DNA of 64,000 nucleotides, taken from positions 24,782 to 88,781 of IMG/VR virus record IMGVR_UViG_2843857367_000001; one strand, given 5' to 3'. This document shows positions 1 through 64,000 of the stretch, piece after piece; positions within the stretch are counted from its first letter, which is position 1; the number at the start of each line of letters is the position of its first letter. Under the pieces are notes generated by a model, which saw only the letters and a program-made list of their open reading frames with translations, was not told the DNA's origin and did no database searches. The DNA is from a virus (lineage: Duplodnaviria > Caudoviricetes). Made by a program: the position numbers and the translations under genes.

Positions 1-836
1 AAACTCTTGAGCGCGGCGGCGAAACGACTGACGCCTCGCGTCTGGCCGGCCCGTTCCGGCTCGAAGCAATGGAACACCTGCGGCCGGCCCCATTCGGTCC
101 AGCGCTCGAACCTCTGCCAGCGGAACTGGCCGGGACCGCCGAAGTCCGACGGATGCCGTTCGCGGATATGATAGGCGTCGGCCGCGCCCCAGGCGTCGAA
201 CTCGACGCCGCCGCGCAGCTCGTCCCGATCCGGTCGACCGTTCGGATTACTCAGCCGATCAGGATCGACCAGACGAAGACGCGTCTTGTACCGGGTCGCC
301 TCGTCTTCCGCCCATTCGCCCAGCCCGAGCGCCTCGCCGTCGACCACGATATGCGACGCCGCCAGTCGGAGCTGCTGGCCCCAGGTCAGCTTGCGCTCAG
401 CGTCGGACGTAAAGGCGTGGCCGTAGCCGTAAAGCTGGAACTCTGTGCTCAGATCGGCGCCGAGCTGCCGCGCCGCCTCTCTGTCGATGCCGAGGGCGCG
501 GGCGTTCGGCCTGAACTTGACCCGCCAGCCCTTGCCGACGGCCGCATTGACGCGACGGGACCGCGCCGAGGCGGCGACGGGATCGTTGCGCACCCGCTCC
601 CGCACGCGGGCGGTGACGCGATCGCGGTTCGGAAGCCAAAGCTTGTCCGCCGAGCCGAGTTGAGCAGGCCATTCGGCGAAGTAGGTGCCATGGCCGCTCG
701 CCCCCTCATAGGACGGCGTTCCGCCCATGGCGGCCGTATCCGTCATCGCCACGGCGCGCGCGCGGGCGACCTCCAGACGAGAGATCGACCGGCCCGAGGC
801 GGACACCAGACCTGAGGGAGCGAACGGCGTGCGCAT
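1..836 (-). CDS. Phage portal protein, lambda family (5' part; truncated by window edge)
   Basis: Not in ORF track; manual translation MRTPFAPSGL...ARVRERVRNDPVA...VVDGEALG...RLRLVDPDRLSNP...LRGGVEFDAWGAADAYHI; lies downstream of terminase and gpW. Confidence 0.85.
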   Translation of the reverse strand, partial: MRTPFAPSGLVSASGRSISRLEVARARAVAMTDTAAMGGTPSYEGASGHGTYFAEWPAQLGSADKLWLPNRDRVTARVRERVRNDPVAASARSRRVNAAVGKGWRVKFRPNARALGIDREAARQLGADLSTEFQLYGYGHAFTSDAERKLTWGQQLRLAASHIVVDGEALGLGEWAEDEATRYKTRLRLVDPDRLSNPNGRPDRDELRGGVEFDAWGAADAYHIRERHPSDFGGPGQFRWQRFERWTEWGRPQVFHCFEPERAGQTRGVSRFAAALKS

Positions 837-844
837 GGCGCGAC

Positions 845-1369
845 TCAGTCCTTGGCCTGCGCAGTTGCGCGGGCTTCCAGCACAGCAAGTCGCGACTTGA
901 GCGACGCCAGCTCTTCGGCGCTGGCGGTGCCCGCCTCATCAAAGGCGGCGAAGCGCGCCTTCAGAGCCTCGTCCAGGCCTTCGAAGCGCTCATCAATGCC
1001 GGCAAGCGCCGTCTTGAGGGCCTCATCACGGGTTTCGCCAGCCTTCTCCAGACCGCCGAAGCGCTCATCGATCAACGAAGCGAACTTATCGAACCGTTCG
1101 CCGATCCACGCGTCATCGTAAGCGTCCGATCCGGTAACAGCCACGGGCTCAAACGGTGCGCTCAGGGCCTCGTTGAACTGTCGCCGGGCGTTCAGGACGC
1201 CTTCTACTAGCGTGTCAGGCACGGGGCGGCTGGGAAAGCTCACCAGGGCCCGCATCGCGTCCAGCAGGACGATCAATGCGGCCACGGCGGGCACGTTCGA
1301 CAAGGAAACGCTCGCGACGACGGTTTCTGACGCCGGCGCGGCGGCGGGCGACTTGGGGGTTCGGCTCAT
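845..1369 (-). CDS. Hypothetical coiled-coil protein
   Basis: GAGGAGG RBS; repeated IDERFxGL motif. Confidence 0.7.
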   Translation of the reverse strand: MSRTPKSPAAAPASETVVASVSLSNVPAVAALIVLLDAMRALVSFPSRPVPDTLVEGVLNARRQFNEALSAPFEPVAVTGSDAYDDAWIGERFDKFASLIDERFGGLEKAGETRDEALKTALAGIDERFEGLDEALKARFAAFDEAGTASAEELASLKSRLAVLEARATAQAKD

Positions 1370-1498
1370 GACGGCCTCCTCGATGTGATGAAATCCGGGT
1401 GCGAAGGCGGCGCCGCCCCGACGTCGGCAGTCGGGGACCGCCGGCGGCCGAGAGCCTCCCCGAACCCGGGGCGGGAGGCCGGTTGACGGCGTAGATCG

Positions 1499-1729
1499 TT
1501 AAAGGCGGATGCTCAGTGCGCCTCGACGGCGCAGCGGTGCCCCGTCCAGTTGCAGGGCCTTGGCCTCGAGATTGGCGATCTCGCTTTCGAGGCGTCCGAT
1601 ATCGCCTTTGGCGTACTTCACCGTTCGGCCGTTGCTGGTGATCTCGGCCACCTGGCCGCCCGCGATGATCTTGGCGTAGGCCGCGCGGAAGGCGGCCAGT
1701 TGGGCGGTCTCTGCGGGCGTCAGCGCCAT
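1499..1729 (-). CDS. gpW-like head-tail joining protein
   Basis: MALTPAE...GGQVAEITSNGRTVKYAKGDIGRLESEIANLE; start overlaps terminase stop. Confidence 0.8.
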   Translation of the reverse strand: MALTPAETAQLAAFRAAYAKIIAGGQVAEITSNGRTVKYAKGDIGRLESEIANLEAKALQLDGAPLRRRGALSIRL

Positions 1730-3840
1730 TAGAAGCTCCATTTCTTCTTGGCCGCTGCGACCTCGGCCGAGCTGGCGGCGGGCGCGGACGGCGTTTCCGA
1801 CTGACCGGCTGGCGGGCGTTCCCACAGAGCCTCCAGACCTGTCTTCTCAGCCTGACGACGACGCGCCAGTTCGAGCCAGTCCGGCTCGGCCCCGGGAACG
1901 CCGATGCCCAGAGAAGCGGCCAGCGCGCGGTTGTAGACCCACAGGTCCAGCTCCTCGTTGCGGCGGCGGACGCGGACCCAGGCCTCATCCTTCACAACGC
2001 CCGTCTTGCTGTCCTGGACAGAGACCAGAGCCTCGCCGGTAAGCTCCTCGAAGAAGTCCCGCTCGACCCAACCCGGCCAATGAGGACGACGCGGCGCGCG
2101 GGCGCCCTTCTCCCCTTCCAGGCTCAGCGGTATCGCCTCGTTCATCAGCGTCCGCTTCAGATCCCAGGTGCCGACGCGCCAGGTCCGGCACGAAACCACT
2201 CGTCCCTCAGGCCCTTCCAGCTTCTGTTTCGCGCCTCGGCGAAGCGGCATCCGCCCCCAACCGTCAGCGCCGTCCAACGCCTTCGATTTTCCGTGCGTCG
2301 AGCAGTAGGCGTAAACGTGGAAAGTCCCGTAGCCAGAATCGACGCCCTGAACTTCGGTGGCGACGTAGCCGCCGTCCTCATGCGGCCAACGTCTGCGCTC
2401 CAGCTCGGCCAGCTCGGCCCAGATCTGCGGCTCCGACGGGCCGCCCTCGATCCGCCCCTTGTCGATGGGGACGTGCTCGGCCTCGGGCCCCCAAGCATAG
2501 GCCGTCCACTGGGCCCAGTCGCCATTCAGGTCGACGGCGATGGTGACGATCTCGTAGCCCGACGGCACCACGCCCTTGGTGAACCGGCCATCCCGACGCT
2601 CCAACAGCTTGTCGACATCGGCCTGCTGGACGGTGACCTCGTAAGCCTCGCCGAAGATCTGCTGATGCAGGGCGATCTTCGCCTCTTCGTCCTTCGCATC
2701 CCTGATCTGTTCGGCGATGTAGGCCCAATCCACGGCGTCCGATACGACCTGCCAGGCATGGTAGCTGGGCTGCCTCCCCTCCGTCGGCCGTTCCCGCCAC
2801 GCCTCGTATTCGCTGACGGCGATGAAGGCGCCCGGCGCCGGATTCTGAGGATCCGTCGATGGGAAAGTCGGTATCCAGCCGCCGCGCACGCCGTGCGCGG
2901 GCTCACGGTAGGGGTGACAGGCCTCAACCATCGCGCGCTTGTGCCGATGCTCGATCACGCCGCCGCATGACGGGCAGTTGAAGTGGGGCGTTTCGCCCTT
3001 CTCCACGCCCATCATCATCTCGCGATCCAGACGGATCAGCACTCCGCTGGGCAGGTCCGAGCAATGGGGACAGGGCAGGTACAGGCGGCGCTGGTCGCCT
3101 AGCCGATAATCGGCTGTCACCGGGCAGCCGGTCAGTTCGCCTTCGTTCTCCTCCGAACGGCGCACGAGCCCGGGCGTCGAGTTGTGAAAGGTCTTGGCGC
3201 CGGCCAATTCCCACTGCAGCTGGCGGACCTTGATCTGCTTGTGCGGGTCGCCGCGATCTCCGACCGACACGCTCCAGTTCGGCGTCTCTTCCTTCACCAC
3301 CAGGCAGAAGGTGACCATCTGCAGCGGCTTGGCGCTGGTCGTGCCGAAGAACTGTCCGTACCCGCCCGGGAATCGTTTGTAGGTGTTGGTCGAGCCCTGC
3401 TCGTCCCGCGATGTCACCGCCCGGATCTTGCGGCGCAGCTCGGGCGTGGCGTCGACAAGCGGTTGCCACTTGGTCCGGTTGTACTTCAGCGCCTCGTCGC
3501 CGCTCGGCAGGGCGACGCCCCACGGGCGAGCCACCACGGCCGAGTAGTAGAGCGTGGCCAGCACGCCGATCGTCGTCTTCGCGATCTGGGCGGAGCCGAC
3601 GAAGGTGACCGTCCTGGCCGGATCATCGGGGTGAAGCCGGTCCAGCGGCTCGATCAGGTACTCGAACCCGTCCCAGGACAACTCGCCTTCGCGCGTCGTT
3701 CCCGTTTCGCCGGGGATGTTGACCCGCCCTTCCGCCCAGGCGCTGATCATCTGATCGGGGGCAGGCGTCACGGCCGTCGCCATGGCCATGACCAACGACG
3801 CCGCCTGCCGCGCCAGCTCGGCGCTGCTGAACAGGTTCAT
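1729..3840 (-). CDS. Terminase large subunit, lambda gpA family
   Basis: SAQIAKT Walker A variant, STP motif, GDQRRLYLPCPHC, VDSG, NEELDLWVY. Confidence 0.92.
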   Translation of the reverse strand: MNLFSSAELARQAASLVMAMATAVTPAPDQMISAWAEGRVNIPGETGTTREGELSWDGFEYLIEPLDRLHPDDPARTVTFVGSAQIAKTTIGVLATLYYSAVVARPWGVALPSGDEALKYNRTKWQPLVDATPELRRKIRAVTSRDEQGSTNTYKRFPGGYGQFFGTTSAKPLQMVTFCLVVKEETPNWSVSVGDRGDPHKQIKVRQLQWELAGAKTFHNSTPGLVRRSEENEGELTGCPVTADYRLGDQRRLYLPCPHCSDLPSGVLIRLDREMMMGVEKGETPHFNCPSCGGVIEHRHKRAMVEACHPYREPAHGVRGGWIPTFPSTDPQNPAPGAFIAVSEYEAWRERPTEGRQPSYHAWQVVSDAVDWAYIAEQIRDAKDEEAKIALHQQIFGEAYEVTVQQADVDKLLERRDGRFTKGVVPSGYEIVTIAVDLNGDWAQWTAYAWGPEAEHVPIDKGRIEGGPSEPQIWAELAELERRRWPHEDGGYVATEVQGVDSGYGTFHVYAYCSTHGKSKALDGADGWGRMPLRRGAKQKLEGPEGRVVSCRTWRVGTWDLKRTLMNEAIPLSLEGEKGARAPRRPHWPGWVERDFFEELTGEALVSVQDSKTGVVKDEAWVRVRRRNEELDLWVYNRALAASLGIGVPGAEPDWLELARRRQAEKTGLEALWERPPAGQSETPSAPAASSAEVAAAKKKWSF

Positions 3841-3841
3841 G

Positions 3842-4417
3842 TCAGGCCGCCGCCAGCTCGTCTTCCGTGAAGCCGCCCGCCAGCTTGGTCAGCTCGACCA
3901 CAAGATTGTTCAGCAGCTTCTGGTCCGCCTGTTTCAACACATGCTCGGCCTGGCGGACGTCGTTCATGCCGGCCACCTCAGTGGCCAGGGTGCGCCGACG
4001 GCGCTCCAGAGCCTGGGTGAAGGCGACGCCCATGGCCTCGATCGCCATCGTCACCGCCGCCTTCGACAGAAGCTCGCCCTTCCGCTCAGCCAGGTCGAGT
4101 TCGAGCTTTTCCTCTTCCAGCGCGCGCTTCCGAGATCCCGCCGGGGCCGCAGGCGCCGCCGACGGCGCTTCCGCCACCTGGCGGCTGTCCTGGACCGAGA
4201 GGGATTCGCCGCGCGCGCGGATCAGGGCGTCGTAGTCGACCTCCTTGACGCGCCCTTGGGGGTCGCGCCGGACAGGCAGGTCCTCATTCCGCGCGATGAA
4301 GCGGGAGATCGAGGATTTGTTGATCGGTCGCCCGGCTTTGGCTTCCAGCGCCGCCGCCTCGCTGACGCTGACCCAGCGCCGTGACGATCCACCATCGAGC
4401 AGGAAGGGCTCTGTCAT
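3842..4417 (-). CDS. Terminase small subunit (Nu1-like)
   Basis: N-terminal HTH, LELDLAERKGELL motif, directly upstream of TerL. Confidence 0.75.
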   Translation of the reverse strand: MTEPFLLDGGSSRRWVSVSEAAALEAKAGRPINKSSISRFIARNEDLPVRRDPQGRVKEVDYDALIRARGESLSVQDSRQVAEAPSAAPAAPAGSRKRALEEEKLELDLAERKGELLSKAAVTMAIEAMGVAFTQALERRRRTLATEVAGMNDVRQAEHVLKQADQKLLNNLVVELTKLAGGFTEDELAAA

Positions 4418-4418
4418 G

Positions 4419-4533
4419 CCGTTGCGCTCCCTGTTGCGTCAGCAACGCCCGTTGCACCCCTCGAAACATCGCTCACTAGGGAACGAAAACGCTCTGCTCC
4501 ACCGCATAGGGTCAGAAATGGGGGGAAGGACCC
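4419..4533 (-). other. Putative cos packaging site of prophage 1
   Basis: GGGTCCT (lambda cosQ sequence) at 4533-4527, 23 nt before GGTGGAGCAGAG; GTTGC/GCAAC repeats next to terS. Confidence 0.55.
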
Positions 4534-4574
4534 AAGGCCCGCCTAGCCGCGACGCAAGTCATTGAAAGGCAATG

Positions 4575-4606
4575 AAAAACCCGCCCGGGCGGAGCCTTGG
4601 GCGGGT
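4575..4606 (-). terminator. Intrinsic terminator between the NusG-like gene and the late operon
   Basis: ACCCGCCC/GGGCGGGT stem followed by a T-run on the minus strand. Confidence 0.7.
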
Positions 4607-4648
4607 GGGTCGGAACGGGCTGAGGCTGGACGGCTACCGCACTGCGCG

Positions 4649-5221
4649 TCATTCGTCTGACGGCAGTGCAATGATCTGGCGCGAATCACGCCCTAGCAGG
4701 GTGAATACGACTGCCGCTCTGTCGCCGTCAACCATCTCTTCGAAGACGAGATCGTAGTCGGCAGTCGGGCCAGCGAGGCGCAGTTTGTCGCCGCGCTTGT
4801 ATCGGCAGGCCTTCGGAGCGGCCTTTTCGTTGTCGTTACGAGGACGCTGCAACACCACCAGCCCATTGACCTCGCGGGCCTTCATCTCGGTGATGAAGCG
4901 GCTGGGGATGGGACAGGGCCGAGCCGTCTCACCGACGCCGCGCGTGATCACCTCCGTCACGCCCATGGTCGAGTAGACCGCACGCCAACGGTCCTGGTCG
5001 AGATCCATCTCGATGAACAGGTAGCGCGGGATCATCGGTCGAGGCGAAGGCGCCACGCCGTTCCGAACGCGGGCCCGGGCCGGAGGCGGCACCAACGGCA
5101 GATAGACGTTGAAGCCCTGCTGCTCCAGCTGATACCGGGCGTGCCGTTCCTGATGGGCGTGGGTCACCACGACATACCAGGCCTTGCCGGTTTGGGCGGA
5201 TAGAGCGGTCGACGCGGTCAC
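4649..5221 (-). CDS. NusG/RfaH-family transcription antiterminator
   Basis: WYVVVTHAHQE, PMIPRYLFI, VYSTMGVTEVI, C-terminal KOW-like GDKLRLAGP...FTLLGR; GTG start inferred. Confidence 0.85.
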   Translation of the reverse strand: MTASTALSAQTGKAWYVVVTHAHQERHARYQLEQQGFNVYLPLVPPPARARVRNGVAPSPRPMIPRYLFIEMDLDQDRWRAVYSTMGVTEVITRGVGETARPCPIPSRFITEMKAREVNGLVVLQRPRNDNEKAAPKACRYKRGDKLRLAGPTADYDLVFEEMVDGDRAAVVFTLLGRDSRQIIALPSDE

Positions 5222-5249
5222 TTCTGCGGCCCCTTCGCTTTGGTTTCGG

Positions 5250-5496
5250 GCGTCCCACGGCGTACCGGCTGAACGTCCCACTTATCTTTTTGAGAACACT
5301 CGATAAAAACAGAGACGGGACGCGCGGGACGCATGGGACGCACCTGTGGCGTCGTGCGCTCCCGCATGTGCGCCCCCGCATGGGGCCGAGGTCGCGTCCC
5401 ATGCGTCCCGGTGTCCCATGCCCGGCTCAAAGCCCGATCAGTCATGGCTTTCACCGTGGGACGCAGGGCGGGACGCGCGGTCGCCTGGGGCGTCCC
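5250..5496. repeat. Iteron-like GGGACGC/GCGTCCC cluster (putative origin)
   Basis: About 10 exact or near copies in both orientations around an AT-rich tract at 5281-5312. Confidence 0.7.
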
Positions 5497-7297
5497 AAAC
5501 AGGCGCTTCGAACGGCGTCACCTCCGCCGGATCAGCCCCCAATCCGACCGGCCTCTCTAGCCAGGGGGTCAGGGGGACGGCCAAGGCGCGGCTCTGGTGC
5601 ATCCCGAACCGCACAGGCGTCGGCAGCGGTCGCGGCGCATAGGCCTCGCCCAGGTCGGCCAGGTGCTCCAGAACCCCGCGCCAGTTGGCGAAATGCGTTC
5701 CCGCCAAGGCCCTCGCGAGCGCCGGGTGGTTGGTCGAAATCAGCAGCCATGGCCCCGGCCGCTCATGGGCGCCGTGCCCATTCTCGATCTTCAGGCCGAA
5801 GGTCTTCAGGACCTTCTCGTGGAAGCCCGGGCTTTCCAGCTGCTCCTGGATCATCTCGCCGATGGTCAGGTGGCGATCCTTGGAATGCTGGCCCGAGTTG
5901 ATGGCCCATATCCGCGACAGACACGCCTGCCCCGGGTTCTGCGCGGCCGAGGTCTCTTCCCGGTTTCGGATCAGAGCCGACCACCTGGCCGCCTCTTCCC
6001 GGGCCGTCTCGATCGTCAGCGCCTCATCGTGCAGCAGCAGCCTTCGCCCGGCGGCCAGCGCGGCCACCAGATCGGCCGCCCGGGGCGTCTGCCCGCTCTC
6101 CCCCAGCGCCGCCTTCAGCAAGCTGACGTCCGCCCGGTATCGCTTGGCCTCGCGCACGGCGCGCGACAGCAGGCGCGGCGAGATCTCCCGCGCCCAATCA
6201 ATCGCCTCCTTCAGCTTTTCGTCGGCACCGCCCTTGGCCTTGCCCAACAGCCTCAACCGCACCTCGACCACCCGCGTGGCCATGGCGTCGCCCAGCTGCA
6301 CCGGCAGAATGCTGGCCAGATAGGCTGAACCCACGGCGGTCTGCCCCGCCGTCCGGCCGCCCGTGTCGCCCTGTCGCCGGGTCGACCCCTCGCCGGTAGA
6401 CATGCGGCGAAGCACCTCCAGCGCCTTCTCGACGGGGCCCTGCCCGTCCACGCTGGGCTCCGCCTCGTCCAGGTAGAGCGCCCGCGCCTCGCCCGACAGG
6501 CCGTTCCGCAGTCCCGCTTCCGAGAAGCTGTCCAACAGGTCGCCGGCGTTCGCGCTGCCCGCCGCCTGCAGCAGGCGTGACAGCGTCGTCTTGCCCGCCC
6601 CGGCCCCGCCGCTGACGCTGGCGTGCGGCCTGAACGGCGGAATGGCGCCCAACAGCGCCGTCCCCTGCCATCCGAACAGGGCGTCGGCCTCGCTCAATCC
6701 CTCGGGGTCGCGAGGGTCCAGCGGGGCGAAGTTCCACAGGTTCATCAACTCGCGCAGCTTCTCGCCCTCGGCGATCGTCGCGGGCTTTCCCGTCCTGGGG
6801 GCCGGGGGGCGCAGCAGCCACAGCGGCCCCCGCGTCCTCGCCCCGTTCCTCAACGCCTCAGCCACCGATTCCCAATCGTCATCGCCGAACGGCCACCGGC
6901 CGACCGCGTCGCCGGCATGGACGACAGGTCCGTCGAGGGTCGACCACACCCCGTATCCCCGCTGCGGGCGGTCGCTGTCCCATCGCCCGGCCTTGCGGCA
7001 TTGGTCGACAAACCACTGCGCCGCCATGTCGCGCTGCAGCTTGCCGTCATTGTCCCGCCATTGGGCCAGGAACACCCGCCCTTCCAGGCTGACGAAAAGG
7101 TCCGTCTTCAGCATGCCGGCGATCTTGGACGCCGGCTCCCGCCGCAGTTCCCCTTCCGGCAAGGCGAAATGGACATAGCCGCCCTCGAAGCCCAGCGGAA
7201 TCACCGGGCAGTCCTCGACCTTCGGCTCTATCCAGACCGCGCCTGACTTGCCCTCGCTGTCCGGTTCGGCGTCTTCCAGCACATAGGAATCGGTCAT
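5438..7297 (-). CDS. P-loop NTPase, putative replicative helicase
   Basis: GGAGAGKT Walker A and LYLDEAE Walker B; start MTDSYVLED coupled to the primase stop. Confidence 0.8.
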   Translation of the reverse strand: MTDSYVLEDAEPDSEGKSGAVWIEPKVEDCPVIPLGFEGGYVHFALPEGELRREPASKIAGMLKTDLFVSLEGRVFLAQWRDNDGKLQRDMAAQWFVDQCRKAGRWDSDRPQRGYGVWSTLDGPVVHAGDAVGRWPFGDDDWESVAEALRNGARTRGPLWLLRPPAPRTGKPATIAEGEKLRELMNLWNFAPLDPRDPEGLSEADALFGWQGTALLGAIPPFRPHASVSGGAGAGKTTLSRLLQAAGSANAGDLLDSFSEAGLRNGLSGEARALYLDEAEPSVDGQGPVEKALEVLRRMSTGEGSTRRQGDTGGRTAGQTAVGSAYLASILPVQLGDAMATRVVEVRLRLLGKAKGGADEKLKEAIDWAREISPRLLSRAVREAKRYRADVSLLKAALGESGQTPRAADLVAALAAGRRLLLHDEALTIETAREEAARWSALIRNREETSAAQNPGQACLSRIWAINSGQHSKDRHLTIGEMIQEQLESPGFHEKVLKTFGLKIENGHGAHERPGPWLLISTNHPALARALAGTHFANWRGVLEHLADLGEAYAPRPLPTPVRFGMHQSRALAVPLTPWLERPVGLGADPAEVTPFEAPVWDAPGDRASRPASHGESHD

Positions 7298-8601
7298 GCG
7301 GCTACGCCCCCGGGTACGCTCGCGGCGGCCTCGGCCGCCTTGATCACTTGGTTGAAATCCATGCCGATCGGCGGGCGCGACACGCGCACCTGCGTCGGGC
7401 TTTCGTCGCTCAGGCGGCGGCTCCAGCTGGCGCGGGCCAGGGCCCCGCTGACGCGCGCCCGCTCGGCGCTGTCGCGGACCGCCTCGACCATCCGCTTCTG
7501 TTGGCGGCCGCTGCGGCCCTTGACCGTCACCGGGCTCATGTCGCCGTCGACGGCGATGTCGATCACGCCCCACGGGTTCGCCGGATCTTCCGGCCAGGTG
7601 AACCCGGGCCTCAGAGGATCGGCCCGGATGCGCCAGATATCCCGCGCCCCGTCCTTGTCGATCGCCTCGAACCCGCTCAGGCGGTCCAGCGACCCCGCCG
7701 CCACGGCGCGCACTGACCGGCTCAGCGGCCCGGCCAGCATCATGGCCCGCGACGCGGCGTTCTCGACGCCCTCCGCCACGACCAGGGGGCCCGGGGCGTC
7801 CGGCCGCGTCAGCCACAGCCCGCCGGGCAGCACATAGCCCTCGATGTCGCCGTGCCTGTCCGGCCGAGGCGGGCCCGCCAGTCCGTCGCGGCGCGCCAGC
7901 ACGAAATGTCCCTGCGGGCCCAGCATCCGCTTCGACGGCGACCGATGGGTCTTTCCGCGCCCGTTGGGGGCCAGATAGGTGCAATGCACGCCGCCGGTCG
8001 GGCCCAGCTCGGTCATGACCAGGATGACCATCGCCGGCAGGAAGACGCCCCGCTCTGGGTGACCGCTATGCCAGGTCCGGGGATTGAACCCGACCAGCGC
8101 CAGCATCCGCGCCGCGACCGGCCCTCGGATGCCCCGCCCCTCTTCCAGATAGACCTGCACCAGCGATCCTGCGGCGGGCTCGCGCTCGCGCCAGATCTTG
8201 CGCGCCATCTCCAACCGCCATGCGGCGTCGGCCAGGGCCTCGGCCTCCGCCTCCTTCGCCGCCTGCGCACGCCGTGCGCGCGACGCCTCGCTCTCGGGCT
8301 TCAGCTCCCCGCCCAGCAGGCGACGCGCCGCGTCGGCCATGGTCTCATCGCCGCCCGAGAACAGCCGATGCTCCAGATCGATCACATCGCCGCCGCGCGC
8401 GTCGCAGGAATAGCACTTCCAACGTCGCCCATCGGCCGACACGCGGAACGGCGCCAACTTGCTCTTGGCCCCGCATTCATTCAGCGGACAGACGCCCCGA
8501 TAGCCCTTGCCGGTCTTGCGCAGCTTGCACTTGGGCGCCCGGATCGCGATGTCCTCGCACCGGACCGCCGCTCGCGCCCGGTCGAACAGCTCGTCGCTCA
8601 T
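7294..8601 (-). CDS. DNA primase (CHC2-like zinc finger plus TOPRIM)
   Basis: GVCPLNEC...WKCYSC, GVHCTYL, LVVAEGVENA, DFNQ. Confidence 0.85.
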   Translation of the reverse strand: MSDELFDRARAAVRCEDIAIRAPKCKLRKTGKGYRGVCPLNECGAKSKLAPFRVSADGRRWKCYSCDARGGDVIDLEHRLFSGGDETMADAARRLLGGELKPESEASRARRAQAAKEAEAEALADAAWRLEMARKIWREREPAAGSLVQVYLEEGRGIRGPVAARMLALVGFNPRTWHSGHPERGVFLPAMVILVMTELGPTGGVHCTYLAPNGRGKTHRSPSKRMLGPQGHFVLARRDGLAGPPRPDRHGDIEGYVLPGGLWLTRPDAPGPLVVAEGVENAASRAMMLAGPLSRSVRAVAAGSLDRLSGFEAIDKDGARDIWRIRADPLRPGFTWPEDPANPWGVIDIAVDGDMSPVTVKGRSGRQQKRMVEAVRDSAERARVSGALARASWSRRLSDESPTQVRVSRPPIGMDFNQVIKAAEAAASVPGGVAA

Positions 8602-9299
8602 GCCCGCACCTCTGACAGGCCCTCTGCGGCTCTGACCGCCGTCTCGATCCGGGCGCAGGCGGTATCGAAATGCTTCGGATCGATCTCGACCCCGGTGAAC
8701 CTCAGGCCGCGCTTGATCGCCGCCACCCCGGTCGAGCCGCTGCCCATGAACGGGTCGCACACGGCCTCCGCGTTGATGGTGGCCAGCACCTTGTCCATGA
8801 CCGGCTCGGGCTTGACCGTCGGATGATCGACGCCGGTGAAGCGACCGCTTTCGCTCAGGATCCAGCGCGCCTTGTCGGCCAGCGACCCGATCGGATGGGC
8901 GCCCGCCAGCCAGGCGTGAACCCAGAACTCCGTGTCCGGCCGATAGTGCTTGTTCGCCACCGGCATGGGGTTCGTCTTGTGCCAGGCGCAGACGACAGTC
9001 CGGTGGAACCGCGCCGCCAGACGCGGCAGCAGCTGCGGCAGCTGGTCGTTGTGACAGAACACCGCCACCGACCGGAACATCGCCGGCGAACAGATCCGAT
9101 CGTCAAATCCCTGATCCAGCCCCGCCGCCGCGATCCGGTCCATGTTCGGCCGGGCCTTGCGGAACCTGCCCGCCCCTCGCGTGTCGAACGCATACGGCGG
9201 ATCGAACACCCCCGCGTCCTGGGGTCCCAGGGACCGCACCACCTCATACCCGTCGCCCAGGTACAGCGTCGCCGGGCCGATGACCTCGACCCGGCTCAT
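8598..9299 (-). CDS. Orphan N6-adenine/N4-cytosine DNA methyltransferase
   Basis: DPPY, HPTVKP and DPFMGSGSTG motifs. Confidence 0.9.
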   Translation of the reverse strand: MSRVEVIGPATLYLGDGYEVVRSLGPQDAGVFDPPYAFDTRGAGRFRKARPNMDRIAAAGLDQGFDDRICSPAMFRSVAVFCHNDQLPQLLPRLAARFHRTVVCAWHKTNPMPVANKHYRPDTEFWVHAWLAGAHPIGSLADKARWILSESGRFTGVDHPTVKPEPVMDKVLATINAEAVCDPFMGSGSTGVAAIKRGLRFTGVEIDPKHFDTACARIETAVRAAEGLSEVRA

Positions 9300-9697
9300 G
9301 CCGCCGCCCCGCGCGAGGCCTCGATCTGTCGTCGCGCCTCGGCCTTGCTCGCCGGCGTCATGAAATAGCCGACGCCCCAGCGGGTGCCGATCTCGATCCC
9401 GAACGGTTTCAGTTTCCGCCGGATGTGGCAGACGAAGACGTCCACGATCTTCATCTCGGGTTCGTCTTCGCCCCGGTCGCGGTAAAGCGCCGCCATCGCG
9501 GCGTCCTTCGTCAGCAGCTCCCGCTCCAACAGCGCGCCGAACAGTCGGGCCTGCTGAACGGTCAGCCCCCATTCCAGCGGCGGCAGGACGCACAGCCCCA
9601 TCGCCTCTTCCAGTTCCTGAATGCGGTCTTCCAGGCGCACGATCGTCGCCTGCAGCGCGGCCTCCCGCGCGGAGAACTCAGCCGGCTCTACGACCAC
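9296..9697 (-). CDS. Standalone OmpR/PhoB winged-helix protein, CtrA-like
   Basis: DEPEMKIVDVFVCHIRRKL...TRWGVGY; no receiver domain. Confidence 0.8.
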   Translation of the reverse strand: MVVEPAEFSAREAALQATIVRLEDRIQELEEAMGLCVLPPLEWGLTVQQARLFGALLERELLTKDAAMAALYRDRGEDEPEMKIVDVFVCHIRRKLKPFGIEIGTRWGVGYFMTPASKAEARRQIEASRGAAA

Positions 9698-10595
9698 GCC
9701 GCTTCCCCTTCCGGTAAAGAACGATCGCCAGCGCCTTCCACACCGGCGTCTTGTGCGTGGCCGCGAACACGGCCGCCTCCTGCTCCGCCGCCTCGCCCAG
9801 CGCCAGCATGGCGTTCGCCACCCCGTCCGCGTCGATGTCCTCGCGGTACTCCTCGTCGTGCAGCAGCGTCTCGACCGCCTTGATCTGCCCCGCCGTCAAC
9901 GGCCGCGCCCGCCCTTTCACCAGGGCCTCCAGCACGATCCGCGCACGCATCGCGCCGCGTCGGTTGATCAGGGCGCCGACCGCCCGCACCGCCACCGTGT
10001 CCCCGATGGCCCAGACCCCGTTGCCCGGCGTGGAGCGCAGCATCTTCACGCCCGCTCGCGCACAGACCTGATCGATCGTCAGGGCTTCCTCGTCGCCGGC
10101 CGCCGCCGCCGCGAAATGCATCTGCATCGGCGTGATGTTCAGCCGGTCGCGGTTGTGACCGATGAAGCTGTGGGCCCGCTCCGTCCGGCTGGCGGCCTCG
10201 ACCACCATCACCGGAATGGTCGTCACCATCGGATGGCTGCACGCCGCGATCGCCGTATGCTGGCCGTCGATCACCTCCAGCCCGCGCTCTGTCCGGGCGC
10301 AGACCGGGGGCTTGAACCGGCGCCAGTCCCAGCGGGCGCAGATCTTGCGCACCAGCTTGATGGACCGCTCCGACAGGTTGCGCTGATAACCCTCATCGAT
10401 CAGCAGCGCGCCCGGATCGACCCATTCGAACACCGGCGGCGCCGTCTCGGCTATCCCGGCCTCCACCCCCGACAGATTGATGGCCTTCACGCCCCTCAGG
10501 GCGCTCGCCGCCGCAGCGGCCCCCAGCGCGGCGTGGCACGCGGCCACATAGCGGTCGTCCCCCTGGCGAAACGCCTGACTGCCCAGCTCCGTCAT
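9678..10595 (-). CDS. ParB/Srx-like protein (DUF6551-like)
   Basis: IDEGYQR and IDGQHT motifs. Confidence 0.7.
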   Translation of the reverse strand: MTELGSQAFRQGDDRYVAACHAALGAAAAASALRGVKAINLSGVEAGIAETAPPVFEWVDPGALLIDEGYQRNLSERSIKLVRKICARWDWRRFKPPVCARTERGLEVIDGQHTAIAACSHPMVTTIPVMVVEAASRTERAHSFIGHNRDRLNITPMQMHFAAAAAGDEEALTIDQVCARAGVKMLRSTPGNGVWAIGDTVAVRAVGALINRRGAMRARIVLEALVKGRARPLTAGQIKAVETLLHDEEYREDIDADGVANAMLALGEAAEQEAAVFAATHKTPVWKALAIVLYRKGKRRGRRAG

Positions 10596-10954
10596 CCGTC
10601 GATGTCCTTTCGTTCGCGACGTCCGGCCGCGCCTCGATGTCCGGCCAGCGCCTCGCGCGCGGCCTCGGCCGCCGCCTTCAGCGGCCCCTGCAGATCCCGA
10701 CGGCCGGCCGTGGTCTCGGCGCAGTACCGGCGCGACAGACGCGACAGCTGCACGCATGGGTTCGATTTGGTGACCACGCCCGGCGCGCAGGCGTTCTTGG
10801 CTTCATTCGCCACGCGGGCCAGCGCCGTCGTCGGCTTGCTGGGAGCCGCCGCCGCTGCGGCCTCGGCCTGGGCGATCAGCTCGTTCCAGCAGGCCTCGTC
10901 ATTGGCCGTCATCCGGCCGTCGGGCCCGCCACGCAGATTGCCGAAGCGGCTCAT
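10592..10954 (-). CDS. Hypothetical protein
   Basis: GGAGG RBS and ATGA coupling within the operon. Confidence 0.55.
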   Translation of the reverse strand: MSRFGNLRGGPDGRMTANDEACWNELIAQAEAAAAAAPSKPTTALARVANEAKNACAPGVVTKSNPCVQLSRLSRRYCAETTAGRRDLQGPLKAAAEAAREALAGHRGAAGRRERKDIDG

Positions 10955-11046
10955 GGACGCCTCCGCCGCTTCGTCGCCGCCGGAGCGCTGGTCTCCGACG
11001 GCGACTCGGCCTTCTCTCGCAAGCGCCAACCTGGAGAGAGAAGACG

Positions 11047-11364
11047 ATGACGCCCGACGCCGTTCTGACGTTCGAAAAGGCGCTTGAGACCCACGGCCGC
11101 CTGATCACCGCGCAAGGCGAGCGCCTGAACCAACTCGCGCGCATGGTGATGGATGACGCACGCGAACGGCATGCGCTTGAGCGCGTACTTCAAGCCCTTG
11201 CCGCTCAGGTCGCAGCAGACGCCCAGGACCCGCTGAAGTTTCTGGATGAAGTCCGAACCAAGGCCTTGGCGTCCATGGCCGGCGTAGATCTGACCGACGC
11301 CCGCGAAGCGATCGAACGCGTCTTGGCCAAGGTCGAGGGCAGCTTGACCGGCCCCCAGCTCTAG
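11047..11364 (+). CDS. Hypothetical helical protein, antisense to the operon
   Basis: GGAG RBS; protein-like composition. Confidence 0.6.
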   Translation: MTPDAVLTFEKALETHGRLITAQGERLNQLARMVMDDARERHALERVLQALAAQVAADAQDPLKFLDEVRTKALASMAGVDLTDAREAIERVLAKVEGSLTGPQL

Positions 11365-11483
11365 GGCTTCAAACGCTGCGATTTCCCGCCGTCGACGCTG
11401 GTCGATGCGCCGCCATTCGCGTTCATGCGCCTCCGCCTCCGCCTCCAGGCGAACGGTCCGGGCCTTGATCCTGCGGGGGGGGC

Positions 11484-11777
11484 TCATGGGCGGGCCTCCG
11501 GCTCGAGATCCCCAACAGAGGCGGGCAGAGGTCGGCCAGACAGTTCTGGTGGATACCAATCGGCTGCGACCACCTCCCCCCGTGTCCAGGAGATCGCATC
11601 GGCGATCTGATCTTCCTTCGGAATGATCCGCTTCGGATGGCCGAATGGAAGCAGATAGCGGCTCGCGGCTTGACGTGAGATCCCCCAACGCTCGCCCAAA
11701 GCCATCGCGCCTAGCCCTCGGTCTCGAAGCCAGCGATCCATTTTGGGGCGAGTTTTAAGGGGCAGATGGGCGGCCAT
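11484..11777 (-). CDS. Cro-like HTH regulator
   Basis: LGERWGISRQAASRY HTH; divergent from CI. Confidence 0.75.
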   Translation of the reverse strand: MAAHLPLKTRPKMDRWLRDRGLGAMALGERWGISRQAASRYLLPFGHPKRIIPKEDQIADAISWTRGEVVAADWYPPELSGRPLPASVGDLEPEARP

Positions 11778-11833
11778 TGGCGACCTCGTGATTCGGTTCG
11801 CCAAGGAGAAAGAAACTTATTCGGTGATTTTTG

Positions 11834-11846
11834 CAACTGTTTGGTT
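11834..11846. promoter_or_regulatory. Putative operator CAACTGTTTGGTT
   Basis: Identical 13-mer at 13250-13262. Confidence 0.6.
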
Positions 11847-11861
11847 TAGTCGTTTTCAGCT

Positions 11862-12668
11862 ATGCCGTCGCTCGCGCTCATCCAGCCGGTACATCATCCT
11901 CGTAGGACTATGTCCAAGGTGGTTGATAATTCCGGGAACAATGACGCCGCTGCCCTTCTGGGACGCGCGCTGGCCGTTTTGCGCCGTCGGGCCGGCCTAA
12001 GTCAGGCTGCTGCTGGGCAAAGAGCCAATATGTCCGGCCAAGGCTGGGCGAAGTATGAAAACGGCCAAGCCCCGAGCATCTTTTACCCAGAGAACCAGCG
12101 CCGCCTGACGGCCGCCGTCGACGCGACGCCAGCCGACTTGGAGAAAGAGCGCCTCGGGCTTTCAGGAAGCCCGCAGACCAGCAACGTAGTCGACTTCCGC
12201 AAGTGGGTTGATAACGAGCGCGCTCAAACCCTGCCGATCCGCGATCGCGTCCAGGCCGGCGCATGGCTTATGGCGGATGACACCTCACAGGCGGAACCGA
12301 AGCAGTATCCCTTTGCCCGAGACCCCCGGTTCCCTTACGCCGATCAGTGGCTATCCGAGGTAATAGGCGACTCTGTCGATCGCCTCGGAATATTCGAAGG
12401 CGATCTCGTTCACTGCGTCGACTTCGAAGGTGCAGGCATTGGCCTTCAGAGCGGGCAAATCGTTGAGATTGAACGGCTGCGCTTTGGCGGATCCGAACGC
12501 GAACTCAGCATCAAACAGGTTGAACTGACCGCCAATGGCCCGCTGCTGTGGCCGCGCTCTTCCAATCCTCGCTGGCAAGCCCCTCTTGGCATGACAGATG
12601 GAGCCGAAGACGACGAGGTCCTCGTTCGCATCCGAGGCCTCATCGTCCAGTCCATTCGGCGTTTCTAG
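11862..12668 (+). CDS. CI-like repressor (XRE HTH plus S24 peptidase)
   Basis: HTH, VQAG cleavage site, GDS serine and SIK lysine. Confidence 0.88.
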   Translation: MPSLALIQPVHHPRRTMSKVVDNSGNNDAAALLGRALAVLRRRAGLSQAAAGQRANMSGQGWAKYENGQAPSIFYPENQRRLTAAVDATPADLEKERLGLSGSPQTSNVVDFRKWVDNERAQTLPIRDRVQAGAWLMADDTSQAEPKQYPFARDPRFPYADQWLSEVIGDSVDRLGIFEGDLVHCVDFEGAGIGLQSGQIVEIERLRFGGSERELSIKQVELTANGPLLWPRSSNPRWQAPLGMTDGAEDDEVLVRIRGLIVQSIRRF

Positions 12669-13132
12669 CGCCCTTGAGCGGCGTCAAGCACCATCCGCTC
12701 TAACGTCCCGTTGCTGTTGCAAGTGACGGTCACGAGCGGATCGTTTGCGAACTGCCGCATCTCAGTGATGCGGGTATTAACAGTCACCTGCGTCCCAGAT
12801 CCCTGAGGCTTGACGAAGACGTTCAGATCTACCGCCTGCCGAACAGGCACCTCCAGGGGCGCAGCACCGCAGCTCGCCCATGCAGCCACGGTGCTATCCC
12901 CCCTAGGCGAGGTAATCATGCGCTCCGCGGCAACGATGCCGCTGTCCTTCTCGATGGTCTTGATGGACAGATTGTTCGCAGCGAAGAACTCCACCACGCG
13001 CTCCCAGACAGCGTCTTTCCCTTCCGGCACGACGCGACTCTTCGGGAAGTCGTAAACCTCGGGCGCTGTAGCGCACGAGGCGAGAGCCGCCCCTAGCGTT
13101 GCCAGCAAAATAATTGACCGCCCCACCCGCAT
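12665..13132 (-). CDS. Lipoprotein (moron)
   Basis: Signal peptide with LASC lipobox. Confidence 0.75.
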   Translation of the reverse strand: MRVGRSIILLATLGAALASCATAPEVYDFPKSRVVPEGKDAVWERVVEFFAANNLSIKTIEKDSGIVAAERMITSPRGDSTVAAWASCGAAPLEVPVRQAVDLNVFVKPQGSGTQVTVNTRITEMRQFANDPLVTVTCNSNGTLERMVLDAAQGR

Positions 13133-13240
13133 GCTCCTTGCGTTGAAATAACGACGTACACCTAAACACTTAGCTACACCAACTCGCAACCCTTTGGTCT
13201 GCGCTCGCGCCACCACAACGTTGCGGTTTAAACGACGCGG

Positions 13241-13276
13241 TTGACATCCCAACTGTTTGGTTGAACTGTTGAGTTG
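13241..13276 (+). promoter_or_regulatory. PL-like promoter with tandem operators
   Basis: TTGACA at 13241 followed by CAACTGTTTGGTTG and GAACTGTTGAGTTG. Confidence 0.6.
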
Positions 13277-13362
13277 TCCCGCGCCGTTCGGTTGGGTTTC
13301 CCCCAGCTCCCTCCCGGCGCTCTTCCGTTCAGGCGCGGGGCGTCCCTTTGGAGGAGCGCCCC

Positions 13363-13881
13363 ATGGCTCACGGAATATTCCAACCGTCCACCGCCCCGAC
13401 GACAACTTCGGACGCGCACGCCGTGCGCGCCTCGACCGCCCACGATTTCTCGGGCGCCGTGCCCGTCGTCAGCATCGATGACGAACTGCTGGACATCATC
13501 GCCCTGCTGCACACGGCGCCGATCCGGTCGTTCGACCTGTCGACGGCGGCGGTCATCACCGGCCCCTTCATCGAGGGCCGCGTCTGCATCCGCATGGACG
13601 GCCGGTCCTGGTCCCTGCCCACCGTCTCCTGCTCCGTTCTCGCCCTGCTGGTTCGCCTCGAACGCTCCCTGCGCGCCTGCGACCTCTTCGCGGACGCCTT
13701 CAACGCCGCCGTCGTCCAGGCCGAGGCCAAGGTCGACGCCGTCAACGCCTGGTCTGCCCGGGTGCGTCCCGGCGCGCCTGCGTCGGATCAGGAGGGCCAT
13801 GCCATCGCCGTGTCAGCTGGCGTCGGGTCGGGAGGTCCCGCAGGGCCGACGACCGCCAGCCGCCGAAAGGGTGAAGGCTGA
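13363..13881 (+). CDS. Hypothetical protein
   Basis: GGAGG RBS; first gene of the early operon. Confidence 0.6.
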   Translation: MAHGIFQPSTAPTTTSDAHAVRASTAHDFSGAVPVVSIDDELLDIIALLHTAPIRSFDLSTAAVITGPFIEGRVCIRMDGRSWSLPTVSCSVLALLVRLERSLRACDLFADAFNAAVVQAEAKVDAVNAWSARVRPGAPASDQEGHAIAVSAGVGSGGPAGPTTASRRKGEG

Positions 13882-14282
13882 TGACGTCCGCCCTTTCATT
13901 TGCCGACGCCGCCGCCATGCGGGCCGCGCTGGCGGGAAACGACGAAGGCCCTCTGGTCGTCATCGAGCTGCGCCCGCCATGCCCTTCCGAACGGATCGAG
14001 ATCTCTGGCGGATTCGACGGCCCCGACCCGATCCACGTCGTCAAATCCCTGTGCCGCGCCCTTGAATGCGGGCCCGGGGCTCTCCTCGCCGTCGAGGATC
14101 CGAACGCCCGCGGCCTGCGCGGCGACGCGGCCCGCTGCTACGTCCTGAACGCCGCTGAGCAACGCGTCGCACGCATCTGCGGCCTCAGCTTCGCCTATGT
14201 GAACGTCGCCGCCTCGGCCCTGGTCAACCGCAACTGGCGGCCCGGCCAGAACCGGGAAATGGGCGTGAGGGCGGACGCATGA
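13881..14282 (+). CDS. Hypothetical protein
   Basis: TGATG coupling. Confidence 0.6.
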   Translation: MTSALSFADAAAMRAALAGNDEGPLVVIELRPPCPSERIEISGGFDGPDPIHVVKSLCRALECGPGALLAVEDPNARGLRGDAARCYVLNAAEQRVARICGLSFAYVNVAASALVNRNWRPGQNREMGVRADA

Positions 14283-14488
14283 TTCCGGCCGCCCTCTGCT
14301 TCGCCGGCCTCGGTGCCCTGGCCTACGCCCTGACCAAGGAGGGGCTCAAAGCCTCAGCCCTCGCGGGGATGAACTTCGACATCCTCCGGCGCGACCGCCG
14401 CGCCGCTCAGCTCATGGCCCGTGCCTTCATCCTGCATGGGGCCGCGACCGCCGCCGCCATGGCCGGCTTCATCCTGGGACGCGCCTGA
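14279..14488 (+). CDS. Small membrane protein
   Basis: ATGA coupling; two hydrophobic segments. Confidence 0.55.
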   Translation: MIPAALCFAGLGALAYALTKEGLKASALAGMNFDILRRDRRAAQLMARAFILHGAATAAAMAGFILGRA

Positions 14489-14649
14489 TGCCCGCCCGGC
14501 CACGCCGCAGCGGCCCCGTCCTGACCGACGCCGCGCGCGAAACCTTCGCCGCCGCCCTGGTCATCCTTCTGGCCCTCGCCTTCGCCGGTGCCGCCCTCGA
14601 GCGGGCGGGACCGGCCCAACCTCTTCCCGATCAATACCGGATCCGCTGA
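14488..14649 (+). CDS. Small single-TM protein
   Basis: Manual [40 protein letters not shown]...; TGATG coupling. Confidence 0.45.
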
Positions 14650-14650
14650 C

Positions 14651-16798
14651 ATGGCTTCTTCCGCCCAGGTTTCCCCCGCTCAGCGCGAAATGCGCAAGCC
14701 CGACTTCCCGGCCGTCGTCCACACCTACACCGACCTGCTGCGCCTCCTGCGCGAACAGCCGCACGGCGACGCCGCCCATCTGGCCGGCCTGACCGGCCGC
14801 GTCACGTCGAACGTCCGCCGTGACATGCACAAGCTGACCGCCGCAGGCGTCGTAGAGCACGACGGCGCCTGCTGGCTTCTGACAGACAAGGGCCGCCAAT
14901 GGGTCGCGGGCCAGGACGTGGCCGAGGGCTTGGCCTCAGCCGACGGCTCAGCCTCTCCGGTCACCCGCTGGCCGGTCGACAAGATCCGCCCGAACCCGGC
15001 CAACCGTCCCGTCGATCGCGAAACCATCCCCGACCTCGCCCTTTCGATCATCGGCGCCGGCGACGTTCTCCAGCCGCTGATCCTGACCCCGGCCGATGCG
15101 AACGGCGTGCGCATGATCCTCGCCGGTGAACGTCGCTGGCGCGCCGTCCGCCTCATCATGGATCAGGACGCCGAGACTCATAACGAAAACGTCCTCGACG
15201 GCGAACCGGCCCTCTTCAACGACAGCCTGCCCGTCGACCTCGAACCCGGCGTCCCCTTCATCGAGCGCGAGGCGACCGAGGCCGAGGCGCTGCAGATCAC
15301 CATCATCGAGAACAGCCAGCGTCAGGACCTCTCCCCCTGGGAAGACGCCCAGCTGCTGCTGCAGCTGCAGACCGCCACCGGCTGGAACGCGTCAGAGCTG
15401 GCGCGCAACATCGGCCGCGCCGCCGAGGGCGAACGCTCCGGCCTGCGCGACGTCCAGACCAAGCTGAAGGTCGCCCGCGAAGCCTCGCCCGCCGCCATCG
15501 CCGTCTATCTCGAAAACCGCAGCTGGGACCAACTCCGCAACAGCGTCAGCCAACCCAAGCCGCAGACCATGTCCGACCAGGTCGCGGAGTACGGCGCCGC
15601 CCTCATCAAGCCCGGCGAACCGACGCCGTTGGAAGAGGCGATCGAGGCGGCTCCCACGCCGTCGGCATGGCTTGCCGAGCAGAAGGAGCGCCTCTGGCCC
15701 TCTCTGGACGCCCTTCGACCTAAACAGCTGCTGGTCCTGGTCGAGGTCGGAGACCTTATCGCCCGCACCAACGTCAAGACCACGCGCTATGAGGCCCCGT
15801 GCGCTGAGTCCTACCCGGACCCGACGAAGTGCGCCCAGTTCCTGACAGAGAACGCCGGGCTTGGCTTCACCCACCTCCGCGACGAACACACGGTCAGACT
15901 GGCCGACGCCACCTGGGATTGGTTGATCCGACAGGGCTTAATCCGCGAACTGACGGGCGCCGTCCCCCACCGGCTCGGCCTGCTGCGCCAGGAAGCCTTG
16001 GGCATCGGCGCCGAGGCCGCTCTGCGCCAGTCCGGCCGCTACTGGACCGAATGGCTGAACCTGGACGCCGCCCCGAACAAAACGTCAGCCGCCAAGCCCG
16101 CGCCTTCCGGCCCCCACGTCGTCAACGGCGTCGACTACGGCAACGCCACCCGGGCTCAGGAAGCCCGCTACGCCGCCGGCATCCTGCAACGCCCGGCCGC
16201 CAACTACGGTTCGTCGTCGCGCAGCGAGACGCCGGCGCCGTCGGCCGAGCCCGGCGCCGAAGCGACGCTGCCGGCGACGACGATCGAGATGCTCACCGCA
16301 ACGGCCCGCGAAGAACTGGCGGAACAACGCCTTGAGCGCCTCGGCGCGGCCCTGCAGGTGCTGACGGAGCGACTTGAGCCGCTGCTCGCCGCCCTGGGCG
16401 GCGATCGCACAGAGGATGGACTGATCACGCTCGAGACGGACGATGCGGACTATTACGAACGCGAGATCTCAGAGGCCTGCCAGTGGGCCGAGGACGCCCT
16501 GGCCGAAACCAGCACCGTCTTTGATGGCTGGGGTGACGAGACGCCGCGGACCAGCCTTTCCGAACCAGCCGTGCCGATCCGCAAGTCGATAACGCCCGAC
16601 TTCATCGTCTGCCTTGAAGATGGGCGGAAGTTCAAATCGCTGAAGCGCCACCTGCGCACCCGCTACAACCTTTCGCCAGAGGCGTATCGCCAGCGCTGGG
16701 GCCTCCCGGCCGACTATCCCATGGTCGCGCCCAACTACGCCAAGGCCCGCGAAGACCTCGCCCGCCAGATGGGCCTCAGCTGGGCGGGGGCGCGCTGA
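14651..16798 (+). CDS. ParB-domain protein fused to a C-terminal MucR/Ros zinc finger
   Basis: [31 protein letters not shown]; C-terminal [30 protein letters not shown]...YPMVAPNY. Confidence 0.88.
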
Positions 16799-17217
16799 TG
16801 ACCCCCCGCCCCTGGATCGAAGGAGCGGCCCTGCTGGCCGCCCATCACCGCGCCGCCCCGGCGCCCAAATCTCTCAACCGCAGGAGCTATCCCGTGTCCC
16901 CCGACGTCCGCTTCGCCCTGCTCAGGGCTAACCCTCAGGCCAAGCCCCTGGCCTTCCACGACATCGGCGCCCTGGCGCGTCACGTCCAGCGCGAACGCGC
17001 CGGTCGCCCGATCGAGATGGTCGACATCGAGGACCTGCGCTTCGACGGCGACGCCAACATGCGCGAGGGCGTCTCCGTCTACATCCTCGATCAGGGCGGC
17101 GACCGCGACGGTTTGATCGGCCATTGCTGGCTGGACGGCCAGGGTCAGGACGCCCTGCGCCATGCGCTGGCTCGCAATCAGCTGCCCGCCCATGACGCCG
17201 CCGTGAGGGCCGCATGA
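16798..17217 (+). CDS. Hypothetical protein
   Basis: Translationally coupled ORF. Confidence 0.55.
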   Translation: MTPRPWIEGAALLAAHHRAAPAPKSLNRRSYPVSPDVRFALLRANPQAKPLAFHDIGALARHVQRERAGRPIEMVDIEDLRFDGDANMREGVSVYILDQGGDRDGLIGHCWLDGQGQDALRHALARNQLPAHDAAVRAA

Positions 17218-17639
17218 TGGACGGCGCGACCTTCACCCCCGCCCCAACCCCGATCGATCCCGTCGACGCCGAGCAGCCCAAGCGTCTGAACCGCCGTCAG
17301 GCCGCCAAGGTGCGGACTCGCCAGCGCGTCTTCGACTCAGCCGAGACCCTGTTCAATGACGTCGGTTTCGAGCGCGCCACCATCCGCGCGATCGCCAAGG
17401 GCGCCGGCATGTCCACCGGCGCCGTCTTCGCCAACTTCGAGGACAAGACCGCGCTCTACGTCGCCGTCTTCGGCCATCCGCCGCTGACGCCCGAACGGGG
17501 CCGCGAACTCGTAAATGTCCTGCGCCGGGCCCAGGGCGTGCTCGACGCCTTCGCGGATGAGGAAGGCGTCCCCGAACTGCTGGCGGATATCAGGGCCGCC
17601 CTGCCGCCCCTTCCGGTCAAGGCGCCTGCCGATGCTTGA
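17214..17639 (+). CDS. TetR-family HTH regulator
   Basis: GFERATIRAIAKGAGMSTGAVFANFEDK. Confidence 0.85.
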   Translation: MMDGATFTPAPTPIDPVDAEQPKRLNRRQAAKVRTRQRVFDSAETLFNDVGFERATIRAIAKGAGMSTGAVFANFEDKTALYVAVFGHPPLTPERGRELVNVLRRAQGVLDAFADEEGVPELLADIRAALPPLPVKAPADA

Positions 17640-17958
17640 CCGCCGCTTGCACCCGTCCGCCCATCCGCTGCCGCCCCTGCGGCTGGCCCAGACGCCCGTC
17701 TACGTCGATCGCGGCTACTGCCCCGGCGGCCGCTGGGAGCGGATCCTGCGCACCATCCACGATCGGCCCCTGACCGAGACCGAGATCCTGCGCGCCGTCC
17801 ATGACGGCCGTTACCCGCGCCGGATCGAGCGCCGCAAGATTCACGCCGCCCTGATCGCCATGACCCGTCAGGGGCTGACGGCGCGCCTGCCGGGCAGCCC
17901 AGCGCCCTTCACGGCCACCGCGCACGGCGTGCGCATCCTGCATGGAGAGGCCGCGTGA
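17632..17958 (+). CDS. Hypothetical winged-helix-like protein
   Basis: Overlapping start within the operon. Confidence 0.5.
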   Translation: MLDRRLHPSAHPLPPLRLAQTPVYVDRGYCPGGRWERILRTIHDRPLTETEILRAVHDGRYPRRIERRKIHAALIAMTRQGLTARLPGSPAPFTATAHGVRILHGEAA

Positions 17959-18107
17959 CCCTGCACCTCGACCCCATCCCCGACCGCCACCCGCGCCTGA
18001 TCGTCTGGTGCGGATGGTTCCGCCGCGCCGGCTGGCCCGTCCGCGACATCGCCAAGCTCTTCAACATCTCGATCGGCGAGCTGATCGAAGCCGGAGTCGA
18101 ACCATGA
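17955..18107 (+). CDS. Small HTH protein
   Basis: Manual ORF with GWPVRDIAKLFNIS; coupled at both ends. Confidence 0.5.
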   Translation: MTLHLDPIPDRHPRLIVWCGWFRRAGWPVRDIAKLFNISIGELIEAGVEP

Positions 18108-18859
18108 CCAAGGTCCGCCCCAACGGGCCGGGCGCCCGCCCGCTCGCTCAGCTCAAGCGTTTCCGCGCGCTTGAAGACATCTTGATGGGCTTTTCTGACG
18201 GTATCGACGGGGCCCGTCTTCAGGCCGGGCTCACATGGGCGAAGATCGGCCGCGCCGATTGGCAGCGTCAGGATCTGATCAGCCTCTTCGCCGCCCCGTG
18301 GGTCGCAGCCCAGGAAGAGGCGGGCTGGGAAGGCAACCCCACCCTCCAGGGCGAAATGGAGCTGGACGAGATCACGGCCGCCGCCCTGCAATTGGATCCC
18401 GTCGAGGACTTCCTCGACCAGGTCCGAGCAGAACTGGCCCACGCTCGCTCCAAATTCCCCGGCGACCGGATCATGACCCTGGCCATGGCCGAGGAGTTCG
18501 GCGAGCTGGTGAAGGCCGTCCTGGACGAACACTCCAGCGCTGTCCGTAAGGAGGCCGTCCAGACCGCCGCCATGGCCGCCCGCGTCGTTCTCGACGGCGA
18601 CGCCTCCGTCGACGACTGGCGCGCCGCCAAGGGTCTGGACCCGCTGACGGGGCGCGCAGGCGCCGTGGCCCCGACGCCCGGCGTCACGCTTCGTCACCAG
18701 GACGGCCGCACTGGCACCTTCGTCAGCGTGGAAGAGGACGGACGATATCGGGTCCGCTCCCTCAAGGGCTCGGGCTTCTGGGTCTTCCATCCCGACGATT
18801 GCCGCCCGGCGGCTTCGGAACTGGCCCCGCCGAAAGGAAGCGAGGCCGCTCATGGCTGA
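18104..18859 (+). CDS. Protein with MazG-like nucleotide pyrophosphohydrolase domain
   Basis: AEEFGELVKAV...RKEAVQTAAMAAR. Confidence 0.65.
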   Translation: MTKVRPNGPGARPLAQLKRFRALEDILMGFSDGIDGARLQAGLTWAKIGRADWQRQDLISLFAAPWVAAQEEAGWEGNPTLQGEMELDEITAAALQLDPVEDFLDQVRAELAHARSKFPGDRIMTLAMAEEFGELVKAVLDEHSSAVRKEAVQTAAMAARVVLDGDASVDDWRAAKGLDPLTGRAGAVAPTPGVTLRHQDGRTGTFVSVEEDGRYRVRSLKGSGFWVFHPDDCRPAASELAPPKGSEAAHG

Positions 18860-19787
18860 CCGCAATCAACATCTGTCTCGTGATGACGAGACACGTCGCG
18901 CCGTCTTCGACCAAGTCGACCTGCAGACCGCCGAGCTGGAAATCGTCGGTTCCATCTACGACGGCTTCGCCGCCGCCATAGTGGTGACGGGGCAGCCCAG
19001 AACCGTCGCCCTCACGCGCGAGTACGGCGACGCCGTTCAGCTCATGGCCCTTATCGAGCGCGGCCGCGCCCCTCTTTTTGCCATTGATTTGGCAGGGGGG
19101 GCGATGCCTTCCAAGACTTTCGTCAAGCCTGCGAGTGTTGGGCCGTCAGACCGCCCAACACTCGCAGGCTTTGTGGATGCGGCAGATGCCCCAGCGGCGG
19201 CGCAGGAAGCTCGCCCCCAAGCCCGCGAGGAAGCGCAGTCGGTGGCTCTGCCGACTGATGAGGGTGGCAGCGTAACCAAGCGCTTCGTCATCTTCACCAC
19301 GCCCGGAGAAGTGCCGGAAAAGAAGGGCGGCTGGCTGAAGGACGAACATCTCATCGACTTCCTTCGCGCAGTCATGCTGCACGACGGCTGGAAGCCCGGA
19401 TTCCGCGCCACGGTGCTGGAACTGACGTGGGACAACGACCTCTGGGCGTCATCGGCCTCCGAGTATCTGGAGATCCACGACGACGCGATTGGCCCGCGTC
19501 GTGCCCGGAAGGCCTGGCAGGCGGCGCGCGACGAGCATGAGCGCATCTACAAGGTCGCCCCCACGATGAAGCTTGGCGACGAGATCGTCAGCTATCGCCG
19601 GATTACCGCCATCGCCACCCCGGAAGCGCGAGAGACTGAGAAGCTGCGCGTGGCGGTCGAGGCGATCCGCGCCGAGATCAACGCGCCTCTCAACGGACCA
19701 ACGCATGGCGCATGGGACCGAGGCCGCATCGCCGGGCTGAAAGAGGCCCTCGGCGTCCTGCAAGCCGAAAAGAAAGGCGGTGCCTGA
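18852..19787 (+). CDS. Hypothetical protein
   Basis: Long coupled ORF. Confidence 0.6.
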   Translation: MADRNQHLSRDDETRRAVFDQVDLQTAELEIVGSIYDGFAAAIVVTGQPRTVALTREYGDAVQLMALIERGRAPLFAIDLAGGAMPSKTFVKPASVGPSDRPTLAGFVDAADAPAAAQEARPQAREEAQSVALPTDEGGSVTKRFVIFTTPGEVPEKKGGWLKDEHLIDFLRAVMLHDGWKPGFRATVLELTWDNDLWASSASEYLEIHDDAIGPRRARKAWQAARDEHERIYKVAPTMKLGDEIVSYRRITAIATPEARETEKLRVAVEAIRAEINAPLNGPTHGAWDRGRIAGLKEALGVLQAEKKGGA

Positions 19788-20044
19788 TGAGTGTTGTTTC
19801 AATCGAAAGCACCGTTTCCTGCGATGGCTGCGGGACGCATTTCAAGGTGAAGCACGATCCGGCCTACAAGCCGCCCGCCGGTTGGTCGCTGTTCGACGTG
19901 GCCGAGGACGCGGTTCGCGGCGGTTACGTCCTCGGCAGCTCTCTCTTCGACGGATCCTGCAGCGTGCAGAATGGGTCGATGCTCTGCATCCCCTGCACAA
20001 GGGCGGCTGACCGCGCCGCTGTCCCCGGGGGGCCTCAGGAATGA
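19787..20044 (+). CDS. Small zinc-finger protein
   Basis: CDGC...CIPC. Confidence 0.6.
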   Translation: MSVVSIESTVSCDGCGTHFKVKHDPAYKPPAGWSLFDVAEDAVRGGYVLGSSLFDGSCSVQNGSMLCIPCTRAADRAAVPGGPQE

Positions 20045-20259
20045 GAATCCTCGAGAAGAAGCGCGGCTATTTTCGCGGCACGCACAAGGGTTGCACGATC
20101 GAGATCGAGCGCGACCGCACGTCAGGCGATGACAGGTGTAAGTTCTACATCACCGTTCAGGGCGCCGACGGCTGCTACCGTTATGACGGCTGGAGCCCTG
20201 AAGGCGTCGACACCATGGCCCAGGCCAAGCGGGAAGCGATCCGGGGGGCATGCCTGTGA
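20041..20259 (+). CDS. Hypothetical protein
   Basis: Coupled ORF. Confidence 0.6.
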   Translation: MRILEKKRGYFRGTHKGCTIEIERDRTSGDDRCKFYITVQGADGCYRYDGWSPEGVDTMAQAKREAIRGACL

Positions 20260-20693
20260 CCCGTTTCGACGGCCTTGACGCCACGGCCGAGCCCCTCTGG
20301 AACCTCTACGAGGTCACCGTCACCGCAGGCGACTACGTGGCGACGTCGACTCTGTCGGCCGCCACCCGATCGCGCGCCGTCTACCAGGCCTTCCTTGGCT
20401 ACAGCGAGGTCTGGACAATCAGCTTCCGCGACTTCCTGTCCATGGTCAGGGTCCGGCGGGTCAGCACCTGCGCCGATGACGGCTATGGCTATGTCCGCCG
20501 CACCTATGGCGTCGATCCGCGTATCGGCGACGAGGTCGAGTTGGTCGATGAAGGCGACTGGACGGGCAAGCGCGGCCAGGTCGTTCACCCCGGCAAGTCG
20601 ACCACGGCCTACGTCCACGTCGTCTTCGAGGGCGTCAGGCACGCCATGCCCTGCCACCCGCGCAGCATCCGCATCATCGAGGCCCAGCCATGA
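20256..20693 (+). CDS. Hypothetical protein with SH3/KOW-like C-terminus
   Basis: RIGDEVELV...GKRGQVV. Confidence 0.55.
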   Translation: MTRFDGLDATAEPLWNLYEVTVTAGDYVATSTLSAATRSRAVYQAFLGYSEVWTISFRDFLSMVRVRRVSTCADDGYGYVRRTYGVDPRIGDEVELVDEGDWTGKRGQVVHPGKSTTAYVHVVFEGVRHAMPCHPRSIRIIEAQP

Positions 20694-21016
20694 CATCCAT
20701 GCCCCCCAGATCGGCGCGCCTCGAAGGGATTCCCCTTCAGCACGACGGCGTCGTCGTCGGCATGGTGCCCGTGCGCGGCGTCGGCTTCCGCGTCGGCCTG
20801 CAGGGCGCAGGACAGGCGCTGATCATGAGCCCCGCCAAGGCCCGCCGTATGGCCCCCGCCTGGCGCAGTCCTGAAGCCAAGGCGGCCGGGCTCGACTGGA
20901 TCGCCGACGCGCTCGAGGAGGCCGCAAACGATATCGACGCCATGCCGGCCGCTGAACAGATCCAGAGGGCCAACGAGATGTGGGCCGCAATCTCAGCGAC
21001 GGGGTCGCAGCACTAG
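20690..21016 (+). CDS. Hypothetical protein
   Basis: ATGA coupling. Confidence 0.55.
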   Translation: MTSMPPRSARLEGIPLQHDGVVVGMVPVRGVGFRVGLQGAGQALIMSPAKARRMAPAWRSPEAKAAGLDWIADALEEAANDIDAMPAAEQIQRANEMWAAISATGSQH

Positions 21017-21017
21017 T

Positions 21018-21189
21018 CATGGCCCCCGCTCCTCGCCGCGTCAGCGAAGCGATCGAGCCTCCCTCTGGCGGGCTCGATCCCGCCCTGCTGCGCATCATTC
21101 AAGCCATGGCCCGTGCGGATGCGCGCCGCGACTTCCAGGCCGCCAGCGTCGCCCCCTTGCCGACCGACAGGCTCGCGAGTCACGATTAG
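21018..21189 (+). CDS. Small protein, candidate recombination directionality factor
   Basis: LLRIIQAMARADARRD helix upstream of the serine integrase. Confidence 0.45.
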
Positions 21190-21593
21190 CGCCACGGCCA
21201 CGGCGCCGATCGCCGCCGCCACAATGGCCAGGGCGATCAACCCGACGCCGTTCGAGACTTCAAGATCGAGGGTGTGATGCAGTTTCACGACGACAGTTCC
21301 TCAGCGATGACGCCGCCGGTCTCGACCCGTTCGAGTTCCGGCAACGCGCTGATCGTCACCTCGCCTTCAAGGGGGGCGGACGCTCAACGCACGCTCAGCC
21401 TGTCGTCACGACATGGATTCCAACAATGCACCGTCTTTGTGTGGGCCGCACCGCACAACAGTCCAAGCGCCCAGACTATGCGATCCTTTGGTAGCCGTAG
21501 AGTAACCGTCCTTATGGTCAGGTCCGCCCCACACCATAAGACGGCAGAAGGGACTCATCTCGCTGAACGCGCCCTTCGGGGGGGCGGACGGCC

Positions 21594-23222
21594 ATGACGC
21601 GCGTCGCCCTCTACGCCCGCTACAGCTCCGAACGCCAGAACGAGCGCTCGATCTCCGATCAGCTGAACGTCCTGATCCAGCACGCGGCAGGCAAGTGCTG
21701 GGCCGTCGTCGGCACCTATACCGACGCCGCCATATCCGGCTCGGCCATGGCGAACCGCCCCGGCCTCCTGGCCGCCCTTGCTGCGGCCGATCGCGGAGAG
21801 TTCGACCTGCTGCTGGCCGAGGATGAAGACCGCCTGGCCCGCAACCTTGAGCACCTGGCGCACGTGGCCAACCGCCTGGCCGACATCGGCGCCGGCATCG
21901 CCACCCTATCCACCGACCGCGTCCAGGACATGCACGTCGCGTTCAAAGGCCTCATCGCCCAGGACTTCATCCGCAACCTCAGCCTGAAGACCAAACGGGG
22001 CATGGCCTCCAACGCCGAAAAGGGCCTCGCCACCGGCTCGCGCCTCTACGGCTATCGCTCGCAGCCGGGCGGCGCTGTCGAGATCGTCCCTGAACAGGCC
22101 GAGGTCATCAGGCGCATCTTCGCCATGTACGTGCATGATCGCCTGTCGTCGCGGGAGATCGCCGAGCGCCTGAACCGTGACAAGATCCCCTCCCCGGCCG
22201 GCCGGGAGTGGAACGCCTCGTCGATCCAGGGCTCGCGTCAGCGCGCCAACGGCATTCTGCACAGCGAGATCTACGCCGGCGTGAAGGTCTACAACCGCGT
22301 CGAGATGCGGAAAGACCGCCAGACCGGCCGTAAGATCACGATCTGCAATCCTCCCAGCGAGCACAAGCGCGTCGACGTCCCCCACCTGGCCATCATCGAC
22401 CGGGATATATGGAATGCTGCTCGGCAGCGTCTGGACAGTCGACAGACTGCGGACCCGTCGCAGCGGGCGAGCCTCCGCCGGCGACCGGGCCTGCTGTCCG
22501 GCCTGACCAAGTGCGGCTGCTGCGGAGCCTCCTACACGTCGCTCAGCCAGGGCCGCCTGGTCTGCGCCGCCTATCGCGAGAAGGGCGCGTCCGCCTGTGA
22601 CAACAACCGCCATGTGAGCCGCGCCGAGATCGAGCAGCGCGTGCTGGAAGGCCTTCGCACGCGGCTTCTGGCTCCTGAGGCCGTCGCCGCCTATGTCCGC
22701 GCATATCACGCCGCCTGGGCGGAACAGGCCAGCCAGGCCGAAGACCGACGCCGCCCGCTCACTCGACGGCTGGCCGAGGTTGAGCGCGCGATCGAGCGCG
22801 GGGCCGAAGCCCTGCTGTCCGGCGCGACGGCGGCCGCCGTCATCGGCAAGAAGCTGGAAGCCCTTGAGATCGAACAGGCCCAGATCAAGGCGACCCTTGA
22901 ACAACTGGACTCCGAAGACGCGCCGCCCGTGCAGCTCCACCCTCGCGCAGCCGAGAACTACGCCCGCAAGATCGAGCAGCTCCAATCGCGCCTGGCCGAG
23001 GCGGCCGACAGCACCGAGGGCGCGGACAGAGACCTGATCGCCAGCGTCAGGGACCTGATCCAGAGGGTCGACATCGAACCGGTCAACAAATCGAGAGGAG
23101 CGCCGGTGCGGGTCACCTTGCACGGTGACCTCGCCCGGTTCGTTCTCCCGCAACACCCACCAGCTAGTGGGTGTGCGTTGGTGGTTGGAGGCGGGATCGA
23201 ACCGCCGACCTGTGGGTTATGA
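21594..23222 (+). CDS. Large serine recombinase (integrase of prophage 1)
   Basis: YARYSS catalytic motif, DRLAR, YGY, LLSGLTKCGCCG zinc ribbon. Confidence 0.95.
   Translation: MTRVALYARYSSERQNERSISDQLNVLIQHAAGKCWAVVGTYTDAAISGSAMANRPGLLAALAAADRGEFDLLLAEDEDRLARNLEHLAHVANRLADIGAGIATLSTDRVQDMHVAFKGLIAQDFIRNLSLKTKRGMASNAEKGLATGSRLYGYRSQPGGAVEIVPEQAEVIRRIFAMYVHDRLSSREIAERLNRDKIPSPAGREWNASSIQGSRQRANGILHSEIYAGVKVYNRVEMRKDRQTGRKITICNPPSEHKRVDVPHLAIIDRDIWNAARQRLDSRQTADPSQRASLRRRPGLLSGLTKCGCCGASYTSLSQGRLVCAAYREKGASACDNNRHVSRAEIEQRVLEGLRTRLLAPEAVAAYVRAYHAAWAEQASQAEDRRRPLTRRLAEVERAIERGAEALLSGATAAAVIGKKLEALEIEQAQIKATLEQLDSEDAPPVQLHPRAAENYARKIEQLQSRLAEAADSTEGADRDLIASVRDLIQRVDIEPVNKSRGAPVRVTLHGDLARFVLPQHPPASGCALVVGGGIEPPTCGL
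23179..23222 (-). tRNA. 3' half of tRNA-Met(CAT); att-site remnant, not a full gene
   Basis: Reverse complement TCATAACCCACAGGTCGGCGGTTCGATCCCGCCTCCAACCACCA: anticodon, T-arm and CCA; 5' half absent. Confidence 0.85.
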
Positions 23223-24395
23223 AGCCGCCGTCCTGCCACCCTTAGACGGTTGTTCTACCTCGTCTTTATCGCATCTCTCGGTGGTTGCTCCGGGACTATT
23301 CCGGGAGAGCGCCGCAAGCCCCGCCTTCACGTCGTCCTCGATCGCATGGGCGTAAACCATCGTCGACTTGATGTCGGCATGGCCCAGGAGGCGCTGGGCC
23401 AGACGCAGGTTGCCGGTCTCCCGCAGGATCTGCATGCCGCTGTGGTGGCGCAGGTCATGGATGCCTCGCAGGCCCTTGGCGTCCTTCAGTCCAGATCGCT
23501 TCATCGCCCGCCGCATGGCGATAGCGGCGCCAGAAGGCTTCAGCGCCTTGAGGATGACCTTGCCGGCAGGCCCTGGTAGGCGCCGCTCGCGATACCAGAC
23601 CGTCTCCAGCCTCGCGGCCCGCGCCCGGCCGAGGCGCGCAGAAAGCATGGCCGCATCCTCGGGCAGCAGAGGGATAACGTGGTCGTCGCCGCCCTTTCGG
23701 TCCCGGAGGCGGACGCGGGCGTTGTTGATGTCAGCCACGTCGAGGTCGTCGAGCGAGAAGAACAGCTCCGACAGGCGGCAACCGTAGCGGGCGGCGAACC
23801 TGATCAGGTCGTGCCAATGCGGCAGGACCTCGGCCTCGACCCGCTCCAGCTCATCCCCGACAAGCTCCTTGGGCCGAGGCTTCGGCTCCTTCAGCCGCAG
23901 GGCCTCCCAGTCGATCTCGGGCAGCCTGGCGCCCCATGCCTTCCGTGCGCGGTTCAAGATCGGCCGGAGAGTGTCGATCATGTCCCGGTTCACCGTCGAG
24001 TTGGACGGCAGGTATTCCTTCGCGCCCTTGGCCTTCGACTTGACGATGCCCTGGCCGCGGCGGCGCTCAATGGCCGTGGCGATGTGGTTGGTGGTGATGT
24101 CGCAGATGCGCGTCCCTGCCCCCACGACGGCCATCATGCGCTCGATCCGGGCTTCCAGACGGGCGCCGCCCTTCAGCGTCGTGCCGCGCTCGGCCCACCA
24201 ACGGCCGGCAGCCTCGTCCAGCGTCATCTGAGACGCGTCGTCCAGTTCGCCGGTCGCGGCCTTGGTGCGAATGCGTCGCTCGACTTCCTCGGCCTTGCGC
24301 TTCGTCTCCACGCCCGTCGAGCCGTGGTAGCGTCTGCCCTTGTACTGGAAGTCGTAGGCCCAGTACCGGCTGTTCTTCGGCAGATAGACGGACAT
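23217..24395 (-). CDS. Tyrosine integrase
   Basis: YGCRLSE, RK, HDLRH, LLGHADIKSTMVYAH. Confidence 0.95.
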   Translation of the reverse strand: MSVYLPKNSRYWAYDFQYKGRRYHGSTGVETKRKAEEVERRIRTKAATGELDDASQMTLDEAAGRWWAERGTTLKGGARLEARIERMMAVVGAGTRICDITTNHIATAIERRRGQGIVKSKAKGAKEYLPSNSTVNRDMIDTLRPILNRARKAWGARLPEIDWEALRLKEPKPRPKELVGDELERVEAEVLPHWHDLIRFAARYGCRLSELFFSLDDLDVADINNARVRLRDRKGGDDHVIPLLPEDAAMLSARLGRARAARLETVWYRERRLPGPAGKVILKALKPSGAAIAMRRAMKRSGLKDAKGLRGIHDLRHHSGMQILRETGNLRLAQRLLGHADIKSTMVYAHAIEDDVKAGLAALSRNSPGATTERCDKDEVEQPSKGGRTAAS

Positions 24396-24688
24396 CAGGG
24401 GTCGACGTGATAGACGCGCGCATGGGGTATGCCTGGAGGGCAAACCTTGTCCTCAATCCTGTAGATCGCCTCGCGCAGCGGCTGAACGGGATCGGTGGCG
24501 CTCAGGATCTGGGCCAGCGGAACGACTTCCTCTTCCAGCTTCTCGTCATCTGCGCCGATGGGCGGGAAGCCGCCTTTGATGATCACCGCTTCTGCGGTTT
24601 GCCGGATAGGCCTGAAGGCTACGGCTGAATTCTTCATCTGGATCTCAGCGTCGTAGATCGCGCCCTTGATAAGATGGTCGTCAGTCAT
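24395..24688 (-). CDS. Hypothetical protein
   Basis: TGATG-coupled to the integrase. Confidence 0.55.
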   Translation of the reverse strand: MTDDHLIKGAIYDAEIQMKNSAVAFRPIRQTAEAVIIKGGFPPIGADDEKLEEEVVPLAQILSATDPVQPLREAIYRIEDKVCPPGIPHARVYHVDP

Positions 24689-24701
24689 TTCGTTCAAATT
24701 C

Positions 24702-25028
24702 CTAGCGCCCGGCTGTCTTCTTGCGCTGGCTGAACGGCACGACCTTGGATTGGACGTGGACCGTCGGCCTCGGCTTCTCCTCGCGGACCGGGGTGTCAAC
24801 CTGCGTCAGATAACAGCGTATGTCACCCTCGGTGTAGGCACGACGTGCGCCTCTGCGGACAGCGCGGATCACGCCCTCGTCCGTCAGCTCGCGCAGGGTT
24901 CCAGCGTCCATGCCCAGCAGTTTGGCTGCCGCCTGGGCGGTGATGATGCAGGCGTCTGCGAAGGCCATCTGGATGCGGCGCTCGGTTGCCGGACCGATGG
25001 TGGGGATCGGATCGTTGGCCGGCATCAT
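24702..25028 (-). CDS. Excisionase-like MerR-type HTH protein
   Basis: ITAQAAAKLLGMDAGTLREL...RRAYTEGDI. Confidence 0.75.
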   Translation of the reverse strand: MMPANDPIPTIGPATERRIQMAFADACIITAQAAAKLLGMDAGTLRELTDEGVIRAVRRGARRAYTEGDIRCYLTQVDTPVREEKPRPTVHVQSKVVPFSQRKKTAGR

Positions 25029-25429
25029 GGCTGCGGCCTCCGATCCGCGAGGTTGATCACTTGGCCGCGCACAGGCCGGAAGGGTCCTGCCTTCTCGCGC
25101 TCCCACATTTCCCAGAGCGCTTCGGCAGTCCTCGGAAAATCGACTTCGTTGTCGTGTTCGTCTGTCACTCGGCCGAAACCGACCCAGTGAAGGGCCAGCG
25201 ACAAGTCATCCTCGCCGGGGGAGTCTGAAGGCCACGGGCCGTCGTCATCCTCCCGCACGCGGCATAGCTCCCCGAGCAAGCACTCGAGTTCATGGGCGAG
25301 CGGATTGCAGCCTAGATCGAAGCCTTCAAATCCGGCGTTCACCGCCGCCTGCTCGGTGGCGTCTCTCGCCGCTTGGGCCGCCTTCAGAGCGTTGAAGCAC
25401 CGGATGAACTGCTCGCGGGTAATGTTCAT
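25025..25429 (-). CDS. Hypothetical protein
   Basis: Coupled ORF. Confidence 0.6.
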   Translation of the reverse strand: MNITREQFIRCFNALKAAQAARDATEQAAVNAGFEGFDLGCNPLAHELECLLGELCRVREDDDGPWPSDSPGEDDLSLALHWVGFGRVTDEHDNEVDFPRTAEALWEMWEREKAGPFRPVRGQVINLADRRPQP

Positions 25430-25758
25430 CGTGCAGGCTCCATCAGATCGACGAGTTCAAACACCTGACCCACGAAGGCAGCGGGGAAGGTCGCTTCGAA
25501 CATTTGTCGGATGATCTCGCGAGCTATCGGCCTCTGGCTTGACCGCCACGGCCCGTTGAAGCGTGGGTCCTCCAAGGTCTCGTGCACGAGGCGAGCAGCC
25601 ATATCGACAGCCTGATGCTCTGCTCTCGTGCCGATCATGGCGCGCAACATCATGACATCGCCCATGGCTGAGAACCGGGCAGCATAACCTTTCTTTAGAG
25701 TACGCAGACGGTGGTGCAGCCATGCCCTCTGAATGCAGGCGACGATGTAATTTATCAT
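25426..25758 (-). CDS. Hypothetical protein
   Basis: GGAGG RBS and coupling. Confidence 0.55.
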   Translation of the reverse strand: MINYIVACIQRAWLHHRLRTLKKGYAARFSAMGDVMMLRAMIGTRAEHQAVDMAARLVHETLEDPRFNGPWRSSQRPIAREIIRQMFEATFPAAFVGQVFELVDLMEPAR

Positions 25759-25967
25759 TGCTGCCTCCAAAGAACTTCGCCAGTCAGCCCGTCTTCGATC
25801 TTCAGCGTTCCGGGATTGGACTCGGCATGGGCGTTAAGATCGTCATCGGCGGGAAGCTCGATCAGGTAGAACGTCGGCTCGCCATTCGTCAGGCGATAGA
25901 AGATCCGCGGCACCCATTGATCGCGAGGCGGCAGGGGCTTGCCGGTGGCGTAGGTCTGGCCGGTCAT
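25755..25967 (-). CDS. Hypothetical protein
   Basis: MTGQTYATGK start; coupling. Confidence 0.55.
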   Translation of the reverse strand: MTGQTYATGKPLPPRDQWVPRIFYRLTNGEPTFYLIELPADDDLNAHAESNPGTLKIEDGLTGEVLWRQQ

Positions 25968-26092
25968 CGGTTCGCATCCTTCTGAGGCTCGGCAGATCGG
26001 ATCATCGTGCCGCACCGATGGCAGGCGCCGTAGATCGAGCCGAAGCGTATGGGCGGGTGGCCGAACAGACGGCAGAGGAGGCGACGGATCAT
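25964..26092 (-). CDS. Small zinc-binding phage protein (DUF1660-like)
   Basis: Manual ORF MIRRLLCRLFGH...CHRCG. Confidence 0.55.
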   Translation of the reverse strand: MIRRLLCRLFGHPPIRFGSIYGACHRCGTMIRSAEPQKDANR

Positions 26093-26262
26093 CGCGGGCT
26101 CCTCCGCTCGGCCAACATTCCGAAGGCAATCCCCACGCCTATAGAGGTCAGGAAGACGCCGGTTCGAGCGCCGGGGTCATCGGTGAGGGCCAAGACGATC
26201 CGGCCCAGGCCAGCACAGACAAGCCAGGCCCCGATGGTGGGCAAAACCCAACGGAAGATCAT
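26089..26262 (-). CDS. Small two-TM protein
   Basis: Manual ORF MIFRWVLPTIGAWLVCAG...; coupled at both ends. Confidence 0.5.
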   Translation of the reverse strand: MIFRWVLPTIGAWLVCAGLGRIVLALTDDPGARTGVFLTSIGVGIAFGMLAERRSPR

Positions 26263-26558
26263 GCCGACCTCCTCCCATGGGGCTGCCTCTCCAGCAGGTC
26301 GAGAAGCTGTCCGGCGTTCTGAATGGACTCCCGGTCGTCGTCGCTCAGATCGACCGAGGTCAGGTCACTCGCCGCATCAATGAAGGCCATCCGCTTCGCG
26401 TCGTCCGGGATCCAGTCAACCATGAGGGTCGAGTCAGGCGGGAACCCCATAAAGCCGACACTCAGCCCGCGCCTCCAGGCGATCAGGCCGCCGCTGTCGT
26501 CGCGGTAGATGTTCGTGACGTCAGGAATGCAGAGATCAGAGAGAATGCCGTCGGTCAT
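26259..26558 (-). CDS. Acidic hypothetical protein
   Basis: ATGA coupling. Confidence 0.55.
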   Translation of the reverse strand: MTDGILSDLCIPDVTNIYRDDSGGLIAWRRGLSVGFMGFPPDSTLMVDWIPDDAKRMAFIDAASDLTSVDLSDDDRESIQNAGQLLDLLERQPHGRRSA

Positions 26559-26902
26559 GCGCCAGCCCTCGCCAGTTCATGCAATCCGACCTTCATGCGG
26601 ACCTCGGCCACGACCTTGGCGCGCACGGCGCCGTCGAACTCTTCGAGGTCGATGACGTGGCGCGAGTAGGCGGGGTTGTCGTGCCAGATTTTCACTTCGC
26701 GGAAAGGCGCGACAGGGATGCGCTCGGCCCGGTAGGGCGTCCCGCCTTCCCCTGTGAAGTCGAGGATGTAGACGCCCTCGCCGTCGTAGCGCGCGGCGGA
26801 CTGAACCATCAGGAAGTCACCGGTGCGCAGCGTTGGCTGCATCACGTCGCCGCGGATTTGAAACGGGCGGATGGCGGGGTGTTGAAAGACGGCAGGGGTC
26901 AT
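26555..26902 (-). CDS. Standalone S24/LexA C-terminal-like domain, catalytic residues absent
   Basis: IRGDVMQPTLRTGD, DGEGVYI, DNPAY. Confidence 0.75.
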   Translation of the reverse strand: MTPAVFQHPAIRPFQIRGDVMQPTLRTGDFLMVQSAARYDGEGVYILDFTGEGGTPYRAERIPVAPFREVKIWHDNPAYSRHVIDLEEFDGAVRAKVVAEVRMKVGLHELARAGA

Positions 26903-28140
26903 CGCGCCATCGCCTTTTCGGAGACGCCGTCCTGCTCGTAACGAGACCAGGCATAGGCCTTTAGGTGCAGCGCTTCAGCCTTAGTCAGGGCGTTGTAGAT
27001 CGCGGTCGCGTCGGCCAGCCCGCTCGGCCGGTCCATGCCAATCCCGAAGCCCAGCCCACTATCGTGGAACGTGACCTGGCATCCGGTCTGCGCTTCAACC
27101 TGAGCGACCCAATCAGCCGCCCATGCCTGCCGCGCGGCCAGGTGTTCAGTTAGGGCCTCGACCTGATGACGATCCAACTGCGCGAAACGGTCGCTGAGCG
27201 CCTTAATCTCGGGGCGGTCGTCGCCGGCGCGGTGCAGGATGTCGGGGCCGAAAGCTGGGTTAAACAGCTTGAAGCGCATCCCCTGAGCGTAGGCTTCAAG
27301 GGCAAATTGTTCGGGATGGAAGCCTTCTAGTCCGACAGGCAGGCCGACCGCTGCTCGCATACCATCGCGCAGTTGAGCGCGGACCTCGGCGCGCCGATCC
27401 AGGTCGTTCTTCGTGACCGTGTAAGCGGTGCTGTCAGCATACACTCGGACCATCAGAGCGTCAGTGGACGGGGCGTACCAGCTCGGCTGTTCCCGCTGAC
27501 GCTGAATGGCGAGGTGCTGACGCTGGAAATAGGCCTTAACCTCCTCTCGGTCCCAGTCGGACAGAGCGGCGAAAGCTGCAGCACACTTCTCCTCACCGGG
27601 GCCCGTGAACGTCAGTCCCTCGGTTTCCGCGTCCCAGTGGAAGCGAGCCCGCGTACCTGCCGTCGTTCCCTCAAGCCATCGCCGCGCGACAAATCGTACC
27701 GGCTCCGCGTCGGCCAACTCCTTAGACGCACCGGACAGGAAGGCGGCGTCTTGATAGAGGGCGATCAGCGCGCGGTCTTCGTACGAAGCGCTCATGAGGT
27801 GGGATAGGTAAGCCGGATTGTCCGGGCTGGCGCCTTTCCAATAGCGTCCGCCGAGGAAGCTCTTGATAAAGATGCGTCCCTTTTCGGCGATTTCACCGAC
27901 AGTCGCGGCGCGGGTTTGCAGCAGCTTTTCGAGAGCATCGTCCACCGCCTGATCGGCGACTTCGACGCCCTCTTTATCGCCCGCCGCCTCGCGCTTGTCG
28001 CGGTGGTCACAGACTAGGCGCCAAGCTGCCACGGCGAGTTCGAATGGCGTTTTGTCGGCTGCTCGCACCGCGCGTGCGGCAGCGGTAACGGTGTCCTGGG
28101 TGGCGGTGGTGGCCGGAGCCAGATCGGCAGCGCTGGTCAT
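26899..28140 (-). CDS. Hypothetical protein
   Basis: Start MTSAADLA coupled to the upstream gene. Confidence 0.6.
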   Translation of the reverse strand: MTSAADLAPATTATQDTVTAAARAVRAADKTPFELAVAAWRLVCDHRDKREAAGDKEGVEVADQAVDDALEKLLQTRAATVGEIAEKGRIFIKSFLGGRYWKGASPDNPAYLSHLMSASYEDRALIALYQDAAFLSGASKELADAEPVRFVARRWLEGTTAGTRARFHWDAETEGLTFTGPGEEKCAAAFAALSDWDREEVKAYFQRQHLAIQRQREQPSWYAPSTDALMVRVYADSTAYTVTKNDLDRRAEVRAQLRDGMRAAVGLPVGLEGFHPEQFALEAYAQGMRFKLFNPAFGPDILHRAGDDRPEIKALSDRFAQLDRHQVEALTEHLAARQAWAADWVAQVEAQTGCQVTFHDSGLGFGIGMDRPSGLADATAIYNALTKAEALHLKAYAWSRYEQDGVSEKAMAR

Positions 28141-28517
28141 TGGCGCGCTCCGATCCAGACGGCGTTGTCGTCGTACTCTTCCCGCGCAGCCAGCGTCGCC
28201 AAACGGGCGGTCGCTGCCATGTCCGGATCGGCGTTCCAGAAGAAGGCCGGCGCCATGACACCGCAGACCCGGCAGTGGACGGTGTCGTCGGTGAAGTCGA
28301 CCGGCTCGCCTTTGACGTCGCGGATCACCGCCCCGTCGTCGTCGAACAGGAACTGCACCTCCGAACCTGCCGGATCGACGGACAGCTGTTCGGCCTCGCC
28401 GCAGCAGCGGCAGGGCTTCAGATCGGTCAGCGCGACGGGCGGCTGACGAAAAACTTGCTGTTGGGCATCGGCTAAAACAGCCGAGGGCCGCCGTGTATCT
28501 GCATGCGCCATGGACAA
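28137..28517 (-). CDS. Lar-like zinc-ribbon protein
   Basis: LKPCRCCG...VHCRVCG...WN. Confidence 0.6.
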   Translation of the reverse strand: MSMAHADTRRPSAVLADAQQQVFRQPPVALTDLKPCRCCGEAEQLSVDPAGSEVQFLFDDDGAVIRDVKGEPVDFTDDTVHCRVCGVMAPAFFWNADPDMAATARLATLAAREEYDDNAVWIGARQ

Positions 28518-28543
28518 GCTCCATCAAAGAGGATGGAGCAATG

Positions 28544-28584
28544 ATGCACGAATGCAACGAACCCGTCAATGCACGAATGCAACG
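28544..28584 (-). promoter_or_regulatory. Leftward promoter with two identical operators
   Basis: ATGCACGAATGCAACG at 28544 and 28569; TTGACG-N17-CATCAT on the minus strand. Confidence 0.65.
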
Positions 28585-29352
28585 CTAATCGTCAAATGGC
28601 GTGGGCATTGGCCTGGGCTGACGCATTCGCGCCTCGCGTGGCTGGTAGGAAGCTAGGACTACGCCCAGAATTTCGAACTGATATCGGTGGGCTTTTTCCT
28701 CATCCCCTGCTGCATCCGGGTCGAAATCTTGGGCTGGAAGGGCTCTGCATACCAGCTCTCGCCCCTCCCCCTCCGAAGACGGGCGGTACTCCCAAAGAGA
28801 CAGCTGGTACTTGGACCCACCGAAAAAACTAACAATCCTCCGACACAAAAAAACGTCCTGATCGTATATCGTCTCCTCTTTGTGTGATCCCACAACAAGA
28901 AACGACCCTGCTTTATAGGACGGATCCGACACATCATCGGCAACCTCATAGATCGCAATCGATTTGCTTAACCAACTGGAGTCAAATAGCGAGATCGATC
29001 GCCCAGTCTGAGGTTTTTGCAGAAGGGTGTCACGCCAGGCACCCCACTCTACTGCGCCCGCAACGGGTATCGGCTCGCCGGTAACAAGCGCAAGGCGAGT
29101 GGCCGTCCTGCTAACATCGTCCAGCGTGCTCCAATATTCGTCGGCCGACTCGTTCCTCATCTTTAGTGCGAGCTGCATCAATTTCTGCAGGGTCGCCGAA
29201 GATGGCGTGAAGGGCGAGTCCTCGTCCAGTGCCCGGGTAAGCGTGCTGGGGGATAGACCGGCCTCACGAGCAGTTTGAGATGCTGACCACCCCTGTTGCT
29301 CCATGATGGACCGGATGATCTGCGCGGTCTGATCCCGCAATTCATTAGACAT
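28585..29352 (-). CDS. CI-like repressor with degenerate S24 domain
   Basis: WSASQTAREAGLSPSTLTR HTH; IPVAGAVEWG; lacks GDSM and catalytic K. Confidence 0.8.
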   Translation of the reverse strand: MSNELRDQTAQIIRSIMEQQGWSASQTAREAGLSPSTLTRALDEDSPFTPSSATLQKLMQLALKMRNESADEYWSTLDDVSRTATRLALVTGEPIPVAGAVEWGAWRDTLLQKPQTGRSISLFDSSWLSKSIAIYEVADDVSDPSYKAGSFLVVGSHKEETIYDQDVFLCRRIVSFFGGSKYQLSLWEYRPSSEGEGRELVCRALPAQDFDPDAAGDEEKAHRYQFEILGVVLASYQPREARMRQPRPMPTPFDD

Positions 29353-29409
29353 ATAGGCCTCGCGTTGCAGCGGTGACGAAGATAGCGGCCCCGACAGCGT
29401 TGCGCTCGA

Positions 29410-29440
29410 TGCAATCATGCACTATCGTTGCATTCATGCA
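29410..29440. promoter_or_regulatory. OR-like operators TGCA-N4-TGCA
   Basis: TGCAATCATGCA and CGTTGCATTCATGCA match the 28544 repeat. Confidence 0.6.
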
Positions 29441-29636
29441 CGATCCCGTTGTCGCTTTCGAAGATGCCTGCAGGGCTCGAGGAGTGCCGCTTTTGGAGGC
29501 GCTCAAAGAGGCCAGCGTTGATCGCTCCACATGGTGGCGCTGGAAGTCTGGAAGAACTGGGCCTCGCCACGACACCCTTCAGCGCCTGCATGCGGGTCTT
29601 TCTAGGCTCGCGAATCCAGAAGGGGCGTCAGCCTGA
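29436..29636 (+). CDS. Cro-like HTH protein
   Basis: ASVDRSTWWRWKSGRTGP; divergent from the repressor. Confidence 0.8.
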   Translation: MHDPVVAFEDACRARGVPLLEALKEASVDRSTWWRWKSGRTGPRHDTLQRLHAGLSRLANPEGASA

Positions 29637-29880
29637 TGCAGCGCGCCCCTCGCCTTCTCCCGCTGCTCCTGCGCCAGACGCCACCACTTCGGGTCTCGCG
29701 TCTCCCTCGCGGCAACACTGCAAGCTCCCGCCGCAACTCCATGGCGGATCGCCCGCAAGATTTCTGCGGACGGCTCCGGTCCGCTGTTCGCCCTGTCCAA
29801 CATCTCAACCTCCAATCCTGTGAGGCGACATTCGGCCAACGCCGGTCGTCCGTCACCTTGCACGCACAAGGCTCTTGGCA

Positions 29881-30324
29881 ATGAACGACTTCTCTCCCGC
29901 TCTCCTGAAGGCGCACTTCGGCCAGTTGGTCGACGCTGTCGGCACGCAGGAAGCCGCCGCCGCATTCCTCGGCGTCAGCCGTCAGCGCGTCGGCCAGTTG
30001 ATCAGCACGGCGAACAACGACCTGCCGACCTGGGGGCAGGTGTGGAAGCTGGAAAAGGTGACGGGACAATCGCTGGTCTTCGGCGCGTTCAGCCGCATGA
30101 CGGCGGGCGAAGAGGCTCACACCGGCGCCCTAACCGCTGCAGTCGAAAGCACCGCGACGGCCACCCGCGCCCTTCAGGCCGTCCATGCGGCGAAAGCTGA
30201 CGGCATCATCGAGCCGCACGAGGTTGAAGCTGTGCGGGATGCGGCGCGCGACAACCTGATCGCCGCCCAGCGCCAATACGACGAGAGCATGCGCTTGCGC
30301 TCGACTGCGGGAGCTGATGCATGA
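29881..30324 (+). CDS. CII-like phage regulator
   Basis: N-terminal HTH, ADGIIEPHE motif, position after Cro. Confidence 0.6.
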   Translation: MNDFSPALLKAHFGQLVDAVGTQEAAAAFLGVSRQRVGQLISTANNDLPTWGQVWKLEKVTGQSLVFGAFSRMTAGEEAHTGALTAAVESTATATRALQAVHAAKADGIIEPHEVEAVRDAARDNLIAAQRQYDESMRLRSTAGADA

Positions 30325-31331
30325 TCCAGATCGACCGGATCACGACCTTCGACCGCGTCCGTCAGGCGGACCGAAAGCAGGTTGAAGCCCTGGCCGAAAG
30401 CATCCGCGAGGTCGGGCTGCTCAATCCCATCGCGGTGGCGCCGGATGGCGATGGCTATGCCCTGATCGCCGGGATGCACCGGCTGGAAGCCGCGCGCCTG
30501 CTCGGCTGGGCCGAAATCCCGGCCACCGTGCTGGCGTTGGATCAGCACCGCCGGATCATCGCCGAGTGCGACGAGAACCTGTGCGCGCCGTCCCTGACGC
30601 CCGCCGAACGCGCTGAGTTCACCCGTCGTCGGAAGGCTGCCTACGAGGCGCTGCACCCGGAGACCGTTCGGGAGGCGACGCTAAAGAGGGGCGAGAATCT
30701 CCCGAGTCGCCAAGTTGGCGAAACGGGACCAACTCCCCGCTTCACCGCCGATACCGCCGCCGCAACGGGCCAGTCCGAGCGGGCCGTTCAGCGCGACGCC
30801 GAGCGGGGCGAGAAGGTCTCTGACGAAGCGCTGGCGCTGATCAAGGGCACGCGCCTCGACACCGGTCGCTACCTCGACAGCATTAAGAACCTGTCGGCAG
30901 AGGATCAGGTGGCGAAGGTGGAGGCGGATCTGGCGCCGCCATCGGAAGCCGTCGAAAAACGGGACACGCCACCCGCTGAGCCTGCCGAGCCCATCGACCC
31001 CGCCGAAGCCAAGGCCCGGCGCGAAATCGCCCAGCTTCCCGACGAGGCCAAGGTCGACGAGATCGTCGGCCTACGGGCTGAAGTCATCGACCTGCGCAAA
31101 GCGGTCAAGGAACATAAGGCCAACATCGCCAAGCTGAAGACGCAGCTGAAAGGCCACGAGGGCGACAAGGACGACACGATCCGGGCGATGCAAAGGAAGC
31201 TCGATCACGCGAACAGCGAGATGTTCCGCGCGAAGGAAGACGCCGCCCGAGAGCTGCGCCGAAGCCACGTGCTGAAGAAGGAGAACGCGAAGCTCAAAGC
31301 CGAGATCGAGAACCAGGTGTTCCAGCTTTGA
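30321..31331 (+). CDS. ParB N-terminal domain protein
   Basis: LAESIREVGLLNPI, IAGMHRLEA, DENL. Confidence 0.85.
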   Translation: MIQIDRITTFDRVRQADRKQVEALAESIREVGLLNPIAVAPDGDGYALIAGMHRLEAARLLGWAEIPATVLALDQHRRIIAECDENLCAPSLTPAERAEFTRRRKAAYEALHPETVREATLKRGENLPSRQVGETGPTPRFTADTAAATGQSERAVQRDAERGEKVSDEALALIKGTRLDTGRYLDSIKNLSAEDQVAKVEADLAPPSEAVEKRDTPPAEPAEPIDPAEAKARREIAQLPDEAKVDEIVGLRAEVIDLRKAVKEHKANIAKLKTQLKGHEGDKDDTIRAMQRKLDHANSEMFRAKEDAARELRRSHVLKKENAKLKAEIENQVFQL

Positions 31332-31579
31332 GCATCGTCGAGCGCATCAGAGCCCATGGCGGCGAGGTCGGAAGGGACCGCTGGAACGTCAGCCTCCGCA
31401 AGGGACGGCTGGACGCGACGGCGCTTGCCTGGATCGCGAAGCACAGGGCCCAGCTGATGCGCGAGATCTGGCCTGAATACGACGCCTTCGAAGAGCGCGC
31501 AGCCATCATCGAATACGACGGTGGTCTGCCACGAGCTGAGGCCGAGCGCGCCGCATACCGGGAGGTGTGCGGATGCTGA
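31328..31579 (+). CDS. Conserved small phage replication-region protein
   Basis: FEERAAIIEYDGGLPRAEAE motif. Confidence 0.65.
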   Translation: MSIVERIRAHGGEVGRDRWNVSLRKGRLDATALAWIAKHRAQLMREIWPEYDAFEERAAIIEYDGGLPRAEAERAAYREVCGC

Positions 31580-33141
31580 CGTTCGTCGACGCCAAGGAGA
31601 TCGCCCTGAGACCTTATCAGGGATCGGTGGTCGAGCGGTTGCGCGAGAAAATCCGGCAGCGCATCAAGCGCCTGATCCTGTGCGCCACAACGGGCGCCGG
31701 GAAGACGCTGATATCAGCCTATCTTATCAAGGAGGCGGCGAAGAAGGGCAGCTATGTGCTGTTCATCGTCGACCGCGTCGCACTGGTCGAGCAGACAAGC
31801 GCCGTCTTCGACGAGTACGGCATCCACCACGGCATCGTGCAAGGTATCCACCAACGGTGGGCGCCGCGCGAGAACGTGCAGGTCTGTTCGGCCCAGACGC
31901 TCGCCCGCCGCAGCCTGCCACGCGACCCCGACCTGATCGTCGTCGACGAAGCCCACTGTCAGTTCAAGGCCACGATCGAGTTCATGAACCGCTATCCCAA
32001 CGCGGTGAAGATCGGTCTGACCGCAACGCCCTTCACCAAGGGGATGGGCCAGCACTGGGACGGCATGGTCAACGCGGTTTCGACCCGGGAGTTGATCAAC
32101 GACGGGTTTCTGGTCGAGCCGAAAATCTACGTCGCCCGCAGCCCTGACGATACTGAACTGAGCCGGAACAGCTTCGGCGAATTCAGCGACAGGAGCGCCG
32201 CCTCGGCTGGGATCAAGATCGTCGGGGACGTGGTTCAGGAATGGATCGCCAAGACCCGCGAGCATTTCGGCGGGCCAGTGAAAACCATCGTCTTCAGCCC
32301 GACGGTCGAGCATGGCCGAGAGCTGTGCGCCGCCTTTGCGGCCGCCGGGTTCAACTTCCAGCAGATCAGCTATCTGGACGACGACGACGAACGCCTGGCG
32401 CGGATTGCCGAGTTCCGCCGTCTCGACAGCCTGATCCACGGCCTGATCTCCTGCGGCGTTCTGACTAAGGGGTTCGACGTGCCCGACGTGCGGGTTGGGA
32501 TCTCCTGCAAGCCGTACCGCAAGAGCCTGTCCAGCCACATGCAGGAGATCGGCCGCGTGATGCGTTCGCATCCAGGCAAGGACGTAGCCCTTTGGCTCGA
32601 CCATTCCGGCAATATCGAGCGGTTCGCCTTGGACATGTACGATGTCTGGGAGAACGGCGCCGGCGAACTGGACAAGGCCGAAAAGCGGGACAGCGTCGCC
32701 CGCGAGCGCAACGAGAAGGCCCGCGAGAAGGTAGTCTGCCCGGAATGCTCCGGTGCCCTGCGCGGCACGACCTGCACGGCCTGCGGCTGGGAGAAGCCAG
32801 CGCGTTCAGGCATCCAGGCTGTCGAGGGCGAACTGCGCGAGTTCGATGCGGGCGCAATGGACATGGAGGCACGCCCAGGCCTACGCGCCGAGTGCCTGAA
32901 GAACCCCAAGGCGGTCTACAATGCCGCCATCTGCTACAGCATCGACCAGAGCCGCCATGGCGACTGTGAGGCCGCCCGGAAGCGCGCCTGGGCGATTTGG
33001 AAAGGGATCTATCCCGGCAGTAAGCCGCCCTATCACTGGTTCAGCATGGCGCCAGTCGCGCCCGACGCTGGGGCGTATGCGCTGGCGGACCGCGAAGTTC
33101 TGCGCTTCCGCAAGCTGAACAAAACGCGGAGGGTGAAATGA
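31573..33141 (+). CDS. SF2 DEAH-box helicase
   Basis: LRPYQ, TGAGKT, DEAH, TAT, GFDVP, QEIGRVMR, CPEC zinc finger. Confidence 0.93.
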   Translation: MLTFVDAKEIALRPYQGSVVERLREKIRQRIKRLILCATTGAGKTLISAYLIKEAAKKGSYVLFIVDRVALVEQTSAVFDEYGIHHGIVQGIHQRWAPRENVQVCSAQTLARRSLPRDPDLIVVDEAHCQFKATIEFMNRYPNAVKIGLTATPFTKGMGQHWDGMVNAVSTRELINDGFLVEPKIYVARSPDDTELSRNSFGEFSDRSAASAGIKIVGDVVQEWIAKTREHFGGPVKTIVFSPTVEHGRELCAAFAAAGFNFQQISYLDDDDERLARIAEFRRLDSLIHGLISCGVLTKGFDVPDVRVGISCKPYRKSLSSHMQEIGRVMRSHPGKDVALWLDHSGNIERFALDMYDVWENGAGELDKAEKRDSVARERNEKAREKVVCPECSGALRGTTCTACGWEKPARSGIQAVEGELREFDAGAMDMEARPGLRAECLKNPKAVYNAAICYSIDQSRHGDCEAARKRAWAIWKGIYPGSKPPYHWFSMAPVAPDAGAYALADREVLRFRKLNKTRRVK

Positions 33142-34058
33142 CCCTGTCGCTGACTGAAGCCCTGCATCAGGCCTGTGCGGTGGTGGGCATCGAGCCCCCC
33201 AAACGCCGCCTCTCCCCCGGCCATTGGGTGCGCACGGATACCAAGGGCAAGAACGGCCGGGACGACGCCGCCGTCCTGATCTTCGACGATGAGAATGGCG
33301 GCATGGTGTGGAATCACCAGACCGGCGCCAACCACCGCTTCAGCATTCTCGGATCGGGTCCGGTTCACCGCGATCCCGAGGTTGAGCGTCGCGCCCGCCG
33401 CCGAGAAGCGGCCCGTCTCGCCGAGCAACAGGAGGTCGAGCGCATCTGCGCGGCCATCGTGCGCGGCTGCCGGCAGGACAAGCATCCCTATCTGGAGAAG
33501 AAAGGCTTCCCAGATGAGTTGGGTCTGGTCTGCGACGTGCTCAGCAAGTTCTTCCCTGAGACGCCCTTCGGCGAAGCCCTGGCCAAGGCTCTGCCGGGCA
33601 TCGGCCCCTTCCTGATCGTCCCCGGCCGCATCGGCGGCAAGGTTACGACGGTGCAGTTCATCACCGCCGACGGGGCGAAGAAGAACATCCTGCGCGGAGC
33701 CCAGGGCGGCGCCAGCCACCGGATAGCTTCTGGGCGCGATACGTGGGTGTGCGAGGGCATCGCCACGGCGATGAGCATCAGAGCCGCGCTGCGCCTTCTG
33801 GGCGTTTCTGCGACGGTCCTGAGCGCCTTCTCGGCATCCAACGTCGAGAAGGTGGCTGCGGCCATCCCCGGCGCTCGCATCGCGGCCGATCACGACGCTC
33901 CGAACGCGCATCTGGAAGGCAAGGGCGCCGGAGAGTTCTACGCACGACGCTCGGGCTGCGCCTGGGTTATGCCGCCTGCTATCGGTGACTTCAACGACAT
34001 GCATGTGGAGCATGGCCTGCGCGCCGTCGCGCTCCATCTCAGGGAGGCGCTGGGATGA
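33138..34058 (+). CDS. TOPRIM-domain primase
   Basis: HPYLEKKG, VCEGIATA, AADHD, GDFND. Confidence 0.88.
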   Translation: MTLSLTEALHQACAVVGIEPPKRRLSPGHWVRTDTKGKNGRDDAAVLIFDDENGGMVWNHQTGANHRFSILGSGPVHRDPEVERRARRREAARLAEQQEVERICAAIVRGCRQDKHPYLEKKGFPDELGLVCDVLSKFFPETPFGEALAKALPGIGPFLIVPGRIGGKVTTVQFITADGAKKNILRGAQGGASHRIASGRDTWVCEGIATAMSIRAALRLLGVSATVLSAFSASNVEKVAAAIPGARIAADHDAPNAHLEGKGAGEFYARRSGCAWVMPPAIGDFNDMHVEHGLRAVALHLREALG

Positions 34059-34432
34059 AGAGAGTATCGTCCAGGGCTGATCGCATCCGCGTCTTCCACG
34101 AGCGCCTTCGGTCTCTCGGGTTTGCCAGCTATCACGAATACCTCCGGAGCCCGCACTGGCACGATGTTCGTCGCCGATACTGGGCCAGCAAGCTTGCCAA
34201 GAAGGCCTGCTGCGCCGGATGCGGCGCAGGGACGGCGCTTGCGCTTCACCACAGGACTTACAAGCGGATCGGACAGGAACGCCTGATGGATCTGATTCTG
34301 GTCTGCCGGAGCTGTCATTCGGACATCCACGACTTCGAGGACCGGGTTGGGGCTCACCCTTGGCGTGCGACCAACAAGACCTTGCGGACCAAGCGCAAAT
34401 CCCTCGGCCTTAGCGGGAGGGACGTCATCTGA
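34055..34432 (+). CDS. Small HNH endonuclease
   Basis: YLRSPHW, CAGC, LHHRTY, VCRSCHSDIH. Confidence 0.8.
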   Translation: MKRVSSRADRIRVFHERLRSLGFASYHEYLRSPHWHDVRRRYWASKLAKKACCAGCGAGTALALHHRTYKRIGQERLMDLILVCRSCHSDIHDFEDRVGAHPWRATNKTLRTKRKSLGLSGRDVI

Positions 34433-34440
34433 TGAAGCGA

Positions 34441-34760
34441 GCATCCCTCTCACGCTCAAAGAGAGAGGGGCCATTCCGACCGGTCGGTTTCGAGGAGAGA
34501 CGGCGGCGGCGGATATGGGAAGGCCCACCGTGGGGCAGGAACCTGGGCAAGCGCAGTCCTAAAGAGAGAAGCGCGGTTCCCGGCGCGTCGCAATGGCGCC
34601 GACATAGTAGCTCTCAACGAGACGGGGGATGCGACCCCACCGTTTCGGCCCAAGGCGGCGGCCCGGCTCCGGCCAGCAAGACCACCACGGGCATGGGGAC
34701 TAGCCGTCGGGGAGTAAATCCTCGGGGGCTAGTCGTCCCATGCCCGGACAACAACCCTCT
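34441..34760 (+). ncRNA. Candidate structured non-coding element (RNA or ssDNA origin)
   Basis: At least five stem-loops, including a ~24-bp interrupted hairpin at 34688-34746; strand assumed. Confidence 0.5.
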
Positions 34761-34845
34761 CCATCCAGCAACTACCTTTCAGAAAGAGGAACAGTAGCGA
34801 TGCAGCACGCGAACGACGAACCGCCTGACCGGAGCTTGTGATCTG

Positions 34846-35052
34846 ATGGTCGAACGCATCTCCCTCGCTCAACAGCACGCCGTCAACGAGCAGCGGCGCA
34901 TGGGGCGGACGGACCGTCAGGCCGAGAAGATCGTCGGTCTGCCGAGCGGCATCCTCTCTCGCCCCTTCATCGTGGTCGATGACCGCGACCCGCGCCCGCA
35001 GCGGGGCCCAGGCATCAGCCCCCGCACCCTTTACCGATACACCCTGTTCTGA
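34846..35052 (+). CDS. Hypothetical protein
   Basis: 68-aa ORF with host-like codon use. Confidence 0.45.
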   Translation: MVERISLAQQHAVNEQRRMGRTDRQAEKIVGLPSGILSRPFIVVDDRDPRPQRGPGISPRTLYRYTLF

Positions 35053-35065
35053 AAGGCCCCTCCCC

Positions 35066-35848
35066 ATGGGCAAAGCCACCAAACCCCGCCTCAACCCCCG
35101 ATCCAAGGGCGGCCGCCCCCGTCAGCCGGGCGAGCGCACCAAGAGCGGACGCCTGAAGCACAGCCCGAACGAGCGCGTCCTGCAGATGCGGTCGGTCTTC
35201 GGCGTCGACCATATCGGTCAGGCGTTCTCACCCATCCAGATCGCGTTCAAGAACGGCTGGCTGTCAGAGGCCGACTGCCGGGCAGCGGCAGAGTTCGCAT
35301 CGCTTCACGCCGCCGCCGGTATGGGCCGCAGCAGCATCAGCCTGTCGGCCGGCATGGAGGTGAAGCCCGGCGCAGATACCTCGGGAGACGTGACGGCCGC
35401 GTCGTTCTTCGCCACGCTGCCGGACCGCGAGGTCGCCGAGATCTGGGACGCCGTGTTCACCGACGACGGTGATCGCGCCCTGAACCGTGAAGAGGCGGCA
35501 GCCCGCGCCATGAAGCGCTGGAAGCTGGCCTGCGCCGCCATGACGCCGGAGCAGCGCGAGGAGGTCCATAACGTCTGCATCCTCGACAGTTTCCCGCAAT
35601 GGATCATCCAGCGCGCTCACGGGCACATGGAAACGAGCTGGGAGAGGAAGCGCGACCTGCTGATCGGTGGTCTGCGCGCCGTGCGGGCAGAGCTTCATCC
35701 GCCTAGGGGAAAACCGGAGCAGCGGACAGTGGCGCCCGTCGCGTCGGTCTCGCCCGCGCGTGCCCAGGTCGAGCGCACGGTCTACGTGAGTGAGGATGGC
35801 GTGCCGTTGCTGGAGGTCGAGCGTGTCGTACGGCGTGGGGCGGGTTGA
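35066..35848 (+). CDS. DUF6456/GafZ-like late transcription regulator
   Basis: SPIQIAFKNGWLSEADCRAAAEF...VHNVC...GLRAV; occupies the Q position. Confidence 0.55.
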   Translation: MGKATKPRLNPRSKGGRPRQPGERTKSGRLKHSPNERVLQMRSVFGVDHIGQAFSPIQIAFKNGWLSEADCRAAAEFASLHAAAGMGRSSISLSAGMEVKPGADTSGDVTAASFFATLPDREVAEIWDAVFTDDGDRALNREEAAARAMKRWKLACAAMTPEQREEVHNVCILDSFPQWIIQRAHGHMETSWERKRDLLIGGLRAVRAELHPPRGKPEQRTVAPVASVSPARAQVERTVYVSEDGVPLLEVERVVRRGAG

Positions 35849-35899
35849 CCAGCCGCCTCGAGATCGGAGAACATTACATGAACTTCAGAGTGAGTCGCC

Positions 35900-36346
35900 A
35901 TGGTCCGTCTGTTCGATATCCCCGGCATCCCCGCTATCGAGAACCGCACCAGGCTCAACGCCCTCACAGGCGTCCGTGAGGATCACGATCTTGATCGGAT
36001 GATCCTTGAGCTCATTGCAGAGGTGTTCGCGCTGAAGCCCGACTGCGACCCGTACGACGTGGGTTTTTATATTGAAGACGACGATAGCGACGAAGATGCC
36101 ATAACGGCCTGGCGTCAGGATGGGTGGGATGTCACTGGTCCTGACGGCAACATTCTGGAATGCCTAGACAGGTTCGCCTGGAACTTGGCGGCGGCTGGTG
36201 AGGGGCTCACACAGCGCAGTATGATCGAGCTCGAGGCGCTTGCCTGGGGGGAGAGGGCTGCGGTCAAGCCAAAGACGGACCCTCGCGAAAGGACGCGGAA
36301 CCAGCAATTCTTAAACTTCGGCGCTCGCCGTCGACGTGCGGCTTGA
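35900..36346 (+). CDS. Hypothetical acidic protein
   Basis: 148-aa ORF. Confidence 0.6.
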   Translation: MVRLFDIPGIPAIENRTRLNALTGVREDHDLDRMILELIAEVFALKPDCDPYDVGFYIEDDDSDEDAITAWRQDGWDVTGPDGNILECLDRFAWNLAAAGEGLTQRSMIELEALAWGERAAVKPKTDPRERTRNQQFLNFGARRRRAA

Positions 36347-36371
36347 CAGGCGGATGGAATAGGAAGATAAG
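36343..36371 (+). promoter_or_regulatory. Putative late promoter (pR'-like)
   Basis: TTGACA-N17-GATAAG. Confidence 0.55.
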
Positions 36372-36413
36372 CCTAGGAACAGATATGTCAGGGTGGCACG
36401 AAATCCTGACCGA

Positions 36414-36452
36414 GAGACCCCGGAGCATCGCGCGGCCGGGGTCTTTTCGTTT
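36414..36452 (+). terminator. Intrinsic terminator (tR'-like)
   Basis: AGACCCCGG/CCGGGGTCT stem followed by T-rich tail. Confidence 0.75.
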
Positions 36453-36562
36453 CGGGCTCCCTTAAGGGCGAGAGGACGGCAGGCTTAGGGTTGGGAGTTC
36501 CCAGGACGGTTGACGAACCGGACGACTCTGTTGAACGCTGCTACCTCAAATAGTGAGGCGCA

Positions 36563-36829
36563 ATGTTCGAGATCGGCAAATCATACACCTTCCGCTTCAA
36601 CGAAGACGGAGGCTGGACGCTATCGACCCTTAAGGTTGTTGGCGTAGATGGAGGGCTGCTCAAGCTGCGGCGCCACGGCCAAGCAGAGTTCATTCTCAAC
36701 ACCGCCTCAACCAGCTTTCACACGGCTGATCCCGTTGATCATGACGCCGATGAAGCTCCTTCCCCCATCCGCGTCGTTTTGACCGGCCAGGATGGCGAGA
36801 AGAGTGAATTGTTGATCGGCGGAAACTAG
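36563..36829 (+). CDS. Small beta-rich hypothetical protein (moron)
   Basis: GAGG RBS; lower GC. Confidence 0.65.
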   Translation: MFEIGKSYTFRFNEDGGWTLSTLKVVGVDGGLLKLRRHGQAEFILNTASTSFHTADPVDHDADEAPSPIRVVLTGQDGEKSELLIGGN

Positions 36830-36923
36830 GCGCCTGCCCCGAGATATCCCGGCGAGCAAGGTCAGCGTCAGGCGCTCCGCTCGGACCGCCTGACGCTCTT
36901 CGAGTTATTTTTTACGCACCGGA

Positions 36924-37559
36924 ATGGACGACGGTCGAGGCGATTGGCTGGGACGGTTGTTCCCGAACTGGCCAGGGTCGCTTCGCCGAGTTGGGGGCGG
37001 CGGTGGCGGTGGTGGCGACAGGGGGTTCTTAGCCATGAACGTTCCTGAAACAGAAGCTGCTATTGCGGCAGAGGTGGTTTACGAAGCGAACGGCGTTGTC
37101 TCAGACTTCATCGTCGCGCAAGCACAGGAGCGCCTTAGAGCGCTTCAAGTGGCAGCCCACGCGCTTGACCAGCGCGTGACACAGGTGGCGGCATTCCAGT
37201 TCGCCGCTGCCGCATTCGCCGCGGGGGCCGCGGCGTCAGATGCACTGCGGTTCTTCGCTAGTCTGAGTGCGATCGCTTTCGTCGTCGGCGGGGTAGTCGC
37301 TTTCCGAGGCATCCGATCTGACCCGATCCATCTGCCGGGCATTGCCTCGGCTTGGTGGAAGGGATCTCTCGCCGTCGATTCTTTCAAGATTGATACAGCA
37401 CGCGCTTGGGCTGCTGGCGTTCTTCAGAACGCTATCGAACAGGTGGATAACGAGAACTGCGAGCGCGCTCGGCATCTGAACTTGAGCCTGAACTATGCCG
37501 TCGGCGGGGCTGTGCTGGTCGCCATCGGCTTCGCACTGAGGCTCTTCGGGTTGTCATAG
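36924..37559 (+). CDS. Three-TM membrane protein (moron); alternative start 37035
   Basis: Two adjacent TM segments plus a C-terminal TM. Confidence 0.65.
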   Translation: MDDGRGDWLGRLFPNWPGSLRRVGGGGGGGGDRGFLAMNVPETEAAIAAEVVYEANGVVSDFIVAQAQERLRALQVAAHALDQRVTQVAAFQFAAAAFAAGAAASDALRFFASLSAIAFVVGGVVAFRGIRSDPIHLPGIASAWWKGSLAVDSFKIDTARAWAAGVLQNAIEQVDNENCERARHLNLSLNYAVGGAVLVAIGFALRLFGLS

Positions 37560-37566
37560 GTCGCCG

Positions 37567-37887
37567 ATGGCCCGTCGTCCTGACCACATCGCCTCCCAAG
37601 GCACCCAGCGCCTAAGGGGCCGCAGAGGCGTAGAGCAACGCAAGCGCCGCCTCGCCGCCGAGCCCCTGTGCAGGGACTGCATGGCCAAGGGGATCATCAC
37701 CGCCTCGACGGTGCCCGACCACATCATCCCCCTGAGCCAGAACGGCCCAGACACTGACGACAACATCCGCTGCCTCTGCGCGGACTGCCACACCATCAGG
37801 ACAAGAGAGCAGTTCGGCCACGCCCAGGTCAGCCCGGTCGGCGTCGACGGCCGCCCCCTCGATCCGAAGCACCCTTGGAACCGTTAA
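37567..37887 (+). CDS. Packaging-associated HNH endonuclease (HK97 gp74-like)
   Basis: EPLCRDC, DHIIP, NIRCLCADCH, GVDGRPLDPKHPW. Confidence 0.88.
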   Translation: MARRPDHIASQGTQRLRGRRGVEQRKRRLAAEPLCRDCMAKGIITASTVPDHIIPLSQNGPDTDDNIRCLCADCHTIRTREQFGHAQVSPVGVDGRPLDPKHPWNR

Positions 37888-38504
37888 TCCTCCGTATCTT
37901 CTCTAAACTCGGCTACCTCGCCAGGCAGCTCAAAGACGTATTTCAAGAACATCTCGGTGAACAACCGAAGAGGCTTGGCGTCGTCCTCAGTAAAGTCGTC
38001 AGGATCGTGTAGGGCCTCGTTGCCTTCAATCCGCACCCTATCAGCCCACGACCACATGTCGGGCGTGATGTGGTGGTTATTGTGCAGCCACTCTAAGCGC
38101 TTGAAGAAAGTTCCCTTGGGGATGCCCTCAAACGTCTTGGTGGCGATATCGAGCGCAGATCTGTACATCGCGACAGCGGCGTTCCAGCTGCGCCGTTGGT
38201 ACGCATCTTCGCCTTCGAGGAATCTCTTCGCGACCGAAGCTGGCGTATGCAGCGGTGCCATCGGCTCGATGCGCTCTGGCCAGAAAGCAGTAACGTTGAA
38301 CTCCGGCTCTATAACACCGTTGAACTCTCTTGGTTTTGAGCCGCGCCCCACATTGTCGTAGCATTCTAGCGTCACTGGAAGCCTGCACGCGCCGCAGGTG
38401 GCCGCGGCCACCCACGTTCGCGAGCCACGAGTATCATTCCATACGATTGAAAAGGTTGAGTGGTCCGCAGGGCAGTGCGGACAGCTTCTGACAAGGACGC
38501 CCAT
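37884..38504 (-). CDS. Zinc-ribbon plus DUF4145 (HEPN-like) protein
   Basis: CPHC/CGAC, AAVAMYRSALD, RIEGNEALH (Rx4-6H-like). Confidence 0.8.
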   Translation of the reverse strand: MGVLVRSCPHCPADHSTFSIVWNDTRGSRTWVAAATCGACRLPVTLECYDNVGRGSKPREFNGVIEPEFNVTAFWPERIEPMAPLHTPASVAKRFLEGEDAYQRRSWNAAVAMYRSALDIATKTFEGIPKGTFFKRLEWLHNNHHITPDMWSWADRVRIEGNEALHDPDDFTEDDAKPLRLFTEMFLKYVFELPGEVAEFREDTED

Positions 38505-38699
38505 TATGAACTCCAATATCTTGCCTGCCGCCAAGGCAGAGCGGGCTATGCGTGGCATTGAGGCGACGACGCCGGGCGAGACGACGGCCAGAATCGTTCA
38601 GGCATTCAACCGCATGAATGGCCAAGGTGAGCAGAGAGCGTTTGTCGCTGCAATAGCTTCGCGGCTCGCAATGAGGATCTGCGAGCTAACCTGACCCAT

Positions 38700-38775
38700 T
38701 GGGGGGGGCGGGGCAAAGTCTGGAGCCTTGGCCTCGGACACCGGCGGCCAAGGTGCATTCGCACTGAAAGCAGTT
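38700..38775 (+). other. Putative cos region of prophage 2
   Basis: G-run GGGGGGGGCGGGGCAAAGTCTGG directly upstream of terS. Confidence 0.4.
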
Positions 38776-39054
38776 TCGAACTAAAAAGTTGGGAGCACCC
38801 CCGTAGGGGGTGATGCTGCATGAACGTAGTGCCGGGGACGGGCGACATCGTGCCGGAGCCGCACTGGCGCATGCTCCTGACGGACGATCTGGAGATCGCA
38901 GCAGCGGCCGAGCACTGGCGCCGCATCTCATCGGAGATGAAGGAGCGGGACATCCTGTCCCCCTCGAACGGTCATGCCGTTCAACGCCTCTGACGTGACC
39001 CCCTGAAACTCCTCCAAGAATAGCTAGAGTCCGCCCTAACGAAGGACGGACAGA

Positions 39055-39321
39055 ATGAAGCGATCAAGGTTCACGGAAGAGCAGATCATCGGGATTCTGC
39101 GGGAGCAGGAGGCCGGCATGACGACGGCGGAGGTGTGTCGGCGTCACGGGGTCAGCTCGGCGACCTTTTACAAATGGAAGGCCAAGTTCGGCGGGCTCGA
39201 CGTGTCGGAGGCTCGGCGGCTGAAGACGCTTGAAGACGAGAACGCCCGGCTCAAGCGAATGTTGGCGGACGCGATGCTGGACAACGTGGCCCTGAAGGAC
39301 CTGCTGGGAAAAAAGTGGTGA
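39055..39321 (+). CDS. IS3 transposase OrfA
   Basis: [12 protein letters not shown]...; A AAA AAG slip site at 39309-39315. Confidence 0.95.
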
Positions 39322-40244
39322 CGCCCGCCGGCTGGCGCGAGGCGGCTGGTCATCTGCAAGCCGCCTACGAGATGAGCGAAAGGCGGGCGTGCCGTGTTCT
39401 AGGCGTCGATCGGACGAGCGTACGCTATCAGGCGACGCGCCCGGACGACGGCGCCCTGCGCGACCGGCTGAGGGCCCTCGCCCAGGAGCGTCGCCGGTTC
39501 GGCTACCGCCGCCTGCACGTCCTACTGCGGCGCGAGGGCCATGCGGTCAACAAGAAGCGGGTTCAGAGGATCTATCGTGAGGAACGGCTGACGGTGCGCC
39601 GGCGCGGCGGGCGGAAGCGAGCAATGGGCACGCGGCGACCGCTGGACCTGCCGCTGGTGGCCAACCAGCGCTGGTCGCTGGACTTCGTCTCTGACCAGAT
39701 GACGGACGGGCGGCGCTTCCGCATCCTGACGGTGATCGACAACTGCACCCGCGAGTGCCTGGCGTTGGTGGCCGACACCTCGCTGTCGGGCGCTCGGGTG
39801 GTGCGAGAGTTGGACGCCGTCATCCGGCAGCGGGGCCGACCCGACACCATCGTCAGCGACAACGGCACGGAATACACCTCGAACGCCGTCCTGGCGTGGG
39901 CCGACGACACCGGCGTCGGCTGGCATTACATCGCGCCAGGCAAGCCACAGCAGAACGGCTTCAATGAGAGCTTCAACGGGCGCCTGCGTGACGAATTGCT
40001 GAACGAGACGCTGTTCCGCTCCCTGCCGCATGCCCGCTCGGTGCTGGAGGCCTGGCGGCGTGACTACAATGAGCGGCGACCGCACTCGAAGCTCGGCTGG
40101 CTGACGCCGCAGGCCTACGCGCAAGCCCTTGCTGGAAACGCCGGGCGGCCTGCTGCGCTGGTTGACGGCTGCGCAGGCCGCCCTATTGCCAACCCAACCA
40201 ATCTCTACCCAGATCAACCTCGGACTCTCGTTATGGCTGGATGA
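39315..40244 (+). CDS. IS3 transposase OrfB (DDE), via -1 frameshift
   Basis: [26 protein letters not shown]. Confidence 0.95.
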
Positions 40245-40501
40245 GAAACGGGGGTCACGTCACCTCGTGCTGTCCTACGTGATCTACGACCGCTGCTCGC
40301 GGGAGGTCGCTGAGAACGGCGCGGTGCTGAAGCCGAAACGTGGCAATCCGAAAGCCATCGCCCGCCTCAGCCCGCACTTCCAGGCGATGCGGGAGGCGGC
40401 GTCGGATGCGGCAGCGTTGGAGGCTGAACTTGGCCTGTCGCCGCGCCGTCGATCGGCAGCTGCGAAGGTCGTGAAGAAGGCGCGCGCTGCGCGAGCGTCT
40501 G

Positions 40502-42316
40502 ATGCGTATCTCCGGCCCGTCGCCAAGTGACCCCACGTCCCGCTGGGCCTCGGATGTCCTGGCCGGGCGGATCATCGCTGGCGAGTTGGTCGGTCTGGCT
40601 GCGGAGCGCCATCTCAAAGACCTGAAGGACGGCGCGGCGCGAGGGCTTTACTTCGACGAGGCATCCGCCCAGCGGGTCATCAACTATTTTCCTTCCTGCT
40701 TGTCGATCACGGCCGGCGCTCATGAAGGCAAGCCGTTCAATCTGCTGCCGTGGCACGTGTTCACGGTCGGCTCGCTGTTTGGGTGGAAGAAGGAGAGCGG
40801 GCGGCTCCGTTTCCGCCAAGGCTGGCTAGAGACTGGCAAGGGTCAGGCCAAGTCGCCACTGATGGCGGGCATCGGCCTGTACATGGCCGGCTGGCACGGC
40901 GTGAAGCGCTCCGAGGTCTACGCCATCGGCCAGGACCGGGCGACGGCGAACGTGCTCTTTAAGGACGCGGTCGCCATGTGCCGCGCGAACCTTCCCGAGA
41001 CGCCGGAGGACGAGACCGACAGCCTCGTCACGCGCGGCGAGGTGATCATCCGCGGCGAAGGCGACAACGCCTGGAAGATCGAGCACGCGGAGAGCGGGTC
41101 GAAGTTTCAGGCGCTGGCCAACGGCGACGCCATCTCGGGGCCCCGGCCGACGCTGGTGACGGCCGACGAGATTCACGAGTTCAAGACAGGGGTTCCAATC
41201 GAGACCTGGCGTCGGGCCATCGCAAAGATGCCGGGCGACGCCATGATGCTGCTGGGGACCAACACCCCGGCCACCACCCAGATCGTCGGCACATCGTACA
41301 GCGACTTCTTCCAGAAGGTGCTGAAAGGCGAGGTGCGGGACGACGAGGCGTTCGCCTTCATCGCCAGGGTAGATCAGGCCGACAGGGAGAACATTTTCGA
41401 CAACCCGGCCGCCTGGGTGAAGGCGCTGCCGGCGCTGGGCGTCACCTTTCCGATGGAGAACATCGAGGGCGAGGTGAACACGGCGCGGGTGCTGCTCTCA
41501 ACCGCCATGTCGGTGAAGCGCCTGTACTTTGGCATCCCGACCGGCGCCGTCGACTTCTGGATCGATGAGAGCGCCTGGGCTGCGGTTCAGGGTGTTGTCG
41601 ATCCAGCCGAGTTCAAGGGCTGCCCCTGTTGGGCATCGCTGGACCTGTCGCAGAAGAACGACCTGACCGCCCTGACGGTGGTCTGGCTGAAGGATGGAAA
41701 GCTCTACGCCAAGACGTGGTACTGGACCACGAAGGCTGGCCTTGAGGATCGGGCCAAGAAGGACGGCGCGCCGTACGAGGAGTGGGTCGAGGCCGGTCAT
41801 CTGACGGCCGTCCCTGGCGCGGTCATCGACAAGACATTCGTCGCCCAGCAGTTGGCCGAGATCGCCGCCGAGCATGATCTGCAGTTCCTGGCCTTCGACC
41901 CGGCGGGCATCGCGGACTTCATCGCCGCCTGCGACGAGATCGGCTTTCCGGTCTGGCGTTGGCAGGGGCCAGACAAGCCGGAAGGAACCGGCCTGAAACT
42001 GATCGCTCACGCGCAGGGGACGCGCGTCGTGTTCGAAGACCGGCAGCTCTGCATGCCTCGGTCGGTCGAGCGGCTTGAGGACTCCATCCTCGACAAGACG
42101 ATCACCGTCGACAGTTCGCCGTTGACCTACATGTGCGCGGGCAACGCCCAGTTGATCAGCGACGGACAGAAGAACCGGGCCTTCGACAAGAAGGCGTCGC
42201 GGGGCCGGATCGACGGCCTCGTCACCCTGGCGATGGCGACCGGCGCCGCGCTCTATGCCGAGAAGAAGGAGGCGGGATGGAACGACTACCTCGCCAGCCT
42301 GGGGGTGCCGGCTTGA
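40502..42316 (+). CDS. Terminase large subunit
   Basis: GKGQAKS, ADEIHE, LDLSQKNDLTA, RIDGLV. Confidence 0.93.
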   Translation: MRISGPSPSDPTSRWASDVLAGRIIAGELVGLAAERHLKDLKDGAARGLYFDEASAQRVINYFPSCLSITAGAHEGKPFNLLPWHVFTVGSLFGWKKESGRLRFRQGWLETGKGQAKSPLMAGIGLYMAGWHGVKRSEVYAIGQDRATANVLFKDAVAMCRANLPETPEDETDSLVTRGEVIIRGEGDNAWKIEHAESGSKFQALANGDAISGPRPTLVTADEIHEFKTGVPIETWRRAIAKMPGDAMMLLGTNTPATTQIVGTSYSDFFQKVLKGEVRDDEAFAFIARVDQADRENIFDNPAAWVKALPALGVTFPMENIEGEVNTARVLLSTAMSVKRLYFGIPTGAVDFWIDESAWAAVQGVVDPAEFKGCPCWASLDLSQKNDLTALTVVWLKDGKLYAKTWYWTTKAGLEDRAKKDGAPYEEWVEAGHLTAVPGAVIDKTFVAQQLAEIAAEHDLQFLAFDPAGIADFIAACDEIGFPVWRWQGPDKPEGTGLKLIAHAQGTRVVFEDRQLCMPRSVERLEDSILDKTITVDSSPLTYMCAGNAQLISDGQKNRAFDKKASRGRIDGLVTLAMATGAALYAEKKEAGWNDYLASLGVPA

Positions 42317-43548
42317 TGCTACGGGCGCTCTGGCCGTTCGGCGCCAAGGGCGACACCCGTGAACGGCTGTCCCTGACCGAGCAGCGCAGCCGAGTCGGAG
42401 ACATAGACGCGGGCGTGCCTGTCAACGAAACGACGGTGCTGAACCTTTCGGCGGCGTGGGCCTGCGTGAACCTTCTGGCCGGGACCATCGCGTCGTTGCC
42501 GCTGATGGTCTATCGCACCGACGCCAAGGGCGACCGGACCGTGGCCAAGGACCATCCGCTCTATCGGGTTCTGCACGACAGTCCGAACCTGGACCAGACT
42601 GCGATGGACTTCTTCGAAGGCGGCGTCGCTGCCCTCGAGCTGCGCGGCAACATGCACGCGCGGATCGGCAGGCTGGGCGACCGGATCGTCAGCCTGTCAC
42701 CCATCGTCAGGCCATCGGTTCGCCGCACGTCAGGGGGCACCCTGCGCTACACCTGGAGCGAGGACGGCAAGCATTACGACGAACCGGCCGAGAACATCCT
42801 GCACGTCCGTGGTTTCGGTGGATCGCCGCTCGGCGGCCTATCGACCATCGCCTTCGGACGGCAGGTCTTCGGCGTCTCATCCGCCGCGCACCTGAGCGCG
42901 GCCCGCACCTTCAGAAACGGCGCACGCCCGGGCATCATCCTGTCCTTCAAGGACTGGCTGAAGAAGGAGCAGCGCGACCCGCTTGAGAAGGCGCTGGAGG
43001 AAAAGTTCACCGGCGCTGTCAATGCCGGGCGCCCCTTTGTCGCCGAGGGCGGATCAACCGTTCAGACGCTAGGCTTCTCGCCGGAAGACACCCAGCTCTT
43101 GGCATCGCGCGGCTTCGGTGTTGAGGAGGTCTGTCGGTTCTTTGGCGTGCCGCCGCACATGGTCGGACACACCGAGAAATCGACCAGCTGGGGCACCGGC
43201 CTGAAGGACCAGACCGAAGGCTTCGTAAAGTTCGCCCTGCGCAAGCGCCTGAAGCGCATCGAGCAGGCCATCATGAAGCAGTTGCTGACCCCGGCGGACC
43301 GCGCGGCCGGCATCGTCGTCGAGTTCAATCTCGAGGGCCTGCTGCGCGGAGACAGCGAGGGGCGAGCAGCCTTCTACGAGTCCGGTCTGCGCAACGGCTG
43401 GACAACCATCAACGAAGTGCGCCGCCGTGAGGGACTGCCCCCGGTGGAAGGCGGCGACGTCCCTCGCATGCAGATGCAGAACGTCCCCATCACCATGCAG
43501 ATGCCAGGCAAGCCGATTGGCGAGATGCCGGCGCTGTCGGCCGACTAG
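42316..43548 (+). CDS. HK97-family portal protein
   Basis: LSAAWACVNLLAGTIASLPL, EVCRFFGVPPHMVG, TINEVR. Confidence 0.95.
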   Translation: MLRALWPFGAKGDTRERLSLTEQRSRVGDIDAGVPVNETTVLNLSAAWACVNLLAGTIASLPLMVYRTDAKGDRTVAKDHPLYRVLHDSPNLDQTAMDFFEGGVAALELRGNMHARIGRLGDRIVSLSPIVRPSVRRTSGGTLRYTWSEDGKHYDEPAENILHVRGFGGSPLGGLSTIAFGRQVFGVSSAAHLSAARTFRNGARPGIILSFKDWLKKEQRDPLEKALEEKFTGAVNAGRPFVAEGGSTVQTLGFSPEDTQLLASRGFGVEEVCRFFGVPPHMVGHTEKSTSWGTGLKDQTEGFVKFALRKRLKRIEQAIMKQLLTPADRAAGIVVEFNLEGLLRGDSEGRAAFYESGLRNGWTTINEVRRREGLPPVEGGDVPRMQMQNVPITMQMPGKPIGEMPALSAD

Positions 43549-43561
43549 GAGGCCTCCCCAG

Positions 43562-44251
43562 ATGCAGACCAAGGACTTCGACCTCGACCTCAAGGAGGTC
43601 GGGGATGACGGCACGTTCGCGGGCTATGGCTCGATTTTCGGCAACGCTGACAGCTACGGCGAGATCGTCGAGCCGGGTGCTTTCGCCGCCAGCCTGCGCG
43701 CGCACGCCAAGGCCAAGACCATGCCGATGATGCTGTGGCAGCACGACACCTGGCAGCCCATCGGCGTCTGGACGCTTATGGAAGAAGACCAGCGTGGCCT
43801 TCGTTGCGAGGGCCGCCTCCTCCTAGGCGTCAAACAGGCCGACGAGGCGCACATCATGCTGAAGGCAGGCGCCATCCGTGGCCTGTCGATCGGCTACCGC
43901 GAACTGGCCGCCGAGCCTGACGGCAATAACCGGCGCCTGAAGAAGCTGGACCTGCGCGAAGTCAGCATCGTGTCGTTTCCGGCGAACGACAAGGCGACCG
44001 TGACGTCCGTGAAGACGGAACGCGCCGCCGAGTTCGTGCGCCGCCTGCGCGAGGGCGAGCCGCCCAGCACCAAAGAATTCGAGGACATCCTGGGTGATCT
44101 AGGGGTCCCGAAAGCCCTGCGGGCAGGCATCGCCTCCCATGGGTACGCCAAGGCCATCCGGAGCGAGTCCGGGGGCATCGATCCAGCCGTCAAATCAGCC
44201 ATGACCGACCTGCGGGCGGCGCTGGACGGCTTCCTCAATCCCCGGACCTGA
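43562..44251 (+). CDS. HK97 prohead protease
   Basis: FAGYGSIF, MLWQHD, GLSIGY, EVSIVSFPAN. Confidence 0.93.
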   Translation: MQTKDFDLDLKEVGDDGTFAGYGSIFGNADSYGEIVEPGAFAASLRAHAKAKTMPMMLWQHDTWQPIGVWTLMEEDQRGLRCEGRLLLGVKQADEAHIMLKAGAIRGLSIGYRELAAEPDGNNRRLKKLDLREVSIVSFPANDKATVTSVKTERAAEFVRRLREGEPPSTKEFEDILGDLGVPKALRAGIASHGYAKAIRSESGGIDPAVKSAMTDLRAALDGFLNPRT

Positions 44252-44262
44252 TGGAGACCCCA

Positions 44263-45483
44263 ATGTCCGAAGCTCAAGAAATGGAAACCCTCGTCAAGGA
44301 CCTGAAGCAGGCCGCTGACGATGTGAAGAAGGTCGCGGAGACCACCCAGACCGAGGTCAAGAACCTGGGCAAGGTGACCGAAGAGACCAAGCAGAAGGCC
44401 GACGATGCGCTGGTCAAGCACAACGAGATCAGCGAGCGCCTGTCGGTCATCGAACAGAAGATGACCCAGCCCGAAGGCCGCGACGACGAACGCCATAAGT
44501 CGGCCGGCCAGATGGTCGCCGAGAGCGACGAGCTGAAGAGCTTCATCGCCGGCGGCGGCAAGGGACGGATCAGCATCGCGGTCAAGGCGATCATCTCGTC
44601 CCTGACGACCGACGCCAACGGTTCGGCGGGCGACCTGATCGTGCCGCAGCGCGTGGACGGCATCATCACGCCCGCCCAGCGCCGCATGACCATCCGCGAC
44701 CTGCTGACGCCGGGGAACACCGCCTCGAACGCCATCCAGTACGTCAAGGAAACCGGGTTCACGAACAGCGCGGCGACCGTGTCGGAAACCTCGGGAGCCA
44801 CCAAGCCGCAGTCGGAGATCAAGTTCGACATCGTCACCACGCCCGTCACCACCATCGCTCACTGGGTGCTGGCGACGAAGCAGATCCTGGACGACGTGCC
44901 GCAACTTCGCTCCTACATTGACGGGCGCCTGCGCTACGGCCTGGAGTACGTCGAAGAGGGCCAGATGCTGAACGGCGGCGGCACCGGCACCGACCTGAAC
45001 GGCATCTACACGCAGGCCACGCCGTACTCGGCTCCGACCACCCTGCCGGCGCCCGTGACCAGCATCGACGTTCTGCGCCTGGCGATGCTGCAGGCTTTCC
45101 TGGCCGAGTTGCCCCCGACCGGTCACGTCCTGCACCCGACCAACTGGGCCGAGATCGAGCTGGTCAAGGACACGACCGGCCGGCACATCATCGGCAACCC
45201 GGTCAACGGAGGCCCGTCCACCCTGTGGCGCCTGCCGGTGGTCGAGACCCCTGCCATGACCGTCGGCAAGTTCCTGACGGGCGCCTTCAAGCTGGGCGCG
45301 CAGATCTTCGACCGGGAAGAAGCCAACGTCGAGATCTCGACCGAGGACAGCGACAACTTCCGCAAGAACCTGGTCACGATCCGCGCCGAGGAACGTCTGG
45401 CCCTGGCCGTCTACCGCCCGGAAGCCTTCATCAAGGGCGACCTAGCTGCGGCCATCACCGCTTCGACCGCCACCGGCGGATGA
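44263..45483 (+). CDS. HK97-family major capsid protein
   Basis: Coiled-coil delta domain, TIRDLL, FRKNLVTIRAEERLAL. Confidence 0.95.
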   Translation: MSEAQEMETLVKDLKQAADDVKKVAETTQTEVKNLGKVTEETKQKADDALVKHNEISERLSVIEQKMTQPEGRDDERHKSAGQMVAESDELKSFIAGGGKGRISIAVKAIISSLTTDANGSAGDLIVPQRVDGIITPAQRRMTIRDLLTPGNTASNAIQYVKETGFTNSAATVSETSGATKPQSEIKFDIVTTPVTTIAHWVLATKQILDDVPQLRSYIDGRLRYGLEYVEEGQMLNGGGTGTDLNGIYTQATPYSAPTTLPAPVTSIDVLRLAMLQAFLAELPPTGHVLHPTNWAEIELVKDTTGRHIIGNPVNGGPSTLWRLPVVETPAMTVGKFLTGAFKLGAQIFDREEANVEISTEDSDNFRKNLVTIRAEERLALAVYRPEAFIKGDLAAAITASTATGG

Positions 45484-45491
45484 TGCTGAGC

Positions 45492-45518
45492 GCCCCGGCT
45501 TCGGCCGGGGCCTCTTTT
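45492..45518 (+). terminator. Intrinsic terminator after capsid gene
   Basis: GCCCCGGC-TTCG-GCCGGGGC followed by CTCTTTT. Confidence 0.75.
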
Positions 45519-45561
45519 CCCGAGCGGCCGATCAGCGGCCGTTCCGGCAAGGAGAACACCG

Positions 45562-45798
45562 ATGAAACTCTATGCTCTCGATACCGTGCAGATCACGTCC
45601 GTGAAATCGCCCGACCCTTTGCTGGCCGGCGAGGCGTTCGAAATCGACGACGAGGCCGTCGCCAAGCAGTTGATCGACCGTGGGCTGGCCAGTGAGAAGG
45701 CGCCCGGCGAGAAGGCCGCGCCGCCGCCGAAAAACAAAGCTGAACCCGCGCCCTCCAACAAGGCCGAATCGAAGCCCCAGAACAAGGCGGACGCCTGA
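45562..45798 (+). CDS. Small head-associated protein
   Basis: AGGAG RBS; AKQLIDRGLA motif. Confidence 0.65.
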   Translation: MKLYALDTVQITSVKSPDPLLAGEAFEIDDEAVAKQLIDRGLASEKAPGEKAAPPPKNKAEPAPSNKAESKPQNKADA

Positions 45799-46109
45799 TG
45801 CTGGACGTCGTCGTCCTCACGGTTGGCCCGCTCTTCGACCTGGCCGAGGCCAAGCAGCACCTGCGCGTCGACCATGATGACGACGACACCCTGATCGAGG
45901 GCTACGCCGATGCGGCCGTGTTGTCCTGCCTGGACTTCTGCGACCGCAAGCTGGTTCCGCAGGGCGCCGAGCCTGCGTTCAAGGCGGCAGCACTGCTGAC
46001 GCTGGGCGGGCTCTACAACTCGCGGGAATCGGTCATCGCTGGCGCCACCGTGGCCCTGAACCCCACGGTCGAGGCCTTGCTGCGGCCCTACCGCATCATC
46101 CGCGTCTAA
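45798..46109 (+). CDS. Head-tail connector (HK97 gp6-like)
   Basis: EAKQHLRVDHDDDD, LLRPYR. Confidence 0.9.
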   Translation: MLDVVVLTVGPLFDLAEAKQHLRVDHDDDDTLIEGYADAAVLSCLDFCDRKLVPQGAEPAFKAAALLTLGGLYNSRESVIAGATVALNPTVEALLRPYRIIRV

Positions 46110-46120
46110 GGAGACCCGCC

Positions 46121-46366
46121 ATGCGCGTTCGCTTCACTGAGCCCTACGATTACACGCCGAGCGAAGAGCCCCGCGTGCTGATCGCTTTCTCTCCGACTGG
46201 CGGGGCCGAAAAGGACGGTGCCTACACCGTCCGCCGGGAATGCGGCGAAGCTGCCGTGAAGGTGGGCAAGGCGGTCGAGATCGCTCCGGACCCGCTCGAC
46301 CACGACGGCGACGGCCGCAAGGGCGGGTCGCTGCCGAAGGTGAAGAAGACCGATGCCGAAGCCTAA
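46121..46366 (+). CDS. Hypothetical protein
   Basis: AAGGAG RBS; DHDGDGRKGG motif. Confidence 0.65.
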   Translation: MRVRFTEPYDYTPSEEPRVLIAFSPTGGAEKDGAYTVRRECGEAAVKVGKAVEIAPDPLDHDGDGRKGGSLPKVKKTDAEA

Positions 46367-46712
46367 GGGCGCGGGCGACCTTCGCCATCGGGTGAAGTTC
46401 CAGCGGCGGCCGATCGACGGCGACGACGGCTACGGCAACCCCGAAGGTGACTTCGCCGACCTGGGCATTGTGCGGTCGGCCAGCCTGACCCCGACGCGCG
46501 GCGGCGAGGACGTTCAGGCGGGACGCGTTACCGGAAAGGCGTCGTGGGACTGCTGGGTCAGGAACGACAGCGGCACGCGCCAGATCACCACGAGCGACCG
46601 CGTGGTGGACGCTCGCGACCCGAGCCGCATCTTCAACATCCGCTTCATCGGCGACATGGACGGCGACCGCACGTGGTTGCTGATGCAACTGGAGAGCGGG
46701 GTCGCGACGTGA
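46353..46712 (+). CDS. Head closure/adaptor protein
   Basis: GAGDLRHRVKFQ, DDGYGN. Confidence 0.8.
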   Translation: MPKPKGAGDLRHRVKFQRRPIDGDDGYGNPEGDFADLGIVRSASLTPTRGGEDVQAGRVTGKASWDCWVRNDSGTRQITTSDRVVDARDPSRIFNIRFIGDMDGDRTWLLMQLESGVAT

Positions 46713-47116
46713 GCGAGGACATCGAGGGGCTTAACCGCCTGATGGCCCGGTTCGCCGCGATGCCGGCAAATGTGCGCAAGCGGGCCGGCCAGCAGGCGTT
46801 CATGGGCGCTGAGGACATGGTCGCGACGATGAAGTCCATCGCCCCGCGCGACGACGGCGAGGACGGCGACCAGAAGCTGGTGGATCATATCTACCAGGAG
46901 GAAGGGCGGCTCGGAGACATCTCCTACGTCGTCATCAGCGACGCCAAGGACAGCAAAGGACGGCCGAAAGCTCCGCGTGTCGAGCTGGGGCACGTCGCGG
47001 AGGATGGAACGCAGGTGCCGGCCGTGCCCCACTTCTACCCGGTCGTCCGGACCTTGGGCCCGAAGATCAAGCGCCGTATCGCCAGCGCCGTGTCGCGGGA
47101 GCTTCGCAAGAAATGA
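46709..47116 (+). CDS. HK97 gp10-like neck protein
   Basis: IEGLNRL, APR, VELG, PHFYP. Confidence 0.75.
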   Translation: MSEDIEGLNRLMARFAAMPANVRKRAGQQAFMGAEDMVATMKSIAPRDDGEDGDQKLVDHIYQEEGRLGDISYVVISDAKDSKGRPKAPRVELGHVAEDGTQVPAVPHFYPVVRTLGPKIKRRIASAVSRELRKK

Positions 47117-47538
47117 TCGACGGACAACTGGAGCTGCAGGGCGCCATCAACGCCACGGTGCGCGGATCGGCCGTCATGGACGGGCTGATCGGCAAGCGCA
47201 TCTATGACCAGGTCCCGGCGGACGAGACCGGGCGGGTTTCAGACGACCTCTTCCCATATGTGTCGTTCGGCCCGATGACCTCTGGCGACGACGGCGACCA
47301 ATGCCACGACCTGGTGTCGATCTCCGTCCAGCTGGACTGCTGGTCGCGCGCTGTGGGCTGGCCCGAAGTAAAGCGGATCGCAGCGGCCTTGGTGAAGCTG
47401 CTGAACGACAAGATCGCGGTGCCCGGCTTCACCGTCGTCATTCACGAAGTGGAGCGGGTGCTTTCGACCCGTGAGGCGGACCGGCGGACCAGCCGTGTGG
47501 CCATCCACCTTCGCTACCGGCTGGCGCCCCGCGCCTGA
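47113..47538 (+). CDS. Tail terminator (DUF3168)
   Basis: RIYDQVP, FPYVSFG, QLDCWSR. Confidence 0.85.
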   Translation: MIDGQLELQGAINATVRGSAVMDGLIGKRIYDQVPADETGRVSDDLFPYVSFGPMTSGDDGDQCHDLVSISVQLDCWSRAVGWPEVKRIAAALVKLLNDKIAVPGFTVVIHEVERVLSTREADRRTSRVAIHLRYRLAPRA

Positions 47539-47604
47539 TCCCCGAGCAACCGCTCAACCCTGAACCGCCCCTGACCGGGCGGCGCTTTCACATGGAGAAC
47601 CGCT

Positions 47605-48045
47605 ATGGCGGAACCTGAATACGTTGAGGTCGTCTCGGGCGAGTCGATCCTTGTCCAAATCGGCAATGGCGCTGACCCCGAGGTCTTCGCGCACGATTGC
47701 ATGATCAACGGCTCGCGCTCTTTCGAGCGTACTGCGTCAGTGACCGAGCAGAGCATTCCCCGCTGCGACGACCCTTCCCAACCCGACAAGATCGTGCGCC
47801 GTGTCGACAGCACCGACAGCACCATCGGCGGCAACTTCAAGGTCCACGCCTCTTCTATGCTGGCCTGGATGCAGCGCGTCGGACAGACGGTGAACGTGCG
47901 TGTTCGTCAGGCTGGCGTGTGGCGCGTCGCCGGCGCCTACATCCTGCAATCGTTCAGCGTTGAGGCTGAGGCTCGGGGCTACGCCACCGGCTCGATGAAC
48001 ATGGTGCAGGCTGACGAGCCGACCATCGGCGCGGACGTTCCGTAA
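47605..48045 (+). CDS. Major tail tube protein
   Basis: IGNGADPEVF, PRCDDP; position in tail operon. Confidence 0.8.
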   Translation: MAEPEYVEVVSGESILVQIGNGADPEVFAHDCMINGSRSFERTASVTEQSIPRCDDPSQPDKIVRRVDSTDSTIGGNFKVHASSMLAWMQRVGQTVNVRVRQAGVWRVAGAYILQSFSVEAEARGYATGSMNMVQADEPTIGADVP

Positions 48046-48497
48046 TGAGCCGCTCCGCCAAGGCCCGCGCCCCATTCGGCGACAGCGTTTATGACTTCCG
48101 GCTGACCATCGGCCAGTTGGAGGAGTTGCAGGAACTGACCGATGCCGGGCCGGAGGAGATCTTTCAAAGGATCTCTGAGGGTCGCTGGCGGCTGGCGGAC
48201 CTGCGCCAAACGCTTCGCCTGGCGTTGATCGGCGGCGGCGTCGATCAGTTCAAGGCGCTGGGCCTGGTCGAGCGCTACGCCGGGCCGGGAGACTTCCTGG
48301 CCTTGAAGCCGCTGTGCCTGTCCATCATCGCCGCCGCTCTGGTGGGCGCTCCTGACGAAGACAAACCGAAGGGGGAGATGGAGGGGGAGACGAACCGCTC
48401 CCCCGACGAAAGCTCCGGTTCGGAAACTTCTACGCGATCGGCGGCGCCATCGGCCTCTCGCCCGAAGCGGTCGCGCAAACCTCGATCTGGAGACTGA
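48045..48497 (+). CDS. Tail assembly chaperone; -1 frameshift extension to 48601
   Basis: FRLTIGQLEELQE...LIGGG; G GGG GAG at 48371 and 48383. Confidence 0.8.
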   Translation: MSRSAKARAPFGDSVYDFRLTIGQLEELQELTDAGPEEIFQRISEGRWRLADLRQTLRLALIGGGVDQFKALGLVERYAGPGDFLALKPLCLSIIAAALVGAPDEDKPKGEMEGETNRSPDESSGSETSTRSAAPSASRPKRSRKPRSGD

Positions 48498-48657
48498 TGC
48501 GAGCCTATGACGGCTGGTTGAAGGCTCAGGGCGCGGAGAGCAAGGAAGGCCCGCCGTCCGATGCCGAGTTTGAGGCGGCCGTGAAGGCGGCGCGGGGATA
48601 GGCCTTCCCCGAGGGCGGCTGCCAAAATATGCTCCTGCGAATGAGCGGGAGGGTTCC

Positions 48658-49014
48658 TTGAAAAAGATCGCGATCTTGTCGTTGGCTTTTCTCGCAGGTT
48701 GCGGCTCGGCGCTGGACATCCGCGACGCGAAAGAGGCCGTGAAAGACACGCTTCGAGACCCGGGGTCTGCAGAGTTTAGGCACGTAAGAGTGGTTCGGCA
48801 GGATGGGCAGCCACGAGTGGTCTGCGGAGAGTTCAACGGCAAGAACGCTTTCGGCGGGTACGTTGGCTTTCGCGACTTCTATTATCGAGACGGTTATCTG
48901 CGCGTGGGCAGTGAGGTCGGCGATGCCTCGCGCTCACTAGCGGAGATCGAGGACAGCACGAGATTCATTCGTGAGCACGCGCGGCTGTGTTTGGGGCTGG
49001 ATGTGCAGCCGTAA
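48658..49014 (+). CDS. Lipoprotein (moron)
   Basis: LAGC lipobox; LRDPGSAEF, VCGEFNGKNAFGGYVG. Confidence 0.8.
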   Translation: MKKIAILSLAFLAGCGSALDIRDAKEAVKDTLRDPGSAEFRHVRVVRQDGQPRVVCGEFNGKNAFGGYVGFRDFYYRDGYLRVGSEVGDASRSLAEIEDSTRFIREHARLCLGLDVQP

Positions 49015-49039
49015 GCGGCAGGCAGTCTGAAGGTGTAAC

Positions 49040-49067
49040 GGGCGGTTCTTTCGGAGCCGCCCTTTTT
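49040..49067 (+). terminator. Intrinsic terminator
   Basis: GGGCGGTTC/GAGCCGCCC stem followed by TTTTT. Confidence 0.75.
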
Positions 49068-49081
49068 CATGGGCGGTGTGC

Positions 49082-52036
49082 ATGGCCGAAGAGATTGATC
49101 GGCTGCTGGTTCGCATTGAGGCGAACGCGACGCAGTTCGAAGCGACCATCAAGAAGATGAACCGCTCGCTCCATGGCGCCCAGGCTGAGACCCGGCGATC
49201 CATGGCGGAAATCCAGAAGAGCGTCGATGGCGCATCGATGGGCATCCGTCGCTCGGCGCTGATGGCGACCTCAGCCCTGGCGGCCCTCGGTGTCAGCTTT
49301 GGCGCTGCCCAGCTGGTCAAGGACTTCCGGGAGGGCGAAGAGGCCGCCAAGCGGCTGGAAGCCGTTTTGAAGACGACGGGCCACGCCGCCGGCCTGACTT
49401 ACGGGCAGATCGCGTCCTGGGCGCGAGAGCTGGAAGAAGAGACTGGGCGCTCGGCCACTGAAATCCAGAACGCAGCGGCGCAGCTGGCAACCTTCACCTC
49501 AATCGGCCGGAGAGAGTTCACCGAGGCCATTGAGGTCGCCAATGACATGGCGGCCGTATTCGGCGGCGATCTGAAATCCAATCTGGACGCTGTGGCGCGG
49601 GCGCTGGACGATCCCATCGAAGGCTTCGCCAATCTGCGGAAGCGCGGGTTCGCGCTGACCGACGCAGAACTGAAGCGCGCCGAGGCGCATATGAAGGCCG
49701 GTCGCAGCGCCGAAGCGCAACAGGTCGTTTTGAAGAACCTGTCGTCTCAGGTCGACGGCACTGCCAAGGCCGTCAACACCGGTCTGACGAAATCCCTGAA
49801 CGACCTTCAGCGTCAGGCGGGAGACACATTCAAGCAGATGGCCGATCAGCGGGGAACAGCCGCCGCTATCGCCGCCGTCGACCTGGCGACGAAGGGCCTC
49901 GGGTTCCTCGGCGACAATATGGATACGGTGCTGGATGCCGCCCAGGCGCTGGCTGTATTCCTCGCGACCCGTTACGCGGCCAGCGTCGGGATCGCGACGG
50001 CGGCGCAGCTTGCAAATGCAGCCTCGCTTGTGCGGACAAAGGGGGCTGTGGACGCTCTGTCGGCCGCTATGGCCAAGAACCCCTTTGGCCTGGCCGCCCT
50101 CGCCGTCGCCGGTTTGGTGACCGGCCTCGTGATGCTGGCGAAGGCCCAGTCTACGGCAGAGATCACCGCGAAGGCCCACGCCAAGGCGCAGGCGGAAATA
50201 GCGCCTGCCACCAGCCAGTTGGAGAAGCTGGTCCGGAAACTGGCCGCCGCGAATGATGAAGAGACGGCGAGCATTCGCCGGAAGATAGACGCCCTGCTCG
50301 CCGAGGAGCGGCTCAAGGCGCAGATGAAGCGGAACGCCTATCTGGAGGCGAAGGCTGAAGTCGCGTCGAAGCCCGTCACGACCTATTCGCAATCGCTTTC
50401 GATGGGCGGCATCCCGGCGGGCTTCTCACTCTTGCCTGAGGAGCAGCGGCCCACTCAGGTCGGCCCGAACGGCAACCCGATTGATACCGTCCAGGAGACG
50501 ACGGACCTCAAGCGCCTGCGTATTGAGGCAGAGGAAGCCGAAAAGGCCTATCGTGCGCTGGCCGAAACGGCGCAGGAGACCGTCGTCCAGGCGACGACGC
50601 CGCTCGAGTACACTGACAAGGACGAGGCCAAGAACGCCAAGGCGGCTGAACAACGGCGGCGCTTGCTGGAGGACCTGAAGGCCCAGACGGCGCTGGAGGT
50701 GGCGCAGCTGGGCGAACAGGTCGCGCAGGTCCGCGAACTGGAGCGTCAGGCCGAGATCACGGCCCGTATCCGCCAGCTGGAGGACGCCGGGTTCAGCAAG
50801 GCGCAGGCGCGCGCCGAGTCCGCCAAGGTTCAGACCCAGCTGGACAAGGCCCGCGAAGCGGCCATGGAACGCGAAGAGGGTCTGCTGAAGCGCAGTTGGG
50901 ACCTGGACATCGCGCGTCTGGACGAAAGCTGGGACACCGTTCGGGCGATTGAAGAAGAGGTCGAGAAACGCGAACTGATCGCTGCGCTGGCGAAGGTGAC
51001 GGCCGACGAGACGAGCGCCATCGCCAAGGCTGAGAGCATGCTCGCCGCCATCCAGACGGCCCGCGTCGACGCTGCGAAGCGCGGTCTGGACCTCGCCCGC
51101 GAGGAGCACCGCTTGGCCGTCGCCCAGCTGAGCGGCAATCGCGCCCTGACCAAGGAGCTTCAGGATCAGGCCGCCATCCGCGAGCGGACGAAGGCCTATC
51201 AGGCCGAGGGCTACGGCCTCAGCCCGACCGAGGCGGAGCGCCGGGCGACCGACGAAGTGACGCGCGAGCGGAAGGCGGCGACCTATGGCGAGCACCGCGA
51301 GTTGTTCGCCTCGGCGTTCAGCGACGGCATCCGCGCGGCCATGGCGGGCGACCTTCAGGGCTTCTTGTCCAACCAGTTCGGCAACTTCGCCGACACGATG
51401 ATGCAGAAGGCCGGGGAACAGCTTTTCGACAGCATCTTCGGCGGCGTCGACGCGGTGGCCGAGGGAGCGTCTCAAGGCGCTGCGATGGCGGCGACGGTCA
51501 CGCCTGCCATCACAGGCGCCGGCGCGGCGGCCGGGGCGTCGATGGCCGCGTCGATCACGGCGGCCGGGGCAGCGGCCGGAGCCTCGATGGCGGCGGCGAT
51601 CGCAGGAGCCAACATCACCAAGTTCCCGCTGTTCGATCAGGGCGGCTACACCGGTCCAGGCGGTATGAAGCAGGCGGCAGGCATCGTCCACAAGGGCGAG
51701 GTGGTCTTCAGCCAGAAAGACGTCGCCCGTCACGGCGGCCCGGGGGCCGTTGAAGCCCTGCGGCGCGGGATGCCGGGTTATGCGCAAGGCGGCGTAGTCG
51801 GGCGGTCGGTGATCCCCGGCGTCAATGCGGCCGTCAATCGGATGAGCGGCGCCAGCCAGGTCCAGCAGCAACCCGTCATCATCAAGATGGCCGTCGAAGA
51901 AGGCGCGCTGTTCCAGCCCACGATCGAGGCGGTTTCTGGCCGCGTCGCCATCCAGACCACGACCATGGGCGTCGCCACCGTCCAGGACCAACAGCGCACG
52001 AACGCGATGCGCCGCAGACAGAGCCTCGTCGGATGA
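49082..52036 (+). CDS. Tail tape measure protein
   Basis: Long Ala-rich helical protein; FDQGGYTG...AGIVHKGEVV. Confidence 0.92.
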   Translation: MAEEIDRLLVRIEANATQFEATIKKMNRSLHGAQAETRRSMAEIQKSVDGASMGIRRSALMATSALAALGVSFGAAQLVKDFREGEEAAKRLEAVLKTTGHAAGLTYGQIASWARELEEETGRSATEIQNAAAQLATFTSIGRREFTEAIEVANDMAAVFGGDLKSNLDAVARALDDPIEGFANLRKRGFALTDAELKRAEAHMKAGRSAEAQQVVLKNLSSQVDGTAKAVNTGLTKSLNDLQRQAGDTFKQMADQRGTAAAIAAVDLATKGLGFLGDNMDTVLDAAQALAVFLATRYAASVGIATAAQLANAASLVRTKGAVDALSAAMAKNPFGLAALAVAGLVTGLVMLAKAQSTAEITAKAHAKAQAEIAPATSQLEKLVRKLAAANDEETASIRRKIDALLAEERLKAQMKRNAYLEAKAEVASKPVTTYSQSLSMGGIPAGFSLLPEEQRPTQVGPNGNPIDTVQETTDLKRLRIEAEEAEKAYRALAETAQETVVQATTPLEYTDKDEAKNAKAAEQRRRLLEDLKAQTALEVAQLGEQVAQVRELERQAEITARIRQLEDAGFSKAQARAESAKVQTQLDKAREAAMEREEGLLKRSWDLDIARLDESWDTVRAIEEEVEKRELIAALAKVTADETSAIAKAESMLAAIQTARVDAAKRGLDLAREEHRLAVAQLSGNRALTKELQDQAAIRERTKAYQAEGYGLSPTEAERRATDEVTRERKAATYGEHRELFASAFSDGIRAAMAGDLQGFLSNQFGNFADTMMQKAGEQLFDSIFGGVDAVAEGASQGAAMAATVTPAITGAGAAAGASMAASITAAGAAAGASMAAAIAGANITKFPLFDQGGYTGPGGMKQAAGIVHKGEVVFSQKDVARHGGPGAVEALRRGMPGYAQGGVVGRSVIPGVNAAVNRMSGASQVQQQPVIIKMAVEEGALFQPTIEAVSGRVAIQTTTMGVATVQDQQRTNAMRRRQSLVG

Positions 52037-52626
52037 TCGAACTTCCCGCCTGCCCTCCGATCAAGGAGGCGGTCCCGCGCTACGTCAGCTTCGGCGTCGA
52101 TCAGGATCCGATCCTGGGCGGCCCGCAGTCGAAGGTGCTGCGCATGGGGGATCGCTGGGCCATCGACGTGGAGACCTATCCGGCAGAGTACGCCGAGCAC
52201 GGGATGAAGTACCTGTCGCGGCTGGTCCGGGGCCTGAAGGAGACGGTTCGGCTGGCCTTCCCCGAGCCGGGCGTGAAGCCCCGGTCGTATGGGGCGCCGG
52301 TCGTCGCCTCTGCCGGATCGTCAGGCACGGTGCTGCCGGTCAGCGGCCTGATCCCCGGCGACGTGATCAAGGAGGGGAAGTTCTTCTCCATGATCATCGG
52401 CGGCGAGTCCTACCTCTATCAGGTCGCGGTCGCGGACGTGGTCGTCAGCGCTGGCGGCACGGCGACCCTGCAGATCGAGCCGATGCTGCGGCGCCAGCCG
52501 CCAGCCGGAACCGCCCTGGATTTCGAGGCCAAGATCGAGGGCTTCGTGCAGGGCAATGAGCAAGCCTGGAACACGAGCCGGTCGAAGTACCTGCCGTTCC
52601 GCTTCACCATCAAGGAGCGCGCGTAG
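52033..52626 (+). CDS. Distal tail protein
   Basis: ATGA-coupled to TMP; IEPMLR motif. Confidence 0.65.
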   Translation: MIELPACPPIKEAVPRYVSFGVDQDPILGGPQSKVLRMGDRWAIDVETYPAEYAEHGMKYLSRLVRGLKETVRLAFPEPGVKPRSYGAPVVASAGSSGTVLPVSGLIPGDVIKEGKFFSMIIGGESYLYQVAVADVVVSAGGTATLQIEPMLRRQPPAGTALDFEAKIEGFVQGNEQAWNTSRSKYLPFRFTIKERA

Positions 52627-52630
52627 ACAG

Positions 52631-53146
52631 ATGACGGATCAGATGACAATGGTTGGCTGGGGGAAAGCCTTGACGCCAACCGACTATAAAACGCTCGAGG
52701 GCCAGCGCATCCAAGGCCTCATGGCGGCAGTCGCTGCACTGCCTGGCGCGGCTCTGGTCGCAACAGGACCGCAGGGCGCGCCGTTCTTCGCGGCTGCTCT
52801 GGTAGCAATTGCCGCGTCCTTCATGTTCTGGATTTTGACCGACAACATCTACCACTACTCCACCGTGCGCCCTCGGGATCCGGGTGAATGGGACCGCCTG
52901 GTCCGCGCGGGCTTCCGCTACCAATGGTCGTGCGTCGGGTACGGCGCTGCGTCGATCATGCTGAGCATGTTTGGCTTCGCTGGCCAGCACACTGGGATTG
53001 TTGGTCCTTTGTCGGTCGCGACCGGTTTCGTCCTTGCACTGGGCTTCTTCGTCATCGCGATCTCGCATGTCGTCTGGTCTTCCCATGAGCGAAACCAGAT
53101 TGGGAATCAGGTGCGAGCTGCCGCCCAGGCCAACCGCACCGCCTAA
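52631..53146 (+). CDS. Four-TM membrane protein (moron)
   Basis: Four hydrophobic segments; interrupts tail genes. Confidence 0.65.
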   Translation: MTDQMTMVGWGKALTPTDYKTLEGQRIQGLMAAVAALPGAALVATGPQGAPFFAAALVAIAASFMFWILTDNIYHYSTVRPRDPGEWDRLVRAGFRYQWSCVGYGAASIMLSMFGFAGQHTGIVGPLSVATGFVLALGFFVIAISHVVWSSHERNQIGNQVRAAAQANRTA

Positions 53147-53213
53147 CCACATCACATCATCAGCCTGACGCCTCGTTCGCGGGGCGCTCCGCCGTGTCTG
53201 AACGGAGGACTGC

Positions 53214-53873
53214 ATGTCCATGTCTCCGGCCATGCTGGCCGCGCTCCAGTCCCGCAATCCGCTGCTGGTCCACCTGCTGAAGATCGAACTGCCCTCTAAG
53301 ACGATCCGGCTGGTGGATGGCTCAGGCTTCGTGCTGTGGGGCGGGGAGTCGTACACGGCCGAGGACGCGGACTTCGGCAAGATCGCGGGCTTCGGCGAGT
53401 TCACCGAGGCTGAGGGGACCGAGGCGCCCCGTCAGACGGTGCAACTGCTCCCAACCGGCAACGCCGCCATCGCCGCCCTGACCGCGCCCAACGCCCAGGG
53501 CTCGTCCGTCACCATCTACGCCGCCGCCATCGATCGGCAGACGGGCCAGGTCATTGGCGAACCGGACGTCCGCTTTGTCGGTGAGTTGGACGACGCCGGG
53601 TTCAACCATGCTCAGAACTCGTCGCTGCTGGAACTGGAACTGGCGACGATCTGGGAGCGCCTGTTCGACGACAACGAGGGGCATCGTTGGAACGACGCCT
53701 TCTGGACGTACCTGTTCGGCTCGGGCGCCCGCGCCTTCCAGCACGTCACCAACGCCGGCCAGAAGATGTTCTGGGGCTACAACGGCCCGTCCTCGGGTTC
53801 GGGCGGATCATACGGCGGCGGCAACGGCTCCATCGGCGGCGGCAACGACCACGCGAGATACGACCAAGTATGA
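53214..53873 (+). CDS. Minor tail protein
   Basis: GGAGG RBS; position. Confidence 0.65.
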   Translation: MSMSPAMLAALQSRNPLLVHLLKIELPSKTIRLVDGSGFVLWGGESYTAEDADFGKIAGFGEFTEAEGTEAPRQTVQLLPTGNAAIAALTAPNAQGSSVTIYAAAIDRQTGQVIGEPDVRFVGELDDAGFNHAQNSSLLELELATIWERLFDDNEGHRWNDAFWTYLFGSGARAFQHVTNAGQKMFWGYNGPSSGSGGSYGGGNGSIGGGNDHARYDQV

Positions 53874-54286
53874 CAGAGCTAGAACTGCGGGTGGCCGCCA
53901 CGAACGCCACCTTCGCCCGTTTCAACGGCCAGACGTTCGTTCTCGGGTCGATGGACTGCGCCCGTATGGCGGCGTTTCACCTGAAGCAGATGGGGTTCAA
54001 GCCCTCGCTGCTGAAGGGCGGAGCCTACAGCACGCCCGTTGGCGCCCGCCGCGCCCTGAAGAAGTTGGGCGTGTCCTCGCTGGCCGAGATCATGGACCAG
54101 CACTTTCCCCGCTGGAACGCCCGAGCCGAGGCCCGCACCGGAGATATCTGCTGCGTCCCCGGCCTCGGCGGCATGGGAGACGCCATGCAGATCGTCCTGC
54201 ACCGCAACCACGTCTTCGGGCCGCACGAGGGCGTCTTCGCCGAACTCGTCGCCATTGAACCCGGCATCGCCTGGAGGGTCGTTTAA
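53870..54286 (+). CDS. Tail tip protein, NlpC/P60-like
   Basis: GSMDCA, ARTGDI, AWRV. Confidence 0.65.
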   Translation: MTELELRVAATNATFARFNGQTFVLGSMDCARMAAFHLKQMGFKPSLLKGGAYSTPVGARRALKKLGVSSLAEIMDQHFPRWNARAEARTGDICCVPGLGGMGDAMQIVLHRNHVFGPHEGVFAELVAIEPGIAWRVV

Positions 54287-57200
54287 TGCCCGAGCCCATC
54301 AGCGCCACCGTCGCCTTCGTCACGGCCGCCTACTCTTCCGCCGTGGCCGCGACTGCAACGGTCCTGGGTGCGATGGGCACGGTTGGAGCTCTGGGCATGG
54401 GCGGCACCTATGCGCTGGCCGGCGCCATCGTTAAGGGCGGCGTGATGCTCGGCTTGTCCGCAGCCTCTGCGGCGCTGCTGCGTCCCAACACGCCGTCCAG
54501 CGGCACCACGCTCGACTTCAAGCCCGACCCCAAGGCTCCCATCCGAGGCGCGATGGGTTACACGGCGCTGGGCGGCAACAAGGTGTTCCAGGCGACGTGG
54601 GGCTACAAGCGTGTCGCCATGTCATTGGGCGTGGCGCTGTCGCTCGGCCCGATCGATCAGGTCCCGCGCTTTGAGGCGGACGGCGCGACCGTCACATTCA
54701 GCGGCCCGCAGAACGAGGCGACCGGCTTCTACGCGGCCGACATGTGGCAGCGGACGACGCTGGGCCTGCCCGGCGATGCGGCCCTGCTGCCTCCGACGGG
54801 CCTGAAGTACGGCAACCCCGGCCTGACGGGCTGGGGCACGCAGCACGCGGCGCCGCAGACCGCATTCTCCTTCTGGACGATGGTGCTGGCGAAGAACCCG
54901 GAGGACCGGGACGTCTTCACCAACGGCGTCCCCGATCCGCGCTGGATCGGCCGCTGGATGAAGCTGTGGGACCCGCGCAAGGATTCGACCTATCCGGGCG
55001 GCAGCGGCCCCCAGCGCCGGGATGACTGGCGCACGTGGGAGTGGAGCGAAAGCCCCTATGTCCACGCGCTGGCCTGGTGCCGGGGTCACTACAAGCTGAA
55101 CCTGGACGGCACGATCGACCGCACGAAGCGGATCGCGGGCATCGGGGCGCCTGACGCCGCGATCGATATCCCGGCCTTCGTCGAGGGCATGAACGTCGCC
55201 CAGGCCAACAACTGGACGATCTCGGGCGAGTGGTCGACGTCGGACGGCAAGTTCCAGACCCTGCTGGCCATGCTTCAGGCCGGCGGCGGAGAGCCGATCA
55301 GCCGCGGCGCGCAGATCAGCGTCGTGGTCAACGCCCCGCGCGTCGCCACCTACTCCTACACCCGGGACGACCTGATCGGGCAGGCCGAGATCCGGCCGCT
55401 GACGCCGCGCCGCGAGCGCAAGAACACCATTGTCCCGCGCTACAAGTCGGAGGCGAACGGCTGGCAGTACGTCCCGGCCGGCGAGGTCACGTCGTCCGTC
55501 TATCGCGATGAGGACCGGGGCGAGCCGCGCTCTCTGGAGATCGAGTACACCCACGTCCGCAACGCCAAGCAGGCGGGGCAGCTGGCCGCCTATGACCTGG
55601 CGAACCTGCGCGAGGGCCTGACGGCGACTTTGCCGTCCAAGGTTCACCTGATGCACGTCCATCCGGGCGACTGCATCACGGTGGACGTGCCTGAGCTGGC
55701 GCTGGCCGGTCAGAAGTTCGTCGTCCGCCGCGCCACGGTGAACCACCAGGCCGCGAGCGTGACGCTGGAGCTGCGTTCAGAGAGCGACGGCAAGCACGCC
55801 TGGGCTCTGGGGCAGGCTGCGCAACCGGCGCCGTCGCCCAGCCTGTCGGCCGTCGATCCCAAGTACGTCCCGCCGCCCGCGCCTGAAGACTGGACGGTCG
55901 TGCCCAAGCCGCCGGGTGGAGGCGGGATCTCGCAGCCGATCGTCATCATCGAACTGCCGATCGAGACGACGGACATTGTCGCGGTCATCATCAAGCACGG
56001 GCCGAGCGCGGCGGGGCCATGGACGGATGGCTATGAGGGCTCACCTCGACCCGACGGCCGTTATGAGGTCGCCGGACTGACGCCGGGGCAGACCTACTGC
56101 TTCTCGCTCCAGTTCATGGCGAAGAACGGCGCCAAGAGTGAACCGGACAGCAAGTGCGGAATCGTCGCGGGCGATCTGACGGCCGGCAACGTCATTCCTA
56201 CCGCCCCGACCATCGTCAGCATCAGGAACGACATAGAGGCGGCCTTCGGCGACATCTTCGACGTATCGGAGCTGCTCGCCGATGCCCGGACCCAGCTGGA
56301 CGCCCAGGGCGCGGAGATCGCAGCGGCGCGGGCAGGGGAGGCCAACCTCAGTGCCCGGATCGCCGGTGTGAACCAGGCCCGCATCGACGGCGACGAGGCC
56401 AACGCCCTGGCTATCAGCGGCGTCGCGGCTCGGACGGCCAACACCGAGGCCGATATCATCGACCTTGAGAACGCCCTGGCAAATGAGACGACGGCACGGG
56501 CGGAGGCGGTTCAGCAGGTCACTGCTCGGCAAAGGGCAGCGCCGAACCTGCTGCCACCCATTCGCGCTTGGCCCTTCTTCGGAGGGGCTTGGGTCGATGA
56601 CAACTACCCGACCCTCGGCGATTACACATTCTCCACGGCTCCCGGTTCCTTCCGGTATTTCGACGTAGCCATTGAGGCGGGGGCGCCTTTCGTCGTCAGC
56701 ATCGAGGGCGCCTCAGGCAACGGGTCTCGGGTGCAAGTCGAGTATCACGGCGCCAGCGGATACATTGCAGATAGCGGTATAGACCTTCGGGCGTTCACCT
56801 GGGGGCAGCGGGTCGAGGCGACCTTCGCTGCCCCAGTCGGGTTGGGAATCACGAAAGCGCGGGTGCTTCTTCAGAACTTCACGACTGCTTCCTGGGCGAG
56901 GGCGATGCTTCAGCCCGGCAGCATCAGCACCAGCTATCGTGAAGACGCGGCCGTTTCGAGCCTTGGGGCCACCGTCACAGAGCAGTCCCTCGCCATCGTC
57001 GATCTGGAGAACCAGCAAGCCATAGCTACCTGGCGCATCAAGTCGGAGGCGTCAGGCAGCAAGCCCGCAATCATCGAGGCTGTATCGGCTCTGGGGGGCG
57101 CGTATGTGGCCTTCGGCGCGGAGCAGATTTATTTCGGCGGCAATACCGTCTTCGACGATGCGACAGACACCTGGCAGACTGTCGAGGGATCGACCGTTTA

Positions 57201-57681
57201 CGTCCGGGCGGATGGCGCGCCGTTCGGCGCCAATGCGAACCTACGGGAATGGTGGGGGCCGGTTGGCATTGCGCTCGGCGCCATGACGACAGCCAACGGG
57301 TACAGCGGTCGAATGACCACTGCTCCCTACAACTTCGACAACACCAGCGGGGTCGGCTTCCACGTGAAGTCGTCTCATATGTACATCAGCGCTTCACGTA
57401 CGGGACCGGGCTCGGTCGGCACTGCCAACGTCACGGTTGAAGCGGTCGGGGCCGTGGGGCCGGTTGACTTCATTGTCTACCGCATGAGCGGGGATGCTTC
57501 GATCGAGGCTTTCCCTGTGCGGTCTACGGCTTCCACTGCGCCCTACAGGCACATTCTGTCTTTCGACACCAACCTGACCAATCAGACCAAGCGGGCCGTC
57601 TTCGGGTGCTCTGCCAGAGACGCGGCCGGGAACACGGGGAATGTCGTGATCGAGGTCGAGATTTTCTACAACGAGGAGTGA
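54286..57681 (+). CDS. Central tail fibre/host-specificity protein
   Basis: 1131 aa; DPRKDST, FN3-like GLTPGQTY, coiled coil, beta-rich C-terminus. Confidence 0.85.
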   Translation: MPEPISATVAFVTAAYSSAVAATATVLGAMGTVGALGMGGTYALAGAIVKGGVMLGLSAASAALLRPNTPSSGTTLDFKPDPKAPIRGAMGYTALGGNKVFQATWGYKRVAMSLGVALSLGPIDQVPRFEADGATVTFSGPQNEATGFYAADMWQRTTLGLPGDAALLPPTGLKYGNPGLTGWGTQHAAPQTAFSFWTMVLAKNPEDRDVFTNGVPDPRWIGRWMKLWDPRKDSTYPGGSGPQRRDDWRTWEWSESPYVHALAWCRGHYKLNLDGTIDRTKRIAGIGAPDAAIDIPAFVEGMNVAQANNWTISGEWSTSDGKFQTLLAMLQAGGGEPISRGAQISVVVNAPRVATYSYTRDDLIGQAEIRPLTPRRERKNTIVPRYKSEANGWQYVPAGEVTSSVYRDEDRGEPRSLEIEYTHVRNAKQAGQLAAYDLANLREGLTATLPSKVHLMHVHPGDCITVDVPELALAGQKFVVRRATVNHQAASVTLELRSESDGKHAWALGQAAQPAPSPSLSAVDPKYVPPPAPEDWTVVPKPPGGGGISQPIVIIELPIETTDIVAVIIKHGPSAAGPWTDGYEGSPRPDGRYEVAGLTPGQTYCFSLQFMAKNGAKSEPDSKCGIVAGDLTAGNVIPTAPTIVSIRNDIEAAFGDIFDVSELLADARTQLDAQGAEIAAARAGEANLSARIAGVNQARIDGDEANALAISGVAARTANTEADIIDLENALANETTARAEAVQQVTARQRAAPNLLPPIRAWPFFGGAWVDDNYPTLGDYTFSTAPGSFRYFDVAIEAGAPFVVSIEGASGNGSRVQVEYHGASGYIADSGIDLRAFTWGQRVEATFAAPVGLGITKARVLLQNFTTASWARAMLQPGSISTSYREDAAVSSLGATVTEQSLAIVDLENQQAIATWRIKSEASGSKPAIIEAVSALGGAYVAFGAEQIYFGGNTVFDDATDTWQTVEGSTVYVRADGAPFGANANLREWWGPVGIALGAMTTANGYSGRMTTAPYNFDNTSGVGFHVKSSHMYISASRTGPGSVGTANVTVEAVGAVGPVDFIVYRMSGDASIEAFPVRSTASTAPYRHILSFDTNLTNQTKRAVFGCSARDAAGNTGNVVIEVEIFYNEE

Positions 57682-57684
57682 ACC

Positions 57685-57825
57685 ATGCAGCCGATGATCT
57701 ATCTCGGTTTAGCCCTGTTTTTGGGCGTCATAGCCCTGATCTTCTGGGTGAACGCTCAAAGGTCTCCCCGCCATCGTGGCGGCGATGATCGAACGACCGG
57801 CTCCGGCCGTAGCGAACATAACTAG
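57685..57825 (+). CDS. Small single-TM protein
   Basis: Manual ORF MQPMIYLGLALFLGVIALIFWV...; GAGGAG RBS. Confidence 0.5.
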   Translation: MQPMIYLGLALFLGVIALIFWVNAQRSPRHRGGDDRTTGSGRSEHN

Positions 57826-57835
57826 AGAAGGGCTG

Positions 57836-58180
57836 ATGGCTATGACGCAAACAGACGCTGAAAAGCTTGCCGCCGCTGAAGCCGCCATGGCTGCCGCGGC
57901 GGAAGCCGCCAAGGCTGCTCGACTACCGTCCGCGAACGCAGCCGTCTCCTTCCTTTCGGGGGAACAGGCAGTTGCCTTCTTGTCCGGATTGAAGGCCGCC
58001 ATTGCCGATAGCGTGGACGACCTGCCGCGCCCGCTCGGAACGCAGGGCGCCGAGGGCACGAAGCAGATGCTTCAGCGTATCGTTACGTCGATGGAGAGCG
58101 GTCTTTCCGCCGCCCAGGCGCGGGTCCAATCATTGCAGCCGACGCCAGCGCCCGAGGCCCCGGCCGAGCCGGAAGCCTGA
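57836..58180 (+). CDS. Hypothetical protein
   Basis: ORF following the fibre gene. Confidence 0.6.
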   Translation: MAMTQTDAEKLAAAEAAMAAAAEAAKAARLPSANAAVSFLSGEQAVAFLSGLKAAIADSVDDLPRPLGTQGAEGTKQMLQRIVTSMESGLSAAQARVQSLQPTPAPEAPAEPEA

Positions 58181-58239
58181 CGAACCCGGTTCGCCGCTGG
58201 CGGGCCGTTTCCTGACAATCTGAAAGAGGAGGGCGGCGC

Positions 58240-58608
58240 ATGCTGTCTGATCTACCCCCCGGCTTCGACCTGGGGCGGCTGCGCTATGCCTTCGGGGGCG
58301 CGGCCGGGGCGCTGATTTATGGCGTCTACACCTTCGTGCAACTGGTCAAGGCAGGCCATCGGCCGTCGCTGTCGGACTTCTGGCGCGCGCTGGCGAATGT
58401 GACGGCCGGGCTGCTGGTCGGCACCGTCGCAGCCTTCGCTCTTGGCCCGGCGCTGGTCGCCATGATCCCGTTCGAGGGGTTGAGGGCCGCCGTCGATCCG
58501 GTCGCCGTCGGCTTCGTCGTCGGTGGTTTGGGCTGGGAGCTTCTGCCGCTCGTCATCGAGGGGGCCAAGCGCTGGGCCTCTCGTCTGGGCAAGGAGAAGT
58601 CGGGATGA
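58240..58608 (+). CDS. Putative holin (3 TM)
   Basis: Strong RBS, three TMs, basic C-terminus. Confidence 0.6.
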   Translation: MLSDLPPGFDLGRLRYAFGGAAGALIYGVYTFVQLVKAGHRPSLSDFWRALANVTAGLLVGTVAAFALGPALVAMIPFEGLRAAVDPVAVGFVVGGLGWELLPLVIEGAKRWASRLGKEKSG

Positions 58609-58895
58609 CCTGGGTCGACTGGATCGCCGCGCTGGCGAGCGGTTACGGCAGCGCCTGTCTACAGTTGCGCGCGCAGGCGCTGAAGCCCCGCATGGGCGAG
58701 TATCCTGAGGGACCGGGCGATGTGCGACGGGCGCTGTTCATCCTGTCGCTGATCCTGGGCGCCTATTCCCTGACCGTTCTGGTCGGGGACTATGGCGCAT
58801 CCCGCACCGAGGCGCTGCTGGTCTGCGCCGTGGCCTTCACCGCCCATGTCCTGTGGCGGAACGTGAGGCGGCAGAGCGTTAATCGCGTCGCCTAA
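58605..58895 (+). CDS. Membrane protein, holin/antiholin-like
   Basis: ATGA coupling; hydrophobic. Confidence 0.55.
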   Translation: MTWVDWIAALASGYGSACLQLRAQALKPRMGEYPEGPGDVRRALFILSLILGAYSLTVLVGDYGASRTEALLVCAVAFTAHVLWRNVRRQSVNRVA

Positions 58896-59092
58896 GCAGG
58901 CGTGAGCGATTCCCTGACTGCTTTGCTGCATCGGTCACGCAATTGGCTCCACGTCGCCTTACCCTCTAGGCCAAACAAATCTGAACGCGTGTATCCTTCA
59001 TGAAATAGCGCCTTGCGCACTTCACTAGGAATACGGAAACGTCCGCTGTCGGCCAACTCGAAGGCGCGCTCAATAACTGGCTTCTGATTCAT
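58892..59092 (-). CDS. Small hypothetical protein (moron)
   Basis: GAGG RBS; IERAFELADSGRF. Confidence 0.65.
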   Translation of the reverse strand: MNQKPVIERAFELADSGRFRIPSEVRKALFHEGYTRSDLFGLEGKATWSQLRDRCSKAVRESLTPA

Positions 59093-59160
59093 TATGAACC
59101 TCGTTTTCGGCCGATCCTGAACGAAGCGATCCTCGATATGGTTGCAGTGCTATCTGGCGC

Positions 59161-59262
59161 TTACCCGCCTGCCGCCAGCCAATAAAGCACTCCGAAGATC
59201 GCCAAACACAGGGCGATCAGCGTCGATTCCAATATTCGTCCAGACGGTCGTCGTCCCGGCAT
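59161..59262 (-). CDS. 33-aa hydrophobic peptide
   Basis: MPGRRPSGRILESTLIALCLAIFGVLYWLAAGG with GAGG RBS. Confidence 0.35.
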   Translation of the reverse strand: MPGRRPSGRILESTLIALCLAIFGVLYWLAAGG

Positions 59263-59430
59263 CTCGCGCCCCTCTCGGTGAGCGGCGTTACTTTCTATCC
59301 GAGTAGACCGGTTGTCCAGCCGGGCCGCAAAAACCCCCACAATCTGAACTGGAGACTTCGATGAACGTCGATCCGATGCCCGTTGGCTGGAGCTTTGCCG
59401 ACGGGATCCTAACCGCCAAGGCGACCTCAA

Positions 59431-59796
59431 TCACCTTTGGTCCATCTCGCTCTCCAACCGAGCTAGGAGTTCGACCAGCGTCTCGGCGGGAACAGCGTCA
59501 GTCTGAACACCGGATCCGCCGCCGAACGAAAGAACAGTTGGTCCAGCGTCGTTCAGGGATGCGAAATCCAAGTACCGGTGATTGAACCATGCGGCCACGC
59601 CTCCGGCATTCGCCTGAAAGCGGAGCGTACCCAAGATACTCAGTACGGTCTCGAGGTTGGCGATAACTTCAAGATCGATGCGCTCACCAGTCGTGATGAT
59701 CGTTCCCAGCGGGCTTTCGCGCGCTGAAATCACTCTGTGAGCGTCGACGATGAAGCTGCCTGTCTGGGAGGGCAGCATCACGAATTTGGCTGGCAT
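59431..59796 (-). CDS. Hypothetical protein with two tandem SwrD-like repeats (moron)
   Basis: GGAG RBS; internal pseudo-duplication. Confidence 0.6.
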   Translation of the reverse strand: MPAKFVMLPSQTGSFIVDAHRVISARESPLGTIITTGERIDLEVIANLETVLSILGTLRFQANAGGVAAWFNHRYLDFASLNDAGPTVLSFGGGSGVQTDAVPAETLVELLARLESEMDQR

Positions 59797-59885
59797 GTAG
59801 GTCTCCATTCTGAGGCCCGCATTAGCGGCTCGGTCCGATGCTGAGTCCAGCACGCAAAACCATAATATCTGAACTGGAGATCACC

Positions 59886-60479
59886 ATGCTCGACGCACGT
59901 CGGCTGCAGGGCCGCCTCGGCGTGTCCGTGGACGGCATCATCGGCGCCGGAACCCTGACGGCGCTGTTCGCGCGGATGGGCGCGCAGAAGCCGGTAGCGG
60001 AGGAGCTGGGCCTCGCCGCCAATGTCCACTTCCGCACCTACGGCATCCTCGATAGCGGCCTTCGCCTGGCGCACTTCATGGGCCAGTGCGGTCATGAGAG
60101 CGGCGGCTTCCGTTTCATGGAAGAGATCTGGGGCCCGACGCAGGCGCAGAGGGGCTACGAGGGGCGCGCGGATCTCGGCAACACACAATCCGGAGATGGT
60201 CGCCGCTATCAGGGGCGCGGGCCGATCCAATTGACGGGCCGGGCCAACTATCGCCGTGTCGGCCGACAGATCGGCATCGACCTAGAGCGGCACCCGGAGA
60301 TCGTCTCGCATCCGTCGATCGGCCTGTTGGTGGGCTGCGTCTACTGGAGAGACCGGAAGCTGAACGCCAAGGCCGACGCTGACGACCTGCTGGGCCTGAC
60401 CAAGGCCATCAACGGCGGCACGAACGGGCTGGAGGATCGCCGCCGCCGGACCGCTCAGGCCAAGGAGTTGATCCTGTGA
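59886..60479 (+). CDS. Endolysin, GH19 chitinase-like
   Basis: DGIIG PG-binding motif, AHFMGQCGHESG, YQGRGPIQLTG, INGGTNGLEDR. Confidence 0.93.
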   Translation: MLDARRLQGRLGVSVDGIIGAGTLTALFARMGAQKPVAEELGLAANVHFRTYGILDSGLRLAHFMGQCGHESGGFRFMEEIWGPTQAQRGYEGRADLGNTQSGDGRRYQGRGPIQLTGRANYRRVGRQIGIDLERHPEIVSHPSIGLLVGCVYWRDRKLNAKADADDLLGLTKAINGGTNGLEDRRRRTAQAKELIL

Positions 60480-60850
60480 TCCGGCTCCGCGACATCACTT
60501 CGACCGGCTGGCTCGCTGTGGCCTGCCTGGCGCTCGCCCTGATCCTGCTGGCCATGTGCGCCGTAGATGGCCGTCAGAATGCCGCTGACAGGCTTCGACA
60601 AGCCGATGCGGGCAAGACCTTGGCCGATGGACGCACGGCCGCCGCGCAGGACGCCAGCGCCATCCGCGACCGGGCCGACGCCCGCGACCAATCCACCAAC
60701 TCCATCGTCACCCAGGCCGAAAAGGAAATCCGCCATGCGCCTGATCGCAATGCTGCCGCTGATGCTGCTCGCCGCAGGGTGTGCCAGCTCACCGATTACC
60801 GTGATGCACAGTGCGCCGTGTTCCGCTCTGATCCCGGCCGGGTGGACTGA
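60476..60850 (+). CDS. i-spanin (Rz-like)
   Basis: N-terminal TM plus helical domain after endolysin. Confidence 0.7.
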   Translation: MIRLRDITSTGWLAVACLALALILLAMCAVDGRQNAADRLRQADAGKTLADGRTAAAQDASAIRDRADARDQSTNSIVTQAEKEIRHAPDRNAAADAARRRVCQLTDYRDAQCAVFRSDPGRVD

Positions 60851-61055
60851 GCCTGTCCCGTCCGCCGCCCTTCCGCTGGAGCCCTCCGACGAGCGGGACT
60901 GGATGGCGTTCGGGGTGGCGCAGACTGGCGCCCTACGGACGGCCAATGGTCGGACGGCGGACGTGATCGGGATCGTGCGGGCGTGTGAGGCGCGGGACGC
61001 GCAGGCGGTCGAGCGAATAGGGCGGCCGTGGTGGGCTCGCCTGAGGCCGGGCTAG
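60735..61055 (+). CDS. o-spanin lipoprotein (Rz1-like)
   Basis: LAAGC lipobox; overlaps Rz in another frame. Confidence 0.7.
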   Translation: MRLIAMLPLMLLAAGCASSPITVMHSAPCSALIPAGWTEPVPSAALPLEPSDERDWMAFGVAQTGALRTANGRTADVIGIVRACEARDAQAVERIGRPWWARLRPG

Positions 61056-61117
61056 GCGGACATTTTCGCCACTCACCGAAAACGATCCAGCGTCGAGCCC
61101 TCAGGCTCCGCTACCGA

Positions 61118-61148
61118 GGCCCGTCATCCTTCGGGGCGGCGGGCTTTC
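61118..61148 (+). terminator. Terminator after lysis genes
   Basis: GCCCGTC...GGCGGGC stem with TTCG loop, then TTT. Confidence 0.55.
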
Positions 61149-61185
61149 GTGCTACTGTGGTTCGGCGTAGCGGTCGATGCGGTAC

Positions 61186-61263
61186 CAGAGTGTAGCTCAA
61201 AGCTGGAGCGGCGCTTTAAATGCAGCGCAAGGTTGGAGGTGGCGGCAAGTCCTCTCACTCAGG
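61186..61263 (+). ncRNA. tRNA-like element or pseudo-tRNA
   Basis: Four-arm cloverleaf with TAGCTCA...GAGC D-arm, 8-nt anticodon loop, 11-nt T-loop, no CCA. Confidence 0.6.
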
Positions 61264-61296
61264 CTTAGGCCTAACCATCGACGGGACGAACGACTC

Positions 61297-61330
61297 GCCC
61301 GCCCCGGTTCGCCGGGGCGGGCCTTTCTTC
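61297..61330 (+). terminator. Intrinsic terminator
   Basis: 11-bp perfect stem with TTCG loop, then CTTTCTT. Confidence 0.75.
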
Positions 61331-61357
61331 GTTTGGAACCGCGTGAAAAGGCGGCTT

Positions 61358-62215
61358 CTATCCGGCTTTGCGGCGGGGCGCCGCCCGACGCGCCTTCGCT
61401 GGCGGCGCTTGGGTCTTTGCCCCAGCCCGACGACGAGGCGCAGCGCCGCCCTCCAGGCTGGCGCGCAATGCGGCCATCAGATCCACCACGTCCGTGTCTT
61501 CAGGCTCAGCGGCGCGGACCGGCTTCTGGCCTTTCTGCTTCGCTGCGATGAGCGCCTTGAGCGCTTCCTCGTAACGATCGACGAACTGGTCGGGATCGAA
61601 CGGGCCGGCCTTTTGCTCGATGATGCGCCGCGCGATGTCGACCATGGCTGGGTCGGGAGCGTGGTCCGTGATGGCCCCGAACACTTCCCGCGGCGCCCTG
61701 ACCTCGTCGCGCGTGCGCAGGGAATAGGCCAGAATGCCGCGATCGCGCGGCTCAAGCGCCAGGAGGCGTTCCCGCGTTGACAGAACGACGCGGCCGAGAG
61801 CGATCTTGCCCTCAGATCGCATAGCCTCGCGGATAACCCCGAACGCCTCTTCGGCCAGGGCCCCCGCCGGGGCTAGGTAGTAGGGGTTGTCCCAATACAG
61901 GCGGTCGATCTCCTCCTCGGGCACAAAGCGTTCGATGTCGATCGTCTTGGTGCTCTCCAGCTTGACCGATTTGATCTCCTCGTCAGTCAGCAGGATGTAC
62001 TCGTCCTTGGCGACGGCGTAGCCCTTGACCAGCGAAGACCGTTCGACCGGTCCGGTGTCGGGGTCGGTCGTCACCATGCGAATGCGGTTGTTGGTCTCGG
62101 GGTTGATAAGGTTGAACCGCACATCGCCACCGGAGCTGGTCGCGGTGTAGAGCGCGACCGGGCATGTCACGAGGGAAAGGCGCAGGTGTCCCTGCCAGGT
62201 GGGGCGATAAGCCAT
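61358..62215 (-). CDS. ku: Ku protein (NHEJ DNA-end binding)
   Basis: WQGHLRLSLVTCPVALY, LVKGY, PYYLAP, VVDLMAALRASL, basic tail. Confidence 0.93.
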   Translation of the reverse strand: MAYRPTWQGHLRLSLVTCPVALYTATSSGGDVRFNLINPETNNRIRMVTTDPDTGPVERSSLVKGYAVAKDEYILLTDEEIKSVKLESTKTIDIERFVPEEEIDRLYWDNPYYLAPAGALAEEAFGVIREAMRSEGKIALGRVVLSTRERLLALEPRDRGILAYSLRTRDEVRAPREVFGAITDHAPDPAMVDIARRIIEQKAGPFDPDQFVDRYEEALKALIAAKQKGQKPVRAAEPEDTDVVDLMAALRASLEGGAAPRRRAGAKTQAPPAKARRAAPRRKAG

Positions 62216-62284
62216 GTCGGACCTCCGGCGGCGCCGCATGCGCCGCCGACTCAACACCGGGCCCGGTGATTCGCTCCCTGATGC

Positions 62285-62521
62285 TCAGTCGCAGGGCTCC
62301 GCCTGCCCGTCGTTCAGGTCGATGACGAAGCAGTGTTCCTGCCCGCCGTCCAGGTCCGCCACGAAGATGCGGATCTCGTCGTCGGCATCGACGGGCGGAG
62401 AGTAGAGTTCGGTAAATCCGACGGCCGCCGCTTCAAAACTGCCGGCTTCCAGGACGTGGCCGTGCGCCCGGCCGAGGCCTTCAGCGTAGGCGAAGTAGCG
62501 ATGCTGTTCGGGTTCGATCAT
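62285..62521 (-). CDS. Small acidic protein (DUF5961-like)
   Basis: SFEAAAV...EHCFVIDL; GAGGAG RBS. Confidence 0.65.
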   Translation of the reverse strand: MIEPEQHRYFAYAEGLGRAHGHVLEAGSFEAAAVGFTELYSPPVDADDEIRIFVADLDGGQEHCFVIDLNDGQAEPCD

Positions 62522-62578
62522 TCGCGGCTCCTCTCTGTCAGAACGCTGGGGGCCGGAAAAGGATTCCATGATTCGGCG

Positions 62579-62851
62579 TCAGGCGGCTGGCGTCACATCC
62601 CGATAGGGCTCGCCCCGATCGCCCGCCTCGGATCTGGTCAGCGCTCGCGTTTCAAACGCCGAGGAGATGGCGACCTTGATGCCTCGATGTCGGATGCCTT
62701 CGTCCAGAGACTTGGCCGTGTGATCGATCGCGTAGAGATCATCGCACCATTCATCGCTGTTGATCTCGATGAGGCCGGGCTGAAGGTCGGGGTCTTCGCC
62801 GGCAGAGGCCAGCATGGCGTCGAGAGCGGCGGTCAGTTGTTCGGGCGTCAT
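62579..62851 (-). CDS. Hypothetical protein
   Basis: 90-aa ORF. Confidence 0.6.
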   Translation of the reverse strand: MTPEQLTAALDAMLASAGEDPDLQPGLIEINSDEWCDDLYAIDHTAKSLDEGIRHRGIKVAISSAFETRALTRSEAGDRGEPYRDVTPAA

Positions 62852-62886
62852 GGCGCGGCGGTGTAGCTGAGTCGCGCGCGTGCGGC

Positions 62887-63051
62887 CTAGCGGCTGCGCT
62901 TGCGTAGGAGCCTAGCCGCCTCTTCCTTCCACAGCGCCCGGAAGCGAAGCAGGATCGAGCCGGGCAGGTTGCGGGCTGACCGCGACCGACGGTGCAGGTC
63001 CAGCGCCTCGGCCTCAAACCGCGCCGCCTTCTCGAGATCGGTCTCGCTCAT
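62887..63051 (-). CDS. Small hypothetical protein
   Basis: ATGA-coupled to the SRAP remnant. Confidence 0.45.
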   Translation of the reverse strand: MSETDLEKAARFEAEALDLHRRSRSARNLPGSILLRFRALWKEEAARLLRKRSR

Positions 63052-63210
63052 CGGATGACCAAGGCGCCGTCCGGCAGCGCCCGCTGAAGCTCCCGCGCGA
63101 TCTCCCATGGCGCGTTCATCCAGACCTCGATCTCGTCCGGCTCGGTCACGATCACCGGCATGGCCTTGGGGTGGACAGACTTCACCGGCTCGCTGGGCTC
63201 GGTCGTCGGG
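63048..63210 (-). pseudogene. C-terminal remnant of an SRAP/YedK-family protein
   Basis: Manual translation TTEPSEPVKSVHPKAMPVIVTEPDEIEVWMNAPW...LQRALPD; N-terminus missing. Confidence 0.75.
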
Positions 63211-63327
63211 ACGGCGGCGAGCACCCCGCTCCGGCGGCTAAGCTACTGACCGGCAAAGTGATGGAACTGGCGCGGGAGGCTGCACAGGCGAGCCTGCTCG
63301 ATTAGGCTCGGCGAAACTTGGACCGTG

Positions 63328-63795
63328 TCAGCACGATTTGAGGTGTTCGTTCAGACCGAGTTGCTCACGGTAGCCCATGTGCCAAGCGAAATCCTGCTGT
63401 TCTGACTGCGGCAGCACGCTGATAACCGGCGTCTGCTGTCCTTCGCGCGCTACAAAGTAGGGCGCGGCCCAAGGAAGCCACAACACCTTGTCGAGATCGA
63501 ACCGTGTGGCCTGGGGCAGTCGGCAGATAAGCCTGGTAGCGAAGTTGCCGATGATGAAGTCGTGAGGACGCTGTCCCGTCTTCAGGTTCGAAGTTCCATA
63601 GACCACTCGGACGAGATGCGTCCCGTCCGGCGGGTCTGACGCATAGCGAACCCCTAGGACAAGGGCGGGGCGACTTTTGGGCCCAGGCTTTTCTGGTGCG
63701 ATGTGATCAGGGAATGCGCACCAGACAATGCTTAGAGGAGCGGGAATGGTGCCAGACGGCCACCACTCCAGCTTGGGTTTACCATTGGAACTCAT
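63328..63795 (-). CDS. PemK/MazF-like protein
   Basis: IVWCAFP...PGPKSRPALV...VVYGTS...TRFDL. Confidence 0.65.
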   Translation of the reverse strand: MSSNGKPKLEWWPSGTIPAPLSIVWCAFPDHIAPEKPGPKSRPALVLGVRYASDPPDGTHLVRVVYGTSNLKTGQRPHDFIIGNFATRLICRLPQATRFDLDKVLWLPWAAPYFVAREGQQTPVISVLPQSEQQDFAWHMGYREQLGLNEHLKSC

Positions 63796-64000
63796 GGACC
63801 ACAGGACCCATGGCGGATTCGTCTTGGGTCCACACCGAACGCAGCGCAGCCATATGCGTGTCGTTCAGCTCATCGCTGTAGTCCGCCTCCGGCGGCTCCG
63901 GCAGGATGGAAGCGGCCTCATGGTCCGGCTTCGGCGTCCTGTTAAACATTGCGACCCTCTGTGTCAGATATTTCATAACGCCAGTCTCCGCTGGCTTCAT
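63779..64000 (-). CDS. Small acidic protein, candidate antitoxin (start uncertain at window edge)
   Basis: Overlaps the start of the PemK-like gene. Confidence 0.45.
   Translation of the reverse strand: MKPAETGVMKYLTQRVAMFNRTPKPDHEAASILPEPPEADYSDELNDTHMAALRSVWTQDESAMGPVVHEFQW

Follow-up and report, generated by a model that had tools for sequence, protein, structure and literature searches.

A new structured RNA ends the helicase–primase gene cluster in a group of alphaproteobacterial temperate siphophages

The window, that is, the whole stretch of DNA analysed here, comprises 64,000 nt of IMGVR_UViG_2843857367_000001 (record positions 24,782–88,781; all coordinates below are those of the window). 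It contains a rightward gene cluster, in which a ParB-like gene is the first recognisable one, and directly after the HNH gene of this cluster lies a segment packed with potential stems (Table 1). What does this segment encode, and what may it do for the phage? In the initial annotation, it was taken for an undescribed structured element of ~320 nt, serving as an RNA-primed or R-loop origin for a replication module lacking an initiator and iterons, or as an RNA partner or guide of the HNH protein.

The coupling of the SF2 helicase, TOPRIM primase and 125-aa HNH genes is confirmed by profile matches and overlapping stop and start codons. The small orf83 looks coding (GC by codon position 0.68/0.51/0.79), and its counterpart is annotated as gp44 in phage Shpa. 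The closest solved relative of the helicase by sequence is RadD (PDB 6jde, 1.2e-17); a similar search with the primase-like protein found none. The region 28500–37000 has two-copy repeats only and no iteron array, as claimed. No initiator family was recognised in the 15 ORFs scanned (29.4–37.9 kb); at that, the lack of an initiator is negative evidence only, since several of these ORFs match no family at all.

Table 1. Features of the cluster, the structured RNA and the adjacent downstream genes, in window coordinates
Feature	Position	Strand	Evidence or comment
ParB-like gene (ParB_N)	30321..31331	+	Pfam PF02195 9.5e-11; phrog_3264 3.7e-36
orf83, 83 aa	31328..31579	+	overlaps both neighbours; weak PHROG match only
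SF2 helicase (ResIII/DEAD + Helicase_C)	31567..33141	+	Pfam 1.1e-24; phrog_16 3.6e-77
Toprim primase-like gene, 306 aa	33138..34058	+	Toprim_3 7.1e-7; phrog_2249 DNA primase 5.3e-29
HNH endonuclease, 125 aa	34055..34432	+	PF01844 6.2e-5; phrog_8060 2.2e-13
Class-1 structured RNA, whole element	34434..34775	+	alignments A2, A4, A5; RNAalifold
5' H-type pseudoknot	34439..34470	+	S1 GAGC (34439-42)/GCUC (34454-57); S2 CCCUCUC (34445-51)/GAGAGGG (34463-69)
P2, long-range helix	34476..34512	+	covarying pairs, e.g. CG:9/UA:17 and GC:22/AU:5/UA:1
P3 hairpin, 4 bp	34523..34536	+	98.5% of cells paired; one side alone varies
P4 (GGAAC/GGUUC)	34538..34580	+	double changes in 3/5 pairs; the GGAACC/GGTTCC stem
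P4a GCGC/GCGC inside P4	within 34538..34580	+	never varies; 16-nt purine-rich loop also invariant
P5 hairpin (CGGCGC/GCGCCG)	34581..34601	+	100% paired; double changes in 2/6 pairs
Invariant joining strand AGUAGCUCUCA	34607..34617	+	invariant columns in alignments A5 and A6
P6 hairpin (CGAGACGG/CCGTTTCG)	34618..34647	+	double changes in 9/10 pairs; 97.1% paired
GGC-UCCG-GCC mini-hairpin, then first CCAGCAA copy	34665..34679	+	nearly invariant; 99% paired
P7, long interrupted hairpin, tip variable	34688..34746	+	double changes in 6/19 pairs; 97-98% paired
C-rich conserved 3' tail, second CCAGCAA at its end	34747..34771	+	alignments A5 and A6
Upstream ORF, 13 codons (MQHANDEPPDRSL)	34800..34841	+	own Shine-Dalgarno; similar peptide in L004, L006, L009
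orf68	34846..35052	+	GC3 0.84; weak Xre-like HTH match, 0.036
260-aa protein, C-terminal helix-turn-helix weakly sigma-region-4-like	35066..35848	+	AlphaFold model, pLDDT 74

The segment encodes a conserved, intricately folded non-coding RNA (class 1) of about 340 nt, slightly longer than initially thought. It fits no described RNA family and thus represents a new one, absent from Rfam: the search of Rfam 15 yielded no match at the gathering score, and none even at E up to 10 for positions 34000–35300. RNAalifold applied to the class-1 alignment predicts 79 pairs, 25 of them with compensatory changes. For 51 core pairs in 34 distinct sequences, 97.9% of the cells are paired, compared with 36–45% when the partners are slid, and double changes occur in 20 of the 51 pairs, compared with 2–9; these values were reached in none of 500 shuffles, and a MAFFT alignment gave the same covariation outcome. 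The stems contain 129 G.U cells versus 6 A.C cells, hence the plus strand is the one that folds, as had been proposed from the G–T pairs.

The 121-aa ORF crossing the element is not a protein gene. Its GC content is flat by codon position (0.63/0.64/0.64, versus about 0.8 at the third position in the adjoining genes), the conservation is not periodic (0.728/0.726/0.719), and the search of Pfam and PHROGs produced no match. Nearly all indels in the class-1 alignment are not multiples of three; 1-nt indels separate even copies that are 96–98% identical, and 8–14 frame-breaking indels distinguish the window copy from distant ones. The 3' tail is read in different frames among the copies, and hence is conserved as RNA and not as a peptide.

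The fold consists of a 5' H-type pseudoknot and at least seven further helices, with loops of the UNCG and GNRA types; over 100 bases are invariant, many of them unpaired. Five of the six stems listed initially are real and supported by the comparison, the CCCTCTC/GAGAGGG stem being stem 2 of the pseudoknot. The exception is the palindrome CCGACCGGTCGG, whose hairpin is not conserved; instead, these bases form the long-range helix P2 with 34504–34512. The pseudoknot abuts the stop codon of the upstream gene. In the fixed register, its stem S1 has on average 4.38 bp over 21 distinct 5' ends (at least 4 bp in 19), compared with 1.85 ± 0.26 bp when the upstream bases are shuffled, and the S1 sequences covary among the 5' ends. 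Base pairing is conceivable between the CUCUC of the joining strand and the GAGAG in the P4a loop, both being invariant. The mini-hairpin has a UNCG-type tetraloop, the sequence GGCTCCGGCCAGCAAG, noted earlier ahead of the interrupted hairpin, is indeed nearly invariant among the copies, and conservation ends with the 3' tail.

Prophages and phages with a class-1 RNA come from Brevundimonas, Paracoccus, Henriciella and the Rhodobacterales, that is, only from Alphaproteobacteria in what was searched. In this group of temperate siphophages, the helicase(-primase) cluster ends with the RNA, which starts 0–18 nt past the upstream stop codon and stops 20–60 nt ahead of the next start codon. Among 32 loci collected by the RNA motif alone, with no use of the neighbouring genes, the primase ORF ends at most 18 nt from the element in 24, and the HNH gene intervenes in two; the rest have a 260-nt gap (one), no primase match (three) or are too short (two). 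Eighteen metagenome loci feature the primase directly 5' of the element in eleven cases, a helicase without a primase match in six, and an island in one. All 20 viral loci with a primase at least 55% identical carry either class 1 (15) or class 2 (5, see below). Two small integrase islands hold the class-1 RNA without a helicase or primase; as defence-like cargo, one island carries an AAA_15/AAA_21 ATPase, the other a T5orf172 protein.

The class 2 RNA is a second structured RNA of about 460 nt (107 predicted pairs, 17 compensatory, in four sequences), unrelated to class 1 and occupying the same spot in otherwise collinear phages. The flanks of sister phages carrying different classes are 85–94% identical and the borders of the swap are exact, the primase stop and 34829, so that in the window the exchanged block is the HNH gene and the RNA together. 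Since the helicase and primase proteins of such sister phages, 94–97% identical, adjoin unrelated RNAs, they do not recognise the class-1 sequence specifically. Homology with the sister phages resumes at 34829; orf68 is the first conserved gene past the cassette, and the 13-codon ORF, which is outside the RNA, stops 4 nt ahead of the orf68 start.

As a tentative explanation, the one we favour, the class-1 RNA acts in cis and controls read-through or expression of the distal genes. It would be made within a long rightward early transcript, and its target would be the host expression machinery and not an adjoining phage protein, as neighbours that are 85–97% identical flank either RNA class. The RNA may let transcription or expression continue into the distal genes, with NusG-like or sigma-4-like regulators directly downstream, and past these the read-through may also reach co-oriented late genes. 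In this view, it would be a leader or a processive antiterminator made of RNA, comparable in action to conAn2, EAR or put. More speculatively, the pseudoknot at the stop codon might link the folding of the RNA to the moment when the last ribosome passes.

According to an excerpt of PMC8191782, the conAn2 RNA is a part of the bipartite conAn antitermination system of pLS20 and other Gram-positive conjugative plasmids; conAn2 elements are cis-acting, 260–600 bp long and only 30–40% identical between plasmids. As far as this excerpt goes, conAn2, like the class-1 RNA, is a large structured RNA of a mobile element, located inside a long operon beside a transcription-factor gene, and its poor sequence conservation despite a common function parallels the exchange of classes 1 and 2 (PMC8191782). 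However, conAn2 follows its protein gene at the operon head, whereas the class-1 RNA follows the replication genes about 4–5 kb into the cluster; further, the conAn2 hosts are Firmicutes and not Alphaproteobacteria, and antitermination is only proposed here. The same excerpt lists EAR (Bacillus eps operon) and put (phage HK022) as RNA-only processive antiterminators (PMC8191782). We liken the class-1 RNA, in its proposed role, to these two as folded RNAs acting in cis on the host RNA polymerase without a dedicated protein; their placement is also similar, EAR being situated between genes mid-operon and put being phage-borne.

Transcription-factor-like genes are found downstream of the RNA in several lineages, in agreement with the proposed cis-acting role. 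The best VIA-align matches of the 260-aa protein are sigma region 4 (Z 5–6.1, 60–75 residues, rmsd about 4), and a weak fold of this kind occurs downstream in two unrelated protein families; however, Z of 5–6 is weak, Foldseek E exceeds 1, and the likeness could be that of a generic helix-turn-helix. A NusG domain is encoded downstream of the RNA in L007 (1.3e-11) and, with weaker matches, in L044 and L080, that is, at a minority of loci. In phage Shpa, all genes past the RNA, across the genome end and as far as the late genes, are co-oriented. In the window, the RNA is separated from the terminase genes by an IS and two minus-strand genes (37884–38953), and hence it is not obvious there that the late genes are reached by simple read-through. 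The fixed place, with one or the other RNA class in 20/20 loci, and the background level of both scans around the element, for sigma-70 promoters and for intrinsic terminators, agree with a role within a longer transcript. On the other hand, the terminator scan, extended downstream, found no convincing terminators to override, covering intrinsic ones only; EAR and put are far smaller than the class-1 RNA, and put RNAs sit near their promoter; the invariance of more than 100 bases suggests a more exacting role, for example in catalysis or as part of a specific RNP; and an origin would explain the constant location behind replication genes just as well.

It is possible, if somewhat doubtful, that the element is cut from the operon transcript and acts in trans as a ribozyme, an RNP RNA, or a binder or diverter of a defence system or a host factor (RNA polymerase, Hfq, an RNase or the ribosome), the pseudoknot and P7 protecting its ends. 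Its size, the abundance of invariant bases, the twice-repeated single-stranded CCAGCAA and the stable UNCG and GNRA loops are typical of demanding functions; independence from the adjoining genes fits a self-contained module. Also in favour are its retention in the two integrase islands, which lack phage replication genes, and a single copy per genome in 5/5 genomes searched. However, neither a dedicated promoter nor a terminator was found, the conserved 3' tail has no hairpin protection, no known ribozyme family matches in Rfam, and one would not expect an accessory RNA aimed at the host to occupy one fixed place in 20/20 related phages. In being large, elaborate and carried by prophages, and in having different classes at like positions, the element resembles ROOL and GOLLD, RNAs with no known function. 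Unlike these, the class-1 RNA is smaller, follows replication genes and is not near tRNAs, and Rfam yields no match to either. ROOL and GOLLD have been the subject of cryo-EM work (10.1101/2024.12.08.627333, cited from an excerpt).

We consider it unlikely that the element is an RNA-primed or R-loop origin, where the folded transcript stays hybridised or becomes a primer. At ColE1 RNA II and T4 R-loop origins, replication needs no sequence-specific initiator protein, as it is started by the fold of the transcript or by its hybrid with the template. Here, the SF2 helicase and primase would likewise build forks without one, and the small islands with the RNA but no helicase or primase would be satellites borrowing the machinery. 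Such an origin is consistent with the unvarying 3'-terminal position of the RNA in the helicase(-primase) cluster and with the lack of recognised initiator families and iterons; the swap of unrelated RNAs would be tolerable if no protein read the sequence, and other SF2 helicases, PriA and UvsW, act on R-loops and D-loops. However, origins normally co-vary with replication proteins, whereas here near-identical proteins flank unrelated RNAs. Unlike ColE1 RNA II, which belongs to a plasmid, the phage element has no G-rich hybrid-forming stretch and no antisense partner resembling RNA I; the RNA strand has no G clusters (GC skew about +0.03 in both classes), no AT-rich unwinding stretch is seen nearby (GC 0.64 in 34001–35000), and the primase is missing beside the RNA in six metagenome loci and in L044.

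It is highly improbable that the RNA and the HNH gene form a single selfish mobile unit, such as a degenerate intron resembling group I, with no function for the phage. They abut in the window and are swapped there as one cassette, and the helicase–primase region is an insertion hot spot, with insertions of about 950 nt within the helicase gene (L041, L065) and of about 600 nt between the helicase and primase (L039, L084). However, 26 of the 28 distinct copies first collected have no adjacent HNH gene, intron models of groups I and II give no match even with E relaxed to 10, and strong purifying selection and the occurrence in every relative speak for a function. Moreover, the primase ORF is whole ahead of the element (residues 1–306 matched), thus no exon is interrupted.

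The HNH gene lies between the primase and the RNA only in the other two of these 28 copies (the window and L009; a second count gave 0/20 loci), and therefore it is a sporadic insertion and not the partner or RNA-guided enzyme suggested initially. Among RNA-bearing loci it is seen only in the window and in the L009/L054/L063 contig, and the same phage backbone is also found with the RNA but no HNH gene. In HEARO/IscB omega-RNA systems, a structured RNA adjoins an HNH-domain gene, as in the window; unlike IscB, the 125-aa protein has no RuvC or bridge-helix parts, and the Rfam search of the element region gave no HEARO match. Although an ORF beginning at the HNH stop codon runs through the whole element and long ORFs cross it in other loci too, it is scarcely credible, given the codon statistics, the frame-breaking indels, the lack of family matches and the absence of the HNH gene from most loci, that the region encodes the 121-aa protein or an RNA that guides or partners the HNH enzyme. 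The latter is probably of the free-standing homing-endonuclease type.

The element that follows the helicase-primase cluster (class 1; about 340 nt, plus strand) has a conserved, covarying structure. A blastn search of phage records gave one relative, Paracoccus phage Shpa (235 nt aligned, 74.7% identical), in which the element lies directly 3' of the primase gene, with no HNH gene; compensatory changes are visible already in the pairwise alignment. Further copies came from loci of primase relatives and from scans of viral contigs, species genomes and metagenomes with an invariant RNA motif, protein context not being used in the scans. The number of distinct copies was 28 at first and 34 finally. 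From 16 of the copies RNAalifold derived a predicted fold of 79 pairs, and 25 of these show compensatory changes.

The curated core structure has 51 pairs in eight helices, and as the control we slid the 3' partners by 1–3 columns. In the structure-blind MAFFT alignment, 97.7% of the cells are paired (35–44% when slid), and both sides change in 20 pairs (3–8 slid) and 93 cells (4–17 slid); none of 500 shuffles attains any of the observed measures. In the covariance-model alignment (41 matches, 34 distinct) the paired fraction is 97.9% against 36–45%, and double changes are seen in 20 of the 51 core pairs and in 119 cells, against 2–9 and 7–24, again attained by none of 500 shuffles. The latter alignment leans towards the structure, and the structure-blind one agrees with it. 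The covariance model, R1, covers a 251-position core of the 329-position element; the 5' third, that is, the pseudoknot and helix P2, lies outside the model and was judged from the MAFFT alignments and with a script. The best-supported helix is P6, nine of whose ten pairs are doubly changed. Helix P4a, a part of P7 and the UCCG mini-hairpin are invariant and therefore uninformative either way.

The folding strand is the plus strand, since G.U cells far outnumber A.C cells (129 versus 6) and pairing drops from 97.7% to 88.5% if the minus strand is folded. This asymmetry does not separate RNA from plus-sense single-stranded DNA, and it is the loops of the UNCG and GNRA types that incline us to RNA. 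Among the stems listed in the initial annotation, the first one is real, as stem 2 (S2) of an H-type pseudoknot, while the palindrome is not conserved as a hairpin, its bases belonging instead to the long-range helix P2, which covaries. In an all-against-all column scan for further pseudoknots the signal was swamped by phylogenetic correlation. A tertiary pairing of GAGAG with CUCUC, both invariant, may also exist within the RNA.

The other stem of the pseudoknot, S1, is formed by 3–7 bases just 5' of S2 and the first bases of the S2 loop. In a fixed register its mean length for 21 distinct 5' ends is 4.38 bp, 19 of them having at least 4 bp, whereas shuffling of the upstream bases yields 1.85 ± 0.26 (maximum 2.76 in 2000 shuffles); in one further copy, L049, the hairpin is missing. 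S1 covaries, being GAGC/GCUC in the window and UCGAGAG/CUCUCGA, CGAAAG/CUUUCG, ACGUG/CACGU, GAGAA/UUCUC or GAGU/ACUC elsewhere. The pseudoknot starts 0–10 nt 3' of the stop codon of the upstream gene, and therefore must be unfolded by the terminating ribosome. It is not a signal for stop read-through or −1 frameshifting, as no extended frame is conserved downstream; besides, the gap of 0–10 nt compares with about 5–9 nt required.

As the initial annotation had supposed, the element belongs to no described family: at gathering scores Rfam 15 has no match anywhere in the window and, at E up to 10, it has four chance-level matches in 34000–35300, none within the element. Searches of the literature, supplements aside, on structured RNAs after primase genes in alphaproteobacterial phages, on new phage RNA motifs and on phage Shpa gave no description of it, and the available text of the paper on the Shpa genome names the helicase and the primase and not the RNA region. 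We regard class 1 as a new family of RNAs.

The window belongs to an 88.8-kb virus record with about 65% GC, and its content is that of a temperate siphophage or prophage; the relatives with a named source are from Brevundimonas. The gene order is given in the table; the genes to the right of the IS encode the small and large terminase subunits, portal, protease, HK97-type capsid and tail proteins. A search of the window for tRNA and tmRNA genes gave none.

Positions of genes, RNAs and insertions in the window and in related loci
Feature	Sequence	Position	Strand	Remark
Integrase	window	23217-24443	-	
556-aa ORF	window	26899-28569	-	between integrase and repressor; no PHROG match
Repressor-like HTH gene	window	28585-29418	-	
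CII-like gene	window	29875-30324		rightward cluster
ParB-like gene	window	30321-31331		rightward cluster, then orf83
SF2 helicase	window	31567-33141		rightward cluster
Toprim primase-like gene	window	33138-34058		rightward cluster
125-aa HNH gene	window	34055-34432		rightward cluster, last gene before the RNA
13-codon upstream ORF	window	34800-34841	+	good Shine-Dalgarno; stop 4 nt before orf68 start
Second HNH endonuclease, 106 aa	window	37567-37887	+	phrog_2323, 2.7e-17; 93% nucleotide identity in sister phage L003
IS transposase	window	39315-40244		phrog_157, 2.1e-62; in segment 38977-40264, missing from sister phage L003
Class 2 RNA	L003	4919-5400		
Class 2 RNA	L002	2092-2590		
Class 2 RNA	L012	4925-5385		
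Class 2 RNA	L070	3180-3655	-	
Integrase island	L061	105-3239		
AAA_15/AAA_21 ATPase	L061	5125-6873		defence-like, near island
Integrase island	L067	7034-10848		G001
tRNA-Pro	L067	6065-6141		
T5orf172 protein	L067	11484-12680	-	defence-like, near island
Insert, ~950-1000 nt	L041	3563-4515		splits helicase gene
Insert, ~950-1000 nt	L065	865-1871		splits helicase gene
Insert, ~600 nt	L039	11075-11671		between helicase and primase
Insert, ~600 nt	L084	9364-9960		between helicase and primase

The distance from the end of the primase ORF to the element is at most 18 nt in 24 of the 32 loci from viruses and genomes. Out of the other eight, two have an HNH gene in between (one contig, counted twice), one has a gap of 260 nt, three yield no primase match, and two are too short. 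Among 19 metagenome loci the element is present in 18, with the primase directly upstream in 11, a helicase with no primase match in six, and an island in one; the motif match in metagenome locus L092 is due to chance, and no element is present there. A 131-aa ORF occupies the place of the primase in L044 and in one of the six helicase-only metagenome loci. The element and its neighbours are on the same strand in all loci. The named hosts are Brevundimonas (four records), Henriciella, a Rhodobacterales MAG and Aliisedimentitalea, and also Paracoccus via phage Shpa. Each of five genomes (5/5) has one copy, and a strictly filtered search of 151 genomes, a sample of the family to which one Brevundimonas host belongs, found the element in two; such sporadic spread would be the pattern of a prophage-borne element. 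More distant primase relatives (27–34% identity, L022–L033) are uninformative about the RNA, as the genes downstream of the primase are convergent there.

In five loci with a close primase and no class 1, the primase is followed directly by another non-coding stretch, likewise conserved and about 460 nt long. This second RNA, class 2, is predicted to be highly structured (107 pairs, 17 of them compensatory, from four distinct sequences only). The class 2 loci have no match in Rfam, and the class 1 core model R1 matches neither them nor 12 loci with distant primases. By eye the two classes appear to have a few short words in common (CAAGTAGC, CCAGC), with no detectable homology. Class 2 adjoins also a primase that is only 52% identical.

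In the sister phages L002 and L003, collinearity with the window extends as far as the primase stop (34058) and resumes at 34829, the nucleotide identity of these parts being 82–94%. The block between these points has been swapped: it contains the HNH gene and class 1 in the window, and class 2 in L002 and L003. Across the swap the helicase, the primase and orf68 retain 82–100% protein identity. Among the viral loci with a primase at least 55% identical, class 1 is present in 15 of 20, class 2 in five, and neither in none. The RNA slot, filled in all 20 by one class or the other, thus counts as a core feature, and the RNA is not tied to the exact sequences of the adjoining genes.

Class 1 is also found in small integrase islands of the Rhodobacterales MAG (L061) and of Aliisedimentitalea (L064/L067), the latter adjoining tRNA-Pro. 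The islands have the order integrase, 235–243-aa ORF, small ORF, RNA, ~175-aa ORF, with neither helicase nor primase. A comparison of the islands gives 52% and 43% identity for the two small ORFs flanking the RNA, hence the arrangement is old and no random remnant. The islands may be either satellites or stable remnants. Near them are defence-like genes (table), and PADLOC run on nine island and downstream proteins gave no match to a defence model.

The genes downstream of the RNA belong to at least five families, unrelated by BLAST. The downstream protein of L007 has a clear NusG domain (Pfam 1.3e-11; PHROG "transcription antiterminator" 1.9e-13), those of L044 and L080 have a weaker one, and L019 has a small HTH protein. 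For the 260-aa protein of the window (35066–35848) and the commonest other family (233 aa; L010:3491–4192), the best structural matches are to sigma region 4, with Z of 5–6.1, 60–75 aligned residues and rmsd of 2.5–4, a range that the tool itself calls possibly generic. Foldseek on the model of the 260-aa protein gave no match at E of 0.001 or better, and hhalign of the two families is not significant, the families being unrelated by sequence. Both may be late-gene regulators. Because these structural scores are weak and neither Foldseek nor hhalign is significant, the view that transcription regulators follow the RNA is no more than suggestive. In Shpa a single orientation is common to all genes between the RNA and the right end and, continuing at the left end, to the terminase and late genes.

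The RNA is a core rather than accessory feature of this phage group, can be replaced by an unrelated RNA and has been captured by small islands. Together, these properties suggest that the phage life cycle includes an essential step based on RNA, absent from the textbooks for temperate phages of GC-rich Alphaproteobacteria: it could be control of the early-to-late switch without N or Q of the lambda type, or initiation of replication without an initiator.

We tentatively favour a cis-acting RNA that governs distal gene expression, most likely by making the host RNA polymerase resistant to termination. The element would be made as part of the operon transcript, given the tight gene junctions and the lack of sigma-70 promoters and intrinsic terminators, the two consensus types covered by the scans, which stayed at the background level in the window, the Shpa region and L011. 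The placement is that expected of an antiterminator, in the same orientation as the flanking genes in all loci and, in the window, with no such promoter or terminator beside it. Such a role would account for the independence of the RNA from neighbouring phage proteins, for the replacement of class 1 by an unrelated RNA, for its position ahead of regulator-like genes and co-oriented late genes, and for the use that a small island could make of it for its own genes. A precedent for a cis-acting RNA is given by the conAn2 elements, described in PMC8191782 as cis-acting, 260–600 bp long and 30–40% identical between plasmids.

On the other hand, the scans provide no terminators to override, two opposing genes and an IS precede the terminase genes of the window, and the regulator assignments are weak. 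Moreover, the very high conservation suggests a more demanding function. Large RNAs as conserved in structure as this one are rare and have repeatedly proved to be ribozymes, riboswitches or RNP cores. If antitermination is true, class 1 is a variant of an already known kind of RNA. That the element is instead a processed RNA acting in trans seems somewhat unlikely.

The RNA-primed or R-loop origin proposed in the initial annotation is, in our opinion, unlikely. It fits the place of the element and the islands, and the observations behind it stand: the genes are joined by overlapping stop and start codons, no initiator family was matched among the scanned ORFs, and the direct repeats in 28500–37000 occur in two copies only, which leaves no array of at least three iterons as in origins of the lambda O or DnaA-box type. 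However, helicases and primases that are 94–97% identical as proteins would have to work with unrelated RNAs, and nothing is gained from composition, as GC skew is about +0.03 (range −0.02 to +0.08) and G clusters do not stand out. Against a counterpart of ColE1 RNA I, the minus strand of the element is devoid of promoter-like sites in the sigma-70 consensus scan, and a folded RNA of that strand is disfavoured by the pairing asymmetry.

A bolder form of this proposal, which we consider more doubtful still, is that classes 1 and 2 are interchangeable replication origins of the phage group, free of a protein initiator. The operon transcript would fold right behind the last ribosome and open or prime the template, which would then be passed to the SF2 (PriA/UvsW-like) helicase and the Toprim primase. 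The minimal RNA-only integrase islands would in this case be satellites stealing the helicase-primase machinery.

It is highly improbable that the element is a selfish intron-like cassette. The replication cluster is a hot spot of selfish insertions (table); the inserts splitting the helicase gene in L041 and L065 are possibly an intein or an intron with an endonuclease. As for the element, a group I or II intron with a homing endonuclease is rejected: no intron family was found in the Rfam search at E up to 10, and the host gene is uninterrupted, the primase matching its relatives over residues 1–306 and ending before the element.

There remains hardly any room for an HNH guide or a protein-coding region. 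The initial annotation had suggested the HNH as a partner or guided enzyme of the RNA, but an HNH gene adjoins it in only two of the 28 distinct copies first collected and in none of 20 further loci; it lies between the primase and the RNA only in the window and in the contig of L009, L054 and L063. The obligate co-occurrence of RNA and HNH effector characteristic of guides of the HEARO or omega-RNA kind is thus not observed. We infer that the 125-aa HNH gene is a free-standing homing-type insertion in an insertion-prone region.

The 121-codon ORF across the element (orf121, 34432–34797), which as a conserved protein would have spoken against the initial annotation, is not a gene. GC by codon position is flat (0.63/0.64/0.64, whereas position 3 in the neighbouring genes has 0.75–0.84), and so is conservation (0.728/0.726/0.719 in 28 aligned copies). 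Indels of 1 nt occur already between copies only 2–4% diverged, there are 8–14 frame-breaking indels relative to distant copies, and Pfam and PHROGs give no match. The frame starting at the invariant AUG inside P7 is no gene either, yielding peptides whose length varies from 2 to more than 145 residues and whose frame differs among copies. In Shpa the element is annotated as two hypothetical proteins, gp47 (L001:4965–5144) and gp48 (L001:5184–5360); these, as well as metagenome ORFs called across the element, are almost certainly mis-annotations and no genes. Today the value of the analysis lies in a well-supported new RNA family.

Several minor observations concern the surrounding genes. The 13-codon ORF following the RNA is a candidate coupling leader for orf68, and L004, L006 and L009 have retained a peptide that resembles that of the window (xxxNDEPPDxSL). 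A perfect 16-nt direct repeat, ATGCACGAATGCAACG, occurs in two copies with a spacing of 25 (28544–28584) where the 556-aa ORF meets the repressor-like gene, and is a candidate operator pair; the 556-aa ORF could be prophage cargo, e.g. a defence or exclusion gene. The second HNH gene, near the terminase genes, is common to the window phage and the sister phages and probably represents the HNH that accompanies the terminase in HK97-like packaging (cf. Shpa gp1, adjoining the small terminase). The IS lies immediately before the small terminase ORF (40129–40530) or overlaps with it, and may have inactivated or decoupled the expression of the packaging genes.
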